Assembly: GCA_002269645.1 (NCBI GenBank) | Contig: NIVC01002758.1 | Span: 1-64,000, forward strand | Length of the DNA: 64,000 bases | DNA from: Macrostomum lignano | Taxonomy: Eukaryota | Direction of reading: 5' to 3' | Shown: one piece after another, positions 1-64,000 of the stretch | How the letters are laid out: every line of letters starts with the position of its first letter | How positions within the stretch are numbered: position 1 is the stretch's first letter | Notes under the pieces: generated by a model | What the model was told of the DNA's origin: nothing | Database searches by the model: none | The model's input: the letters and a program-made list of their open reading frames with translations, nothing else | Position numbers and translations under genes: made by a program

Positions 1-979
1 CGCAGTGATGTACAGGGACCCAGAAAGGGACTGGGCTGGCGACCCATCACTGAGCTCATCATTGATGGACAGGTGACCCAAGAGCCTTGGTGTCTAGTTG
101 AGAAGCCAGGCTACAAGAATCTGACAATGGAGAGCTGCCAGCGTGCCCGACTGCTGTGAGTTCCTAATGACTATTTTAAAGGGACAGCACGGTCCTCATA
201 TTCTAAAAGTACGTAGAAAAACTTACTTTTTGAAAATCCAAATTGCAGCATCTTCGCTGAAGTGCATCTCAGGCCTGCTGCACCAGAAGTACGGACCTCA
301 CGTGCTCTCCAAGCTGGTCGGTCCGAGCTTGGACGTCACCCTGCTCGACTGCAGCTTCGGTGACAAGAAGTGCACACCGGCTGACTTCACTGCGCTGCAC
401 CATCCCTACTACGGCGCCTGCTACAAGTTCAACAGCGCTCCGTTCCTTCGAGACCTGACGCCGATGCAGCACGGTTTGCGTCCGCTCAGTCTGAAGCTAT
501 TCGCCGACGATCACGACTACCTGGGGAACCGGCGTCCGGACACCTTCACGGCCGTCCGAGCAGTCATGGGCGGCCCGTACAATCTCGGAGAGCGAGTGAC
601 CCGGCTGGATTCAACTTGATCCTGATGCCGCCGGGAGCTTATCCGGGCACCTCACATGCCATTCCAATTTACACGGGGGCTCGGTCCACTGTTCGAATAA
701 GCTACTTCGAGGACACGGACAACACAACAAGAGGTTTTTGCAACCCTCTGAAGTCAAGCACCAACTACAGTATCTACAGCTGGAGCCCGACCGTGCTTCG
801 ACCAAGATACGAGCAGAGCTTTTCGATGCTGGATCCGTACTTTTTGTGAGTTTGAGCAACTTTAGCTCATGTAAATGTAAAAAGCCGTTTTACTTCTTAT
901 ATGTTGTGAGATTGTATTTCCGTTGATTTGTTTAAAAAATGAAAATGCAAATTATTTCTTTTCGCAAATGATATTGATA

Positions 980-1710
980 TCGCTTTTGACAAGCTAAATG
1001 GAAATTTGGACAATCAAAACGGGACGCAATAGACATTCAAGCCAGGCCGCAGACTCGGGCTGCTTGGGAATACACAACCATAGAGTGTGAAATGGACAAT
1101 CAAAACGGGACGCAATAGACATTCAAGCCAGGCCGCAGACTCGGGCTGCTTGGGAATACACAACCATAGAGTGTGAAATGGACAATCAAAACGGGACGCA
1201 ATAGACATTCAAGCCAGGCCGCAGACTCGGGCTGCTTGGGAATACACAACCATAGAGTGTGAAATGGACAATCAAAATGAAAAAAAGCCATTCAAAACGG
1301 GAATTTGCCCAATGTAATGTATTTTTTATATCTCGGGCCACTGGAATATTTAAAAAGTGAAGAAAGTGCCAGTTACCGGAAGATTCTTGCTCTTGTTCAA
1401 TCGCATCTATGAGCCGCTGGCGATCTGCTACAGGAATTGGTGACGCCATTGAATGGGATCGCTTTCAGGCCAAAGACGAGCAAGCAGGAGAGGGAGGGAC
1501 AGAGAGCTATAAAATCTCAGTCCGATTTCCGTTTTGAATCGCTTTTTACCATATGAAGGTCCAAAGTTATAGTCTATGGCCAAGCCTCCCTCAGTAGACT
1601 CTGAAAGAACTGTTTAAGTCCATGACTAGGGTGAGATCTGTGGCCTGGCTTGAATGTCTATGGCGTCCCGTTTTGATTGTCCAAATTCCCATTAATATCG
1701 CCAAAAGCGA
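980..1710. mobile_element. Non-autonomous TIR element (Tc1/mariner-type MITE)
   Basis: ~74-bp imperfect inverted repeats (980-1053 vs 1637-1710, core GGACAATCAAAACGGGACGC.ATAGACATTCAAGCCAGGCC), with TA at 978-979 and 1711-1712. Confidence 0.75.
1008..1277. repeat. 86-bp tandem repeat, ~3 copies, inside the MITE
   Basis: GGACAATC recurs at 1008, 1094, 1180 and 1266; the units are identical. Confidence 0.95.
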
Positions 1711-2090
1711 TAATACGAAGCTCATTGTCTAACAATTTGACGTAAACACCACACCCCAAGGGAAGGGAAGACGGACGCGAGTGTTTGCGAGTATCGAGTA
1801 CAGTGCGAGTGGATGCGACGGTCCAAAATCCGAAAAATGATGGGAAAAATAGTGAAAGAAAAACGGGGGGCACGCAGAATTCTGGTCACGCTTGCAAGCA
1901 AAATAAAATAAGCAGTCATTAAAACAGCACTTAATCGATAAAACAACAGTCATCATTGCAAAAAAGATAAAATACAAAATAAGAAAAGTGCACGAGTTGA
2001 GAAGAAAGAAACCAGAGCATTTGAGTCCAAGCCAGAGGAAAAAGAAAGCAGACAGCACACAGCTTCTACCCAGAGCAGGCAAACGAAAAA

Positions 2091-3080
2091 TTATAGGCAT
2101 TGAGACAGTTTGCGAACAGCCGCCAGCTGGAGGTCGAAGCCTTTCTCCAGCCCCAGGTACACCTCAACCGCCGAGCTCCGCCAGTCGCCCAGGGCCTTGA
2201 CGACCGGCAGCGGCACACCGGCGCGGAACGCCAGCGAGGCGCCGCCGCGTCGAAGGCTGTGAGGGGACAGAGACCGGTCTGCCAGGCCGGCACGGTGGAC
2301 GACGTGCTGAAACAGGCGACAGAACCGGGTGCCGGTCAGAGGCGTCAGGCCGCCGCTGCTTCGGTAGGCGAAGAGGTGGGCAGCAGCGGCGCGTCGGGCT
2401 GGTTGATGCGCAGGTGGTGAAGCAGCGCTGCCACCGGGCAGAGCGGGTGCTGCGCCGCGTGCCGGAGGCGCGGCAGGACAACGCGGTGCACTCGCTGGCG
2501 GAACTGGTTCGTCTTGGAGCGCCGAATGTGCAGGATGGCCAGATCCGGTGATACTTGCAGGTCGCCGCAGGTGACCGCCTCGCCGGCTGGTGGGAACGGT
2601 TTCGAGCAGCACAGATTGGCGCGGCGCAGGAGGCCCCAGAATCCGACCAGGGCCGCCGCCCAGAAGGCTGCATCTTGAGGCTGCTGCAGGCGCAGGGTTC
2701 CTCGCAGTTTGAGGAGGTCACCCAGAGTGATGGGCGCCTTGCGCACCGGCGGCTTGGCGAGTTTGCGCTGCACACCGCGGAGGAGCAGGTCGAGGCGGGG
2801 GTCGCGAGGAAGGCCGCGGCCGGTCTGGAGCTTGCAGTGCAGGTCTGCGGCGTTAATGTACGCACCGACGCTGGCATGCGAGGAGAGGCGGTCGGACAGC
2901 GCGATGATGTCGTGCGCGACCTGCTGCAGAGACGGTCTGGTGCTGTCGATGCGCATCTGCTTGCAGAACCGCTTCCAGGAGTCGATCTGGCAGCGGTAAG
3001 AGCGCGCGGTTGTCTCAGCGAAGGCCAGGTGGCAGAGCTCGCGGTAGCGCTTGCTGAAGTTCGCGCTCGGGACTTGAGGC
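2091..3080 (-). CDS. Tyrosine recombinase of the retroelement (frameshift near 2390)
   Basis: N-terminal LAFAETTARSYRCQIDSWKRFC, then the catalytic R-K-HxxR-W-Y residues, split over ORFs 2345..2956 and 2091..2612. Confidence 0.9.
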
Positions 3081-3099
3081 GGGCGATTTGTAGGGCGAG

Positions 3100-4690
3100 A
3101 AATTCGCAGGTGGCTGGCGAGAGGGTGTGCTCTCTAAGGTTGCTAAGGTCAACGTGAACAGAGCCAAAGAGCCGGAGCAGGAAGTTTGTCAGCTCGCTGA
3201 TGTCATCGGCTCGGCTGCCACTATCAGCGAAGATCTGGAATGTCCCAGGGACGTGGAAGGCCTGGACGGAGAGGTCGCGGTGCGCAGCGAGGAGCATCAG
3301 CTGTTGCAGAGCCGAGTTGACGACCCGATTTGGCGACGAGCCCTTGTTGATGGCGCCGACTGCGGCGGTGCTGTTAGAGTAGATCACAAGCTGGCTGCCC
3401 AGTTGCAGCTGCTGCTGGAAATGCAGGGCCGTAAGCACTGGCGCGAGACTTTCCTTGAAGTTGATGTGGTTGAGTCGCGGTGCCAGTCCATGATGAGCCA
3501 ACTGGTGGTGTCTGGGCCGCGGATGATGCCGCAGCCGCCCCAGTTGGACGCGTCGGACTCGATGGCCCAGCTGGGCCCGTGGGAACGCCAGATTTTGCAG
3601 CTGGGGGAGGCGGCCAGGCAGGCGTCCCACCAGCTGGATCTCGCGGAGATCATTGTGCACGCGCAGTTTGTGCCGCTGCTGCTTCAGGTCGCTGAGCTCG
3701 AGCAGGAGTGGTCTCAGGAAGCACCTCCCAATGCGGACCACCTGGCAGACCCAGTTGATGCGGCCACAAAGCGATTGGAGTTGGCGCTTGGTGATGCGCT
3801 TGCGAGAGAGCGCGGACTGCAGCTGAGACTTGGTGGCGTCGAGCTTGTCCTTCGGAAGCTCCAGCAGGCCGCTGACGGTGTCGATGAGGACGCCCAGGTA
3901 GACCAGTCTGGTGCACGGCGCCACCACCTTGCTCCAGTTGATGGAGAAGCCAAGCTTCCGCAGCAGATTGAGCAGGGTGTCGAGAGCGAGCTGGCAGTCG
4001 TCCTTGCTGGAGGCTGCTATGGCGAAGTCGTCGAGATAGCTGCCGATATCGTTGAAGCCCCGTCTCTGCATCATGCGCTTGACGGCCTGGCTCAGGCGGT
4101 GAAAAACTTCCACGGAGGCAGCAGCGCCAAAGGGGAGCCGCGTGTCGCAGATGTACGAATCGCTGCGCTGGTCGCTGAATTTCCACTTCAAGCCGGTGAG
4201 CCGAAAATCGTGCGGGCTGATGCCGACACTCCGGTAGGCATTGGCGAGGTCGACTTTGGCCATGAACCAACCGGGCTGCAGCTTGGCGGTGAAGTAACTG
4301 ACGGTCTCGAACTTGATTCGGTAGTCGGAAGAAAATCGGCTGTTTAGGGAGAGACCCGGAGGGTTGGAGCAGTCGTGGGTGAGTCGAATCTTGTTGTTGC
4401 CCTTCGGAATGGCGCCAAGGGCGCTGATGACCTCCGGTTTGTCACTGACTTGAACGTAGTGGCCATCAAGGATTTCCTCTCGCACCTGCTGCTCGACCAG
4501 CTGCCGGTAACTGTTGACTTATAGGTAGTTCTGGATTTCTGACATAGTTGAGGCTCTTTCTGACGGGTCAGGGCAGGTGAGTTGGAAGCCGTTGCGGATG
4601 CCATTCAGCAGGAATTCGCGGTCAGGATCGTCAGCCAGCTCAGCTTCCCAGGCGGCTGTGGCGAGGTCGGATGAGAAAACAACGGACTCG
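3100..4690 (-). CDS. Reverse transcriptase / RNase H of the retroelement (frameshifted)
   Basis: ORF 2164..4485 carries the RT motifs. The RNase H DAS segment is displaced into ORF 3384..3653. The upstream segment DDPDREFLLNGIRNGF lies in another frame. Confidence 0.9.
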
Positions 4691-4699
4691 AGGGGCTTG

Positions 4700-5398
4700 G
4701 GACAGGGCCAGCCGGGGGGCAGCGGGGGTTCGACTTTGGCTTCCGCCGGGGCAGCTGCGCTGCCAGTTGAGCCCCCCGGCCGGCAGAGATCGCGTTGCCG
4801 CCCTGACTTGACTTTGGTGCCAGAATGTGCTTGGATAGCAGCTGCAGCGACTCCCGCTCCCAGCTGCCGCTCGACTGATGTTGCAGGATCCTGAAGTCTT
4901 CATCGTAACAGTTGAGGGTGGCCTGACTGAAACCCTGGTGCATAAACTCGCCGAACTGCACACAGTAGCGAACGTAGGCCTTCAGCTGTTCAAGATCCAC
5001 CGCGCCATCCTTAACGGTGACCAGGGAACCTCGTCGAGGAGTTTCAGCAGGATTCGGTTGCTGCCTGCTACCCACTGACCCGCCGAGATCTGCTCAGTCC
5101 AGACTCTGGACTTCTCGCCGGAGGCAGGCTCCTCGCCATCACGGTTGATAAAGTCCTTTACCAGAAGGGGCTTTGACGGTCCCGACGGCCTGGCAGAAGT
5201 GCTGTAGAGGCCTTGAAGGCCCAGGTCTGGCAGTCCCAGCTCCGGCTCATAGGCAGCAGGGGACCGGTCAATCGGCAAGGGGCTCCGCAACTTACGGCTC
5301 TGTTGGCAAGGCTTGTTCTTCAGCTCAGCCTCGATCTCAGCGGTCTGGCGTTGGAGAGTCCGTTGGAGAGACTTGCAACTCTCGCTTGCGACCGCCAC
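4700..5398 (-). CDS. Gag-like ORF1 of the retroelement (frameshifted)
   Basis: ORFs 4982..5398 and 4605..5075. The YDEDFR...W motif and the position upstream of RT fit a DIRS-group gag. Confidence 0.65.
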
Positions 5399-6639
5399 TG
5401 GGGAGTCCCAGTTGGCGTAGACGGTCTCTAAGCTGCCTTGCAGTCATTTGGTCAATTAAAATTTCGGCCATTGCAATTGCAGCCTAGGCAGCACTCACGG
5501 CACTCCGTACGATTAAAAAAAATTTCATGCAGCGCGAGAAAGGTGAGGCAGGCTGAGTAAAAGCTAGGTGATATAAACCTCACGGCGGAGGGGTGCAGTG
5601 CAGAGGGGGTGGACTTGGGGTGGGTGTTTACAACCAATCAGCAAACGCCGATTGGACACATCATTGTTTATTTCTTACAATATCGCTTACAATAGTCGTT
5701 TTTAATCACTGCCTTCAACTTTCCACTTTAACTTTCCAGCGAATTCAACAGCAGCAGCTGGGTCTTCGAGGACAACCAGGAGTCTTGCGCCAATCTCGCC
5801 GTTGTCGAAGAGTTCGTTGGAAAGTGCGGCTGCCTGCCGTATCCGCTGCCAATTCCGACAAAGTACATCAACATTCCCGACTGCTTTACTTTGGAGAACT
5901 CCAGTTCGGCCGGCATCGACCAGCTGTTGACAACCGAGGCCTGCGCCATCAACTTGTTCAACCAGTTTGAGACGCTCACTGAAACCTTCTGGGCGAAGTG
6001 CAGGCCGAACTGCGGAAAGCCAAAATACTTGACGCAGCTGGTGAGTCAGGCTTAGTCCAGTTGCCCAAAGTGTATAGGTTTGTTTAGGTAATTATTTTTA
6101 CTATCGTGCTTTCAAAAATTTGATATGACTTGGCCTTTTCTTAGTAACCCTGTTGATATTCGTAGAGCCTTTGTTTAAAAACTCAGGGTTCTCTGTCAAT
6201 TTAAAATTCCACATGCATGTCCGGTGCCTAATAATCATAAAAATGGCATACGATCGTATATTAGCCTTTTGTTCTGAACGAAAAGCTCTACGAATATCGA
6301 TAGAGCTACAAGAAAGGCAAATCATGTCAAAAGATGAACTTCGGGTCTGCTTCCAATATAAAGCAATTACAATTTTTTGTGCTGAAAAAATTAAATCCTC
6401 CATTCTCCGTAATGTATTTTTTCGGTAAAACCTGCCTCTTGAGCATCTCCTTCTTCTCAATCTCGTCCTTCTCCTTGAGAATTTACACTTATAACTAGAT
6501 GATTGATGAATGCTTCGTGTTAAGACTGATCAAAGTAAGAAAGAAATTTTCAGTCAAGAATCGCTTGAGAAGTTTGTTTAACGTCACGAACATCATACAA
6601 TACGTGTTCGACATTCATTTCAGTGCAAAAGTGCATTCT

Positions 6640-6950
6640 TGATTTGACTTGGCACCAGGGGGTTCTGGGAATCCGAATCCGGATAGAGCGGGGAGGCGTT
6701 GTCGCCCATTCCGCTAACCTCTGGCGACCACGGGCAGCTGGTGCTGCGGTGTCGCGCAGGGAGACCGGTGGTGCCGGTGTTCGCAGCGCGGTCCCCCTCC
6801 CGGTCTCCCTCGCTCGCCCGGCTGCCCTTGGGTAGCGGATGAGCTGGCAGAGATTCTCGGGCCTGAAAACGGGTCGAGGTAGATGAGCCTGTCCTGAGTA
6901 GAGGCAGGGCATTCTCAGATGAAGTGCTCCGCATTTTCAACAACGGAAAG
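6640..6950 (-). mobile_element. Degenerate non-LTR retrotransposon 3' fragment
   Basis: Similar to 11590-12045 and 14905-15175 (GCAGAGATTCTC.GGCCTGAAAACGGG...GAGCCTGTCCTGAGTA). Confidence 0.6.
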
Positions 6951-8621
6951 GCGCTAGGAGGGCGCTAGCACACCTCTCCCTGTGCTTGGTTGTCACCCAC
7001 TGGTTAAATCCAAGTGGTGACAATTACAAAATGTCTATAAGAAGCTTGTTGCGACAACAGAACCAAAATTCGAGTATTTCCAGTTGAGAACAACTAGTGC
7101 TTTTGGTGTCAAAAAAATCCCTTTTCTATATATTTTCCTATGCTAAAATCTGGTGGGGATCCAAGCATTAATCACAAAGTTATTCACGAAACAAGTTGTA
7201 AAGTTACTTATGGGACACCCTGTATTTCCAATTGAGAACACCTAGTTATGTTTCCAACCTTCCAGACGACTCAGCCGTGGCCCGACGCGTCCCACGCCGC
7301 TTACAACGCGACGCTGCAGTCGCTCACTTCGCTGATCGGCTTCCCGAAGCAGGTGAGCCCCGACCAGGGCCTGACCATGCTCTACTACTCCTACCTGCAG
7401 GGTGAGCAGCTGATCCAGCCCAGCTCCGTGCAGCGCTTCGGCCAGTCGCTGGCCATGCGAGAGGCGGCCCGCAGCAACCTGGCCTGGATCCGGGTCGAGG
7501 CCGAGTACCCGATCGGGTCCGGCAGCGCCCAGGCCGACGGATATCCGGTGGAGAATCTGCTGGCCGAGATGGGCGGCATTCTGGGTCTGTACTGCGGCGT
7601 CTCGGTGCTGACCATCTGCGAGCTGATGGACCTGGTGGGCCGCCTGCTGCACCGTGCCGCACTGCGGTGGATGCGCCGCAGTCAGGTTGGCAGCTCCAAC
7701 GCCAAGCTGAAGGAGCCGTCAACGAATTTATAGTTATCAGATGCTATCGAAACTCGGTAACATCAGCTATGAAGACTAAAGATGCGTGTATATTTTTTCA
7801 TTGTAATCCCTATTTTATTCTCACTCCCACGTTCAGGTATAACATTTTTACCAACGTGAATCCAGCACTTTTAAGCTGACTATCTGATTTCACAAGCATA
7901 TGATCATGTATCTCGTCTATAACATCTTCACCGGTACTCGTCCCGGATCACCATCTAGAAGTCACCTTTGTATCAGGTTTTAATATTCGCATTCCACATT
8001 AAGTTATTTGAATGCTTATAATTTTGCGTAAGGCGATGTGCCTGTTTCCGAGGGGGCTTCATGAGTTTGTGGACTTCTGACTTTGCGTGGATGCGCGCTA
8101 TGCATGTTTGTGCTTTGTCACCTTTGCTGTATCCTTATAAAGAAACTTGATTTTTCTGCCTGAAGCCGCACTTGTCAGTCATTGATTGCGATAAAACTTC
8201 TTCTTTGCCTGTATGATTGCACTATTCAGCTAGGAAAAATACGTAAAATAAAGGAACAAACATGCTCTTTGAATTAAATTATCGTTTGGTGTATTAGCTA
8301 CTGAGCACCGATCTCAAGATATGCTGCAAATGCTTATCCAGCTATTCTAAAGCTACTATAGAGCTTTGCATAGATTTAGTGGGATGGAAGAAGTTCTTGG
8401 GGGGGCATTGGGAAAGCAAAGGCCAATGAAAAAGGAAACCAGCTCTTGTGTTTTCTTCCCTCAGCATCTCTGTGGGACTTATAAGCGGCTACACTATTCT
8501 GTAGTCAATAGCAACCAGCCGCCTACTCAACTTTGGCTCCTAAATAAAGGATAAATTTAATAGTTAGCCCCCGCCAACGAAAGGCCCCTCACCCAAAAAA
8601 TAAAGCAATAAAAGCATCGAA

Positions 8622-11600
8622 ATGAGAGAAGATAAAATGCTAGACACTCCTCAAGTTGAGAATAGCGGCAAACAACAAAGCGATTCCTCAGAAGCCGACA
8701 AGACAGACGAACGCGACGCGTCGGTCTCGGTGTCGCTGCTGAGCTTCGCAGACTCCACCACTGCTCACGGGTTCTCTCGGCTGGCGGGCTCCTCAGGTCG
8801 AACTGGCAGCGGCCTGTGGCTGCTGTTTCTGCTGGCGGCCTACGCCGGCCTCTGCTACCACACCGCCACGCTGGTCCTCAAGTTCCAGAGCCACCCGGTG
8901 TCCACCAGCCTGATTGCGGAGGTTCCATTCCAGTACCCGGATATCTACCTGTGCAGTGCCAATCCTGTAGGCTACAGCCGCATCACCAAGTCCATCCAGA
9001 AGACGGCCGACTACGCCTACCTGTACGAGACCAACGTGACGGCTTACAACTTGAAGCTGCAATTCGATGTGGAAAACAATTCAGCTGCTGAAGTAAGCCG
9101 GGGAATATATACTGGTTGGTTGAACTGGCAGTCAGTGATATTGTCCAGCAAGATTGACTTGGCTCGAGGTAAGGGTACAGAATTTGTGTCTTTTTATATG
9201 TAGTGCACATGACATATCATTTTGCAGTCAGTTTGAGCTTGGTTCGCCGCCAAGTGTAACCTTTTTTATACAACAATGTTCCCCGAAATACATGAAAAAC
9301 ATTATTTTTCACATTTATCGTCATTACTATATTGCAGACCTTCTGAACAGCTGTCGAATCTCTCTGCATGGCCAGGAGTTCGTAGGAAATTACACCACAG
9401 CGCTCACCTACAACCAGAGCTTGCAGCCGGTCCGAGTGCCCTGCCTCACCTGGTCAGAGGCCCGATCGCTCGTTAGCAATATCTCATCCGCCATTGGCAA
9501 TCTGATGCCCAACCTGAACCACTCTTCGTGCGTCTACAACTCCAGTCTAAACGTCTCACTAATCAAGGATGTGTTAGGTTAGTTCCGTTTCTCTGGAAAT
9601 GCTATCATGAAAGGTTTACCGAATGACTTGACGCAACTTGGGAAGATGACTTGAGTTCAAAGTAGGAAGAGAGCTTGTTTTTGTTTGAAGCCTTAATCTG
9701 GTGCAATCCAGAAACTGTTCTCCAAGAACACGGGGCGGCTTCCACAGAAGCAGTCAACATTGCTTTGTTGGTTTGCTCAAAGGCTTTAAACAACTGATTT
9801 CCTATCACTTCAACGTCCCGCTCTTCTGATGCTAATTATCGGCAGTGGCAACAGGCTAATTAATATTTGATTTTGTTTCATATACTCACCTTCTTGTCAT
9901 TTGGCAATCTCTTTTTCAACCCGTCTCGCTTCTCCACTGCATCGCTTTGTCACACAACTCAAAAACTTCTGCGCTCTCATTCACAGTAAGAAAACGTTTA
10001 CATTCTCAGATTCCAGCATCTCAGACAACAGCTACATCATTGGCAGCGTGCTGCAAGGCCCGCTCTGCTTCCACAGATCTGCCAGCAGCGGCAGCGGACT
10101 GGACATCAACTACTGCGGCGTTCCGTATTGCAGTGAGTGAAAAAGATGTCTGTTGCTGAGGTTCAGTTTGACTATTTTTAGGCGGCAGCTAGCAAAGAGA
10201 CAGCAAAAAGTATAGCATTTTGCAAGCTAGTAGAGACTACGAGCAAGCAATTTAATCCAAGATAGCAAAACACATGAATTTTGAGCCTCACTATGTGACA
10301 CTGTGTGTTAAAGTGTGTCAAATCGGCAGGCATTTTAATCCTTGGAGCACTATATTGCTCGGCCTTTTCATTAACTTCATGCATGCCTCCAACCAAACCA
10401 ACCAGGAAGCTCCATATGAAAAAGTTACGACGTAGAGCAAGGTTCAGCAAAAAAATTCACTTAACGAAACCTGCATTGGTATAGTCTCTACTAGCTTGCA
10501 AAATGCTATTGTTGGCCAAGCTTACTTTTAAGCACACTTAAGTACAGACTTGCATAAAAATGCCCTGATGCATGCACCACCCTCTGTGCTCTGTACCAAA
10601 GACAATTAAGTCAACTAGACCATACACAATCTAAAGTCAACTTGACCATAGAGAATAAAGTCAACTAGACCATAGAGAATAAAGTCAACTAGACCATAGA
10701 CAATTAAGTCAACTCGACATAGACAATATAAAGTCAACTAGACCATAGAGAATAAAGTCAACTTGACCATAGAGAATAAAGTCAACTTGACCATAGAGAA
10801 TAAAGTCAACTAGACCATAGACAATTAAGTCAACTCGACCATAGACAAGAAAATCAACTCGACATAGACAATATAAAGTCAACTAGACCATAGAGAATAA
10901 ATTCAACTAGACCATGGACAATAAAGTCAACTTGACCGTAGACAATAATCGTCGGGCACCTTCCGAGCTTCATGTATTAGAAAATGAATTTGCTTTTAAC
11001 TAAATCTAAAGGACTAATAGTGCGGTTCAGAATGAAGGTTAATAAGTAAAAATCTTTCATAAGCGAAATAAAAACAAATCGATTTAACTTTTTGTTAATC
11101 AAGCCTCGCTTATAGAAACCACAAAAAGCTTGAGGCGCATTTTTTTGCAGGCACTATTTTAATGCAGCTGGTTATAAATTATTTATGAACTGTAGGAATG
11201 CTTTAGGCTGACTAACAAAAGAAAAAGAAGACTTGTTCAAGTGTATGAGGGGCCTACTTTACCATGTGCAAGATTTCTCATGCCACTAGCATGAGTTGAG
11301 TCCTACTATGAACTTTCCACGCATATGCAGCAACTAACTAAGGAAAGAGTTCTGTGATAAAAACTAGTACTCGAACAAGTACCATGTCGTTTTTCTGCTT
11401 CTGAAGGCAAGAGATATAAAGATGGTTCAACGCAGAGAACTACTATTGTAGTTAAAATTTTTGATAGCATTGCATTATATGTATTCTATTGTTCAAGTGA
11501 ATTAAAGCAAAATGTCATCTTCTGTTTACATTTTTTTCATAATTTAAGCAAATGAGTTAGTTGCTAAAGTGGCATTGTGTCACTAAAATATGTAGGAAAT

Positions 11601-14600
11601 TAGCTTGACTTATTTGACTCAGCTGCAGGGGCTCCGGGCATCCGGCTACAGTGGGGAGACGTCGCCTGCCGACCCCTGGCAACCAACAGGCAGCTGTGGT
11701 GCTGTGGTGTCGCGCAGGGAGATCCGGTAGTGCCGGTGTCCGAAACGTGGTCCCTCTCCCGGTCCCCCTCGCTCGCCCGGTGGCTCTTAGGTAGCGGACG
11801 AGCTGGCAGAGATTCTCTGGCCTGAAAACGGGCTGAGGTAGGTGAGCCAAGGACTACTTATATGCTAGTGGTCCTTGAGGTGAGCCTGTCCTGAGTAAAG
11901 GCGGGCAAGTCACAGATGAAGCGCTCCGCATTCTCAACAAAAGAGATGCAAAATGGGCACTCATCACTACGGATTTTTCCCTGGAGGTAGCAATGCATGG
12001 CCTGAGAGAGCCATGGTCACCGCCCTGATGTCCCTGGGCGTTCCGCTATATTTAGGAGCAAGTTAAAGATTTTACAAATCAATTTAAAAATGGTCTGAAC
12101 CAACTGTACATTAATGTGAATCGGCTTTCAAAGAAGCCGTCAAGACTCAACACGCGCTAAAAACGTCCCTACGAGTAAATACCACGGTTTGCATTACCGC
12201 CAGTTAATCCTTGATTTTAAAATTTATTCGAACAATCTATGGTCTGCTGAACTACTGCTAGTAATACGAGCTGGTCTTTTTATCCTCTGTTGTTGTATAG
12301 AAAACTAAATCAGGCAAATAAATATTGAAAATGAGCATTTGATCATACATATCTGCTTCCTATTAAAACTATTGGCTACTAATGTGTTGAAAAATTAATA
12401 TGTGCTATATTTTAGTAGTTTATTTTGCAAATATATAGCCAGCCTTTTGCTAAAGAGTTTGTAGAAAACAGCGTTTAACTTAGCTTAAATCGCCCTTACA
12501 ATTCGCGCGCAGGGAAAAGCGCCAACGCCCTGTCAAACTGCTCATCACTGAGCCAGAGGGTCGCGATTAACACGGCCTACATGGGCCCAGTGCGCGAGTC
12601 GCGATCTGGAAAGCCGTGTCTGTCCTGGCAAGCCCTGGCTAATGGCAGTCTGAGCCGCCGGTTCCGCAACTTGAATCCGGCCTACGAGTTCCGAGTGTTC
12701 CTGCCCGACAGCGAATCTGTCGCTAGCGTTGGCAGCGGCTGCCGCAGCGCCGCAGTGATGTTCAAGGACAACAGCAGCAGCCTGGGCTGGCAGTCCCTTA
12801 CCAAGCTCGTCATAGACAGCGAAATCGGACTGGGTCCGTGGTGTCTGGTTGAGAAGCAGGGCTACAGAAATCTCACGATGGAGAGCTGCAGCGTGCCGGA
12901 ATGCTGTGAGTTTAGGACGGTAGTTTGTCCACAACGTGAGATCACAGGTAGTTTTTGGGACTTAATAAATTCGACGAGTTGAGAGAATAGCTGGGATGCT
13001 GATGGTTTTGGTATGATTCGTTGAAGATTTAAGTGAAGCAGGACAATTATTTCAGTAGGTTTTGTATATTTATGATGGTTCAATGTGGTTCATTGTAGTA
13101 TTTTTAGGAAAAAATTAACACACGAAGTACAAATTATCCCGGGTTATTTCTCAGAAAATAAATCATTTGTTTCTAATTGAGCATGCCCGTCTGTTGTTAC
13201 ACGTGTGATGCGTTGAAAAAGTAAAAAGTAGCTTCTAGGAAACCCCACGTGCTGCATGAATATCGATGCGACACTATTTTCTATTTTTCAGCAACCTCGC
13301 TGAAGTGCATCTCAGGCCTGCTGCACCAGAAGTACGGACCTCACGTGCTCTCCAAGCTGGTCGGCCCGAGCTTGGACGTCACCCTGCTCGACTGCAGCTT
13401 CGGTAGCATGAAGTGCACACCGGCTGACTTCACTGCGCTGCACCATCCCTACTACGGCGCCTGCTACAAGTTCAACAGCGCTCCGTTCCTTCGAGACTTG
13501 ACGCCGATGCAGCACGGCTTGCGTCCACTCAGTCTGAAGCTGTTCGCCGATGATCACGACTACCTGGGGAACCGGCGTCCGGACACCTTCACGGCCGTCC
13601 GAGCAGTCATGGGCGGCCCGTACAATCTCGGAGAGGCGAGTGACCCGGCCGGTTTCAACCTGATCCTGATGCCGCCGGGAGCTTATCCAGGCACCTCACA
13701 TGCCATTCCAATTTACACGGGGGCTCGGTCCACTGTTCGTATGCGCTACATCCTGGACATGGACAACACAACGAGGGGCCTTTGCAACAGTAACGAGTCA
13801 AGCATTGACTACAACATCTACAGCTGGAGCCCGACTGTACTTCGGCCGAAAACTGAGCAGAGCTTTAAGTCGCCTGATCCCTACTATTTGTAAGTGCTTT
13901 AGCGTGTTGAAAAAGTTTGGTTGAGTGTGCGCTTGCGTGTAGATCTTAGGTCTAAGTCGAGCAGTAACAAGTACCTTCTTCCATGGTACGTTCTCGATCA
14001 GGGGCGTCGCCACTGGGGGGGACAGGGGGGACATGTCCCCCCCCCCCAGTAAGAGCTTTGGGGGGACATTCCAATGCTTTGTCCCCCCTCCCTAATCCAC
14101 CTTGTGACCCGTTGTGGGAAGCAATGATTTTGTTTCAGGGCGCTTAAATGTAGCACATGCAGCGCTAAAGTAGTGCCTGCGGCGCTAAATGAGTGCCTGC
14201 AGCGCCAAAATGAGTGCCTGCGGCGCTAAAATAAGTGCCTGCGGCGCCAAAATAATCGCTGCCAGCACCACTCTGAAAATAATGTACACATGTGTCAAAA
14301 TTTAGTCATGTACATGTATAATTTGCAGAATTCTTTGCTTTGCCCCCGACCATAAAATCCATGGCGACATCCCTGTTCTCGATGAGTAGTCTGAATGAAT
14401 GAGTAGTCCTGATAAGTAATTCGACCTTGTTTCTCCGCGCAGCCAATTCAACAGAAGCTTTTTGGCTTTCACGAGCAACCAGGAGTCCTGCGCCAATCTA
14501 GCCGTCATTGACGAGTTTGTCCGCAAATGCAACTGCCTGCCCTACTCGCTGCCGATCCCTGTAAAGTACAAAAACGTAATCGACTGCTTTCATCTGAACA

Positions 14601-15737
14601 AATCCGAGCCCGACGCTGTTCTTCGCCTAATCGCGAGGGAGGACTGCGCCGTGAAACTGTTCTCGCAACTGGAGACACTCACCGAGACTTTCTGGGCCGG
14701 CTGCAGGGCCAACTGTAAGATGCCCAAGTACGCCACGCAGCTTGTGAGTTGGACAAGAAATCAGCCAAGCATTGCTTTTGAGTAGTTTGACAGAAACCAG
14801 TTGTACAGCGAGCTAGAAAACTCTTGTGACTTAATGATTTATGGATTGTGTCAGGTGTTAGACGTTCAGTTTAGTACAAAAGTGTCGAAAAAGAGCTTTT
14901 TGCGACAATAGCTAGTGCTGCCGGTGTCCAGCGGAGTCCAGGAGGTGGATGGTCGCTCGCCTCGGTAGCCCTTAGGGGTACAGGACGAGCTGAAAAAAAT
15001 TCTCGGGCACAAAAGCGTCGGAAAGGTCTGGGTTTGGGTCGACCGCATTTTCAACACCAGAAACACAGAATGGGCATTCCTCACTGCGGATTTCCCCTGG
15101 AGGTAGCGATACCTGGAAAATAGCCATGGACCTGAGTGGGTCATGGTTACCACTCTGATGTCCCTGCGGTTGAGTCCAAGCGGGCTCTGCTTTGAATAGC
15201 CAAACTTTGAATACTTCCAGTTGAGAACAACTAGTTATGTTTCCAACCCTTCAGACAACTCAGCCGTGGCCCGACGCGTCCCACGCCGCTTACAACGCGA
15301 CGCTACGGTCGCTCACTTCGCTGATCGGCTTCCCGAAGCAGGTGAGCCCCGACCAGGGCCTGACCATGCTCTACTACTCCTACCTGCAGGGTGAGCAGCT
15401 GATCCAGCCCAGCTCCGTGCAGCGCTTCGGCCAGTCGCTGGCCATGCGAGAGGCGGCCCGCAGCAACCTGGCCTGGATCCGGGTCGAGGCCGAGTACCCG
15501 ATCGGGTCCGGCAGCGCCCAGGCCGACGGATATCCGGTGGAGAATCTGCTGGCCGAGATGGGCGGCATTCTGGGTCTGTACTGCGGCGTCTCTGTGCTGA
15601 CCATCTGCGAGCTGATGGACCTGGTGGGCCGCCTGCTGCACCGGGCCGCACTGCGGTGGATGCGCCGCAGTCAGGTTGGCAGCTCCAACGCCAAGGACGA
15701 CAAGGTAGTGGAGGTTCAGCCAGCTAGAAAACTGTAA
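8622..15737 (+). CDS. DEG/ENaC family channel subunit, ~894 aa, with two kringle-like extracellular modules (paralog 2, intact)
   Basis: Exons 8622-9168, 9338-9577, 10010-10132, 12513-12905, 13292-13889, 14443-14743 and 15255-15737 total 2685 nt, in frame, all GT-AG. Pre-TM1 FADSTTAHG motif, TM1, FQYPDIYLCSANP, LLDCSF/YGACYKFN, Cys-rich thumb, QPWP, and TM2 with a GVS filter and Ala at the degenerin position. Confidence 0.93.
9338..10132 (+). other. Kringle-like module 1 (exons 2-3 of the channel)
   Basis: Six Cys in kringle order: NSCRISLHGQEFVG...VPCLTWS...HSSC...GPLCF...INYCGVPYC. Confidence 0.65.
10605..10945. repeat. ~24-bp minisatellite (TAAAGTCAACTAGACCATAGAGAA)
   Basis: Starts at 10632, 10656, 10680 and onward; about 14 degenerate copies. 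Confidence 0.9.
11590..12045 (-). mobile_element. Degenerate non-LTR retrotransposon 3' fragment (C-terminal CCHC-like region)
   Basis: Minus-strand translation RDIRAVTMALSGH / LQGKIRSDECPFCISFVENAERFICDLPAF resembles the C-terminal zinc knuckle of I/R1/Loa-group ORF2. Confidence 0.65.
12513..12905 (+). other. Kringle-like module 2 (exon 4 of the channel)
   Basis: SNC...TAYMGPVRESRSGKPCLSWQ...FLPD...SGCRS...GPWCLV...ESCSVPEC matches C..Y.G...T.SG..C..W...CR...PWC...C.(I/V)P.C. Confidence 0.75.
14905..15175 (-). mobile_element. Degenerate non-LTR retrotransposon 3' fragment
   Basis: RDIRVVTMTHSG / RYRYLQGKIRSEECPFCV on the minus strand; same family as 11590-12045. Confidence 0.6.
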
Positions 15738-15844
15738 CATGACTGGCATTGCAAAAAATGAAAAATCTAGTAAGAGAGCATCGGTAAGAAGAAAGTTAAT
15801 GAGGAGCTCCCTGGTCTGTTAGTGTTGTGTTTTACTTCTCCATT

Positions 15845-16045
15845 GTGTCGGCGACTCCAGCTGGCAGGCCACATCATCCGCGCCTAGTCCTACTGCCCAG
15901 AGCCGGTGCAGGAGGTGCTGCTGCTGACGCTGCAGGCACCCTACCGGCGGGGGCAGGCGCGCACTCGGCGTTTCGTCGACTGCCTGCTGGCTGACGCCGG
16001 CGCCCCGGATTCGGCCGGCGGCGTGGCGTTCATCCGTGACGCTAA
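15845..16045 (+). mobile_element. RTE-clade LINE 3' fragment
   Basis: RRLQLAGHIIRA*SYCPEPVQEVLLLTLQAPYRRGQARTRRFVDCLLADAG resembles the RTE ORF2 C-terminus; it contains an in-frame stop. Confidence 0.65.
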
Positions 16046-16674
16046 CCCTGCGTATTCTGTTGTTGTTTTCATGTTTACATATTTTGCCCAACATTTCTTA
16101 ATCAATTTAACGATCTGAAATCTTACGCAATCAATTTTTAGTTTAACTTAGATTGGAAAAAATCTATATTTTTAATTTTCCTTTTAATCTCCTACTCGTA
16201 ATTGCTTGTTGGCATCTCTAGTTAAAGACACGGATTGTTTTGTTAGGATCCTTTCTTGCTTCTGACATTAATCGCGTACGTCTACGAGTTAAGACATTTG
16301 TTTCCATGCAAAATATACCTATTTTCATGAGTTCAAGCGTATGAAATCAAATTATTGTATTTTATGGTAAAGTTACGAGTACTTTAAAGTCGCGAGCTCT
16401 ATGGAATAATTTATAGGAAACAGCAGATTAATGGCGGAAAATTACAATCTTATTAATTATTAGTCGTCTGTACACAAGAAACTAATGTACTTGTTACACT
16501 ACTCTATACTAAGCTTGTTTCTCATGTCACAAAGATGTCAGCGGTTGGCATTGCTTTGTCCTCAACCGAGCAGCACCGCCTTCTGGTAGCTCCTGAAATG
16601 AAAAAGCATTGAAATATGATTATTTAACTAGGCATGAGTTGTTATTCCGCATCAGATAGATTTCTCACTCAACT

Positions 16675-18494
16675 TGTTCTCCTAAACCTGTCCTACTCAA
16701 CCTGTCCTACTCAACCTGTCCTACTCAACCTGTCCTACTCAACCTGTCCTACTCAACCTGTCCTACTCAACCTGTCCTACTCAACCTGTCCTACTCAACC
16801 TGTCCTACTCAACCTGTCCTACTCAACCTGTCCTACTCAACCTGTCCTACTCAACCTGTCCTACTCAACCTGTCCTACTCAACCTGTCCTACTCAACCTG
16901 TCCTACTCAACCTGTCCTACTCAACCTGTCCTACTCAACCTGTCCTACTCAACCTGTCCTACTCAACCTGTCCTACTCAACCTGTCCTACTCAACCTGTC
17001 CTACTCAACCTGTCCTACTCAACCTGTCCTACTCAACCTGTCCTACTCAACCTGTCCTACTCAACCTGTCCTACTCAACCTGTTCTCCTCAACCTGTCCT
17101 ACTCAACCTGTCCTACTCAACCTGTCCTACTAGACCTGTCCTACTAGATCTGTCCTACTCAACCTGTCCTACTCAACCTGTTCTCCTCAACCTGTCCTAC
17201 TCAACCTGTCCTACTAGACCTGTCCTACTCAACCTGTCCTACTCAACCTGTCCTACTCAACCTGTCCTACTCAACCTGTCCTACTCATATGTCCTACTCA
17301 TATGTCCTACTCAACCTGTCCCACTCAACCTGTCCTCCCTGTCCTCCTAAACCTGTCCCACTCAACCTGTCCTACTCAACCTGTCCTACTCAACCTGTCC
17401 TACTCAACCTGTCCTCCTAAACCTGTCCCACTCAACCTGTCCTACTCAACCTGTCCTACTCAACCTGTCCTACTCAACCTGTTCTCCTCAACCTGTCCTA
17501 CTCAACCTGTCCTACTAGACCTGTCCTACTAGATCTGTCCTACTTAACCTGTCCTACTCAACCTGTTCTCCTCAACCTGTCCTACTCAACCTGTCCTACT
17601 AGACCTGTCCTACTCAACCTGTCCTACTCAACCTGTCCTACTCAACCTGTCCTACTCAACCTGTCCTACTCAACCTGTCCTACTCAACCTGTCCTACTCA
17701 ACCTGTCCTACTCAACCTGTCCTACTCAACCTGTCCTACTCAACCTGTCCTACTCAACCTGTTCTCCTCAACCTGTCCTACTCAACCTGTCCTACTCAAC
17801 CTGTTCTCCTCAACCTGTCCTACTCAACCTGTCCTACTAGACCTGTCCTACTAGATCTGTCCTACTTAACCTGTCCTACTCAACCTGTTCTCCTCAACCT
17901 GTCCTACTCAACCTGTCCTACTAGACCTGTCCTACTCAACCTGTCCTACTCAACCTGTCCTACTCAACCTGTCCTACTCAACCTGTCCTACTCATATGTC
18001 CTACTCATATGTCCTACTCAACCTGTCCCACTCAACCTGTCCTCCCTGTCCTCCTAAACCTGTCCCACTCAACCTGTCCTACTCAACCTGTCCTACTCAA
18101 CCTGTCCTACTCAACCTGTCCTCCTAAACCTGTCCCACTCAACCTGTCCTACTCAACCTGTCCTACTCAACCTGTTCTCCTCAACCTGTCCCACTCAACC
18201 TGTCCTACTCAACCTGTCCTACTCAACCTGTCCCACTCAACCTGTCCTCCTAAACCTGTCCCACTCAACCTGTCCTACTCAACCTGTCCTACTCAACCTG
18301 TTCTCCTCAACCTGTCCTACTCAACCTGTCCTACTAGACCTGTCCTACTAGATCTGTCCTACTTAACCTGTCCTACTCAACCTGTTCTCCTCAACCTGTC
18401 CTACTCAACCTGTCCTACTAGACCTGTCCTACTAGACCTGTCCTACTAGACCTGTCCTACTTAACCTGTCCTACTCAACCTGTTCTCCTCAACC
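16675..18494. repeat. 14-bp satellite (CTCAACCTGTCCTA)n
   Basis: ~1.8 kb array; variant blocks recur about 708 bp apart (CTCATATGTC near 17284 and 17992). Confidence 0.97.
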
Positions 18495-19136
18495 TCCCTT
18501 CTTTCCCAGGCCTCACCAGCCGCCGATAAACGAGTACAAAGGTCCTGCCAGCGTGGCTCTGTGCTGTTGCTGCTGTGTCGGATAAGCCACAGCTGCAGCG
18601 CTGCCGCCCGATCTGGCCAATCCAGAGCCTGTCGGTGCGGTGCAACGGCCGCCGCGGCTTCGTTGACCAGCGCTGCTCGGATGCCGCCTCATGGCTGACA
18701 GGGAGGCTGGAAACAAGGGAGTGGAGTTTTTCGCATTTAAAGTGAGACAGATCGTGCTTGATTAAATTGTTATTTGTTTTCACTTAAAATATTAAAATTA
18801 ATTTTAGTGATTTTAGCTCACTTTCCTGCTTACAGTAGGACAAAAGGCGCGTATTAGTCTTAAGTATTTTGTTAGGGACCAAAAAACAAAGGCAAAACTA
18901 TTAACAAAAAATGGTTTCAGTTAAACATTAGCTTAAGGGTGTAGCACCGTTCTTTAGTTAAATATGTCATTAGCTATGTATTAGCCACAGTTTTTGATTG
19001 CTAAGTTATTAATAAAACGTTATAGCAGAAGATGTACCACCGTTAGCTTGAAATGTTCATTACAATACCTGGTCCACTGAAATGATTTAAAAGTGGTACT
19101 TGGTGTACTTTCTGTAAAAACTAAAAGATACATGTA

Positions 19137-19241
19137 GATAGATAGATAGATAGATAGATAGACAGATAGATAGTAGATAGATAGATAGATAGATAGATAT
19201 TGAATAGACAGATAGATAGTAGATAGATAGATAGATATTGA

Positions 19242-19276
<35 letters not shown>

Positions 19277-19346
19277 TTGAATAGACAGATAGATAGTAGA
19301 TAGATAGATAGATATTGAATAGATAGATAGATAGATAGATAGATAG
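19137..19346. repeat. (GATA)n microsatellite, interrupted
   Basis: Direct reading. Confidence 0.97.
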
Positions 19347-20303
19347 ATTTTTGACAATTTCGGACATTTATGACAGCCAAAGCAATTATGAAGTATGATT
19401 TATGACAGTTATGAAACTGCTATTTTTAGCCATAATAGACTGAGCCGTATGCTCTCCACACAGCCTTCTAGAGAACTTTCTACTCGTACATTTTAGAACA
19501 AGTTTTGTTTGCACACGAATCCCACCCCACTCCCCCAATTAACCAGTAAAATTTACAAATACTAAATACTCAATAACTACAAAGGCCTCATACTGCAGCA
19601 AGCGGATGCTGGAAGCCGAATGCCTACCTCTACCCAACACACCGAAGCTACATTAATACCCCAACTCAACTCGACAGGTACTCGATCCCTATGGATGAGC
19701 AGATTTGAACGCTAATATCAGCAGCTATGGCTACCCCAACACAGACATTCTGACATTCAGGCATCGAGCGATCACGGCAGTACGTAGTGATCTCAAAAAA
19801 TGCCTGTTGCAATTCAACCTTACAAAAGAAGCCCAGAAGTTCTACGTTACTTTTCGAGACTTTTACGTTTTATCCATGTACATGTACGCGATTTTCACCT
19901 GGTCCGGCACACTGAATTCTTCAATTTTCAAGTCAAATAATTCGTACGAAATTAAACTCACAGTTTTCTACTCTAAGTAGACTGAGAATTTTTTGTTTTA
20001 TTTGTAAGTTTGAAAAAAATGAAAAAGGCAGCAGTTAAAGTGAACTCAAATGCTCATCCTCATTTCGTCAGCATATTTGTACAGTTATGTTTTCTAAAAC
20101 GGATTTTCCTGATATATTATTCTTTGAGCCAGAACACGTGGACCTGGTTCAATTCCGTGAGCGGCCACTCTAATTAAAGGCTTATGGACGAAAATTTGCC
20201 GAGTGGTTGTCGTGCGATTCACCCATCAGGGCCACTCCAAAATGCACAGAGTGTACATGCAACAATGGACGATTAGAAAGTCTTATTGACTGCGGAGAGC
20301 TGC

Positions 20304-20704
20304 ACGATAGCATCACGTGATTAAGGTTCAAGGCTGCTGCTAGGGCAATCATCTGATTGGTCGTAGAGACCTGCGCGATAGCATCACGTGATTAAGGTTC
20401 AAGGCTGCTGCTAGGGCAATCATCTGATTGGTCGTAGAGACCTGCACGATTAGCATCACGTGATTAAGGTTCCAGGCTGCTGCTAGGGCAATCATCTGAT
20501 TGGTCGTAGAGACCTGCACGATTAGCATCACGTGATTTAAGTTCAAGGCCGCCGCTAGGGCAATCATCTGATTGGTCGTAGAGACCTGCACGATTAGCAT
20601 CACGTGATTTAAGTTCAAGGCCGCCGCTAGGGCAATCATCTGATTGGTCGTAGAGACCTGCACGATTAGCATCACGTTATTAAGGTTCAAGGCTGCTGCT
20701 AGGG
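20304..20704. repeat. 71-72-bp tandem repeat, ~5.5 copies
   Basis: GCATCACGT at 20310, 20381, 20453, 20525, 20597 and 20669. Confidence 0.95.
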
Positions 20705-22953
20705 GAAAACATCTGACTTGGTGTTAATAACACGTAGTTGTCTCCGACGAAAAGTTATTTGTCTTCAGTTTAAAAACAATTTTTCTGTCACTGTAACTCC
20801 TATAATTCTGTAACTCATTCACTATTCACTACAAACTTTTAATAGCTCACTCAGACTGGTATATGTAACTCGATTTTAAGTGCGCGTATACCTATACTAT
20901 TCGAATATGTACAAGTACAGACGCAACTAACTAACTAACTCCGGCGCCTCAGCCATTGAACAGGCTCTTACGCCACTAAGAATGAATTGGGTTACTAATG
21001 TACACTAGGTTTCTAAGCTAGGCTAAAAGAGACTGTGACCATCAAGCCGAGCAGGCGACACCAGTCGGGCTGAGGGAGGGCCCTACCCCCAGCTGTCGGG
21101 GCGTCACACCTACTCCAAGCACAAAACTAAACCTCCCCGAGGCTAGCAGGGGTTGAGTGAACCAATCAGGGAAGCCCGTGCCTTTTGGGATAGTGTACCT
21201 TCATAATAATGGTCCTAAGACCTCCCCACGGCCGTGGCAACCCGAAGGAGCCTCCCCACCTACTAAACCCCGGGTACTCTTTGCCAAGACAGTCACTTAT
21301 CTTTTAAGCGGCAGGAGGGTTATTCGCGGGACTATTTCACCCTTTGCTTCGCCAACCCGCCATTTAAATTAGGGGCCGTGCCAACGGCCTCGTCCTGGTC
21401 AGACTCAGTCCTGGTTTTGGCACAATCCAGCTTAAACCTAGTCGTTCACCAGCAGACACTCCGGGGGAGACCGTCAGAGCATCAACTGGAACGAGTATAG
21501 GCCTGCCTTCCTATACAGCTACCCACAGCCCTTCCTGATCGACTATTACACTCTAATCCAGCCTACTAACTCATTACAAGCTTTCAGCCAGGCAGAGACA
21601 AGTGTCACAGGGGTACTGCGGTTAGGCGTTAATGCGACAGAGACTCAAATTTTAAAATGTGTTCTGTGAATTAAACACCACGAGGTAGTTTTCATCAACA
21701 TGCATTTGTTTTCAAAAAGCTCTACTGTCAGTAGAGCGTGTAACAAATGAAGCATTTCTCGCTTTAAGGCTTCGAGTTCTCTGGCGCAAACTAAGTATTG
21801 TCAAAAAACGAATGCGAAAACGAAAACAAAGACCACTTATAAAGAAATTTTTAGAGAAAACGAACGTAGCAAACAAAAGAAGAAACTGTAGATTTTTTTA
21901 TTGCATTCAAGCAATTTTTTATTAACGATTTAACAAATAGAAACAGAAAAAGCTAATAAAAATATGTATAAAGACTAACGACTATTTTTAATCTTAAAAT
22001 GGATTTTATCCTACTAACAATGCGAAAAGTCGCACAATAAAAGAGATAAACAAAATAAACAAAAATGCACAACAATTTGACTTAACACAACAGAAAAGCA
22101 AAAACAAAAAACAGAAACAATATTATTTTAAACAAAATAGTATAATTGAAGCTTGTTTTGCTGCTTCATACCTGTTGTAAAATATTGGCAAAAAACTACA
22201 AAAAGATGGAAACCACAAATACAAATACTATAATATTAGTAAGGCTGATTTATAACTAAAAATGCATGTATACTACTGACAGTGCGAAAAAGTCGCGCAA
22301 TACAAAAAGATGGACAGAAAATGCATAAAACACGTTTAAAAACACGCATTTGAAATGAACCAAAGAAAACAAAAAACGCAATGCAAGATTTGAGATAGCA
22401 ACGAAATAACTATTTAGCTACACCTTAATTACCAACTTGGCTACGCCATTAATCATAAAAACTTACAAGTTACATTTACTTTCGATACATATCGGGACAA
22501 ATAGAACAAAGACTCAAATGCTTCACTTCTGAACCTAATGCTATACAAAAACCGAATAGGCTGCAGATTGATATTCTATTTTAATTTAGTTACAAATACG
22601 TTAACCTGAAAAAACCGTAGAGATCAACGGATTTCCATAAGAATTATACGAGAGTACATCGATATAATAGTAATCCAAACTCCGTATGTACTATTGTGCC
22701 TTGCTTAGTCGCCGTGTTGCTTGACTTCTAACGGGAAGGTCGGGGGTTCAAATATTAACTGCTCGACCAAACTGTTTTTTTCTTTTTAATTTGTTTACCA
22801 AAAGAGAGTAAATTTCTCCTCTTTTGTAGTTTGTAATGTTTTTCAATCATAATTTTTGTCTTTAATAAATTTTAATGATACAATAAATGTCCGATATGTA
22901 TCGAAATGATTTAAAACTCTGGATTAGGGAATGTTCATTGATTGGTCAAGTTT

Positions 22954-24540
22954 TTATTGCCGCTTGTTGCTATGCACAGTGCGGATGTGTGTGTTGAGAC
23001 TGCTGTTTCGATTGAAAGCCTTGCCACAGTAGGTGCAACTGAATGGCTTCTCGCCTGTGTGGATGCGCATGTGATCCTTGAGATGGCTGCTCACACTGAA
23101 AGCCTTGCCACAGTAGCTGCAACTGAATGGCCTCTCGCCTGTGTGGATGCGGATGTGTTTCTTGAGATCGCTGCTCACACTGAAAGCCTTGCCACAGTAG
23201 CTGCAACTGAATGGCTTCTCGCCTGTGTGGATGCGGATGTGTTTCTTGAGATCGCTGCTCACACTGAAAGCCTTGCCACAGTAGCTGCAACTGAATGGCT
23301 TCTCGCCTGTGTGGATGCGCATGTGATCCTTGAGATGGCTGCTCACACTGAAAGCCTTGCCACAGTAGCTGCAACTGAATGGCCTTTCGCCTGTATGAGC
23401 TCGCATATGTACAGTCAGATTTACTTCCCCATGAAACCTAGCCTTACACACAGAACAGACGTATCGCCTCTCCAACAGATGCACCAATCTCACGTGAGTA
23501 ATTTTATTCGATTTGCTCTTGAAAACTTTCTCACAAAATCCGCAAATTAAATCGCCACCCGAGTTTAAAATGTCGGCCTCTTCATACAGCGGCCTGTCGC
23601 TAGCGCTGTCGCCGTCTTCGGCTACAATGTTGTACAGTTTGGCCATCTCGTCGCCATAGTAGACAAGAAGCTCGTGATCCGGGCTGATGTCCCGGATAGC
23701 AATGTAATAGACGTTATTATCCCACTGGAAGGCTATCATGTTCTGCTCGCAGAGGTTCCTACTACAATTAACGTAGCGCATCCAATTGGAGAAGCGCATG
23801 TCGGCGGCGTCAACCCATTCGCAAGACTTGTCGCGTCGAATCTCCCAGGCGTAGGAAGACGCCTCAGCGGTGGCTTTGTCGGTGATTCGCTGGCCAAGAT
23901 AGGGTCCGAAGATGGAGCCCCTAGCGATAGGAGCTTCGGCCCACACGCCATTGCCAGCGTGTCGGCCAACAGCGGAGCGGCAGATCCTCATGCCGTCAGG
24001 CAGCGTAAGATCAGAGAAATTCTCAGCAGTACCAAATCCATCCGGCATTTTATTGCTCACCCAGCGTTGATGCAGCTGGCAGCAATCGCCAAACACCTCT
24101 TTGCCGCAGTCATAGCAGTACAAGCTGCGCTCATCTGTCTCCTTGTAGACGCAGGCAGTTTTACCGCGCCTCGGCGGCAGTTGGCGCGGCTCTGTCGGTA
24201 GAAAAGCCGCGATGACAGCAGAGCCAGAACTTCTGAACTTGCTGGAACAGGCAGAAGCAGTTTTGATCTTCTTCTTTGAGTTGGCCAGTGGCTGATAGTC
24301 AGGGTCGCTGTCGCTATCATGTCGGTTGCGCTTCTTTTGCACAGTACAGGCTCGTTTTGGCTGCTTTTGCCTAGCAACTGTTGCCTTGCCAACAGCAGCT
24401 GTTGACGCTGCTCGCTGCTGCTCAACTGGTTGTTGCAGATCTGGGACACCTTCAGCACCAAATAGTTCTTTAATAAGGCGCTCATTTTCTGCCTTCCTGT
24501 TCAACCGCAGCAGCTCATAACTGCTAATGGTTGCTGACAT
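22954..24540 (-). CDS. PRDM9/7-like PR/SET-domain C2H2 zinc-finger protein, 528 aa, single coding exon
   Basis: Zn knuckle LYCYDC...DCCQLH; PR/SET LPDGMRI...GVWAE...FGPYLG...NWMRYVNC...EQNMIAFQ...VYY...ELLVYYGDE; seven C2H2 fingers with TGE(K/R)P linkers. Confidence 0.88.
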   Translation of the reverse strand: MSATISSYELLRLNRKAENERLIKELFGAEGVPDLQQPVEQQRAASTAAVGKATVARQKQPKRACTVQKKRNRHDSDSDPDYQPLANSKKKIKTASACSSKFRSSGSAVIAAFLPTEPRQLPPRRGKTACVYKETDERSLYCYDCGKEVFGDCCQLHQRWVSNKMPDGFGTAENFSDLTLPDGMRICRSAVGRHAGNGVWAEAPIARGSIFGPYLGQRITDKATAEASSYAWEIRRDKSCEWVDAADMRFSNWMRYVNCSRNLCEQNMIAFQWDNNVYYIAIRDISPDHELLVYYGDEMAKLYNIVAEDGDSASDRPLYEEADILNSGGDLICGFCEKVFKSKSNKITHVRLVHLLERRYVCSVCKARFHGEVNLTVHMRAHTGERPFSCSYCGKAFSVSSHLKDHMRIHTGEKPFSCSYCGKAFSVSSDLKKHIRIHTGEKPFSCSYCGKAFSVSSDLKKHIRIHTGERPFSCSYCGKAFSVSSHLKDHMRIHTGEKPFSCTYCGKAFNRNSSLNTHIRTVHSNKRQ

Positions 24541-26029
24541 CTAGAAGTTGTAAACAAATCAAATATCACATTAAAGCTAGTCACATTTTCTGAATAAAAA
24601 TTGTAGCAATACTTCTTAGGCCTATCTTAGGAAGTTAATATGTAAATCCTTCTAGAAAAAATGGACACTTTAAACAAAATTTATCCAATAAAAAAGGATT
24701 TAGCCAAAGAAAGACAAAGAAGTTATATATAGGGCGAAGTCAAAGCTATAATAAAGTGGATATTATAATAACAAAATGCAACTCAATTCTATGAACTAAA
24801 TAGTTTACTACATAGGCCAAAACCAATAGTCTAAAACTTAAATTACTATTATTTGAATAAAATGCATAGCACTTTAGTACCTAAACCCATGTTTAGGGTA
24901 TTTGCACAACTTAATTTTTTCATGTCAGGTTTTCTAGGGATTTTATTTTTTAGGTTCTTTTTAGATTAATCTAACAAATGAAAAATATAGACTACCTAGC
25001 ATATATACATTTTCATAAATTAAACTAAAATTTGCACAAATAACATATTAAGATATCTTTAGTAGTTAGCAAGTTATCAATGGCAAAAACTGATGCTAGG
25101 GGAAAACAAGAGAGCCACAGACAAATCAGACTAAGGCAATAAACTCAGAGTAATAAAGTTGATAAAACTCAACCTGATACAAAAAGATCTGTCTTGATAC
25201 ATATAGTCCTATAGAAGTTTTTATAATGCTATCTAATACCTAGTTTAATTGTTTTGCAATTTTTCAATTAGGTGGCCCACTATTACCTGCTGATAATAGA
25301 TCTATATTTATGGTCATAGTTATCTAGATTTGTTTCTAACTCTTTAGACTTCTTGTTTCTTGTTAACTATTATTATTACTTGCACAAATTTAAATTAAGC
25401 ATAAACAAATAAAACTCTATTTATCAATTTATGCTTCCTAACTTATAATAACAATAGACATGCATTTTGTTCCTTCATGACCTTATTTTGTATTTTTATT
25501 TTTAGGTTGTAAACACTGCATATTTTGAAATAAATTTTAAGTTTTAAAATTGAAAATTAATCATAATTAATTTGTTGAAATGATTCAATAAATGAACAAA
25601 AATTGTAATTATATTGTAGTTTGTGCTATTGTTGCAACATTATCCCATTTGTCCCTGTGAGGGCTATCAGAAAATTTTTGCTTATTAGTCAATAAAATTA
25701 AAACTAAGTCATATTAAAAGATAAAACTTATCAAAAAACTCTATTAGCATCTCATTACTCAAAATATTTGCCACTAGCCTCAAGGCATTTTTCCCACTGC
25801 AGCACAAGTCCATCAATGCTGGCACTAATGCTGCTCTTTGTTGTGGCTGCTATTCCTTTGTGCTAAGCCTCATTGGCTTCTTCTTTGCTGCTAAAATGCT
25901 GGCCTTGCATTGTCTCCTTGATCCTAGGGAAGAGGAAAAAGCTAGCTCGTACATGGGCTAAGATACAATGAAAAAGGCCAGTGCAGAAGAATCTCCCAGC
26001 CCCATAAGGAGATAGTTTCAATCAACAAT

Positions 26030-26345
26030 TTTTTTGCGATACAGAGCAGCTTGTCAGGATTGGACCCTGGGCATGCAAGCTTGGCCTTTTGTTGTGATTG
26101 GCTCTTTGCACCTTGCACAACACTTTCAAAAAATAGTCACCATTTACTATCTGGCTGGCAAGAATAGCCTGATCAAAGATGATGCCTTTGTGATTAAAGA
26201 AAGTCACATGCATGATTTTCAGCTGAGCAATGCTCTTTGCAGCCTTCACTGGCCTTGGAGAGCCAGGCTGGCACCTATATGCACTTTGCCACTTCAGTTT
26301 AGCCTCCCACAAATGCACCCAAGTCTCATTACAAGCCACAATTCT
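26030..26345 (-). pseudogene. Mariner transposase remnant (catalytic region)
   Basis: NETWVHLWE...PGSPRPVKA...MHVTFFNHKGII...VNGDYFLKVL...KRPSL. Confidence 0.8.
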
Positions 26346-27344
26346 CTAAAGAAACTGAACTCCCTTGCAACTGGCCCATTCCATATAAGATGGACATATT
26401 TGGAAAATAGAAAAAAGTCAATCTTTTTGCTTGTCATTGCCTTATCAGCCAATTTTTTTTACCAAATCTTTTTTGTATGTAATGTATACAATCTAAGAAA
26501 AAATAAATGATAAAATGTTGGATTAGTATGTTATCAATTGGCAAAAGTTATTTTTGTAAAAAAATGGACATTTTCTAAGCAAAAGACATCATTAAGTTTA
26601 TGTACCTTTTAAAAACAAATAGAAAGCTTTAGAAGGTTAAAACAAACTATTTATAAAATTATAATATTTGCATCATCAGATAAAAACATTAGCAACCATA
26701 TAATCTATTATATTTTTAATACATTAGTACTTCAAAGTTACTGAATTGATAGAAAAAAATATGTTACGACCATAATGTTACGACCATAAGGTTGCCTTTT
26801 CTTTTGTATCTTTTTTGCCTTTTTGAGTTTTATTTTCTAATAAAAGAGTATGACTTCTAAAGATGTTCTTAGTCAAATTTAAAAAAAATTATTGCAAAAT
26901 ATCAAAAATGAAAAATGTTATAAGACTTTTACCTTTTAGTTTCTATATGTCAAAAATCCTGTTGTTACGACCATAAGTGCCATTCAAGGGTTAATAGCAT
27001 CTATACTAATGATGATATCTATATGAAACTTTATAAATATATTCTTGACAAAATAATCTTTCATTCAAAATATTGGTTTAGTATATTCTATTATTAGATT
27101 TCATTTTATAAGTAAAAATAGTCTGTCACGTCATACATGCGCAACTGCTGGCCGACCTGGCCGATTCGGCCACCGTAAATCGTGGCTGACCAGGGGTAAG
27201 TCGCAAAATTGAGTCAACCAAAAACAGAAAAACACAAGAACCAAGAAAGGCAAGAGGAAAGCGAAAGAAAGAGCAGTTCAGGGAAAATAATGAAGCAAAA
27301 GAAAAACAATTCGCAAAAGAAGCAAACTAAGTTGTAAAAATAAT

Positions 27345-28232
27345 CAGGTAAGTCGCAACAGGAATCAGGTAAGTCGCAAAAGGGTTAGGTAAGTCGCAAA
27401 AAGAATCAGGTAAGTCGCAAAAGGATCAGCTAAGTCGCAAAAGGGTTAGGTAAGTCGCAAAAGGGTTAGGTAAGTCGCAAAAGGGTTAGGTAAGTCGCAA
27501 AAGGGTTAGGTAAGTCGCAAAAGGGTTAGGTAAGTCGCAAAAGGGTTAGGTAAGTCGCAAAAAGGATTAGGTAAGTCACAAAGGGTTAGGCAAGTCGCAA
27601 AAGGATTAAGTAAGTCGCAAAAAGGATTAGGTAAGTCGCAAAAGGGATTAGGTAAGTCGCAAAAAGGATTAAGTAAGTCGCAAAAAGGATTAGGTAAGTC
27701 GCAAAAAGGATTAAGTAAGTCGCAAAAAGGATTAGGTAAGTCGCAAAAAGGATTAGGTAAGTCACAAAGGGTTAGGTAAGTTGCAAAGGGTTAGGTAAGT
27801 CGCAAAAGGGTTAGGTAAGTCGCAAAAAGGATTAGGTAAGTCGCAAAAAGGATTAAGTAAGTCGCAAAAAGGATTAGGTAAGTCGCAAAAGGGTTAGGTA
27901 AGTCGCAAAAGGGATTAGGTAAGTCGCAAAAGGGTTAGGTAAGTCGCAAAAAGGATTAGGTAAGTCGCAAAAAGGATTAAGTAAGTCGCAAAAAGGATTA
28001 GGTAAGTCGCAAAAGGGATTAGGTAAGTCGCAAAAGGGATTAGGTAAGTCGCAAAGGGTTAGGTAAGTCGCAAAAGGGATTAGGTAAGTCAAAAAGGGTT
28101 AGGTAAGTCGCAAAGGGTTAGGTAAGTCGCAAAAGGGTTAGATAAGTCGCAAAAGGATTAGGTAAGTCGCAAAAAGGATTAAGTAAGTCGCAAAAAGGAT
28201 TAGGTAAGTCGCAAAAAGAAGCAACTAAGTCG
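27345..28232. repeat. 20-23-bp minisatellite (GG(G/A)TTAGGTAAGTCGCAAAA)
   Basis: About 40 copies, inside the TIR element. Confidence 0.95.
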
Positions 28233-28479
28233 CAATAAGAGGGAAGTAAGTCACAATCAGAGGCAATCAGGGGGTAGTAGGTGCAAGTGTGGCAGGAGAG
28301 CAAAAACAGAATAGAAGCCTTCAACCACAGACAAGATCTTTGAAATCAGAAGCCCGCGTCATTTCTTTAACTCTGGAGCAGGGGTTGGCAAACTCCGGCT
28401 CGCGAAGCCCCTCTATCTGGCCCTCGCCCCTCGGGTTCTTTGAAACTTCCTAACTACGAGTAGCAAGGTTGGTGTCTCT

Positions 28480-29150
28480 TCAACTCTCATCTCTCTCTCT
28501 TCTTCTCTACCTTGCCTCCCCTCTTCTCTCCCCCCTTTTCCCTCTTCTCTCTCCTCTCATTTTTACTCTCCTCTCTTCTCCCCCTTTCTCTCTACCCTTT
28601 CTCCTCAATGCCCTCTTCTCTCCTCTTATCTTCAGCAAAAATATGTGCATATTTTCTTACTTCAAAGTAGAGAAAATAGAAGATTAGAGATAAGCAAACA
28701 GAGGAGAGGCGAGCGATGCGATGGGAGAAAAGATAGAAGAGGAGAGAAAAGCTGAGGGAGGAAAAAGAGATAAGAGAGAAGAGGAGATGCGAGAAAAGAG
28801 GAAAGAAAAGATGATAGATGAGATCAGAAGAGAGGAAAGAGGAAAGAGGAGAGAGTAGATGAGAGAAGAGAGGATAAAGAGGAGATGAGAGGAGAGTGAA
28901 GAGAGGAGAGATGAGAGTAGAAAAGAGAGGAGAGATAATGAGAGAGTAGAGTGGAGAGAGACGAGAGGGAAGATAAGATGAGAGAGTAGAGTGGAATGGA
29001 GAGAGACGAGAGAGAGATAAGAATGTAGAGAGGAGACAGAAGAGATAGGAGAGGAGAGGAAAGAGAGGAGAGAGGAGAGGAAAGAGAGAAGGGATAAGGG
29101 ATGAGAGAGAAAAGAAAAAGAGGATGAGAAGATTGAGGAATGGAGAGAAT
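28480..29150. repeat. CT-rich then GA-rich low-complexity tracts
   Basis: Direct reading. Confidence 0.85.
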
Positions 29151-29769
29151 TTGCAAAGGCCTCAAATCTTAGTTTAACATGCATTACTCCCATCTTTGCC
29201 TTTTTCCTAACTGTTAACAAGTTTTTGTTTGAGCATGACTTCAAATTTAGAATCTATGCAAAAATAGTTCCGGGAATTAGAATTCAGTGGTTTAAAAATC
29301 TGTGGGTTTTCACAGCTTGTATCTCTACTGGATTCGTATTCTGCATCTGATGAGCCATCTGAATCAGGGCTCTCATCTTCCATGCCAAATCGTCTAGCAA
29401 ATCGTTCTTGAGCTATAGGTCACACTGTATTCACTTCACTTACTTCTGGACATTCATGAATCATGACTTTTGTAGTATGCTCACTACACTGTACTGACAA
29501 TTTACTAATTGCTTCATGCCGCCACTAGATGACATACTGATTAGCTGTTATAAAAACGCGAAATCTGCACGCAGCACTAATTAGCTGGCGAGGCATTTAG
29601 CTTTAAAAATATGGTCATAGTTACTCCTGCCGTTTACCTAAAGTTTTTGCTTGGCTCTTTCATAGGTAAGTCGCATTTTTTATCGAAAACTAAGTCGCAC
29701 GGCCAGCGTAATTTCAGAAGTTGCGCATGTATGTGTCACGTTACGACCATAATTATATGGAATGGCCCA

Positions 29770-30090
29770 ACTGTATCTTTGCAGATGAGTGCGAGCTGCA
29801 CTGAGAGTTATGTGGTAGACTTTCTGCTTCTCTGACAGGATATGAGACACCCACTTTGCGCAAATCTTCCTGACTTTAAGATCTTCAGTCAGAACTTTAT
29901 GGATTGTCATGAGACATGCTAGTAGACTCAGCCAGCTGATGAGTGGTAACACAGTGATCCTCTTGCATAGCAGCTTCCACCTTTTGTACCAATTGTGTTG
30001 TTTGCACTGAACAGGGCCTTCCACTTTGAGGTTTGTCTTGAATGTCTTCTTTGTCATCAAGAACACTTGCCATCTAGCAACAAACAATGT
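29770..30090 (-). pseudogene. Mariner transposase remnant (second HTH / linker)
   Basis: TIHKVLTEDLKVRKICAKWVSHILSEKQK. Confidence 0.75.
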
Positions 30091-30620
30091 CATATGACAG
30101 GCAAGAGTCTGCTATGGCTTGATACATGATTCCATGTCTCTGTTGGAAACAGTCTAAGCAAGGCATGGAACTTGATGATAGTTGAATAGTCTTCTTTAGA
30201 GAAGCTTTTTTGCAAAATGGAGGTGTTTATAATAGGACTTATAAATTTTCTAATGTGAAGCTAGGTTTCAAGATTTTAAGCCAAATTTTTTGTAATAGGC
30301 ACATTAAATACCAGGCAATAGCCTCAGCTTAGCTGCATTTTTTATGTGAATTATAAAAAAATATCAGTCAATAATCAAAACTTTTCTAATAGCACTTATA
30401 ATATCTAGAAACTTTTATCACTTTTGCATATCCCATATAAATTATAAGTTAAATGTCCGAATTAAGTCAAAGAAATTTATTCATTTTTTTTGCAAATTTC
30501 TATAGGCCCCTAGGCCTAACTAAATATTTTTTGCTTAAAATTAATATATTCATAGTATAATTATTAGCCATATTATTAATAAAGGCTTTTACTTTTAATA
30601 GTTTTAATTATATTATAATA

Positions 30621-31616
30621 TGAGGGGTATCTGAAAAGTAGTGATACTTCTAACCCTAGCTCTCATTCTATAGCTTTTTGTGATTTAAAATTTTATGAAC
30701 TGATAGTGGCAAATCTTTTCTACAGACTGCTTGTTGAATTTTTAAATTGATACCAGAGAACAAAAGTTATACCCATGAAAGTAACAGTACCTGTATCACA
30801 GAGTTACACAAATTATAGGCTGAGCTTCATGAGATCCATGCCGAATAAGCTTCAATGAATTGTTGATTTTGGTTTTTCCAACCTGTCAGCAATTTCTGAA
30901 ATGGTCATTTGGAGGTCCTTGTCAAGAAGATCCAGAATAGAGTCCGCTAGTACATCAGGTTGATGAATGTATGGCCTCTTTATCCAATGCTAATCTGCCA
31001 AGTCAGTCTATCCCTCTAAACTGCTCAATCCATTGATAAACTATCATTTTGCTGACCGCAAAGGATCCGTGCACAGAGCACAGTTTTGCATGAATTTCTG
31101 AGGCACTATGGCCAGCACCCCAAAGAGTGAAGATGGTACTTTGCTGAGCAACAACTGAGTGCATATCCATGTGTGTTGTCAAGTATAGGCAATGAAATCA
31201 TGAACGAATTGCAAAATGCAAGCTCTTCTGTTTGCAAGCAAAGTAATGAATTTAATGCTTTATATTTCTGTGCATGATCTTGTCCATAGATAAATTTCAG
31301 TCAGTCATAGTGAGCATCATTTTGAAATTGGGCTTTGGTATTGCTTCAATAAGACATTTATCAATGCTTTCTTAATAAATAAGTGCAGAAGTCAACTATT
31401 ATAAATTTTGTTATAGTTTGTGTAACTTTATGGTACAGGTAGGCCCTACTGTTACTTTCGTGGATATAACTTTTGTTCTCTAGTACCAATTTTAAAAATT
31501 CAAAAAGCAGTCTATAGAAAAGATTTGCCACTATCAGTTCATAAAATTTTAAATCACAGGAAGCTATAGAACGAGAGCTATGGTTAAAAGTATCACTACT
31601 TTTTGGACACCCTTTG
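30621..31616. mobile_element. Mariner-derived MITE with ~170-bp TIRs and an internal transposase N-terminal remnant
   Basis: 30621-30790 is an imperfect inverted copy of ~31445-31616; TA flanks both ends; the internal minus strand reads IVYQWIEQFRG and LLDKDLQMTISEIADRLGKPKSTIH. Confidence 0.8.
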
Positions 31617-33256
31617 TACAATATCTTTGTTATAATCCTATAGAAATTTCTAAAACACTATTAATTTCTCTATAAATGTATACAAGGCAATCATGCAAAC
31701 CCAGCTAGTAATCAAGTTTTTTGACTCCTCAATATTTAATAACAAAGCAAACAAATGAACTAGGCCTACTATCTATAAATCTTACTTATTTTGCCAATTT
31801 GCCATGCTATAGGGCCTAGGCCTATCTTAAGTTCTACTTTTCAATCTTTTGCTACTAGGTGTGTGGATCCTAAGTAAATGTTTTTGTATTACCAATATTG
31901 GCACTGCATTGATTTTACAAATTTTGTATAAAAAGAGTAGGCCTATAAAATTTTATGTATGAATTGATATTAAATTTTGGGTAGACCTTAATCTTTAAGC
32001 CTAAGCCCTAAGTATAGGCCAATCATTTATTTAAAGCAGAGAATAGACTGTAGGCCTAGGCCTATGACAATGACTAGGTAATAGTAGGGCCTGAAAATTG
32101 ATAGGGGGGCCTAATGATAAGACTGCATTTACTATGAAACACATGATATGGCCTAGGCCTACACATGATAACACATGCAAGATTTTATAACTTTACAGGG
32201 GTCTAGTCAAGCCTCCAGGTGTTCAACCTACCTAGTCTTCTAATAATACTAATCCTCCTATACCTTTTTTGCTTTTAAACTCAGCTTAGCTTTTCCTGTC
32301 GCTAATATACATAGCACAATAAGCAAGTAGACAGAAACTTTGATACAGAAAATCCAATTTCTTTCAAACAAATGTCAATTTTGCCTAAATCTTTGCATAT
32401 TATGACTTCTGCGAGTGACGATTCCTGAACAGAATGCGTGTTTTTTTCAGTCATGGGAGATCCTACTAACCTACTCGGACTATTCGGCCTGCCCATAGAG
32501 AATTGCTTAAAATAATGCGCACACAGTTTGTATTATCCAAAGCGTTACGTGTATTAACAAAAAACATAAATTTTTTAAACAACATCTAAAACATATAAAA
32601 AAATATATCTAAAACTTGACAACATTTAAATACTTCTCCAAAGATTTTTGAAATAGTATTTTTATATATTTAGAACACTTCAAAGTGTTTACTAAAGAAG
32701 ACATAAAATCAAGGGATTATTTTTTTAATTTCGGAACTTAGTAAAAATAATGAAGATTGCAAGGGGTCGACGTAATAATCAATGGTTTATTTGAGTTGAA
32801 TAATAGTGTTTTCTTCTAATATACGCAGTAAAACTATATTCTGCAACAGTAGGCTTATAGGCTATGCAGCTATTTAAATGTACCATCAAGTGATAAATAT
32901 CTATAATCCTTTCCTTTGACCCTCTGCTCTGTGGAGGACGTGCTCATTTATTCATATGAAAATGATAATAACCTTTCACAACAGAATAACAACGCTGGAT
33001 CAGTGGTGGATCCTGCAGGATTTTTAAAGTAGGGGGAGTGCATGCGGACCATGCAGCCAAAATTTTTGTGTTAGCCGAGAATACATGTACATGTAAGCCC
33101 CAAATCAGACCAAAATTGCAATACCCCGGAAAAAGAGGGAGGCAAAAGAGGGGAATTTATTCCTATTGAAACTATGGATTGTTGGTCAGGTTAGTATTCA
33201 TAAAATATAGTATTAGATCATCGTGCTACTTTGTTGCGCTACATGTAGATCTAGAT

Positions 33257-33302
<46 letters not shown>

Positions 33303-33350
33303 GATAAATAGATAGATAGATAGATAGATAGAGATAGATAGATAGATAGT

Positions 33351-33446
<96 letters not shown>
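33257..33446. repeat. (GATA)n microsatellite
   Basis: Direct reading. Confidence 0.97.
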
Positions 33447-33450
33447 CCGC

Positions 33451-33606
33451 TCACCATTCGCCCTGCTGCTCGGTCAGCCGCCGCACCTGAAAGCCGGACT
33501 CGGCCAGGACTCTCTTGTTGTGGTCCCTTGCTGACACTTCCTGCCCGGCCGCCTCTCCCGACGACGACTCCATGGCAGGAAGCGCGAAGTTTCGGGTGTG
33601 TCTGTA
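33451..33606 (-). other. Candidate exon of an unassigned gene
   Basis: GC-rich segment with acceptor TGTCTACAG and donor GTGAGC; [43 protein letters not shown] further donor (GTGAGT) lies near 33740. Confidence 0.4.
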
Positions 33607-34067
33607 GACAGCAGGAAAATTCCATGCCTCAACTCTCAAAACAAGTTGCTAATTGTTGGCTGAACTCAGCCGAAATCGGACACTCTTGACTTTTCTGCCT
33701 ACATGCAGCTACACTAAAAGTGCAATTCGAGGCACTCACCGCTGGTTGGTGCCACCTGCTCTAGAGTAGCAGCCCTCGATAGAAGTAGCTGAAAATTATT
33801 TGAATAATCGTAATTATAAAGCCCAACAATAATTTCCAGATTGCAGAAACCTTTTTTGAACTCCCTCACGGCATGCTTCATCCCTCACGCCATGCTTCAT
33901 CCCTCACGCCATGCTTCATCCCTCACGGCATGCTTCATCCCTCACGCCATGCTTTCTTTCCTCTCCCTGATCCTCCCCAATCTTTCCTCTTTGAGCATAC
34001 TTCTAGCTTCTAGGAAATATCTTCACGTCATCAAGCCAGCTCCATCAAGAATCCCCCCCCCAATCTG

Positions 34068-37000
34068 CTACATCCTGTCAACTTCAACAGCTTGCCAACC
34101 TTGATCGGCAGTCTGCTCTATCCAGCTTCCTTTGTCGCCTTTATCGGCATCAGCTTCATCGGCAGGGACAGGGGCGGCCAGCTGCCGATAAGCCGGCGGC
34201 AAGTCTTCGGGCCGCAGGTGGCCCCGCTGGAGGCCCATCTTGTAGAAATCCTCGGGCCGGCCCAGAAGGCTGTGCGGCACCACGTTGCCTCGACTGTCCA
34301 GCCGGGGTCCCGGCGCCGCCTGCTGGATTCGCGGCTGCAGCCAAACATCGTCAACGTCTTCCGCTTCTTCCGTCGTTACTCCCTCGTCGTCGACGGCTTC
34401 GTCGTCTTCGGGCGCGGCGCGTCGCAACAGCGCAAAACGACGCAGCGGTGGGCGGCGCAACGACGGAGGGATCTCCCTGCGGACCGCCACGCGACGGGAC
34501 GACGATGGCGCGACGTCGGCGATTCGAGTCGACATGGCGGCCCCAGAGGCAGCGGCCTCCATGCGGACCTCCTGGGTGATCTGCGGGTTTTGGGTCGGCT
34601 CGTTCGACTGCTCAGGGAGTAGAGGCAGATTCTCAAGCACTGATGAAGAGTAGAGAGGCAGATTCTCAAGCACTGATGGGGAGCGGAGAGGCAGATTCTC
34701 AAACACTGATGGGGAGCGGAGAGGCAGATTCTCAAACACTGATGGGGAGCGGAGAGGCAGATTCTCAAGCACTGATGGAGAGTGGAGAGGCAGATTCTCA
34801 AGCACTGATGGGGAGCGGAGAGGCAGATTCTCAAGCACTGATGGGGAGCGGAGAGGCAGATTCTCAAGCACTGATGGAGAGCGGAGAGGCAGTCTCAAGC
34901 ACTGATGGAGAGCGGAGAGGCAGATTCTCAAACACTGATGAAGAGCGGAGAGGCAGATTCTCAAGCACTGATGGGGAGCGGAGAGGCAGATTCTCAAGCA
35001 CTGATGAAGAGCGGAGAGGCAGATTCTCAACCACTGATGAAGAGCGGAGAGGCAGATTCTCAAACACTGATGAAGAGCGGAGAGGCAGATTCTCAAGCAC
35101 TGATGGGGAGCGGAGAGGCCTGTGAGAAGCTTCCCGGACTTGAGCAGATACAAGGGCAAAGGGCATGAAAAGTACCCTGTTTAAATCCTCGTCTCTAATA
35201 CGCAGCCTCGCGATCTCCTCATTGTAGATGGCATTCTTCATCCGGTTCGGGTGGCCGCCGGCGTCCTCGTCGAGGTCTGCGAGGCCGCTCGGGTCGCGTT
35301 TTTGCCTCCTGAGCCGGTCTGGGGTAAAATTCGTGAGGCTTTTTAAAATTTTTGGAAAATAGAGACGAAGGCAAGAGAGAGTAGAAGTGAGTGGGAAAGT
35401 AGATTGGTGGTGAGACGCAGAAATATTAGAGATGAGAGGGCAGAGACAGTAGAGGGGAGAGGGCAGGGAGAGTAGAGGGCAGAGTTGCAGGGAGAGTAGA
35501 GGGTAGAGTTGCAGGGAGAGTAGAGGGCAGAGTTGCAGGGAGAGTAGAGGGCAGAGTTGCAGGGAGAGTAGAGGGCAGAGTTGCAGGGAGAGTAGAGGGT
35601 AGAGTTGCAGGGAGAGTAGAGGGCAGAGTTGCAGGGAGAGTAGAGGGTAGAGTTGCAGGGAGAGTAGAGGGCAGAGTTGCAGGGAGAGTAGAGGGCAGAG
35701 TTGCAGGGAGAGTTGAGGGCAGAGTTGCAGGGAGAGTAGAGGGCAGAGTTGCAGGGAGAGTAGAGGGCAGAGTTGCAGGGAGAGTAGAGGGCAGAGTTGC
35801 AGGGAGAGTAGAGGGCAGAGTTGCAGGGAGAGTAGAGGGCAGAGTTGCAGGGAGAGTAGAGGGCAGAGTTGCAGGGAGAGTAGAGGGCAGAGTTGCAGGG
35901 AGAGTAGAGGGCAGAGTTGCAGGGAGAGTAGCGGGCAGAGTTGCAGGGAGAGTAGAGGGTAGAGTTGCAGGGAGAGTAGAGGGCAGAGTTGCAGGGAGAG
36001 TAAAGAGCAGAGTTGCAGGGAGAGTAGAGGGCAAGGAGAGGAGAAGTGACAGGCCAGGCAGATTGGAGTCGAGATGGCAGAGACAGTAGAGGAGAGAGGG
36101 CTGAGTGAGTAAAGGTGAGAAGGCAGGGAGAGTATATTGAAGTCAGAGAGCAACAGAATGTGATTTTTGTCTCTATAAATCAAAGATGAGAAACTTTTAA
36201 CGGCAGAATCAGTTAATTGATATTAGAACAGCCTCATCACAGCAACATAAAAGTGCACGGCAGCCACAACCACAGCTGCTGGTGAGCAGTTTAGTCTTGT
36301 CCTTTGTTAATACCAGCGGACACAGCAATGCGCAAGAGATAAGACAAGAGTAAGTGAGTGCTATAATTAATTTTCACATGTTTATCTACAGCAAATACGG
36401 TAATTTAAGAGTTGAGTAAACTGTAGGACAAGGGCAGACGGCAGAGTAGTGTACTCACTTGGTGCCATAGACACCCTCCTTCCTCCCAGCCTGCTCGCCA
36501 TGCTGAGAGCGGTTCGGTCAGACCAAGACAAAGTGCTTTAGAACTTTCAGCCAACTTCTACACTTTGTTGGATAGATCGAACCTATTTTAATTAGGTCTC
36601 TTCTGTAGTCTAGATATTGGTTTCAACTATCTGTCTGTTGTTGTTTTTGTCTTATTTAAATTCTCTCTTGAGCGAGAGGGAGGAGGTTCACAGCGCACTG
36701 CAAGCGCATATTGCAAAGCTGAGACAGACAGACGGGCATGTAGAGAAGAAAATAACGAAAACTCTGGTGCCTATGACAACCAATGCGCTGGAAGCAGAGA
36801 CCCCCTTTGGCACTCGTAGTCGACCCCACCCCCTGCCCGGGCCGTAAGCAGTTGCTGCCGCTGTCGCCTGCCTCATTGTCTTTGCTTGAGCAGTTTTGCA
36901 GTCACAGCTCTGCATTCCAGACGAGCACAGAGGGCTAGTGTGTTACCCTAACATCTGTAATATTTTTAGAAATTATCAAATCTTGCATCAATATTTTATT

Positions 37001-39040
37001 GTATAGAATTTTATCACTATTTTTAGTGACAGTTTGCACTCGTCTGAAAAGACAGATTATGGCAAGTCAGTAAATTTCAGCTTGTCAACACTGTTTAGCC
37101 TTATCAGTAGCTCAAGCGAAATTATCGTATGGATTTCAGTTTACTTGGCCAGAGCAAACTTACTGCGAATTTTATCAGGCTGTGTGCTTAAACTCGAAGC
37201 GTAATTAAAATCTAGACAGTTTTTTATAAAGACTGACACTTCTCGCTAAGCCTGAAAATCCTAAAAGTACATCCTAAAAGTTACATAAATATCAGGTTTA
37301 AAACTTCGTTTAAAAATATTCCAGCAGATGTTAATAACATTTTGGATTTCCCATGCAATTCATGATTCACACTCTGTCTCAGCTGCTGTTGCTGCATTTT
37401 AAAAGTAACTGTGACACATTCTTCCTCCAGACAGCGTTTCCCCATGCACCCCTCCATTTCTGCCCATTAATCTCCGAGAGACTTGAATCCCTCTAAAGTC
37501 TCTCTCCCATCTCTCTCCCATCCTTGTCCCATCCCTCTCTTTCCCATCTCTCTCCCATCTCTCTCCCATCTCCCTCCCCTCCCTCTCCCATCTCACTCCC
37601 ATCTCTCTCCCATCTCTTTCCCCTCCCTCTCCCATCTCACTCCCCTCCCTCTCCCATCTCCCTCCCCTCCCTCTCCCATCTCTCTCCCATCATCCCTCTC
37701 CCATCTCACTCCCCTCCCTCTCCCATCTCACTCCCATCTCTCTCCCATCTCTTTCCCTTTCCCCTCCCTCTCCCATCTCACTCCCCTCCCTCTCCCATCT
37801 CCCTCCCCTCCCTCTCCCATCTCTCTCCCATCATCCCTCTCCCATCTCACTCCCCTCCCTCTCCCATCTCACTCCCATCTCTCTCCCATCTCTTTCCCCT
37901 CCCTCTCCCATCTCACTCCCCTCCCTCTCCCATCTCCCTCCCCTCCCTCTCCCATCTCTCTCCCATCATCCCTCTCCCATTCACTCCCCTCCCTCTCCCA
38001 TCTCACTCCCCTCCCTCTCCCATCTCTCTCCCATCATCCCTCTCCCATCTCACTCCCCTCCCTCTCCCATCTCACTCCCCTCCCTCTCCCATCTCCCTCC
38101 CCTCCCTCTCCCATCTCTCTCCCATCATCCCTCTCCCATTCACTCCCCTCCCTCTCCCATCTCTCTCCCCTCCCTCTCCCATCTCTCTCCCATCATCCCT
38201 CTCCCATCTCACTCCCCTCCTCTCCCATCTCACTCCCCTCCCTCTCCCATCTCACTCCCCTCCCTCTCCATCTCCCTCCCCTCCCTCTCCCATCTCACTC
38301 CCCTCCCTCTCCCATCTCTCTCCCATCATCCCTCTCCCATCTCACTCCCCTCCCTCTCCCATCTCCCTCCCCTCCCTCTCCCATCTCTCTCCCATCATCC
38401 CTCTCCCATTCACTCCCCTCCCTCTCCCATCTCACTCCCCTCCCTCTCCCATCTCTCTCCCATCATCCCTCTCCCATCTCACTCCCCTCCCTCTCCCATC
38501 TCACTCCCCTCCCTCTCCCATCTCACTCCCCTCCCTCTCCCATCTCCCTCCCCTCCCTCTCCCATCTCACTCCCCTCCCTCTCCCATCTCTCTCCCATCA
38601 TCCCTCTCCCATCTCACTTCCCTCCCTCTCCCATCTCACTCCCCTCCCTCTCCCATCCCAGTCATAACCTCACCTAAAGTGCTGGACCGCCTTCCAAAGC
38701 CCGACGATCCACCGGCGCTCGACAAGGCAACCGTCGATGCCGATCTTTGACGTCCGCTGAGGCCCGACGCGTGCAGCTTGGCAAAGCGCAGCGCCGAGAC
38801 AACTCCGATGCTCAGCCGGCTGAAGCGTCCTCTGACGTCGCTGCCGCGGTTGCCGCCGTCCGGGCCATCCCGAGACGGCAGCTTCAGCCCGGGACCCAGC
38901 GCGAAGCTCACTCGCTTGGCTTCCACATTGGAACTGCCGTTGCTGCTGCGCCTGGCCGGAACATGGTCGGCTGTCTCCATGGAAACTGACGCCCGCTGCT
39001 TGCGCTGACCATTCGATGCCGACTTTTTGAGTGACGACAT
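34068..39040 (-). CDS. MYCBP-associated protein (MYCBPAP)-like gene, N-terminal part only
   Basis: [18 protein letters not shown] and [30 protein letters not shown] resemble the MYCBPAP N-terminus as I recall it. Candidate first exons 39040-38674 and 36501-36459 both have phase-1 donors compatible with the acceptor at 35318. Downstream exons were not found. Confidence 0.55.
34622..35118. repeat. 33-bp minisatellite, ~15 copies (minus strand [11 protein letters not shown])
   Basis: One unit near 34892 is 2 bp short. Confidence 0.95.
35455..36035. repeat. 24-bp minisatellite (AGTTGCAGGGAGAGTAGAGGGCAG), intronic
   Basis: About 24 copies. Confidence 0.95.
37495..38660. repeat. Pyrimidine-rich composite satellite (CCCTCTCCCATCTC units)
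   Basis: Direct reading. Confidence 0.95.
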
Positions 39041-39164
39041 TCTGCAGGGCCGAGGGACTGGGTGAGGGAAATCAAGGGAAATTATCCTCTGTGTGCATGG
39101 GTTAAACTGTTCCTTTGTTTTATCGGCAACATAGATGTATTGGATGATAATGTAAATCAACTTT

Positions 39165-39690
39165 GTCTAACAGGAATCGCTCCTGTCTAACAGGAATTAC
39201 TCCTGTCTAACAGGAATCACCCCTGTCTAACAGGAATCGCTAATGTCTAACAGGAATCGCTAATGTCTAATAGGAATCACTTCTAACAGAAATCACTCCT
39301 GTCTAACAGGAATCGCTAATGTCTAATAGGAATCGCTAATGTCCAACAGGAGTCGCTAATGTCTAACAGGAATCACTTCTAACAGAAATCACTAATGTCT
39401 AACAGGAATCGCTAATGTCTAGTAGGAATCGCTAATGTCCAACAGGAGTCGCTAATGTCTAACAGGAATCACTTCTAACAGAAATCACTAATGTCTAACA
39501 GGAATCGCTAATGTCTAATAGGAATCGCTAATGTCCAACAGGAGTCGCTAATGTCTAACAGGAATCACTTCTAACAGAAATCACTAATGTCTAACAGGAA
39601 TCGCTAATGTCTAACAGGAATCGCTAATGTCTAACAGGAATCGCTAATGCCTAACAGGTATCACTCATGTCCAACAGGAAATGTCCTCTT
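39165..39690. repeat. ~16-20-bp minisatellite (TGTCTAACAGGAATCGC..)
   Basis: Direct reading. Confidence 0.9.
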
Positions 39691-40837
39691 CAAACAGGAA
39701 TCTCTCTAAGGGTAGTATCCTAAATGTCTAACATAAACGAATCTTCATCTAACATGATAATTTTAACAGTCTCTGCAACAAAAAGTCATCCTCATGCTCT
39801 GCTTGTACTTTAGTTTCTAATAAAGCATAATTTCTTTTCCAGTCGGTGGGATAAAAAAGGCCAATTTAAACTATACAGAAACTCAGCCAATCGATTAGCA
39901 AAACATTGCTAAAGGAATCTAGTGCTGCTTCTCAGCTTCAGTCAAATTGCTGTGAGACAAGGAGAGAATGTGGGAGAGAGAGAAAGGACTCAGCGTCGCT
40001 TATATTTGATGCATTTCTCAGAGCGCGCGTGACCGCTGCTTTGCCCCAATGCCATATATCTACTTTAAAAGTACAAAGCCGAGAAAACAATGTACCCATT
40101 TTTCCCATTCACTTTATAGTTTTTTGGTTCCACCTAAATGACTTCTGCTTTTTTGGCGAAAGTCGTATCTGAATTGGTGCCTCGATTTTAGAATTTTTTA
40201 CAATTGTTACTTTTCTCAGTATCCCTAAGCATTCTCCATCGATTGATGAGGCTAGAGGCAGCTGGGCATACAGGGGGATTGAAAATCAGCTGCAGAGAAT
40301 AAGTCTGGGGAGTTAAAACGACGTAATGGGAAGTCAAAAATTTCGTGAGCAAACGGAGTGTTGGAGCTTTTTTACAGTTGCATTCCAGCTTGTCACGTCT
40401 TTGATGAATTTTGCTAGAATTTCTATAATGTCCCTGCCTATCTTGATCAAGTCATCAGGTAAAGTACTTAACTCTGGGCTGCAGGTCCCATTCTTGCAAG
40501 GGATCCTTGGTCTCGCAGTCCTTATTGTTTCGCAGGCCTGTGTTTATTGCTTGCTAATCTAAACTGTGTTAGGGTGCGTTTTTAATTCTGGATTGGAATT
40601 CCTAGGAAATACATATCGGTTAAGTACCGTTTACCTTTAAGACTTAGCATTGAAGAGTTCTCTAGTCTTTGTCTCCAGTGTCTCGTAAATTCTAGTTCAA
40701 AGGCGACAATCTTTAATGCCCGCATTGAAACAATTCCGTGTTCAAGTACTTGTCTTCTGTAGAAGAGCGACAGTCAGGTAATTATGCGGGCATGTGTACA
40801 TTTCAGGCCAGAAGTTTGCTGGTCTTACAATCGCTTT

Positions 40838-41445
40838 TGTCTAACAGGAATCACAGCTGTCTAACAGGAATCGCAGCTGCTAACAGGAATCACACCTGTC
40901 CAACAGGAATCGCAGCTGCTAACAGGAATCACAGCTGTCTAACAGGAATCACTCCTGTCTAACAAGAATTGCTCTTGTCTAACAGGAATCCTCCTGTCTA
41001 ACAGGAATCCTTCTGTCTAACAGGAATCACTCCTGTCTAACAAGAATTGCTCTTGTCTAACAGGAATCCTCCTGTCTAACAGGAATCCTTCTGTCTAACA
41101 GGAATCACTCCTGTCTAACAAGAATTGCTCTTGTCTAACAGGAATCCTCCTGTCTAACAGGAATCCTTCTGTCTAACAGGAATTGCTCTTGTCTAACAGG
41201 AATCACTCCTGTCTAACAGGAATCACTCCTGTCTAACAGGAATCCTCCTGTCTAACAGGAATCCTCCTGTCTAACAGGAATTGCTCCTGTCTAACAGGAA
41301 TCCTCCTGTCTAACAGGAATTGCTCCTGTCTAACAGGAATCGCTCCTGTCTAACAGGAATCGCTCCTGAATAACAGGAATCACAGCTGTCTAACAGAAAT
41401 CGCTGTTTTCTAAAAGAAATCGATCCTGTCTAACAAGATCTCTCT
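40838..41445. repeat. ~19-20-bp minisatellite (CTGTCTAACAGGAATC..), same family as 39165-39690
   Basis: Direct reading. Confidence 0.9.
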
Positions 41446-42351
41446 AACAAGAATGACCATTGTCTAGCAGTAATGGTTTTGCCTTACACTACAGGAATCG
41501 CCCTCTCTAACAATAATCTACCTGCATACCTGACACTAGCTTTCCTGTTTAACGGTTGTTAACCCTTTTCTAGTGGGATAAATTCCTCCTTGTAATATTC
41601 CTACTATTACAGTTTGAATACCTTCGTGTATATAGTACCATCAGATTTCACCGCGTATTTTCCCTAGAACCTCAGTTTTCTTAATAAAACCGCCTTTTTT
41701 TCACAGCAAATCTGAATAATACTGACTTTTAATTACGGCTGCAGTCGCACTTCTGAAGACAATTAATAGGCAGGGCCTCAACCTTTGCTGTCAAGCAGAA
41801 AATTTTGCTCCAGGCCCGCGTAGGTAATTGGGCAATTTTTATTGGCCTCTGTCAGTAGCATCTGAATGAAACAATTAATTTTAATTCCGTCTAGGTCTCA
41901 TTAGGAGCTTTGCTGATGAATTAATTTATCACATAGAATCTGAAAAAACTATTAGTCACAATAGTTGGCACGTTGCCACTGTAATTATCCACGATGAATT
42001 ATGTTTCAAGAGTTATTTAATACATGTATTGGCTCCAATTAGACATGTAGTATCGGCCCTGAATGCACAAAAACAATTTTATAGCTTATTGATGTAAATC
42101 TTCTGCAAATCTGGGGCATCCAAATAATCAATGTCTTACATGTAAAACTATAATTTATTTTAGCATATTAAGTAATTAAAACGTAGGACATATTCAATAT
42201 AAATTAGTATACCTTGCATCTTTGTATATATATTACATGTAGCAGTAAGTATCTATAAACCGTTGGTGTATTTGGTCAGTTTCTATTAGTTTTCTTATCT
42301 TATCATCGCATTTTAGGTCAGTTTAGTGGTGTCTTACATTTTGCAATCGAC

Positions 42352-43578
42352 TTTTTTTTGCCAAATCTAGTTTTTTGGTGTCACTATGAACAAACTGACT
42401 TATCTGTGTAAATAGGTTACTTGGGCTCCACTTTATGAACTTAAGTTGTCAAGTTGATAGGCCCTTTTGAGCAATATATTACATTAAAATCTCACAAAAA
42501 GTTTTCATAGATATTTAAATTTTTTGATATAGCATGTTTATGTACTTTTAATGATATGCAGCACTATATACTGTATTTGTGGTATATCATATAATATTAG
42601 TATATCCTGTATTATTGCTTGAGTTATCTTTTTTTTAGAGGCAGGGGGTTGTGTGCACCCTGGCGCACTTTAAGTGACATAGGCACACAACCTGCGAGAG
42701 GCATTACTGCCCATTCCGCCAACTCCCCTGAGCAGGCACACAAGCGCGCGGATACATATGCAGGCACACACTCACGCAGGAGTGTACAGCGGCCCTAACT
42801 TTATATTATCGTTAGGCATGTACACTTCACTGCGCCTTGGGGGGTTGGCTCTCAAGGCCGTTAATTGCACAAGCAGAGCCAAGCCGAGATTCCAATTCAG
42901 CCCCAAATTAATGTGACTGCACTTGGAATCGAGCCTGGGTCGCTGGCACACCAGAGCAGCTGCGCTACAGCTGAGCTACGGCCCCTACCCCCCCGGGGCA
43001 TTATACATTATCTTATGGCACTATACATTGTATCCTACTTCATGCATTTTTATATTTAATTTTTTAATAAAATTTTCTTTTATTAGGGCTTCTCTTATGC
43101 TAAATATTTCTAGAATCAAAAGTATCATACTTTATTCTGGTAAATGGTCTGCCTAAGGCAATCTATTAGATTCTAAATCTAGTGTTCTTATTTTTTAATG
43201 GCAATGAATTTTCTTGATGTCCAGGTTTTAATGCCAGAAAAGAAAGGAGAAGTAGAAATGCAAATGTATATTGTCATATTTCTTATTTCTATTAACTAAT
43301 GTTATTCATTTTATATGCTTAATACAAGTCTTAAAAAATTATTTATAAAGCTTTAACTCTGTTAATATCAATAAATATGCAAAAAGACAGCATATCTGTT
43401 CTTATGCAGCAATAGAGATTATAGTTTTTGACATATATCTGGAAATGTATTGGATTTATTTTTTTTTGCAGAGTTTTTGAATTTTTATATTCATTAGGCT
43501 ACTTTAAGTAGGCCAGTCCTTTGTGTCTTCATTTTTATTGTAGTTTAAGTTAACAGAAACAGCAGAATTAAGTTTGCA
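42352..43578. repeat. 1.23-kb dispersed duplication, copy 1
   Basis: Near-identical to 48378-49603. Confidence 0.95.
42629..42985 (-). mobile_element. tRNA-derived SINE
   Basis: Head GGGGCCGTAGCTCAGCTGTAG (A-box-like) ... GGCTCGATTCC (B-box-like), ~290-bp body, A-tail. Confidence 0.75.
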
Positions 43579-46269
43579 TTTTCGCATTTTAGGTCAGTTT
43601 AGTGGTGTCTTACATTTTGCAATCGACTTTTAATTACTCGTATATAGACGCAGTTTCATTCATTTCTTATATTAAATTGTTGCACTTCTTACCGCGAAGA
43701 CAACTTAAGCTAGACTAAATCGTTCTTGTTTATTACGTGTAAATGTATTCTACGCACATGCAACAACACAGTTTGGCAAAGTGCAAAGTTTACATAACTT
43801 ACCTGAAATATGCGAGACAAATAGGTGACAAAAGCTTACAGTACCAACCGTGCTTTTCAGTTCAAATAAGATAAACGTAGAGACGTTCAGGATTTAGCAA
43901 GGGGCATCAAACAAGTTGCATGCAGCATTGCAGACTGGTCGGACTGTCAAGGTGAACTTGAGCTTTGATACGAAGGGATTTAAATTTATGCGCACTTTTT
44001 TATCACGAGAGTACTTTAACAAACGATGCAGTTTCTGCTTTGTTGATGTTTTTTTATTGCTAGGTTATTATGATTAAAGTATTTTATTTTCTAAATTTAT
44101 CTTTACTCGGTCAGATATACATGACAGTGTTAGTACACTAAACACCGATTCAAAACAAAAAAGGATGGCACCAAAAATTCGCGCGCGGATCAATTAAGTC
44201 AAAGATTCAAGAGTTTTGATTGACCGAACCGACGGACTCAACATTTCATTGTCAGTCAAGTGGAGTGGTGGGCCTAGAGAATTCTGTATAAGTCAAGTGT
44301 GTCAAATGACTCAAATATCAGGCTAGATAAATCGAAATTAAATGCAAAATGCATTTTATTGAATTACAATTAGCACAAACTCTTAAGTAAATTTAACTAT
44401 CAAAAGACTAAATTTTTACATAGTTTTACATAGTAATATAAGTATAACTTGAAGTAACTAGGCCTATTACAAATTACAGCTAGGCCCTATTTTGAATTGG
44501 AACCTTTAAGACAATATATAGTTTTTAAAGTGTTTGACTATAGATGATAGTGCCAAAAACCAGCAATAGGCATAGGCCCTAGCCTAATCTATATAATTTT
44601 TTAACATTAAACTAGGCCTATTGCCAATCTTGGCCCTGGCATACATGTCGCCTTCTGAACTATGGACATTGGCTATTTCCAATATTAATAATATGGTCTA
44701 TTAATGATATTACAAATATTATGCCAATAATGCTATCTTTTAATAATAAAGTTGAAAATTGTCTTGAAAAAAATTCTGGGTCTGATTATTTATTAGAACT
44801 TGTCTAGTGCTAGTGGCATTGCTAACTAAATATTTTACAAAGTAATTACACAAAGTTTTATTACAATTACAAAGACAAAGTTATTGACTAAGATACTAGT
44901 TAGTATAGGCCTATTAATAATACATTTCTATTCACATATTAGTTAGAATAGATGGAATCCTGATCAGGCTAAAGTCTTAGGATCCCAAAAAAATTGATTC
45001 CTCCATTCTTATAAGATTGGGATCTCAACTCTAAAAAAGGAAATTAGTTGTAGTATAAGCCTAGGTTTTTATTTAAAATTTGTAGAATTAATGATTATTT
45101 GAATGCATTTTTAAAAATGGTAATAGTCTACTTCTTTGTTCTTTGGTAGGCCTAATAGCCATTTCAATAATAGGCAAATAGCCACTTTAGTATGAGTAAT
45201 AAATATGACCAATTCAGTAATTGCCATTTTGGTAAGAGCTACTTTGTCTTTAATAACAAATATGGGAAAATTACAAATTATATTTATATTGATATGTTCT
45301 AAAAGAATGCATAAAAAACTTAAAGGATTAAAGGAATAACAATATTATAAATATAAAATTTAAAAAACTTTTATATTATAAAATTTAAATCATTTTAAGA
45401 GATTTAAATTGTTGCAAAGTGTATGTATTTGTATATGCAATGCATGCATGTGTTTAACTATTTTAACTTTATCCAACTTGTATAAAGTGTTTTAACTAAT
45501 CTATATATTTTAATTTCTTGGTAGGCCTATGCTAGATATATGTACTAGAGACAACTTATAATTGACCAAAAAATATATACATTAGAATCTCTGAGGTAGC
45601 AACTTGAAATTATAACAATCTAATTTTTAATACAAAGCTTTTTGCCTAATTTTCTTAGCCTTTAATTTTTTACAAAGTTAACATGCAAGATAGCAAATTA
45701 TAATATAATCCTATATACTAAAAATGAGTTGTCTGTGGGTAGATAGGTATGCAATAGATTTCAGAAAAAATGGCTCAACCAATTTTCTTCAAACTTGCAC
45801 CATTCAATCAGAAATTTTCCTGGGACGGTACATGCATCTTGGCTAAGAAATTGCTCAATATTAAAGGGATTAAATATTCGAAAAAACATGCTTTTTTGCA
45901 AAGGTCAAGCAGCTCTTTCAATCTGAAATGCATTGTAAGAATGCTAGCGAAAAAACTGACTGACTGAATTCCAATTGTGATAAGATGAAAACAGTTGTGA
46001 ACAAGTTGATTAAAGTTGCGTAACCATTTTGCTAACTTAAATTGAGACTGATACTGGCTGACTGAGAAATTGATTATGTCATAACTTTTTACTCCAACCG
46101 ATTTGCTATAAGAATTGAATTATAAAGGCCACAATTCATGTTTTCCAATTGACAAAAGATAGCATAGATGCAAACAAACTGGACTGCTAATGCAGCGACC
46201 TGGGTTCAAATCTTAGCAGTGCAAAAAATTTTTTTTATTAAAACACCTTAAAAACACAAAAGAAGCACA

Positions 46270-46640
46270 ATATCAAACATTAAAGAGCCACCATGTCAAA
46301 CATTAAAGAGCCACCATGTCTAACATTAAAGAGCCACCATGTCTAACATTAAAGAGCCACCATGTCGAACATTAAAGAGCCACCATGTCTAACATTAAAT
46401 AGCCACCATGCTGAACATTAAGAGCCACCATGTCAAACATTAAAGAGCCACCATGTCCAACATTTATGTGATTCCATGTCAAACATTAAAGAGCCACCAT
46501 GCCTAAAATTAAAGAGCCACCACGTCAAACATAGAAGAGCCATCATGTAGAACATAAAAAAGCCACCATGTCAAACATTTAGGAGCCACCATGGCAAACA
46601 TTAAAGAGCCACCATGTCAAGCAGAAAAGAGCCACCATGG
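46270..46640. repeat. 23-bp minisatellite (AAACATTAAAGAGCCACCATGTC)
   Basis: About 15 degenerate copies. Confidence 0.9.
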
Positions 46641-46749
46641 CAAATGGCAAACATAAGAGACACCATTTCAAACGTAAAAAGAAGCGTCATGGTAATCATA
46701 AAGGAGCCACTATAAAGCTAAGGAAATTGTTGCATTAGCTACTTATTGT

Positions 46750-46950
46750 CTAGTGGATGCTTGCTATTTAAGGATCGATACTTGCTATTAGGTGGATACT
46801 TGCTATCTGGGGGTGCCTGCTATCTGGGGGTGTTTGCTATTAGGTGGATGCTTGCTATCTGGGGGTGCTTGCTATCTGGGGGGGATGCTTGCTATCTAAG
46901 AGTGCTTGCTATCTGGGGGTGCTTGCTATCTGGGGGGGATGCTTGCATGT
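46750..46950. repeat. ~18-20-bp minisatellite (ATGCTTGCTATCTGGGGG)
   Basis: Direct reading. Confidence 0.85.
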
Positions 46951-47645
46951 TGTCTTGGGATGTTTTCTTTTCGCTTTGTTCTTCATTTGAGCAGTTTGTC
47001 TATTGTCTTTGTGAAGGCTTTATTTGGCTGTCTTTTTGATACATGTATAGAGAACAGAGATTCTATCCAGATGTCTCCCATCGGGGGGCGAAGATTGCTA
47101 GTTTAATAACTATATTTGACATGTTAATTTATTAAATTAGTAGTTGCTAAAGTCAAATACTATAAACATATTGTTTTGACAGTTGTGAATCTCTTTACTA
47201 ATAGGGATTGTTACTAAAGTGGTCATTTTTTGTTATCAAAGTGGTTGCTAATAAAGTGGATTATATTCTTTAAAACATATTTAATATTAAAACAGATTAT
47301 AGGGATTAGAGGATATCATATTTTTATATTTTTGGACTTAATATCTTTACTTTTAAGATAATCAAGACTTGATTGAGATACAAGATTAAGCGTAGTAAAT
47401 ATCTAGTAGGCCTTTATTCTATTCTATCTATTAATGCTAATATTGTTATTTGTTAATTATTTCCTATGATAATAATGGAAAGAAAAATAAGTTATATAAT
47501 ATTGAGTCATATAGTTACAAATCTTGACTTTTTTCTTGAGATCTTGAAACTATGATAAAAAAGTGCTGAGATTGAGACTGAGATCTTGTCCTATCCTTAT
47601 CTATACTTGGGTGTAACTTAGAGATTTACCTGGCTATTTCTATTG

Positions 47646-47649
<4 letters not shown>

Positions 47650-47689
<40 letters not shown>
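47650..47689. repeat. (TA)n microsatellite
   Basis: Direct reading. Confidence 0.97.
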
Positions 47690-47692
<3 letters not shown>

Positions 47693-48377
47693 TGCTATTG
47701 GATAAAATTATAGTCTGCTCTCAGCCAACTATAATTGCTATATCTATAACTATAACTATGACTATTGACTGTTCTCAGCCAATTAGGACATATATAGGCT
47801 TATGTGTTGCTAATAGAAATAACCAGGTGATTCCCAAGGTTGTACATATGTCCCTATTATTATATCATTAATTTGTTGGTTACAAAACTTTGCATCTATT
47901 GTGTTTTACCTTTTGATCTTGATCTTTGATTTTGATCTTTATTTTGACAACCTTGACCTATGGGTGCTAGCTAGGTTTTTTGTCTAGTTGCCAGGTGCAA
48001 TTTGGCATCTAGAGTCCAATTTTAGGGTGCAAATTTTAAAAGCAAAGTGTGGCACTACTACAATAGAAAAAAATGAACATTAAATTTAAGAAGCAAAATA
48101 ATGAGTCATAACATGGTAACAACTATACTATTGCATTTTATTTTTTGTAGCTTATGAGACATGACTTGCTTCACTTTAATAATTTAAAATCATTGGATAT
48201 CAGTTTAATCTGATAAAATCTGAATTGCATGCACTTAGATCTAAATCAAATTTTATAGTCTAATTGATATGGTCTCTACCAAAATTAGGGACTTTACCTT
48301 ATAAGCTTAAGCTTAGATAAAAGTCCCCAATTATCCCCTTGCTTGTTCTCTCCTATCTCAGGTCCATTTTTCGTAAC

Positions 48378-49603
48378 TTTTTTTTGCCAAATCTAGTTTT
48401 TTGGTGTCACTATGAACAAACTGACTTATCTGTGTAAATAGGTTACTTGGGCTCCACTTTATGAACTTAAGTTGTCAAGTTGATAGGCCCTTTTGAGCAA
48501 TATATTACATTAAAATCTCACAAAAAGTTTTCATAGATATTTAAATTTTTTGATATAGCATGTTTATGTACTTTTAATGATATGCAGCACTATATACTGT
48601 ATTTGTGGTATATCATATAATATTAGTATATCCTGTATTATTGCTTGAGTTATTTTTTTTTTAGAGGCAGGGGGTTGTGTGCACCCTGGCGCACTTTAAG
48701 TGACATAGGCACACAACCTGCGAGAGGCATTACTGCCCATTCCGCCAACTCCCCTGAGCAGGCACACAAGCGCGCGGATACATATGCAGGCACACACTCA
48801 CACAGGAGTGTACAGCGGCCCTAACTTTATATTATCGTTAGGCATGTACACTTCACTGCGCCTTGGGGGGGTTGGCTCTCAAGGCCGTTAATTGCACAAG
48901 CAGAGCCAAGCCGAGATTCCAATTCAGCCCCAAATTAATGTGACTGCACTTGGAATCGAGCCTGGGTCGCTGGCACACCAGAGCAGCTGCGCTACAGCTG
49001 AGCTACGGCCCCTACCCCCCCGGGGCATTATACATTATCTTATGGCACTATACATTGTATCCTACTTCATGCATTTTTATATTTAATTTTTTAATAAAAT
49101 TTTCTTTTATTAGGGCTTCTCTTATGCTAAATATTTCTAGAATCAAAAGTATCATACTTTATTCTGGTAAATGGTCTGCCTAAGGCAATTTATTAGATTC
49201 TAAATCTAGTGTTCTTATTTTTTAATGGCAATGAATTTTCTTGATGTCCAGGTTTTAATGCCAGAAAAGAAAGGAGAAGTAGAAATGCAAATGTATATTG
49301 TCATATTTCTTATTTCTATTAACTAATGTTATTCATTTTATATGCTTAATACAAGTCTTAAAAAATTATTTATAAAGCTTTAACTCTGTTAATATCAATA
49401 AATATGCAAAAAGACAGCATATCTGTTCTTATGCAGCAATAGAGATTATAGTTTTTGACATATATCTGGAAATGTATTGGATTTATTTTTTTTGCAGAGT
49501 TTTTGAATTTTTATATTCATTAGGCTACTTTAAGTAGGCCAGTCCTTTGTGTCTTCATTTTTATTGTAGTTTAAGTTAACAGAAACAGCAGAATTAAGTT
49601 TGC
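48378..49603. repeat. 1.23-kb dispersed duplication, copy 2
   Basis: Near-identical to 42352-43578. Confidence 0.95.
48653..49012 (-). mobile_element. tRNA-derived SINE (second copy, inside the duplication)
   Basis: Same sequence as 42629-42985. Confidence 0.75.
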
Positions 49604-50582
49604 AAAAAAGTCAAATTAGGAAAGAATTATTTTTGACTAGATTATCAGTCAGGAATATACACACTGTGTTTTTAAGTTTAAATTAAATCTAAATTAAATT
49701 AATTTAGTTTAAATTAAATTAAATAAATTGCACACTGAACTGTTCTGTACTTTGGAGTTTAGTCTGGGGCACACTTTAGCACTGTCATATTTTGGCTATG
49801 GCTACTTCAAATTTGGAAAAGTTTAGCTAAAGCATAAACAAAAATTTAGTTGTAGCAGAAATCTATTGTAATAATCTCCATACTTTTACAGCAATCGCAG
49901 CATGCAGTCGTGTTTGTATTTTTAGTCATTCTATATAAACAGTTTACAATATATATTGACAGTGGCAGTGCTATAATTTTCGCGCATTATTGTCATATTT
50001 GCCCACACATTAGTTTTAGAGTTTCTTTCAACTATTTTTATAGCTTTTACTCTCTTAGCTCTCCAGTCAGGGCTACCTGTTTGCAATATATCTCTATCTG
50101 CCTTCATGCATCACTTGGCTGGCTTCCTCCCGTTTCTATCTGCCATTGTTTTCTCCAGGGACCATGCGAGAGTGCTAGCTACTGCCTTTCTCTCCCTCCA
50201 GCTGTGTACACGCTTGATTGTACATACGGAATTTGATGACTGGATTCCTATTGGGTAGCCTGAGAACAAAGGATGCTGAAGCTGAGGGTAGCTCAGATGG
50301 GGGATGAAGATTCTGGGATGAGGATCTTTGCTACTGGCTATTGTTCTTTAGGCTGACAGCCGTACCTGGCTCCGTGTGTATATATTTGGGTAGGAGAGTG
50401 AGGCTTGTTCCTACAGCCTAGCTCAGCCTAGCTCAGCCTGCCCTGTCTCTTTGTTTCCTTTTTTAGCTTGCGTTTATAATTATTCATATAATATTCTGAT
50501 GATCATTCTATGATAATTGCAGCCAGTTAAAGTTATGCAATCTCGCCTTGTTAGTATATTAGATAAATAAATAATAAAAAGA

Positions 50583-58086
<7,504 letters not shown>

Positions 58087-58279
58087 CGACATGACATTAG
58101 AGAGATAGGTGTATTGCTGGCACAAACTTAACTTATTAGCTACAGCGCTGGCCCCACGGATTTCAAATACCCGATTTCGTCATTCGTTGCTTTCTTATAT
58201 TATTAAGTAGCTAAATATGAGTACTCCCGTCTCTGCTGGGCTCGTGTGGGACAGAGCGAGGTTTTCTTAATAGGGAATT

Positions 58280-58483
58280 AGACAGACAGACTGACTGACT
58301 GACTGACAGACACTAAGACAGACAGACACTAAGCCATTAAGATAGACAGACGTACAGACAGACAGACAGACACAAAAAGCCATTAAGATAGAAAGACGGA
58401 CAGACAGACAGACACAAAAAGCCATTAAGATAGACAGACAGACAGACACTTGGACAGACACACAGACAGACACTAAGCCATTA

Positions 58484-58524
<41 letters not shown>

Positions 58525-58565
58525 CTTGGACAGACACACAGACAGACACTAAGCCATTAAGATAG

Positions 58566-58599
<34 letters not shown>

Positions 58600-58745
58600 A
58601 CTTGGACAGACACACAGACAGACACTAAGCCATTAAGATAGACAGACAGAGACTAAGACACACACAGACAGACAGACAGACACTAAGACAGACACACAGA
58701 CAGACACTAAGCCATTAAGATAGACAGACGGACAGACAGACACAC

Positions 58746-58780
<35 letters not shown>

Positions 58781-58845
58781 CTAAGACAGACACACAGACA
58801 GACACTAAGCCATTAAGATAGACAGACGGACAGACAGACACACAT
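58280..58845. repeat. (GACA)n composite with recurring CTAAGCCATTAAGATA
   Basis: Direct reading. Confidence 0.92.
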
Positions 58846-59659
58846 GCCCTTAAACGCGCTCTGAAGGCTAACTTATACATTGTACAAGTTTGTATTTCAG
58901 ATAGAAAGTAAAGTACTTCATTCTTTTATGGATTTCTTGTATCCATGTTATGTATTTCTATATTTGCGCACTATTAACCTCCCTGCAAGCTTAGTGTACA
59001 GTCAGACAGGGAACGCGAGCGGTTGATTCTGTTTTCTCTTTTAACTGTCACTTTGTTGTTTACCTCTCTTTGCTTTTAGGCTATTTCTTGTTGTAAACAT
59101 TTTACAGATTATTTCCATTCCACGTAGTTGCTTGCGTTTTGCATATTTTCACTATTCTCAGCTCTGTCACGGAGTAACTGGTGTGTCTTTCCTATCCACG
59201 TAAAATTTCAAACTTCTGCAATACATTCGCGCCCGTGTTTTTAGTTTTTTTTATCGAAAATCCAATTGAGGCGAGTAAAGATTTTGTTTCTTGTTAATTA
59301 TACACTCTGATCTTTGTTGTACTATTGTCAAATGTAGTCTTTGTCTTGTTTTATTCTAGTCTTTGTGATATTTGGCTTAACTTGAATTGAGGACTTTACT
59401 GTTTTCAAGTGCCTTTAAAGTTTATATGTATTTTTTAAAACTTCAATTGGCTTCACGCTTTTGGCTCTTTTTCTGTATTCTATACTAGTAGACTTACACT
59501 TACAATAAATACATTCGTTAATATTAAAATCATTTTTATTGCCTTTAGATTTTTCCTTATTATTTATTATATTTTAGCCCTCATAGCCTCCATCTGTCAT
59601 CGGGTCCTTTAAAACTTACAATGGCATGGCAATCCGGCCCGCTCAAGGTTTATTCTCAG

Positions 59660-60110
59660 TTCTCTTACCTCCTCTCTCCTATATTCTCTCTCTCTCTTCC
59701 CTCCTCTCCTGTTACCCTTCTCTCTTCTCTGCCACTTCTCTTCGCTCCTCTCTCCCCCTTTTCTTTTCACTCTCCCCCTTCTCTACTTTTTTCTCTCCCT
59801 TCTCCCTTCTCTCTCCCCCATCTCTCTTCTCTCTCCCCCCTTCTCTCCCCTCCTCTCTACCCCTTTTTCTCTTCTCTCCCCCTTCTCTCTTCTCTATCCC
59901 CTCCCCTCCCTCTTCTCTCTTCTTCCTTCTCTCTTCTCCCTCCCCCTTTTCTCCTCTACTCTCTCCTCTCCTCTCTCCCCTTTCTCTCTTCTCTCCTGTT
60001 ACTCCTTCTCTATCTCTCTCTCCTCTCCTTTCTCCCATCCTCTCCTCTTCTTCCTCTCCTCTCCTCTCCTCTCTCCCATCCTCTCTTCTCTTCCCTATTC
60101 CCTAACCTTT
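59660..60110. repeat. CT-rich low-complexity tract
   Basis: Direct reading. Confidence 0.9.
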
Positions 60111-60355
60111 CCACTCTTAGTTGTCCCGCAGTCATTAGCTGGGTTGTTTATCTGAACCTTGATGTATATATATAACTTGCGCGCTGTTTCTTCAGTCAGT
60201 CTTTTAGAAGCAATTGGTATAACATATTTTTCTGCTTTTTTTCAATGCATTTCAGCAGTAATCAATTATCCTAATACAAACGTGCTAGGCTTGAATTTTT
60301 AATGCTTAACTAGAATTGAAAGAGATTTTTTTCTGGCTAGACTAGCGGAAGCAAG

Positions 60356-61267
60356 ATGACATCTAAATTGGCCCCAATATTCAGCAGCAGCAGCACTAAA
60401 AGCGAAGAAAACAAAGAGAATTCCGCACTAGCGGCCAATCCGCGAACAAAGCGCCGAGCCACCCTGACAGCCAAAGAATTTCAAGAGCTCAAAGCCGTTG
60501 CTGAGCAGCCAAAAACAAGCGATCCTAAGCAGCAGCAAAGACTGATGAAGCCGAAGCAGCAAAGACGGCGCTCGTCTTCCCTACTGAGCGGTATCGACCC
60601 CGCCAACATCATTGTCACTGAGCAGCAGCAACAGCAGCAGCAGCAGCGCCAGTGTTCGGCCGTCGCCAGCGGCGGTCGGACGCCTTCACCAACGTCGCCA
60701 GCCGAGTCGCAGATCCAACGAGCCAACGCTGTCAGCGCCGAGCTTGATAGAATATTCGATAAATCGGCCGCACCGAGTCTCAGGCGCAGTCTTCGACGCA
60801 AATCGTTTTCAATTAGTTTAGCTACTACTAGTAGTAGTGCTGCAAAGACTACTAATAGTAGTGATAAGTCTTTGGCTAAGCAACAGCAGCTATTGACAGC
60901 TTCCGATGTAGTTATAGACGATAGCCTGGTGCAGCTGTACTGTCAGCAGGGTACTTACAAGCCTCCGCAGTCTAAAGGCCTCAGCACCATACCGGAAGTG
61001 GCTAACAGCACCCGTCCGCTGCCGTCCATCACTCGGCGCAGATTTATTGACTTCGATTCGCCAGCTCGGCTGGGCATGAAAGATCGCAGCCGATGTAAAA
61101 AGGCGCAGAAACTCTCCGCCGGTTCTAAATTGAAAACCAACGCATTGAAGAAGAGTGAGCGGCAGATGGATATGGAAGAGTTTAAAGCCTATGTTGATGG
61201 ACTGAATGAAAGTACGAGGGCTGTCCCAAAAGTACAGTGTTACTTTTTATTATATCCCTCGTTCTAA
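60356..61267 (+). CDS. Tantalus/PRR14-like protein (single-exon ORF, 303 aa)
   Basis: LYCQQGTYKPPQSKGLSTIPE...RRRFIDFD...KDRSRCKKAQK resembles the Tantalus-like domain and includes an LxxIxE motif. The rest is Ser/Gln-rich and probably disordered. Confidence 0.6.
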   Translation: MTSKLAPIFSSSSTKSEENKENSALAANPRTKRRATLTAKEFQELKAVAEQPKTSDPKQQQRLMKPKQQRRRSSSLLSGIDPANIIVTEQQQQQQQQRQCSAVASGGRTPSPTSPAESQIQRANAVSAELDRIFDKSAAPSLRRSLRRKSFSISLATTSSSAAKTTNSSDKSLAKQQQLLTASDVVIDDSLVQLYCQQGTYKPPQSKGLSTIPEVANSTRPLPSITRRRFIDFDSPARLGMKDRSRCKKAQKLSAGSKLKTNALKKSERQMDMEEFKAYVDGLNESTRAVPKVQCYFLLYPSF

Positions 61268-61786
61268 AATGACTGCGCTAAACACACGAGGCGATGAAAG
61301 CTGCGCATGAATCTGGGCTGTACTTCGCCCCGTCCTCTAAAGGATTTAAATCACACTCGTCTGAGCAACACTTAAATGCACATCCATGATTTTTGGTGCA
61401 GCAAAAGGATTATTGACTTCGATTCGCCAGCTCGGCTGGGCATGAAAGATCGCAGCCGATGTAAAAAGGCGCAGAAACTCTCCGCCGGTTCTAAATTGAA
61501 AACCAACGCATTGAAGAAGAGTGAGCGGCAGATGGATATGGAAGAGTTTAAAGCCTATGTTGATGGACTGAATTTGATGGACTGAATGAAAGTACGAGGG
61601 CTGTCCCAAAAGTACAGTGTTACTTTTTATTATATCCCTCGTTCTAAAATGACTGCGCTAAACACACGAGGCGATGAAAGCTGCGCATGAATCTGGGCTG
61701 TACTTCGCCCCGTCCTCTAAAGGATTTAAATCACACTCGTCTGAGCAACACTTAAATGCACATCCATGATTTTTGGTGCAGCAAAA
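61044..61786 (+). repeat. ~366-bp tandem duplication spanning the ORF/MITE junction
   Basis: 61044-61405 is repeated at 61410-61786; the second copy has a 14-bp internal duplication. Confidence 0.95.
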
Positions 61787-63123
61787 CCCGTTGGATTTTG
61801 AGTTTTTAAAGTAGGCATGAAAGGTGAAGAGTTTTGCACCTTCTGCCTCACTTTCGCCTCTCTTATGCCTATTTTGTGCCACTTGTGCACCTTTTGTTCA
61901 CCTGAGTGCCTCTGCAGGGGCGGAAGGTGAATTTGAGGCACGAAATAGGCGATAGGGGCACAGGTGTCGTTGGGGAGTTAGGTGCATAAAAGGTGCACAG
62001 TGTGCGTTGAGGCACAAAAGGTGAACAAAGTAGGAATTGGGGGCATTGGGGGGAGTGAAAAGTGAATAAAAGGTGCGCTGCTGTGGAGGTGCAGAAAAAG
62101 TGTACAGTGTGCACTGGAGGCACGAAAGGTGAATAAAAGGTGCACAGTGGGCACTTTAGGCGTAGAGGCAATGCAAGGGGCGTTAAAGTTTCAACTGGCG
62201 AAGTTTTTTGCTACCTTTTCTCACTATTGGAAATTTTTCCTCACTAATGCAAACCTTTTCATCACTTTTCGGAACTTTTCCTGAGTATTTGAAAGTCATT
62301 AAGACTTATCAGTATAGGAAATGTTTAGTTTTGTGGTTTGTCAGGAGTAGGAAGGGGATAGCAGCGATTAGTATAGGTGTAAATAAAGCTTTTCTATGTT
62401 CAATCTGTGCGTGCAATGTACGAGTATGTAACTCTCAGTTAATTTTGTTACAAATTATTAATGCGTTAATTCGTGCATAGGCATGAAAGGTGAGCGAGGT
62501 GCACAAAAGAGGCACTTTGGGGGTCTCTTTTGAGCGTGTTTTGGAAATGCACCTGTATACATATTTACGCACATGTACACCTTATGCACCTCTAATTTAC
62601 CTTTCGTGCCTGAAATGCACCTTAAATGCACCTTAAATGCACCTCTAATTCACCTTTCATGCGCTTTCTGCGCCCCTTCAGCACCTTTCCTGCACCTGCT
62701 GTGCCTCACTTGTGAGCCTACTCTTCACCTTTTGCGCACCTCCAGTGCCCCTTGTACACCTTTACTGCCCCTACCGCCGCAACCAATCAAAATTGAGAAT
62801 TCACCTTCTGCCTGACCACTTCACCGATTTTACACCTTTCATGCCTCTTTTCAAAAATATTGGTGACATTTAGGCATAAAAGGTGCACTCAGGTGCATTT
62901 CCAAAGCACACACGAAATAGGCCACCAAAGTGCCTCTTTTGTGCACCTCGTTCACCTTTCATGCCTCTGCAGGTGCATAACTTTTCCAACGGGAAAAGGA
63001 AGGAACAAAAAGGCAATGAAGCTGAAGCCTAGTGGGAAATATTCTTCTACTGCTTTAAAAGTTTTTGACTCTCCAATGCTTTCCATAGAAGTCTAGCAAA
63101 GAAGACTTTTGGGACAGCCGTCG
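61215..63123. mobile_element. Mariner-type non-autonomous element
   Basis: TA|CGAGGGCTGTCCCAAAAG at 61215 (again at 61595) and CTTTTGGGACAGCCGTCG|TA ending at 63123. Confidence 0.8.
62479..62966. mobile_element. Nested fold-back / MITE-like segment
   Basis: 42-bp inverted repeats AGGCATGAAAGGTGA(G/A)CGAGGTGCACAAAAGAGGCACTTTGG at 62479-62520 and 62925-62966, with 1 mismatch. Confidence 0.7.
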
Positions 63124-63840
63124 TAGTTTTTCTTACTGACTGAAGGAATATTCTGTACTCAGATTGTAGATTTGTAAGCCTTCTTTACTTTTTTGTCTTT
63201 ATGACATCGTGCTTCATGTTGTAGCTATATTTAGTTTCTATAAATTAGTTATTCCAATATCCTGTCTGGTGACTAGTATGTATTTTTTATTGTTGTGTCT
63301 TCTATTATACAAAAAATTAGTAAAGCTTGATTGGATTTTTTAACTCATTGAATTGCCTCAGTAGCCTTGGTAACCCGGATAAAAATCTACTACTATTTGC
63401 ATTTCAACTGCCAGTATGCCAATAATAAAGAACCTGCGTGAAAACGAATTTCTAACTGGATTTTTTATCATTTAAGCAAGCCTTCTAATCTTCCATCCGG
63501 TGCATTCATTCACTATTGTCTGGCATTTGCTTTTTTAATTTCCATTTTCCAATGCTATATATCTCCTCACACCAATGTCTGTATTCCCAATGCATAGCTG
63601 ACAAAAGCAATCAGCAGCTTTGATTAATTAGTATAAAAGTACAAATTCAGCGCATGAGATCGCTTGCCTACAGCAGCGAACTGCTTCTTCTTATTTGTTT
63701 TCAAATTGCCTTTTTTCAGTGTGTCCGATTCTTTGCGTTAAAGCTGTGTAGGTAACGTCTGGGATCAGGAAGAGAAGCTTAGCCGTAACAAGTCCTGGGT
63801 TCGATTCCGTGTGCCGCTACGTTAATTTTGGGCTGTGGAA

Positions 63841-63928
63841 ACTAACTAACTAGCTAACTAGCTAACTAACTAACTGACTAACTAACTAACTAACTAATTA
63901 GCTAACTAACTAACTAGCTAGCTATCTG

Positions 63929-63959
<31 letters not shown>

Positions 63960-63960
63960 G

Positions 63961-63993
<33 letters not shown>

Positions 63994-64000
63994 TTAGCTA
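63841..64000. repeat. (TAAC)n microsatellite
   Basis: Direct reading. Confidence 0.97.

What the first reader, a model, noticed from the sequence alone, without database searches (positions are those of the whole stretch)
9338..12905. DEG/ENaC channel with two kringle-like domains inserted in the finger region
Seen in sequence: the spliced protein has a normal channel frame (HG motif, TM1, palm, thumb, TM2). Between the FQYPDIYLC motif and LLDCSF it carries two six-Cys modules (approx. aa 188-303 and 313-434) with kringle hallmarks: Y/F-x-G, SG-x-x-C-x-x-W, P-W/L-C and terminal C-x-V-P-x-C. The C3-C4 loops are unusually long (~35 aa), and there is no NYCRNPD or DxD lysine-binding centre. Established knowledge: the finger domain is the variable ligand- and protease-sensing part of DEG/ENaCs (the ENaC GRIP domain sits there), and kringles are protein-interaction modules of proteases and receptors. 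I know of no characterised DEG/ENaC with this architecture, but cannot rule one out without a search. Inference: a ligand-, protease- or matrix-gated channel subfamily built by domain shuffling.
Basis: partly seen in the sequence, partly recalled or inferred. Interest (0 to 1): 0.9.

Follow-up and report, generated by a model that had tools for sequence, protein, structure and literature searches.

The report
Flatworm sodium channel carrying a kringle insert
A DEG/ENaC-type ion-channel gene of the flatworm Macrostomum lignano has, spliced into the outer "finger" of the channel, one real but highly modified kringle domain and one degenerate cysteine module next to it. I found no paper describing this architecture, although UniProt's automatic naming has already flagged its paralogues.

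Summary
It is a complete DEG/ENaC channel: Pfam ASC at 151.6 bits, HG motif, two TM segments and a G-V-S filter. About 250 residues are inserted where FaNaC has its finger and ENaC-alpha its finger/GRIP domain.

- **Module 2 (exon 4, aa 313-434)** is a genuine but divergent kringle. hhalign gives 97% probability (P 1e-10, controls about 11), and the 60 best PDB hits listed are all kringles. It misses the Pfam cut-off and the PROSITE pattern because two conserved insertions (14 and 21 aa) destroy the lysine-binding loop.
- **Module 1 (exons 2-3)** is not demonstrably a kringle. It only weakly resembles module 2.
- **Exon structure:** exons 2, 3 and 4 all have phase-1 boundaries, the classic exon-shuffling signature.
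- **Relatives:** all belong to three Macrostomum lignano clusters, which identifies the organism. UniProt already auto-names some of them "Kringle domain-containing protein".
- **Not established:** fold and disulfide pattern (AF2 pLDDT about 53), distribution in other animals, and function. The proposed role, a partner-binding or tethering crown on the finger, is inference.

Verdict: a new variant of a known kind, of moderate interest.

The parts
8622..9168 (+). Exon 1 (aa 1-182): cytoplasmic N-terminus with HG motif (H49-G50), TM1 (about aa 63-86), post-TM1 FQYPDIYLC, and the first about 70 residues of the finger. Followed by a phase-1 intron.
   Evidence: Aligns to FaNaC 64-159 and ENaC-alpha 58-149.
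9338..9577 (+). Exon 2 (aa 183-262): N-terminal part of module 1 (C188, C218, C247), with six N-glycosylation sequons. Length is a multiple of 3 and both flanking introns are phase 1.
   Evidence: The same exon order is seen in paralogue P0002.
10010..10132 (+). Exon 3 (aa 263-303): C-terminal part of module 1 (GPLC282, NYC298, GVPYC303). Both flanking introns are phase 1.
   Evidence: Weak colinear similarity to the C-terminal part of module 2.
10133..12512 (+). Intron 3 (2380 nt, phase 1). Holds a 24-nt tandem array (10595-10948) and one copy of an interspersed repeat of about 400 bp (about 11640-12040).
12513..12905 (+). Exon 4 (aa 304-434): module 2, a divergent kringle on a single symmetric phase 1-1 exon. 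Six Cys (313, 339, 380, 414, 429, 434). Two insertions relative to canonical kringles: 14 aa in the C2-C3 loop and 21 aa between CRS and ID..GPWC.
   Evidence: Pfam Kringle E 5.6e-5, 23.8 bits, below the 34.3 cut-off. PDB profile search: the 60 best hits listed are all kringles. hhalign 97%, P 1.1e-10, score 59 against shuffled controls of 11.5 +/- 2.8.
13292..13889 (+). Exon 5 (aa 435-633): end of the finger, the LLDCSF motif, and the beta-ball/palm core.
   Evidence: Pfam ASC best stretch 457-856. Aligns to ENaC-alpha 264-369 and FaNaC 199-323.
14443..14743 (+). Exon 6 (aa 634-734): Cys-rich thumb region (C650, 663, 665, 682, 702, 721, 725).
15255..15737 (+). Exon 7 (aa 735-894): palm/wrist, TM2 with G845-V846-S847, cytoplasmic tail and stop codon.
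   Evidence: Aligns to FaNaC 526-584.
1..7733 (+). Upstream tandem paralogue, cut off by the window start. It contains the end of its own kringle exon (1-155), exon 5' (249-845), exon 6' (about 5741-6049) and exon 7' (7266-7733). It shows that the kringle-channel architecture is duplicated locally.
   Evidence: tblastn: 97-99% identical to UniProt A0A1I8GPM0 (P0001) over most of the match and 92% over the last stretch, but with three 1-bp frame changes.

Best explanation
This is an apparently intact DEG/ENaC channel gene of Macrostomum lignano (or a very close relative). Its extracellular finger has been enlarged by about 250 residues carried on three symmetric phase-1 exons.

Exon 4 encodes a true kringle homologue. 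It has kept the six cysteines and the N- and C-terminal kringle motifs. It has lost the NYCRNPD/DxD lysine-binding loop to a conserved 21-aa insertion, and it gained a second 14-aa insertion. Both insertions are predicted, at low confidence, to form beta-strands.

Exons 2-3 encode a second six-Cys module. It is most likely a degenerate duplicate of the same module.

Inferred origin: a class 1-1 kringle exon was inserted into a phase-1 intron of the finger and then duplicated or diverged. A kringle's N- and C-termini are held together by the C1-C6 disulfide, so it can sit in a loop without breaking the host fold.

Inferred function: the heavily N-glycosylated modules form a protein-binding crown on each subunit's finger. 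The finger is where FaNaC binds its peptide and where ENaC carries its protease-sensitive GRIP domain. Binding of, or tethering to, an extracellular partner would bias gating through the finger-thumb interface. This would not work through classical lysine binding. The architecture is shown. The origin is strongly suggested. The function is inference only.
For: - Gene model and intact frame.
- ASC domain at 151.6 bits.
- TM, HG and GVS features.
- Insert position against FaNaC and ENaC-alpha.
- Kringle homology of module 2: Pfam E 5.6e-5. Profile against PDB: the 60 best hits listed are all kringles, the best single-kringle chain being ROR2 at 4.9e-4. hhalign is 97%, P 1.1e-10, colinear over kringle positions 5-78. 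Reversed and column-shuffled controls score 11.7 and 11.5 +/- 2.8 against 59.
- UniProt names paralogues "Kringle domain-containing protein".
- Paralogues from independent gene models join the modules to the channel on both sides. P0002 has TM1 + module 1 + module 2. P0001 has module 2 + core. P0003 has module 2 + core + TM2.
- Module 2 is 45% identical in the distant paralogue P0003, against 35-41% for the channel exons. C2 and C3 are invariant in all four sequences, and C4-C6 are present in the three that reach them.
- Introns 1-4 are all phase 1, and exons 2, 3 and 4 are each a multiple of 3.
- Module 1 resembles module 2: hhalign P 0.019 with C2-C6 colinear; shuffle z scores 2.2-5.9.
- Ten of the 17 N-glycosylation sequons lie in the two modules.
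Against: - Pfam Kringle is below its gathering score (23.8 against 34.3), and the PROSITE pattern is absent.
- Both AF2 models are poor (pLDDT 52.6 and 54.2) and Foldseek gives no significant hit (best E 0.07 and 0.28). The fold and the disulfide pattern are therefore untested.
- Module 1 has no Pfam or PDB kringle match. Its hhalign matches to kringles are short or out of register.
- No transcript evidence for this particular copy could be obtained.
- All relatives found are from one species.
- There are no functional data. Three other M. lignano DEG/ENaCs tested in oocytes gave no peptide response, and it is unknown whether they are related to this gene (PMC9234716).
Confidence: 0.72

Rival explanations
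1. The modules are not kringles. They would be a lineage-specific cysteine-rich elaboration of the finger that matches kringle motifs by convergence or composition.
For: Module 2 scores below the Pfam cut-off and lacks PS00021. The structure models and Foldseek are not significant. Module 1 has no kringle hit at all.
Against: For module 2, hhalign is colinear over the whole kringle with P 1e-10 and clean shuffled and reversed controls. Only kringles, and no other Cys-rich family, appear among the 60 best PDB hits listed. UniProt's independent rule-based naming agrees.
Confidence: 0.08
2. Only module 2 derives from a kringle. Module 1 would be an unrelated or native finger elaboration that happens to have six cysteines.
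For: Module 1 gives no Pfam or PDB hit. Its best hhalign match to kringles covers 19 columns and pairs its C5 region with the kringle C3 motif. The global alignment shifts register and scores 8.5 against a null maximum of 7.3. In P0003 the C-terminal half of module 1 is missing.
Against: Alignment to module 2 is colinear for C2-C6. Shuffle tests reach z 5.9 and 4.1 against the module 2 of P0003. The two modules share GP(W/L)C...YC/SC-x-VP-x-C endings, phase 1-1 exon symmetry, and C3-C4 loops of equal unusual length.
Confidence: 0.3
3. Annotation artefact or non-functional copy. Exons 2-4 would be skipped in the real mRNA, or this gene would be a decaying member of a duplicated family.
For: Skipping exons 2-3, exon 4, or exons 2-4 keeps the reading frame. 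The adjacent tandem copy carries three frame-breaking 1-bp indels. No transcript data are available for this copy.
Against: All seven exons of this copy are open with canonical splice sites. UniProt models of paralogues contain the modules contiguous with channel sequence. The module is conserved at 45% identity, cysteines included, in a distant paralogue.
Confidence: 0.1
4. The insert works like the ENaC GRIP domain. It would be an auto-inhibitory finger insert removed or loosened by extracellular proteases.
For: It occupies the same position as the ENaC-alpha finger/GRIP segment. One R-R-F-R motif lies at aa 351-354, read directly from the sequence.
Against: The RRFR motif is not conserved in any paralogue (TQFR, AEFQ, AHYR). 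There is no similarity to GRIP. A disulfide-locked module would not be released by a single cut.
Confidence: 0.07

Closest known systems
FMRFamide-gated sodium channel FaNaC (Aplysia, PDB 7yvb/7yvc; Malacoceros 8on7)
   Same: Best solved-structure match to the channel frame, E 2.7e-15. Same two-TM trimeric-channel family. From my own knowledge, the finger is the peptide-binding site in FaNaC, and that is where the insert sits here.
   Different: FaNaC has about 40 residues where this protein has about 330, and it has no kringle. No peptide sensitivity is known for this protein.
ENaC alpha/gamma finger with GRIP domain (PDB 6wth, 6bqn)
   Same: Both carry a large insertion at the same topological position in the finger. 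The query gap 128-450 corresponds to ENaC-alpha 150-263. Both are extracellular regulatory add-ons.
   Different: From my own knowledge, GRIP is a beta-strand domain specific to ENaC and is released by proteolysis at furin sites. The insert here is a mobile, disulfide-locked module with no conserved furin site.
Non-lysine-binding kringles of receptors (ROR1/ROR2) and of HGF and prothrombin
   Same: These are the best single-kringle sequence matches: ROR2 E 4.9e-4, plus HGF, tPA K2 and prothrombin. The N-terminal Y-x-G...SG-x-x-C-x-x-W and C-terminal PWC...C-x-VP-x-C motifs are shared.
   Different: Module 2 spans 122 residues between its first and last Cys instead of 80. It carries insertions of 14 and 21 aa and has CRS instead of NYCRNPD. 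It is embedded inside a channel loop rather than arranged in a linear ectodomain.
Tmed-krg1 of the flatworm Theama mediterranea and its reported M. lignano homologue RNA815_8153 (PMC9229212)
   Same: A flatworm membrane protein with extracellular kringles. [quoted passage not shown]
   Different: It has six canonical, reportedly lysine-binding kringles, is 1357-1367 aa long, and the paper mentions no channel domain. Its extracellular region starts at aa 29, so there is hardly any N-terminal cytoplasmic part.

Membership tests
DEG/ENaC (Pfam ASC, PF00858) | Profile match above the curated cut-off | tested here: met
   151.6 bits against a cut-off of 23.6, E 4.6e-44, in two stretches split by the insert.
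DEG/ENaC (Pfam ASC, PF00858) | Two TM segments flanking a large Cys-rich ectodomain; HG motif before TM1 | tested here: met
   Hydropathy maxima at about 63-86 and 833-860. H49-G50 present. 25 ectodomain Cys.
DEG/ENaC (Pfam ASC, PF00858) | G/S-x-S selectivity-filter motif in TM2 and a small residue at the 'Deg' position | tested here: met
   LLAEMGGILGLYCGVSVLTICE contains G845-V846-S847, with Ala in LLA. It aligns to FaNaC TM2. Identification of the motifs rests on knowledge of the family.
DEG/ENaC (Pfam ASC, PF00858) | Forms an amiloride-sensitive cation channel | not testable with these tools
   Needs heterologous expression.
Kringle (PF00051 / PROSITE PS00021, PS50070), module 2 | Pfam profile at or above the gathering score | tested here: not met
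   23.8 bits (E 5.6e-5) against 34.3. Paralogues score 17-24 bits.
Kringle (PF00051 / PROSITE PS00021, PS50070), module 2 | Significant, full-length, colinear homology to bona fide kringles | tested here: met
   hhalign 97%, P 1.1e-10, kringle positions 5-78; controls score 11.5 +/- 2.8. The 60 best PDB hits listed are all kringles. The kringle alignment A4 was typed partly from memory.
Kringle (PF00051 / PROSITE PS00021, PS50070), module 2 | Signature [FY]-C-[RH]-[NS]-x(7,8)-[WY]-C | tested here: not met
   The sequence is G-C-R-S-x(30)-W-C.
Kringle (PF00051 / PROSITE PS00021, PS50070), module 2 | Six Cys in kringle order | tested here: met
   C313, 339, 380, 414, 429, 434. C2-C6 align to the kringle cysteines. 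C2 and C3 are invariant in all four sequences, and C4-C6 are present in the three that reach them.
Kringle (PF00051 / PROSITE PS00021, PS50070), module 2 | Triple-loop fold with 1-6, 2-4, 3-5 disulfides | tested here: inconclusive
   AF2 pLDDT 52.6 and 54.2. The best Foldseek hits are kringle-containing chains (tPA kringle 2, factor XII heavy chain) but only at E 0.07 and 0.28.
Kringle, module 1 (aa 188-303) | Any significant profile match to kringles | tested here: not met
   No Pfam hit at E<=10. No kringle in the PDB profile search. hhalign 13% over 19 columns and out of register. Global score 8.5 against a null maximum of 7.3.
Kringle, module 1 (aa 188-303) | Homology to module 2 (indirect membership) | tested here: inconclusive
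   hhalign P 0.019 with colinear Cys. Shuffle tests give z 2.2, 2.8, 4.1 and 5.9.
Class 1-1 mobile module (exon shuffling) | Module bounded by phase-1 introns on both sides | tested here: met
   Introns 1, 2, 3 and 4 are all phase 1. Exons 2, 3 and 4 are 240, 123 and 393 nt.

The most novel reading that the evidence does not exclude
The kringle-bearing DEG/ENaCs of Macrostomum would be tethered sensors. The finger-mounted kringle modules would bind a secreted matrix or adhesive protein, in the way kringle-bearing Tmed-krg1 is proposed to hold the flatworm glue. Attachment or pull on that partner would then gate the channel directly. That would be a DEG/ENaC whose extracellular tether domain is built into the pore-forming subunit.
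Probability: 0.12. Interest if true: 0.8.

Novelty: new variant of a known kind. Interest (0 to 1): 0.55.

Why it matters
The DEG/ENaC finger is the part of the channel that has been repeatedly re-tooled for new stimuli: protons and toxins in ASICs, peptides in FaNaC, proteases in ENaC. In this gene the re-tooling used a recognisable mobile module taken from the extracellular protein-interaction toolkit, and the exon-phase signature of shuffling is still visible.

If the modules bind a partner, these channels would give a simple system for asking how an appended binding domain couples to DEG/ENaC gating. Deleting exons 2-4 stays in frame, which makes that test easy. They would also offer a candidate built-in extracellular tether, a component long sought for mechanosensitive members of the family.

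The case is also a caution for annotation. The kringle falls below the Pfam gathering score because of two conserved insertions, so architecture searches that rely on Pfam alone will miss it.

Tried and rejected
1. Word-indexed protein searches gave nothing useful. I tried the whole protein, exon 4, and a TM2 alignment. The results were no hits, no hits, and only about 100-aa ASC fragments from metagenomes. The spread of the architecture across animals therefore could not be surveyed.

Only single-exon translations could be submitted, so no whole-protein or trimer model was possible.

The Foldseek searches were not significant.

4. The exhaustive HMMER search also returned bacterial repeat proteins: P0004, P0005, P0009 and P0010 through Asp-box/PKD-like or similar repeats, and P0007 and P0008, which were not inspected in detail (E down to 5e-16). 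BLASTP against P0004 shows about 30-bit matches of aa 20-63 to a Cys-free repeat, added up over at least 13 near-identical copies. I rejected these as a repeat-summation artefact.

5. Two metagenome scans, one with the module 2 profile and one with the exon 5 profile, found no relatives.

6. An exact look-up of the exon-4 read-through ORF found nothing.

7. I tried to tie the gene to Tmed-krg1 / RNA815_8153. The sequence is not in the paper or its supplement, and Lengerer et al. 2018 is not held.

8. The furin-like RRFR at aa 351-354 is not conserved in the paralogues, so I dropped it as a feature.

9. The Rfam scan of the window found nothing.

Full report
**Observation**

Reading 6800-17400 and assembling candidate exons gives seven + strand exons: 8622-9168, 9338-9577, 10010-10132, 12513-12905, 13292-13889, 14443-14743 and 15255-15737. 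Every intron is GT-AG. The finding's coordinates are exactly exon 2 start to exon 4 end.

Pfam finds the amiloride-sensitive sodium channel domain at 151.6 bits (cut-off 23.6), split into two stretches. The sequence shows H49-G50, two hydropathy maxima (about 63-86 and 833-860), LLAEMGG...G845-V846-S847 in TM2, and 17 N-glycosylation sequons, all between the TM segments. The channel frame is therefore complete.

**Where the insert sits**

A search of the whole protein against PDB sequences gives FaNaC as best hit (E 2.7e-15), then ENaC and ASIC subunits.

| Query residues | FaNaC | ENaC-alpha |
|---|---|---|
| 36-128 / 38-127 | 64-159 | 58-149 |
| 458-591 / 451-558 | 199-323 | 264-369 |

About 330 residues here occupy the place of about 40 in FaNaC and about 114 in ENaC-alpha (its finger plus GRIP domain). 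About 250 of them are the two six-Cys modules on exons 2-4. The remaining 75 or so (aa 129-182 and 435-457) are presumably the native finger.

**Is module 2 a kringle?**

Evidence for:
- Exon 4 alone gives Pfam Kringle at E 5.6e-5, but only 23.8 bits against a cut-off of 34.3.
- An exhaustive HMMER scan of 1.84 billion representative proteins found three real relatives (P0001-P0003) and a 19-kringle sea-urchin apolipoprotein(a)-like protein at E 2e-5.
- A profile of module 2 from the four flatworm sequences (A1) was searched against all PDB sequences. The 60 best hits listed were all kringle-containing proteins: HGF, ROR2, ROR1, tPA K2, angiostatin, prothrombin, apo(a) and uPA. The best single-kringle chain scored E 4.9e-4. 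The N-terminal Y-x-G..S-G-x-x-C-x-x-W and the C-terminal PWC...C-x-VP-x-C both matched in the right order.
Reversed and 40 column-shuffled versions of A4 score 11.7 and 11.5 +/- 2.8, with a maximum of 18.6.

The alignment explains the failed thresholds. There is a 14-aa insertion in the C2-C3 loop. A 21-aa insertion lies between C-R-S (canonical C-R-N) and I-D..G-P-W-C (canonical P-D..G-P-W-C). The PROSITE pattern therefore cannot match, since the sequence has x(30) instead of x(7,8), and the lysine-binding DxD centre is gone.

Both insertions are conserved among the paralogues (E-F/Y-R/K-V-F-L-P and C-R-S-A-x-V). The low-confidence models predict them as strands.

Fold-level confirmation failed. 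The two AF2 models have pLDDT 52.6 and 54.2. Foldseek puts kringle-containing chains (tPA kringle 2, factor XII heavy chain) on top, but only at E 0.07 and 0.28. Homology is well supported. The fold and the 1-6/2-4/3-5 disulfide pattern remain untested.

**Is module 1 a kringle?**

No direct evidence supports this:
- It has no Pfam hit at E<=10.
- No kringle appears in a PDB profile search.
- A forced global alignment shifts the cysteine register and barely exceeds the shuffled controls (8.5 against a maximum of 7.3).

What links it to kringles is similarity to module 2. hhalign gives P 0.019 with C2-C6 aligned. Smith-Waterman shuffle tests give z 2.8 and 2.2 against this gene's module 2, and 5.9 and 4.1 against the module 2 of P0003. 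The two modules also share the GP(W/L)C and (Y/S)C-x-VP-x-C endings, the same unusually long C3-C4 loop, and the same exon phase.

I read module 1 as a probable degenerate duplicate, about 60-70% likely. It is not an established kringle. In P0003 the C-terminal half of module 1 is absent or mis-modelled.

**Origin**

Introns 1, 2, 3 and 4 are all phase 1. Exons 2, 3 and 4 are 240, 123 and 393 nt. Symmetric 1-1 modules are the textbook signature of exon shuffling of extracellular domains, kringles included (established knowledge, Patthy).

Skipping exons 2-3, exon 4, or exons 2-4 stays in frame. This fits insertion into a pre-existing phase-1 intron. It also means that kringle-less isoforms are possible.

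**Organism, relatives and prior knowledge**

The three relatives are UniProt entries of Macrostomum lignano: A0A1I8GPM0, A0A1I8G9S9 and A0A1I8FXR6 (taxonomy). P0001 is 97-99% identical to most of the tandem copy at the start of the window (92% over the last stretch), so the window is M. lignano or a very close relative.

UniProt already auto-names P0001 and P0003 "Kringle domain-containing protein" and P0002 "Acid-sensing ion channel 1-like". The architecture is therefore visible in databases, and an independent rule-based system agrees on module 2 but not on module 1.

The paralogue models join the modules to channel sequence on both sides. The distant paralogue keeps module 2 at 45% identity, against 35-41% for the channel exons. 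This argues for constraint on the module.

Full-text searches combining kringle with ENaC, degenerin, acid-sensing ion channel or amiloride-sensitive found only papers on kringle-bearing proteases that act on ENaC. None describes a kringle inside a DEG/ENaC.

Dandamudi et al. expressed three other M. lignano DEG/ENaCs and saw no peptide responses (PMC9234716). Whether those are related to this gene is unknown.

**Mechanism (inference)**

A kringle's two ends are tied together by its C1-C6 disulfide (established knowledge). It can therefore be grafted into a surface loop. The finger is the family's stimulus-sensing and most variable region.

The most economical reading is that two glycosylated, non-lysine-binding modules form a partner-binding or tethering crown on each subunit's finger, and that this crown modulates gating through the finger-thumb interface. 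A GRIP-like proteolytic role is less likely, because the only furin-like motif (RRFR 351-354) is not conserved.

One lead could not be tested. In the polyclad Theama, a membrane protein with six kringles (Tmed-krg1) is specific to anchor cells and is required for adhesion. Its authors report a homologue in M. lignano (PMC9229212). That paper mentions no channel domain, and the protein's extracellular region starts at aa 29, which does not look like a DEG/ENaC. I give a direct relationship low odds.

**Verdict**

The gating mode is unproven.

This is a new variant of a known kind. It is undescribed in the literature I could search but already flagged by automatic annotation, and so far it is seen in one species only. 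Interest is moderate, at 0.55.

Noticed in passing
window 1-7733 (+): A tandem upstream paralogue of the channel gene. It is 97-99% identical to UniProt A0A1I8GPM0 over most of the match. It has three 1-bp homopolymer length differences that break the frame, near positions 20-25, 139-141 and 590. UniProt A0A1I8GAG6 (P0012) ends exactly at the third site. These could be long-read consensus errors or a decaying copy.
   Followed up: partly
window 2164-4482 (-): A 772-aa ORF with reverse-transcriptase domains (RVT_1 E 6e-15) lies inside the 4.9-kb intron between exons 5' and 6' of the upstream paralogue. It is a retroelement insertion.
   Followed up: partly
window 22954-24537 (-): A single 527-aa ORF with a PR/SET domain (PRDM2_PR E 1e-34) followed by a C2H2 zinc-finger array. 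The fingers are encoded by near-identical 84-bp tandem repeats (23013-23394, 95% matches). The layout resembles PRDM9.
   Followed up: partly
window 6677-6943, 11640-12040, 15043-15166: An interspersed repeat of about 400 bp occurs in introns and flanks of both channel paralogues (72-87% identity). It has no Rfam match.
   Followed up: partly
window 16667-18495; 54998-57668; 37499-38657; 27346-28216: Large minisatellite arrays: a 14-nt unit x131, a 24-nt unit x110, a CT-rich 22-nt unit x51 and a 21-nt unit x43. They account for the strong GC-skew swings and for several long spurious ORFs in the window.
   Followed up: no
window 12572-12703 (aa 20-63 of exon 4): The kringle N-terminal hairpin plus the first insertion (YMGPVRESRSGKPCLSW...FRNLNPAYEFRVFL) resembles a Cys-free Asp-box-like repeat (TGYTGxIVRWESSTDNGNTW...YxNLNxTTQFRAFV) of giant Bacteroidota-type surface proteins. 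The repeat copies add up to E 5e-16. I judged this a repeat-summation artefact and did not explore it further.
   Followed up: partly
window exons 4-7 versus the upstream copy: Between the two tandem copies the channel exons are 88-97% identical in protein, but the kringle exon is only about 59-68% identical. The sequence just upstream of exon 7 is also conserved. This suggests gene conversion of the 3' half, or faster divergence of the kringle.
   Followed up: no

What the first reader, a model, noticed from the sequence alone, without database searches (positions are those of the whole stretch)
22972..23400. Zinc-finger array behaves like a minisatellite, with only non-synonymous differences
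Four 84-bp fingers are arranged A-B-B-A. A (SVSSHLKDHM) and B (SVSSDLKKHI) differ at 4 nt in the helix, all amino-acid changing, at helix positions 3, 6 and 8, plus a K/R change in the linker. I saw no synonymous differences within the cores. Concerted evolution with variation focused on DNA-contact positions is the known PRDM9 signature, although the sample is small.
Basis: partly seen in the sequence, partly recalled or inferred. Interest (0 to 1): 0.75.

Follow-up and report, generated by a model that had tools for sequence, protein, structure and literature searches.

The report
Fast-evolving PRDM9-like zinc fingers, flatworm

Summary
Window 23044-23379 (minus strand) holds four 84-bp C2H2 fingers in the order A-B-B'-A. 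The two A units are identical. A and B differ at 4 nt in 3 codons (helix +3, +6, +8), all amino-acid changing. One B carries a K/R linker change. On its own this is not significant (P about 0.38).

The array is the C-terminus of an intact 528-aa ORF (22954-24540, minus). The ORF has a zinc knuckle, a PR/SET domain closest to PRDM9 (1e-31) with all three catalytic tyrosines, and seven fingers. The organism is Macrostomum lignano.

A syntenic second copy of the locus also encodes 528 aa. Between the copies the SET region is under strong purifying selection (omega 0.04). Fingers 3-6 differ at 42 nt, all in amino-acid-changing codons, none synonymous, at helix -1, +1, +2, +3, +6 and +8. The finger backbone is nucleotide-identical in all eight fingers, apart from one K/R linker change.

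So the PRDM9 signature is real. Caveats:
- No KRAB or SSXRD is recognisable.
- Finger number does not vary.
- Expression is low and not gonad-restricted.
- A recombination role is untested.

This is a new member of a known kind. Prdm7/9 had been reported missing in the two flatworm species sampled earlier.

The parts
22954..24540 (-). Complete single-exon ORF of 528 aa: a PRDM9-family protein of Macrostomum lignano
   Evidence: ORF list. Pfam hits: PRDM2_PR 1.3e-34, SET 6e-12, zf-C2H2 and zf-H2C2_2. 99% identical over the N-terminal 330 aa to UniRef A0A1I8ILI9 'PRDM9' of M. lignano. 92% identical to PAA57651.1.
24457..24525 (-). Residues 6-28, SSYELLRLNRKAENERLIKELFG: a possible remnant of the second half of the PRDM9-type (ancestral) KRAB domain. 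The first half is absent.
   Evidence: In a MAFFT alignment it lines up with urchin SDYEKLRLKNIKENYEMMIEVGL and mussel SDYEKLRYRNMKKNYEMMVKMGL. The support is weak. Pfam finds no KRAB. A custom KRAB-like HMM scores 1.3 bits, and 44 of 5000 shuffles score as high.
24121..24189 (-). Residues 118-140, PRQLPPRRGKTACVYKETDERSL: a degenerate SSXRD-like stretch just before the zinc knuckle
   Evidence: It aligns in position with the Pfam-recognised SSXRD of frog PRDM9-like P0016, residues 197-219. Pfam SSXRD is not detected in the window protein, even at E up to 1.
24067..24120 (-). Pre-SET zinc knuckle, residues 141-158 (YCYDCGKEVFGDCCQLHQ)
   Evidence: Aligned with the PRDM9 knuckle in PDB entries 4c1q and 6nm4 and in invertebrate PRDM9-like proteins.
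23629..23967 (-). PR/SET methyltransferase domain, residues 192-304, with Y214, Y279 and Y295 matching human PRDM9 Y276, Y341 and Y357
   Evidence: Pfam. PDB search: PRDM9 1.1e-31. Tyrosine positions and their spacing of 65 and 16 residues. Omega is 0.036 against the second copy.
23467..23550 (-). ZF1 (C-x2-C-x12-H-x4-H), a divergent finger that is not part of the tandem repeat
23380..23463 (-). ZF2, a divergent finger. Its GERP linker begins the 84-bp periodicity.
   Evidence: HG becomes QL just before and at helix -1 in the second copy.
23296..23379 (-). ZF3, unit type A (helix SVSSHLKDHM)
   Evidence: Identical to ZF6 at 84 of 84 nt.
23212..23295 (-). ZF4, unit type B (helix SVSSDLKKHI)
   Evidence: Differs from A at 4 nt, all non-synonymous.
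23128..23211 (-). ZF5, unit type B' (the same helix as B, with linker GERP)
   Evidence: Differs from ZF4 at 1 nt.
23044..23127 (-). ZF6, unit type A
22960..23043 (-). ZF7, the terminal finger (helix NRNSSLNTHI). Its first 30 nt match the repeat with one difference (ACC for AGC, T/S), then it diverges.
   Evidence: In the second copy ZF7 has helix SVNSHLKY, which is nearly the window's type A helix. This indicates helix shuffling between positions.
23013..23394 (.). The 84-bp tandem repeat as called by TRF (4.5 copies, 95% matches)
   Evidence: The second copy has 4.6 copies at 97%.
22953..22958 (-). AATAAA overlapping the TAA stop codon: a putative polyadenylation signal
   Evidence: Read from the sequence. 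This is an inference.
24541..24546 (-). 'ttctag' preceded by a pyrimidine-rich tract, directly upstream of the ATG: a putative cis- or trans-splice acceptor. It is conserved in the second copy.
   Evidence: This is an inference. The codon before the ATG is an in-frame stop.

Best explanation
The array is the DNA-binding module of a PRDM9-family histone-lysine methyltransferase gene of the flatworm Macrostomum lignano.

Shown:
- The protein has a zinc knuckle, a PR/SET domain closest to PRDM9 with the three catalytic tyrosines intact, and seven C2H2 fingers. Fingers 3-6 are a nearly perfect 84-bp tandem array.
- Between two syntenic copies of the locus, most likely two of the three subgenomes of this neopolyploid, the catalytic half is conserved.
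- The recognition helices of fingers 3-7 have been almost completely replaced, while the finger backbone stays nucleotide-identical apart from one K/R linker change.
- Equivalent fingers have changed in parallel. ZF4 equals ZF5 in both copies. A helix type sits at a different position in each copy.
- This is concerted evolution by gene conversion within the array, together with diversifying selection on binding specificity.

Inferred:
- The protein binds a DNA motif through the array and methylates nearby nucleosomes.
- Its targets are a moving target. The leading candidate is the PRDM9 mechanism, in which the protein marks meiotic double-strand-break sites, biased gene conversion erodes those sites, and new finger alleles are then favoured.

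I put about 0.9 on the identity and the evolutionary mode, and about 0.35-0.4 on the recombination role.
For: Gene identity:
- Pfam PRDM2_PR 1.3e-34 and SET.
- The best PDB relatives are three PRDM9 SET entries at 1e-31 to 2e-30, against PRDM11 at 6e-21.
- The full HMMER scan gives top hits named PRDM9-like or PRDM7_9 in Priapulus, fishes, Mytilus, a barnacle, a sea urchin and a frog.
- UniRef names the M. lignano protein PRDM9.
- Catalytic tyrosines Y214, Y279 and Y295 align with human Y276, Y341 and Y357. These are the criteria of Baker 2017, PMC5519329.

Second copy:
- L001 is collinear with the window over about 21 kb and also encodes 528 aa.

Selection:
- Residues 1-330: dS 0.087, dN 0.0065, omega 0.074. 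SET region: omega 0.036. ZF3-7: omega 1.44.
- ZF3-6: 42 nt differences, all in amino-acid-changing codons, at unit codons 12-15, 18 and 20 plus one at codon 27. The backbone is identical in all 8 fingers, apart from that one codon-27 (K/R linker) change.
- Fisher's test P = 7e-12. 41 of 72 helix-codon nt differ. No synonymous differences against 5.0 expected.
- Array divergence is 12.5-15.6%, against 1.6% in SET and 2.5-4.5% in the 3' flank.

Concerted evolution:
- W3 equals W6 and L4 equals L5. Fingers within one array differ at 0-5 nt, and fingers between arrays at 7-13 nt. The L7 helix resembles the W3/W6 helix.
- Within the L001 array, 100% of amino-acid diversity in ZF3-6 lies at -1, +2, +3 and +6.

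A third version, P0001, is a mosaic of the other two.
Against: - No KRAB or SSXRD domain is found by Pfam. Only a 10-residue match to a custom PRDM9-type KRAB profile is seen (1.3 bits; 44 of 5000 shuffles as good). No upstream exon for the missing half appears within 11 kb, in either copy.
- In vertebrates, PRDM9 orthologues without KRAB and SSXRD do not direct recombination and usually lack fast-evolving fingers (Baker 2017, as summarised).
- The L001 copy (Mlig000687.g1) has low read counts in positional RNA-seq: 12, 14, 23 and 18. It is classed 'Non-Specific' and has reads in the gonad-free head fragment.
- The array is short, with 4-5 homogenised fingers, and finger number does not differ between the copies.
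- Only two full arrays and one partial one could be compared. It is not known whether they are alleles or subgenome paralogues.
- No chromatin, break-site or motif-erosion data exist.
Confidence: 0.55

Rival explanations
1. This is a PRDM9-derived SET and zinc-finger protein in an arms race with selfish DNA, either transposons or the abundant satellites of this genome. It would work like vertebrate KRAB-zinc-finger repressors. The array tracks fast-changing repeats, the SET domain marks chromatin there, and meiosis is not involved.
For: - Expression is low and not gonad-restricted, with reads in the head fragment.
- No recognisable KRAB or SSXRD, the parts that in mouse connect PRDM9 to the break machinery.
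- The genome is about 75% repeats (PMC10733133). The window itself has 50 TRF rows scoring at least 100, and a reverse-transcriptase ORF.
- Positive selection at contact residues is also typical of transposon-targeting zinc-finger genes. This last point rests on my own knowledge, not on a tool result.
Against: - Near-perfect nucleotide homogenisation of the finger backbone, with diversity confined to contact residues, is far more extreme in PRDM9 than in any other zinc-finger gene of the mouse (Oliver 2009). It is the statistic used to single out recombination-active PRDM9 (Baker 2017).
- The three tyrosines needed for the PRDM9 dual-mark activity are kept.
- No repressor domain is present.
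Confidence: 0.25
2. This is an ordinary developmental PRDM transcription factor. Its duplicated copies are drifting or sub-functionalising after the recent whole-genome duplication. On this view the helix differences are by-products of gene conversion and relaxed constraint, not of selection for new specificity.
For: - M. lignano carries three paralogous subgenomes, so redundancy exists.
- Only two or three sequences were compared.
- Omega over ZF3-7 as a whole is 1.44, not far above 1.
Against: - 41 of 72 nt differ at the helix codons, while neutral proxies differ by 2.5-9% (3' flank; dS of the same gene). This is far more than drift allows in the same time.
- ZF3-6 show 0 synonymous against 42 non-synonymous differences.
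- Both ORFs are intact with the same length, and SET omega is 0.036.
- Zinc-ligand and structural residues are untouched.
Confidence: 0.12
3. This is an assembly artefact. On this view the A-B-B-A order and the perfect repeats come from collapse or mis-joining of reads in a repetitive, polyploid genome.
For: - The published M. lignano assemblies are described as error-prone, with collapsed or expanded haplovariants (PMC10733133).
- The UniRef model P0001 has a broken array.
Against: - An independent record, GCA_002269645.1 NIVC01002460.1, has the same ORF length, the same seven fingers and the same symmetric A'-B'-B'-A'' layout with different helices.
- The differences respect the reading frame and cluster in particular codons. 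Sequencing errors would not do this.
Confidence: 0.03

Closest known systems
Vertebrate PRDM9 (human and mouse; hotspot-positioning H3K4/H3K36 trimethyltransferase)
   Same: - Zinc knuckle plus a PR/SET domain, which is the best sequence match.
- Three catalytic tyrosines.
- A C-terminal C2H2 array encoded by 84-bp tandem units with identical finger pairs.
- Diversity concentrated at -1, +2, +3 and +6.
- The array is replaced between close copies while SET is conserved. The features used for comparison are those described in PMC2779102 and PMC5519329.
   Different: - No recognisable KRAB or SSXRD; at most short remnants.
- Only 7 fingers, of which 4-5 are homogenised.
- No spacer between the post-SET finger and the array.
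- A single-exon ORF.
- Finger number is the same in both copies.
- Expression is not gonad-restricted in the one dataset found.
- The function is untested.
Invertebrate PRDM9 orthologues with concerted finger evolution: Nematostella, Lottia and Capitella (Oliver 2009) and cnidarian multi-copy PRDM9 (2026 preprint 10.64898/2026.09.07.749791)
   Same: - A non-vertebrate PRDM9-family gene with highly similar tandem fingers.
- Several full-length copies coexist in one genome, as in 10 of 28 cnidarians.
- Catalytic tyrosines are conserved.
   Different: - The cnidarian full-length copies carry all four domains. This one lacks a recognisable KRAB and SSXRD.
- For the spiralians Lottia and Capitella, Oliver et al. 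found concerted evolution, but evidence for positive selection was 'less compelling'. Here the comparison of two copies gives it directly.
- This is the first flatworm case I could find. Prdm7/9 was reported absent from Schmidtea and Schistosoma (PMC4760075).
Partial PRDM9 orthologues lacking KRAB and SSXRD (for example teleost PRDM9-beta, swordtail fish)
   Same: Domain content as detected by profile searches: SET plus fingers only.
   Different: Those orthologues generally carry substitutions at the catalytic tyrosines and have slowly evolving arrays (Baker 2017). This gene keeps all three tyrosines and has a fast-evolving array.
KRAB zinc-finger repressors of transposons
   Same: A tandem C2H2 array with positive selection at contact residues, evolving in step with changing genomic targets.
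   Different: This gene has a SET domain and no KRAB. Backbone homogenisation is much stronger than is usual for those genes (for the mouse comparison).

Membership tests
PRDM9 (Prdm7/9 subfamily) | PR/SET domain closer to PRDM9 than to other PRDM subfamilies | tested here: met
   PDB search: PRDM9 113.8 bits (1.1e-31), PRDM11 78.5, PRDM2 69.3, PRDM14 65.1. The top database relatives are named PRDM9-like or PRDM7_9. No phylogenetic tree was built.
PRDM9 (Prdm7/9 subfamily) | Pre-SET zinc knuckle | tested here: met
   Residues 141-158 align with the knuckle in 4c1q and 6nm4 and in invertebrate homologues.
PRDM9 (Prdm7/9 subfamily) | Catalytic tyrosines equivalent to human Y276, Y341 and Y357 | tested here: met
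   Y214 (FGPY), Y279 (VYY) and Y295 (VYY), with spacing of 65 and 16 residues as in human. The criterion is from PMC5519329.
PRDM9 (Prdm7/9 subfamily) | N-terminal KRAB-related domain | tested here: inconclusive
   Pfam gives no hit at E up to 1, but Pfam also misses the KRAB of frog PRDM9-like P0016. A custom profile from 17 homologues scores 1.3 bits, and 44 of 5000 shuffles do as well. Only 'TISSYELLRL' aligns. The first half (xxYFTxxEW) is absent from the ORF and from 11 kb upstream.
PRDM9 (Prdm7/9 subfamily) | SSXRD motif | tested here: not met
   Pfam SSXRD is not detected, although it is detected in frog P0016. There is only a positional resemblance, RRGKTACVYKETDE, in the alignment.
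PRDM9 (Prdm7/9 subfamily) | C-terminal tandem C2H2 array with very high nucleotide identity between fingers (concerted evolution) | tested here: met
   The 84-bp repeat has 95-97% matches. ZF3-6 differ pairwise at 0-5 of 84 nt, with identical pairs in both copies.
PRDM9 (Prdm7/9 subfamily) | Rapid change focused on DNA-contact residues (-1, +2, +3, +6) between alleles, copies or species | tested here: met
   Window against L001: 42 of 42 differences in ZF3-6 are non-synonymous, at -1, +1, +2, +3, +6 and +8. P = 7e-12 against the N-terminal half. The share of within-array diversity at contact sites is 100% in L001 and 53% in the window. No genome-wide ranking against other C2H2 genes was possible.
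PRDM9 (Prdm7/9 subfamily) | Expression in meiotic germ cells | tested here: inconclusive
   Positional RNA-seq re-analysis (PMC7336406, Table S8): Mlig000687.g1 has 12, 14, 23 and 18 reads and is classed Non-Specific. The counts are low and reads multi-map among paralogues. Other supplements do not mention it.
PRDM9 (Prdm7/9 subfamily) | Determines the positions of meiotic double-strand breaks, with erosion of its own motif | not testable with these tools
   This needs the whole genome, chromatin and break maps, or genetics.
PRDM9 (Prdm7/9 subfamily) | Co-occurrence with ZCWPW1, ZCWPW2 and other partners | not tested
   No way to fetch those queries here. It is listed as a next step.
Coding minisatellite | Unit-number instability between copies or individuals | tested here: not met
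   There are 4.5 against 4.6 TRF copies, and seven fingers in both loci. Flanking non-coding arrays differ between the window and L001: 5.9 against 10.9 copies (72 bp), 131.6 against 63.6 (14 bp) and 4.9 against 17.9 (19 bp).
Coding minisatellite | Homogenisation and shuffling of units by conversion or unequal exchange | tested here: met
   There are identical units within arrays, parallel replacement in ZF4 and ZF5, and a helix type at a different position in the two copies.

The most novel reading that the evidence does not exclude
A flatworm, which is a spiralian protostome, uses a PRDM9-type system to place meiotic recombination, even though its protein has lost a recognisable KRAB and SSXRD. 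Each of the three subgenomes of this neopolyploid carries a different finger array, so one inbred worm would express two or three binding specificities. That could contribute to the reported genetic isolation and retained heterozygosity of the large-chromosome copies. It would move PRDM9-directed recombination outside deuterostomes and cnidarians, into a laboratory animal that already has transgenesis and RNAi.
Probability: 0.25. Interest if true: 0.8.

Novelty: new member of a known kind. Interest (0 to 1): 0.58.

Why it matters
Whether PRDM9 positions recombination outside vertebrates is an open question. A 2026 preprint calls it 'poorly explored outside vertebrates'.

The only comparative survey I found reported Prdm7/9 as missing from the two flatworms it sampled. 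I found no paper that links PRDM9 and Macrostomum.

This locus shows that an early-branching flatworm keeps a PRDM9-family gene with intact catalytic residues. Its fingers evolve in the PRDM9 manner. The evidence for selection is stronger than what was available for other spiralians.

It is also a possible exception to the vertebrate rule that fast-evolving fingers go with an intact KRAB and SSXRD.

M. lignano is a tractable laboratory model, so the hypothesis can be tested directly.

If the gene turns out not to act in meiosis, it would be an example of a SET and zinc-finger protein in some other genomic arms race.

Tried and rejected
- Exact-sequence look-ups of the window protein and of P0001 in the contig index found nothing. 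Only P0003 gave a locus.
- A protein search with the finger region returned 2081 generic zinc-finger proteins and no further M. lignano copy.
- I searched for an upstream exon encoding the first half of the KRAB domain, using motif scans and tblastn with frog, urchin and mussel N-termini over 11 kb of the window and 10 kb of L001. The hits had stop codons and were not shared by the two copies.
- Pfam on residues 1-135 found nothing. A custom KRAB profile gave only a marginal match.
- I searched the supplements of three M. lignano transcriptome papers for PRDM9 or Mlig000687 and found nothing. A fourth paper gave the positional counts.
- One literature query with min_terms=2 returned flatworm papers without PRDM9 and was wasted.
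- ARAGORN and Rfam found no RNA gene in the window, so the tRNA-like stretch 3' of the gene stays unexplained.
- I rejected the pseudogene reading because both ORFs are intact and SET omega is 0.036.
- I rejected a chance repeat because the TRF score is 680 and the second copy has the same array.
- I did not attempt a recognition-code motif prediction or a depletion test, because a 64-kb window cannot support one.
Full report
**1. What is in the sequence**

Tandem Repeats Finder reports an 84-bp repeat at 23013-23394, with 4.5 copies and 95% matches. It lies on the minus strand inside one open reading frame, 22954-24540, of 528 aa. The protein has seven C2H2 fingers.

I cut the fingers into 28-codon units:

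| Finger | Window coordinates | Helix | Type |
|---|---|---|---|
| ZF3 | 23296-23379 | SVSSHLKDHM | A |
| ZF4 | 23212-23295 | SVSSDLKKHI | B |
| ZF5 | 23128-23211 | SVSSDLKKHI | B' |
| ZF6 | 23044-23127 | SVSSHLKDHM | A |

- ZF3 and ZF6 are identical at all 84 nt.
- ZF4 and ZF5 differ by one base, a K/R change in the linker.
- A and B differ at 4 nt in three codons: H/D at helix +3, D/K at +6 and M/I at +8.
- There is no synonymous difference.

About 82% of random changes in this unit would alter the protein, so five out of five has P of about 0.38.

**2. What gene it is**

- Pfam finds a PR domain (PRDM2_PR, 1.3e-34) and SET at residues 192-304, followed by the fingers.
- Residues 1-330 find PRDM9 SET-domain structures as best solved relatives (4c1q, 6nm4 and 4ijd, 1e-31 to 2e-30). 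PRDM11 follows at 6e-21 and other PRDMs are weaker. The alignment includes the pre-SET zinc knuckle.
- The three tyrosines used as the marker of PRDM9 catalytic competence are human Y276, Y341 and Y357 (Baker et al. 2017, PMC5519329). They align with Y214, Y279 and Y295, with the same spacing of 65 and 16 residues.
- The organism is Macrostomum lignano. A UniRef protein named 'Histone-lysine N-methyltransferase PRDM9' is 99% identical over the N-terminal part (P0001). PAA57651.1 (P0003, BOX15_Mlig000687g1) is in the same 90% cluster.
- A full HMMER scan of 1.8 billion representatives gives PRDM9-like or PRDM7_9 proteins as the next relatives. They come from Priapulus, catfishes, Mytilus, a barnacle, a sea urchin and a frog, at 33-46% identity. 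None of the 20 relatives whose species I looked up is a flatworm.

**3. The N-terminus**

Pfam detects neither KRAB nor SSXRD in residues 1-135, even at E up to 1. Pfam also misses the KRAB of a frog PRDM9-like protein that clearly has one, so that negative result is weak.

An alignment with invertebrate and frog homologues places:
- SSYELLRLNRKAENERLIKELFG against the second half of the PRDM9-type KRAB (urchin SDYEKLRLKNIKENYEMMIEVGL);
- DSDSDPDYQP against the conserved DSDEEWxP motif;
- RRGKTACVYKETDE at the position of SSXRD.

A profile built from 17 homologues gives only 1.3 bits, and 44 of 5000 shuffles score as well. The first half of the domain (xxYFTxxEW) is missing from the ORF.

I found no exon for the missing half within 11 kb upstream, in either copy of the locus. 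The ATG is directly preceded by an in-frame stop codon inside a good splice-acceptor-like 'ttctag', which is conserved in the second copy. Spliced-leader trans-splicing is common in this species, according to the title and abstract of PMC8629364. An mRNA that starts at this ATG is therefore plausible, but it is not shown.

I conclude that KRAB and SSXRD are at best degenerate remnants.

**4. The decisive comparison**

P0003 is encoded on GCA_002269645.1 NIVC01002460.1, fetched as L001. L001 is collinear with the window over about 21 kb. Blocks are 83-99.6% identical, with many indels.

M. lignano is a neopolyploid with three subgenomes. About 85% of its genome is present in three paralogous copies. 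These differ by about 2.2% overall and 1.1% in coding sequence (PMC10733133). The window and L001 are most simply two of these copies. P0001 is a mosaic of the two and would be the third. They could instead be alleles from different lines, and I cannot tell which.

Both genes encode 528 aa without gaps. Nei-Gojobori estimates:

| Region | dS | dN | omega |
|---|---|---|---|
| Residues 1-330 | 0.087 | 0.0065 | 0.074 |
| Knuckle plus SET | 0.070 | 0.0025 | 0.036 |
| ZF3-7 | 0.108 | 0.156 | 1.44 |

Finger by finger, ZF3-6 differ at 7, 12, 13 and 10 nt, 42 in all.
- Every difference is in an amino-acid-changing codon.
- All lie at unit codons 12, 13, 14, 15, 18 and 20 (helix -1, +1, +2, +3, +6 and +8), plus one at linker codon 27.
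- The rest of the unit is nucleotide-identical in all eight fingers.
- At the six helix codons, 41 of 72 nt differ.

Statistics:
- Zero synonymous differences where 5.0 are expected gives P = 0.0066.
- 42 of 42 non-synonymous gives P of about 2e-4.
- 42:0 against 5:18 in the N-terminal 330 codons gives Fisher P = 7e-12.

Raw divergence:

| Region | Divergence |
|---|---|
| SET | 1.6% |
| Residues 1-135 | 3.2% |
| 3' flank | 2.5-4.5% |
| ZF3-6 | 12.5% |
| ZF7 | 15.6% |

**5. Concerted evolution**

L001 has the same symmetric layout. ZF4 and ZF5 are identical (SRDDSLKTHM). ZF3 (SQDGHLKNHM) and ZF6 (SQDGSLKTHM) are similar to each other. Within that array, all amino-acid diversity in ZF3-6 lies at -1, +2, +3 and +6.

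Fingers differ at 0-5 nt within an array and at 7-13 nt between arrays. ZF4 and ZF5 must therefore have been replaced in parallel in at least one lineage. The helix of L001 ZF7 (SVNSHLKY) is nearly the type A helix of the window. This shows that helix segments move between positions.

These are the hallmarks that Oliver et al. 2009 described for PRDM9: identical finger pairs, and non-allelic gene conversion combined with positive selection at contact residues.

The array does not behave like a minisatellite in unit number. Both copies keep seven fingers. The true minisatellites beside the gene do differ between the window and L001:
- 72-bp array: 5.9 against 10.9 copies;
- 14-bp array: 131.6 against 63.6 copies;
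- 19-bp array: 4.9 against 17.9 copies.

**6. How it most likely works**

Shown:
- a PRDM9-family protein with an apparently competent SET domain;
- a DNA-binding array whose specificity-determining residues turn over very fast, while everything else is conserved.

Inferred:
- The array binds a specific motif, and the SET domain methylates nearby nucleosomes.
- The selective pressure is a changing set of targets.

The best-known cause of this exact pattern is the PRDM9 'Red Queen'. Break-induced biased gene conversion erodes the binding motifs, and new finger alleles are then favoured (summarised). I take this as the leading mechanism, at about 0.35-0.4.

Evidence against it:
- The domains that couple PRDM9 to the break machinery are not recognisable.
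- In vertebrates, orthologues without them neither direct recombination nor evolve fast.
- The one expression dataset I found gives low, position-unspecific counts of 12, 14, 23 and 18 reads. These include the gonad-free head fragment.

The main rival is an arms race with repeats or transposons (0.25). Post-duplication drift (0.12) does not fit the 57% nucleotide divergence at helix codons beside flank and synonymous divergence of 2.5-9%. An assembly artefact (0.03) does not fit the independent second record.

**7. Comparison with what is known, and novelty**

Rapid, concerted evolution of PRDM9 fingers is well known in mammals. Concerted evolution has been reported for Nematostella, Lottia and Capitella, and multi-copy full-length PRDM9 for cnidarians. 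The kind of feature is therefore known, and databases already name the protein PRDM9.

What appears to be new:
- a flatworm member, since Vervoort et al. did not find Prdm7/9 in Schmidtea or Schistosoma, and no paper in the library links PRDM9 with Macrostomum;
- direct evidence for diversifying selection in a spiralian;
- the combination of fast fingers and intact tyrosines with no recognisable KRAB or SSXRD;
- different arrays in paralogous copies, probably within one genome.

**Verdict**

This is a new member of a known kind, with interest of about 0.58.

Noticed in passing
window 20295-20722; L001 13961-14749: A 72-bp non-coding minisatellite about 2.2 kb downstream of the gene has 5.9 copies in the window and 10.9 in the second copy of the locus.
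   Followed up: partly
window 16667-18495; L001 16838-17727: A 14-bp tandem array (ACTCAACCTGTCCT) has 131.6 copies in the window and 63.6 in L001. It creates a spurious 238-aa ORF at 16634-17350.
   Followed up: partly
window 33862-33954; L001 1012-1350: A 19-bp array has 4.9 copies in the window and 17.9 in L001. Overall the window has 50 TRF rows scoring at least 100, so tandem repeats make up a very large share of this region.
   Followed up: no
window 7248-7733, 8622-9203, 13249-13893, 15237-15737 (+): Four ORF pieces match the amiloride-sensitive sodium channel family (Pfam ASC). Two of them hit the same C-terminal part of the profile (positions 400-454), which suggests two tandem DEG/ENaC genes or a duplicated exon.
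   Followed up: no
window 2164-4485 (-): A 773-aa ORF in a block of 64% G+C carries a reverse-transcriptase domain (RVT_1, 6e-15). It is a retroelement fragment. A 406-aa ORF overlaps it on the other strand and has no Pfam match.
   Followed up: no
window 22690-22760: About 200 bp beyond the stop codon there is a stretch resembling a tRNA T-arm (ggtcgggggttcaaat). ARAGORN and Rfam call nothing there. It may be a tRNA-derived SINE remnant.
   Followed up: partly
L001 1-17867 (+): The public annotation has a 372-aa gene model on the same strand that spans the whole PRDM9-like gene. The gene may therefore sit inside an intron of another gene, or the model may be wrong.
   Followed up: no
P0001 (UniRef A0A1I8ILI9), residues about 375-423: This third M. 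lignano version starts at YELL and has a broken array (…CGKAFS|EKPYSCSYCGKAFSRNSSLNTHI…). It looks like a gene model that skipped the repeat. Its substitutions are a mosaic of the window and L001 states.
   Followed up: partly
window 23431-23436 (ZF2 codons 11-12): The non-repeat finger ZF2 also differs between the copies just before and at helix -1 (HG against QL). ZF1 differs at two helix residues (N/S and T/A). Change at recognition positions is therefore not limited to the homogenised fingers.
   Followed up: partly
window 24707 upstream; L001 9835: Homology between the two copies stops about 167 bp upstream of the ATG, at an indel, and resumes further on (window 24800-25334 against L001 8267-8793, 91%). 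The promoter-proximal regions therefore differ in structure.
   Followed up: no

What the first reader, a model, noticed from the sequence alone, without database searches (positions are those of the whole stretch)
22954..24540. PRDM9-like gene in an invertebrate-type genome with catalytic tyrosines intact
The domain order is Zn knuckle, PR/SET, post-SET finger, then the C2H2 array. Residues equivalent to human PRDM9 Y276 (FGPY), Y341 (VYY) and Y357 (LLVYYG) are present. Established knowledge: PRDM9 positions meiotic hotspots through H3K4me3/H3K36me3 in vertebrates. Inference: this may be a hotspot-type PRDM9 or a lineage-specific analogue. The uninterrupted coding exon suggests a retrocopy or intron loss.
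Basis: partly seen in the sequence, partly recalled or inferred. Interest (0 to 1): 0.82.

Follow-up and report, generated by a model that had tools for sequence, protein, structure and literature searches.

The report
Flatworm PRDM9 gene, fast-evolving fingers
This is an intact PRDM9-family histone-methyltransferase gene of the flatworm Macrostomum lignano that has no detectable KRAB domain, yet its DNA-reading zinc fingers have changed very fast between two copies of the locus, the pattern known from the vertebrate PRDM9 that positions meiotic recombination hotspots.

Summary
Window 22954-24540 (minus strand) is one uninterrupted 528-aa ORF. Its order is Zn knuckle, PR/SET, post-SET C2H2 finger, then six tandem C2H2 fingers. 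Y214, Y279 and Y295 align with human PRDM9 Y276, Y341 and Y357.

The window is Macrostomum lignano, or a very close relative. A colinear second copy, GenBank PAA57651.1, is 92% identical. By sequence, NJ tree and predicted fold the PR/SET domain belongs to the PRDM7/9(/11) clade.

The comparison of the two copies is new:
- Residues 1-359 are under strong purifying selection (dN/dS about 0.1; PR/SET 0.025).
- 33 of the 40 amino-acid differences lie in the finger array, and 24 of those at helix positions -1 to 6.
- The framework DNA of fingers 3-6 is identical in both copies.

This is PRDM9-type concerted evolution plus diversification of DNA specificity.

Evidence against a full hotspot-type PRDM9:
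- No KRAB domain is detectable in the ORF or elsewhere in the window.
- The SSXRD is at best degenerate.
- The array is short.
- Published RNA-seq shows the sister copy weakly expressed and not enriched in gonad regions.

Retrocopy hallmarks are absent. The verdict is a real, functional, KRAB-less PRDM9 orthologue. A role in hotspot positioning is possible (about 0.3) but unproven.

The parts
22954..24540 (-). Complete single-exon CDS, 528 aa plus TAA stop, of the PRDM9-family gene
   Evidence: ORF list. Pfam PR/SET plus C2H2. It is 92% identical over 528 aa, without gaps, to M. lignano PAA57651.1.
24541..24546 (-). TTCTAG directly before the ATG. This is a splice-acceptor-like site, a candidate SL trans-splice or 5'UTR-intron acceptor. 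Its TAG is also an in-frame stop.
   Evidence: Sequence. It is conserved in the second copy. The M. lignano trans-splice acceptor motif is [T/C]TNCAG and the spliced leader ends in ATG (PMC8629364). Its use is inferred, not shown.
24460..24522 (-). N-terminal helix, aa 7-27 (SYELLRLNRKAENERLIKELF). It may be a vestige of the second helix of an ancestral KRAB-A.
   Evidence: AF2 predicts helix 7-27 with pLDDT about 66, followed by disorder at 33-131. A profile built from 47 homologues' ancestral KRABs gives only 0.9 bits, with 79 of 2000 shuffles as good. Not significant.
24130..24174 (-). Degenerate SSXRD-like motif PRRGKTACVYKETDE, aa 123-137, just before the Zn knuckle
   Evidence: A profile built from 62 homologues' pre-knuckle segments gives 6.8 bits, E 4e-4 for one sequence. 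Pfam SSXRD finds nothing. The acidic PDDDD tail is missing.
24070..24126 (-). Pre-SET zinc knuckle, aa 139-157 (SLYCYDCGKEVFGDCCQLH)
   Evidence: It aligns with YLYCEMCQNFFIDSCAAHG of PRDM9 structures. Coordinates.
23626..24018 (-). PR/SET methyltransferase domain, aa 175-305, with Y214, Y279, Y295 and the NWMRYVNC motif
   Evidence: AF2 pLDDT 80-92. Foldseek to mouse PRDM9 4c1q gives target-normalised TM 0.85-0.88 and rmsd 2.3-2.5 A. dN/dS is 0.025 between the copies.
23464..23550 (-). Post-SET C2H2 finger, ZF1, aa 331-359
   Evidence: Regex and Pfam zf-C2H2. It holds the position of PRDM9's isolated post-SET finger.
23380..23463 (-). ZF2, aa 360-387, a divergent first finger of the tandem array
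   Evidence: It differs by 44 nt from the core units.
23044..23379 (-). ZF3-ZF6: four 84-bp minisatellite units in order A-B-B-A (helix VSSHLKD / VSSDLKK)
   Evidence: TRF finds 84 bp x 4.5 at 95%. Units differ by 0-5 nt, all differences nonsynonymous, at helix positions 3 and 6, at +8, and in the linker. The framework is identical to the second copy while the helix blocks differ by 7-12 nt.
22954..23043 (-). ZF7, aa 500-528, the terminal finger (helix RNSSLNT), plus the stop codon
   Evidence: Its helix block is closest to internal fingers of the other copy.

Best explanation
This is a functional orthologue of the PRDM7/9 subfamily in the flatworm Macrostomum lignano. It is encoded by one exon.

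The protein keeps these parts:
- the pre-SET zinc knuckle;
- a PRDM9-type PR/SET domain with all three catalytic tyrosines;
- the post-SET finger;
- a short tandem C2H2 array encoded by an 84-bp minisatellite.

It has lost a recognisable KRAB domain and keeps at most a degenerate SSXRD.

Most likely mechanism:
- The finger array reads a short DNA motif.
- The PR/SET domain then trimethylates H3K4, and probably H3K36, on neighbouring nucleosomes.
- The DNA specificity is not fixed. The array is homogenised by unequal exchange or gene conversion, while the base-contacting residues are replaced rapidly, so different copies of the locus must recognise different motifs.

Shown here:
- family membership;
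- intact catalytic residues;
- purifying selection on everything except the recognition helices;
- diversification and shuffling of the helices.

Inferred:
- the enzymatic activity;
- the DNA binding;
- the biological purpose.

The evolutionary regime is that of hotspot-specifying PRDM9. I rate a role in positioning meiotic breaks at about 0.3.
For: Species and second copy:
- P0001 (UniRef, named PRDM9, M. lignano) is 99% identical over the N-terminal part.
- PAA57651.1/BOX15_Mlig000687g1 is 528 aa and 92% identical.
- Its contig is colinear with the window over about 21 kb. Flanks are 95.8-97.1% identical.

Family:
- PDB sequence search over aa 1-344 gives PRDM9 113.7 bits against PRDM11 78 and PRDM2 69. 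The PR/SET core alone gives 104 against 71 or less.
- Of 1987 HMMER hits, the named top ones are PRDM9-like or PRDM7_9 proteins of Priapulus, Mytilus, Dreissena, Lytechinus, Asterias, Branchiostoma, Latimeria and amphibians.
- NJ bootstrap is 98/100 for PRDM9-like + PRDM11 against PRDM2 and MECOM, with the worm inside.
- AF2 plus Foldseek: the top six matches are PRDM9.

Catalytic residues: Y214, Y279, Y295 and NWMRYVNC.

Functionality:
- aa 1-359: dN 0.0084, dS 0.085, p = 2e-8.
- Knuckle plus PR/SET: 1 nonsynonymous against 10 synonymous differences, p = 1e-6.

Finger dynamics:
- 84-bp units differ only nonsynonymously.
- Between copies, 33 of 40 amino-acid differences lie in the array, 24 of them in helix positions -1, 1, 2, 3, 5, 6. 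Fisher p = 3e-13; a conservative position-level test gives p = 0.0012.
- Helix pN is 0.49, against pS about 0.08 in the codons outside the finger array and 3% divergence in the flank.
- The framework DNA of ZF3-6 differs by 0-1 nt across all eight units.
- Helix blocks have moved between array positions.
- The proportion of diversity at -1, 2, 3, 6 in the homogenised core is 0.53 (window), 1.0 (second copy) and 0.71 pooled.
Against: - No KRAB: the Pfam scan is empty even at E<=10. A profile of 47 ancestral KRABs from homologues scores the N-terminus at 0.9 bits, p about 0.04, and finds no exon anywhere in the window, which includes 39 kb upstream.
- The SSXRD match is weak.
- Only four homogenised fingers plus three divergent ones.
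- The diversification rests on two full copies plus one broken gene model (P0001). Concerted evolution means the many differences stem from fewer independent events.
- Whether the two copies are alleles, duplicated-chromosome copies or sibling-species orthologues is not known.
- I could not rank the array statistic against other C2H2 genes of the species.
- The tree used distances and only three outgroup families.
- Expression of the sister copy is low and not gonad-enriched (PMC7336406).
- No enzymatic or binding data exist.
Confidence: 0.8

Rival explanations
1. Full hotspot-type PRDM9. The protein binds its motifs in early meiotic prophase and writes H3K4me3 and H3K36me3. It thereby directs SPO11 breaks to those sites. 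Erosion of the motifs drives Red-Queen turnover of the fingers. The KRAB function is dispensable here or is supplied by the remaining N-terminal helix and SSXRD-like motif.
For: - PRDM7/9 membership and intact tyrosines.
- The finger array shows concerted evolution plus extreme diversification at DNA-contact residues at only about 8% synonymous divergence.
- In vertebrates, rapid finger evolution is reported essentially only for PRDM9 orthologues thought to direct recombination (PMC5519329).
- Similar signatures occur in Nematostella, Lottia and Capitella (PMC2779102) and in cnidarian full-length copies (bioRxiv 10.64898/2026.09.07.749791).
Against: - No KRAB is detectable and the SSXRD is degenerate.
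- The vertebrate data tie the hotspot role to all four domains (PMC5519329).
- The array is short.
- The sister copy shows 12, 14, 23 and 18 reads in the head-only, +testis, +ovary and whole-worm fragments. It is classed 'Non-Specific' and carries no germline_FACS label (PMC7336406).
- The presence of ZCWPW1/2 was not checked.
Confidence: 0.3
2. PRDM9-derived chromatin regulator without a meiotic break-positioning role. It would be a sequence-specific methyltransferase or transcription factor whose fingers chase fast-changing genomic targets, such as transposons or the abundant satellites of this genome, in a KZFP-like arms race. This is comparable to the partial PRDM9 orthologues of teleosts and the truncated paralogues of cnidarians.
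For: - The architecture is partial, without KRAB.
- Expression is low and not restricted to a body region.
- The genome neighbourhood is dominated by satellites and TE fragments. More than half of the M. lignano genome is repetitive (PMC5730564).
- Partial orthologues are conserved for other, unknown functions in vertebrates and cnidarians.
Against: - In vertebrates, partial orthologues do not show rapid finger evolution and often lose the catalytic tyrosines (PMC5519329). Here the tyrosines are kept and the PR/SET domain is under very strong constraint.
- Within-array homogenisation combined with contact-residue turnover is characteristic of PRDM9 rather than of ordinary C2H2 genes.
Confidence: 0.4
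3. Processed retrocopy or decaying pseudogene of a multi-exon PRDM9 gene located elsewhere.
For: The 1587-bp CDS is uninterrupted in a genome that averages 4.9 introns per gene.
Against: - There is no poly(A) tract and no flanking direct repeats.
- Two colinear copies keep the full frame with dN/dS 0.1, and 0.025 in PR/SET.
- No other M. lignano cluster above 50% identity appeared in the 1.84-billion-protein search.
- An acceptor-like site sits right at the ATG and is conserved.
- The gene is in the transcriptome-based annotation.
Confidence: 0.04
4. The difference between the two finger arrays is an artefact, caused by mis-assembly or mis-polishing of a minisatellite or by ectopic conversion from unrelated zinc-finger genes. 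On this reading it says nothing about selection.
For: - Minisatellite finger arrays are often mis-assembled (discussion in bioRxiv 10.64898/2026.09.07.749791).
- The older gene model P0001 has a broken array.
Against: - Both arrays have the same length and frame, and perfectly regular 84-bp units.
- The differences are confined to 30-nt helix blocks, while the 54-nt frameworks are identical. Random assembly error would not give that.
- The array is only about 0.5 kb, well within single long reads.
Confidence: 0.05

Closest known systems
Complete (KRAB-SSXRD-PR/SET-ZF) PRDM9 of mammals, snakes, salmonids, and the full-length orthologues of cnidarians and molluscs
   Same: - Zn knuckle.
- PR/SET domain: best sequence and fold match; mouse 4c1q target-normalised TM 0.85-0.88.
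- Y276, Y341 and Y357 equivalents.
- Post-SET finger.
- C-terminal tandem C2H2 array encoded by an 84-bp minisatellite, with concerted evolution and diversity focused on the DNA-contact positions.
   Different: - No detectable KRAB-related domain. Only one N-terminal helix remains.
- The SSXRD is reduced to a weak PRRxxxxxxYKExxE motif without the acidic tail.
- There is no long linker between the post-SET finger and the array.
- Only 6 tandem fingers, 4 of them homogenised, against typically 8-15 (from my own knowledge).
- The CDS is a single exon, against about 10 coding exons in vertebrates (from my own knowledge).
- No evidence of germline-restricted expression.
Partial PRDM9 orthologues lacking KRAB and/or SSXRD: teleost PRDM9-beta-type genes (PMC5519329) and cnidarian truncated 'XSZ' paralogues (bioRxiv 10.64898/2026.09.07.749791)
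   Same: The architecture is PR/SET plus fingers without KRAB. The gene is conserved under purifying selection.
   Different: - In vertebrates these partial genes show no rapid finger evolution, and many carry substitutions at the catalytic tyrosines.
- The flatworm gene keeps all three tyrosines, and its fingers diversify at the contact residues.
PRDM11, the vertebrate-specific relative of PRDM9
   Same: It has a Zn knuckle plus PR domain, and it falls in the same clade in the NJ tree (98/100 for PRDM9-like + PRDM11).
   Different: - It scores much lower: 70-78 bits against 104-114 for PRDM9.
- By my reading of the 3ray alignment, PRDM11 has F and W (IYF, RVWYS) where PRDM9 has Y341 (IFY) and V355 (LVWYG).
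- The worm grouped tightly with PRDM11 in only 8 of 100 bootstraps.
KRAB zinc-finger proteins (KZFPs) of tetrapods
   Same: They have tandem C2H2 arrays whose contact residues evolve fast in conflict with genomic repeats.
   Different: KZFPs have no PR/SET domain, act through KRAB-TRIM28 and diversify mainly by gene duplication. Here there is a catalytic SET domain, no KRAB, and within-array homogenisation.

Membership tests
PRDM7/9 subfamily | PR/SET domain closer to PRDM9 than to any other PRDM class | tested here: met
   - PDB phmmer on the core: PRDM9 104 bits, against PRDM2 70.8, PRDM11 70.3, PRDM14 65.9, MECOM 62, PRDM4 61, PRDM12 61, PRDM5 58, PRDM1 56, PRDM10 48 and PRDM16 41.
- NJ bootstrap 98/100.
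- Foldseek top six are PRDM9.
- Limits: a distance tree, three outgroup families, and no PRDM6, 8, 13 or 15.
PRDM7/9 subfamily | Pre-SET zinc knuckle (C-x2-C-x7-C-x2-H) | tested here: met
   C142, C145, C153/C154 and H157 align with the PRDM9 knuckle in 4c1q and 4ijd.
PRDM7/9 subfamily | Post-SET C2H2 finger followed by a C-terminal tandem C2H2 array | tested here: met
   Seven C2H2 fingers: ZF1 at aa 331-359, then six in tandem at aa 360-528.
Hotspot-type (complete) PRDM9 | Catalytic tyrosines equivalent to Y276, Y341 and Y357 | tested here: met
   Y214, Y279 and Y295 are aligned. Also conserved in the second copy and in the metagenomic relative P0014.
Hotspot-type (complete) PRDM9 | N-terminal KRAB(-related) domain | tested here: not met
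   - Pfam finds nothing at E<=10. Pfam also missed the clear ancestral KRAB of a frog PRDM9-like protein, so I built a profile from 47 homologues.
- That profile scores the worm N-terminus at 0.9 bits, with 79 of 2000 shuffles as good. Only 11 residues align.
- No exon was found in the whole window.
- AF2 shows one helix only.
Hotspot-type (complete) PRDM9 | SSXRD motif before the Zn knuckle | tested here: inconclusive
   Pfam SSXRD gives no hit. A profile from 62 homologues gives 6.8 bits, E 4e-4 for a single-sequence test, in the correct position. Only 15 residues align and the acidic tail is lost.
Hotspot-type (complete) PRDM9 | Minisatellite finger array with concerted evolution and diversity concentrated at positions -1, 2, 3, 6 | tested here: met
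   - 84-bp units at 95%.
- All within-array differences are nonsynonymous.
- Between copies, helix pN is 0.49 against framework dN 0.029 and background pS about 0.08.
- Enrichment p = 3e-13, or 0.0012 at position level. P is 0.53-1.0 in the homogenised core.
- Helix blocks are shuffled between positions.
- Not ranked against other C2H2 genes of the species.
Hotspot-type (complete) PRDM9 | Expression in meiotic germ cells | tested here: inconclusive
   Only published tables for the sister copy Mlig000687.g1 were available. Counts are 12/14/23/18 in fragments A-D, classed 'Non-Specific', with no germline_FACS label (PMC7336406). Counts are low and come from 36-bp reads, with no cell-level data. 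This leans against germline restriction.
Hotspot-type (complete) PRDM9 | H3K4me3 and H3K36me3 methyltransferase activity | not testable with these tools
   Inferred only, from conserved residues and strong purifying selection.
Hotspot-type (complete) PRDM9 | Co-occurrence with the readers ZCWPW1 and ZCWPW2 (and HELLS) | not tested
   None of these genes is in the window, and I had no reliable query sequences. See next steps.
Hotspot-type (complete) PRDM9 | Binding sites coincide with meiotic DSB or crossover hotspots | not testable with these tools
   This needs ChIP/CUT&Tag and break or recombination maps.
Processed retrocopy | Intronless copy with a poly(A) remnant, flanking target-site duplications and a multi-exon parent gene | tested here: not met
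   It is intronless. There is no poly(A) tract and no flanking direct repeats. No second M. lignano cluster was found. The structure is shared by both colinear copies.

The most novel reading that the evidence does not exclude
A flatworm uses a KRAB-less PRDM9 to position meiotic recombination hotspots, and Red-Queen turnover of the fingers is already visible between duplicated or allelic copies within one species. That would show PRDM9-directed recombination in Spiralia. It would also show that the KRAB domain, essential in mouse, is not universally required. The species involved allows transgenesis, RNAi and live imaging of the gonads.
Probability: 0.27. Interest if true: 0.88.

Novelty: new member of a known kind. 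Interest (0 to 1): 0.6.

Why it matters
1. A comparative survey found no Prdm7/9 member in Schmidtea or Schistosoma and inferred loss in the platyhelminth lineage (PMC4760075). This gene shows that the early-branching Macrostomorpha kept it, so the loss lies inside the phylum.

2. In vertebrates, rapid finger evolution and intact catalytic tyrosines go together with the complete four-domain architecture. This is the main argument that KRAB and SSXRD are needed for hotspot specification (PMC5519329). The flatworm gene breaks that association. It has no detectable KRAB, yet it has intact tyrosines, a tightly constrained SET domain and fast-diversifying fingers. Either the hotspot role can work without KRAB, or the 'PRDM9-type' finger signature can arise from another selective pressure. 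Both would be informative.

3. How PRDM9 works outside vertebrates is an open question (bioRxiv 10.64898/2026.09.07.749791). M. lignano has transgenesis (PMC5730564), RNAi and transparent gonads, so the question is directly testable.

The gene itself is already in databases under an automatic 'PRDM9' name. I found no paper that discusses it.

Tried and rejected
- Pfam scan of aa 1-183 for KRAB and SSXRD at E<=10: nothing.
I read the frames by eye and then searched all 2905 stop-to-stop ORFs of the window with a home-made ancestral-KRAB profile. No hit was better than 6 bits. The one hit with a 'KAVEEYF' motif (62955-63092, minus strand) has no EEW, no donor site and lies 38 kb away, so I rejected it.
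- My eye alignment of the N-terminus to the mussel ancestral KRAB ('ATISSYELLRL' against 'ASLSDYEKLRY'): only marginal support, p about 0.04. I do not claim it.
- Retrocopy marks: no flanking direct repeats or poly(A). A 14-nt inverted pair flanking the gene (22785-22798 / 24550-24563) is what AT-rich sequence gives by chance.
- Paralogues in the window: none (tblastn).
- Spliced-leader RNA gene in the window: none. tRNA and Rfam: none.
- Exact-sequence look-ups of the window protein and of P0001: not on record.
- Search with the metagenomic relative P0014 for more flatworm relatives: only zinc-finger-driven hits.
- Literature on PRDM9 in Macrostomum or for Mlig000687: no main-text hits. No hits in the supplements of PMC5816591 and PMC5730564.
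- A full PRDM tree: I could take only PRDM9, PRDM11, PRDM2 and MECOM sequences from the PDB alignments. The other classes are covered only by bit scores.
Full report
**1. What is there**

The ORF lister returns one ORF at exactly 22954..24540 on the minus strand: 528 aa, ATG to TAA. Pfam finds a PR domain (PRDM2_PR, E 1.3e-34, aa 192-304), SET, and seven C2H2 fingers. Reading the protein gives this layout:
- a low-complexity N-terminal third;
- a zinc knuckle, C142-x2-C145-x7-C153/C154-x2-H157;
- PR/SET at about aa 175-305;
- a post-SET C2H2 finger at aa 331-359;
- directly after it, six tandem fingers at aa 360-528.

HMMER alignments to PRDM9 crystal-structure chains (mouse 4c1q; human 6nm4 and 4ijd; E 1e-31 to 2e-30) place worm Y214 (FGPY), Y279 (VYY) and Y295 (LLVYYG) opposite the tyrosines of HFGPY, IFY and LLVWYG. 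These are human Y276, Y341 and Y357.

**2. Whose genome**

The best database match to the N-terminal 359 aa is a UniRef entry named 'Histone-lysine N-methyltransferase PRDM9' from Macrostomum lignano, 99% identical. Its 90% cluster also holds GenBank PAA57651.1 (BOX15_Mlig000687g1, 528 aa) from assembly GCA_002269645.1. The 21.6 kb around that gene (locus L001) is colinear with the window:
- The 170 bp before the ATG are 95.8% identical.
- The 2.1 kb after the stop are 97.1% identical.

So the window is M. lignano or a very close relative, and L001 is a second copy of the same locus. The Mlig_3_7 assembly is known to contain 180 Mb of duplicated blocks at least 95% identical, because the sequenced line carries extra large chromosomes (PMC5730564). 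I cannot tell whether the two copies are alleles, duplicated-chromosome copies or sibling-species orthologues.

**3. Which PRDM**

- Sequence scores: with the PR/SET core alone, PRDM9 structures score 104 bits. Next come PRDM2 at 70.8 and PRDM11 at 70.3, and PRDM14, 3, 4, 12, 5, 1, 10 and 16 score lower.
- Wider search: an exhaustive HMMER search of 1.84 billion representatives gave 1987 hits. The named top hits are PRDM9-like or PRDM7_9 proteins of Priapulus, Mytilus, Dreissena, sea urchin, starfish, amphioxus, coelacanth and amphibians. All 150 listed hits score above what any non-PRDM9 human PRDM scores.
- Tree: in an NJ tree of PR domains, the PRDM9-like sequences plus PRDM11 form a clade against PRDM2 and MECOM in 98 of 100 bootstraps. 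The worm sits inside on a long branch next to the Priapulus protein.
- Fold: an AlphaFold2 model from a 17-sequence alignment has pLDDT 80-92 over PR/SET. Its six best PDB matches are all PRDM9. Mouse 4c1q gives target-normalised TM 0.85-0.88 and rmsd 2.3-2.5 A.

The refutation test 'grouping with another PRDM clade' therefore fails. The caveat is a distance tree with only three outgroup families.

**4. What is missing**

Pfam finds no KRAB or SSXRD in aa 1-183 even at E<=10. Pfam's KRAB model also missed the obvious ancestral KRAB of a frog PRDM9-like protein, so I built profiles from the homologues themselves.

- KRAB: a profile of 47 ancestral KRABs scores the worm N-terminus at 0.9 bits, and 79 of 2000 shuffles do as well. 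Only 'ATISSYELLRL' aligns, with 'aelseyEKlrY'. The same profile finds no exon in any frame of the window, which extends 39 kb upstream of the gene. The one suggestive ORF was rejected on inspection. AlphaFold predicts a single helix at aa 7-27 followed by 100 disordered residues, where ancestral KRABs form two helices (PMC8835667). KRAB is therefore absent or vestigial.
- SSXRD: a profile of 62 pre-knuckle segments matches 'PRRGKTACVYKETDE' in the right place with 6.8 bits (E 4e-4 for a single test). The acidic tail is gone. The SSXRD is at best degenerate.

**5. The finger array, within one copy**

TRF reports an 84-bp unit in 4.5 copies with 95% matches. Fingers 3-6 differ from each other by 0-5 nt. 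Every difference is nonsynonymous, and the differences fall at helix positions 3 and 6, one residue after the first histidine, and one linker residue. The order is A-B-B-A.

**6. The finger array, between copies: the main new result**

The two 528-codon genes align without gaps. The codon analysis is, the Fisher tests.

| Region | dN (or pN) | dS | Note |
|---|---|---|---|
| aa 1-359 | 0.0084 | 0.085 | ratio about 0.1, p = 2e-8 |
| knuckle + PR/SET | 0.0021 | 0.084 | 1 nonsynonymous vs 10 synonymous, ratio 0.025, p = 1e-6 |
| finger framework | 0.029 | 0.027 | |
| helix positions -1, 1, 2, 3, 5, 6 | pN 0.49 | | 43 nonsynonymous changes on 88 sites |

- The helix value is about ten times the synonymous divergence outside the fingers (p = 5e-15) and more than ten times the flank divergence.
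- Thirty-three of the 40 amino-acid differences lie in the array, and 24 of those in the helix positions. Fisher p = 3e-13. A conservative test that counts each unit position once gives p = 0.0012.
- At the DNA level, the 54 framework bases of fingers 3-6 differ by 0-1 nt among all eight units of both copies, while the 30-base helix blocks differ by 7-12 nt between copies.
- Helix blocks have also changed place. The terminal finger of the second copy carries a helix 3 nt away from the window's internal type A. The window's terminal helix is nearest to the other copy's internal fingers.
- The older gene model P0001 combines the N-terminus of one type with fingers 2 and 7 of the other, which hints at a third haplotype.
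- The share of array diversity at positions -1, 2, 3, 6 (the statistic of PMC5519329) is 0.53, 1.0 and 0.71 for the homogenised core of the window copy, the second copy and both pooled. It is 0.26-0.45 if the divergent end fingers are included.

This is the PRDM9 pattern: concerted evolution of a minisatellite plus rapid replacement of the base-contacting residues. Three caveats apply. Only two full copies are available. Homogenisation means there were fewer independent events than differences. There is no ranking against other C2H2 genes of the species.

**7. Gene structure**

- The CDS is uninterrupted in both copies.
- Directly before the ATG lies TTCTAG, with an in-frame TAG, preceded by a T-rich stretch. 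This is conserved in both copies.
- About 30-39% of M. lignano genes are trans-spliced to a leader that ends in ATG, at acceptors of the form [T/C]TNCAG (PMC8629364; PMC5730564). A trans-spliced or 5'UTR-spliced single coding exon is therefore a reasonable reading, but it is inference.
- I found no poly(A) remnant, no target-site duplication and no parent gene, so 'retrocopy' has no positive support.
- Intron loss is plausible. The species averages 4.9 introns per gene. The nearest relative outside M. lignano is an unnamed 2.4-kb metagenome contig, 49% identical, with all three tyrosines and only three fingers. Its homology starts right after a '...cccgcag' acceptor-like site at the beginning of the PR domain.

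**8. Expression**

The second copy is gene Mlig000687.g1 of the transcriptome-based annotation. A re-analysis of positional RNA-seq (PMC7336406, Table S8) gives these read counts:

| Fragment | Reads |
|---|---|
| A, head only | 12 |
| B, through the testes | 14 |
| C, through the ovaries | 23 |
| D, whole worm | 18 |

It falls in the lowest expression class, is labelled 'Non-Specific', and carries no germline or neoblast label in Table S6. This does not show soma-only expression, but it does not show the gonad enrichment expected of a meiosis-specific gene. Counts are low and the reads were 36 bp.

**9. Interpretation**

Shown:
- It is a bona fide, selectively maintained PRDM7/9-family gene.
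- It has intact catalytic residues and no detectable KRAB.
- Its DNA-recognition residues turn over fast while everything else is conserved.

Inferred:
- It binds DNA through the fingers and writes H3K4me3, and probably H3K36me3, nearby.

Open: why the specificity changes.
- In vertebrates, fast fingers and intact tyrosines go with the complete four-domain gene and with PRDM9-directed recombination. KRAB-less orthologues have slow fingers (PMC5519329).
- The flatworm gene mixes the two states. I give about 0.3 to a true hotspot-positioning role. I give about 0.4 to a non-meiotic role, such as chasing repeats in a genome that is more than half repetitive. The rest goes to other roles or artefacts.

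**10. Known or new**

PRDM9 orthologues with fast fingers were described in Nematostella, Lottia and Capitella (PMC2779102). KRAB-bearing ones were described in mussels (PMC8835667) and in 28 cnidarians (bioRxiv 10.64898/2026.09.07.749791). For flatworms, the only survey found no Prdm7/9 in Schmidtea or Schistosoma and inferred loss in the lineage (PMC4760075). The M. lignano protein is in databases under an automatic PRDM9 name, but I found no paper that discusses it. It is a new member of a known family, with an unusual combination of features.

Noticed in passing
L001:1-17867 (second copy of the locus; corresponds roughly to window 16600-34000, minus strand): The GenBank annotation of the M. 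lignano contig has a 372-aa gene whose span runs across the whole PRDM9-like gene on the same strand. So the PRDM9-like exon may sit inside an intron or transcriptional unit of another gene.
   Followed up: no
L002:688-1428 (JGI metagenome 3300040801, contig Ga0450804_2990646): This is the closest relative outside M. lignano, 49% identical. It has a PR/SET domain with all three tyrosines and only three non-repetitive fingers. The homology begins right after a '...cccgcag' acceptor-like site, which suggests an intron that the M. lignano gene lacks. The organism is unknown.
   Followed up: partly
window 20295-20722: A 72-bp tandem repeat, 5.9 copies, lies 2.2 kb downstream of the gene. The second copy of the locus has roughly twice as many units (L001 about 13961-14749), so the haplotypes differ in copy number.
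   Followed up: partly
window 26025-26339 (-): A fragment of a mariner-type transposase (Pfam Transposase_1, E 1e-4) lies 1.5 kb upstream of the gene.
   Followed up: partly
window 2167-4485 (-): A long ORF with reverse-transcriptase and RT-thumb domains (RVT_1, E 6e-15): a retrotransposon remnant.
   Followed up: partly
window 16667-18495, 27346-28216, 34621-36033, 37499-38657, 54998-57668 and others: The window is packed with satellite arrays: 14 bp x 132, 21 bp x 43, 33 bp x 15, 24 bp x 25, a CT-rich 22 bp x 51 and 24 bp x 110. They cause the strong GC-skew swings and several long spurious ORFs. For example, ORF 56202-57218 owes its weak 'phage gp5 repeat' Pfam hits to the 24-bp satellite.
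   Followed up: partly
window 22942-23550 (+) and 22970-23374 (-): Long ORFs antisense to, and out of frame with, the finger array (202 aa and 134 aa) are by-products of the repeated 84-bp unit, not genes.
   Followed up: yes
window 23044-23379 and L001:11161-11496: In both copies the four homogenised fingers are ordered nearly symmetrically: A-B-B-A in the window and C-D-D-E in the second copy, where E differs from C at two helix positions. I have no explanation. It may reflect how units are exchanged.
   Followed up: no
window 22785-22798 and 24550-24563: A 14-nt inverted pair, 93% complementary, brackets the gene almost exactly. In this AT-rich sequence it is probably chance.
   Followed up: partly
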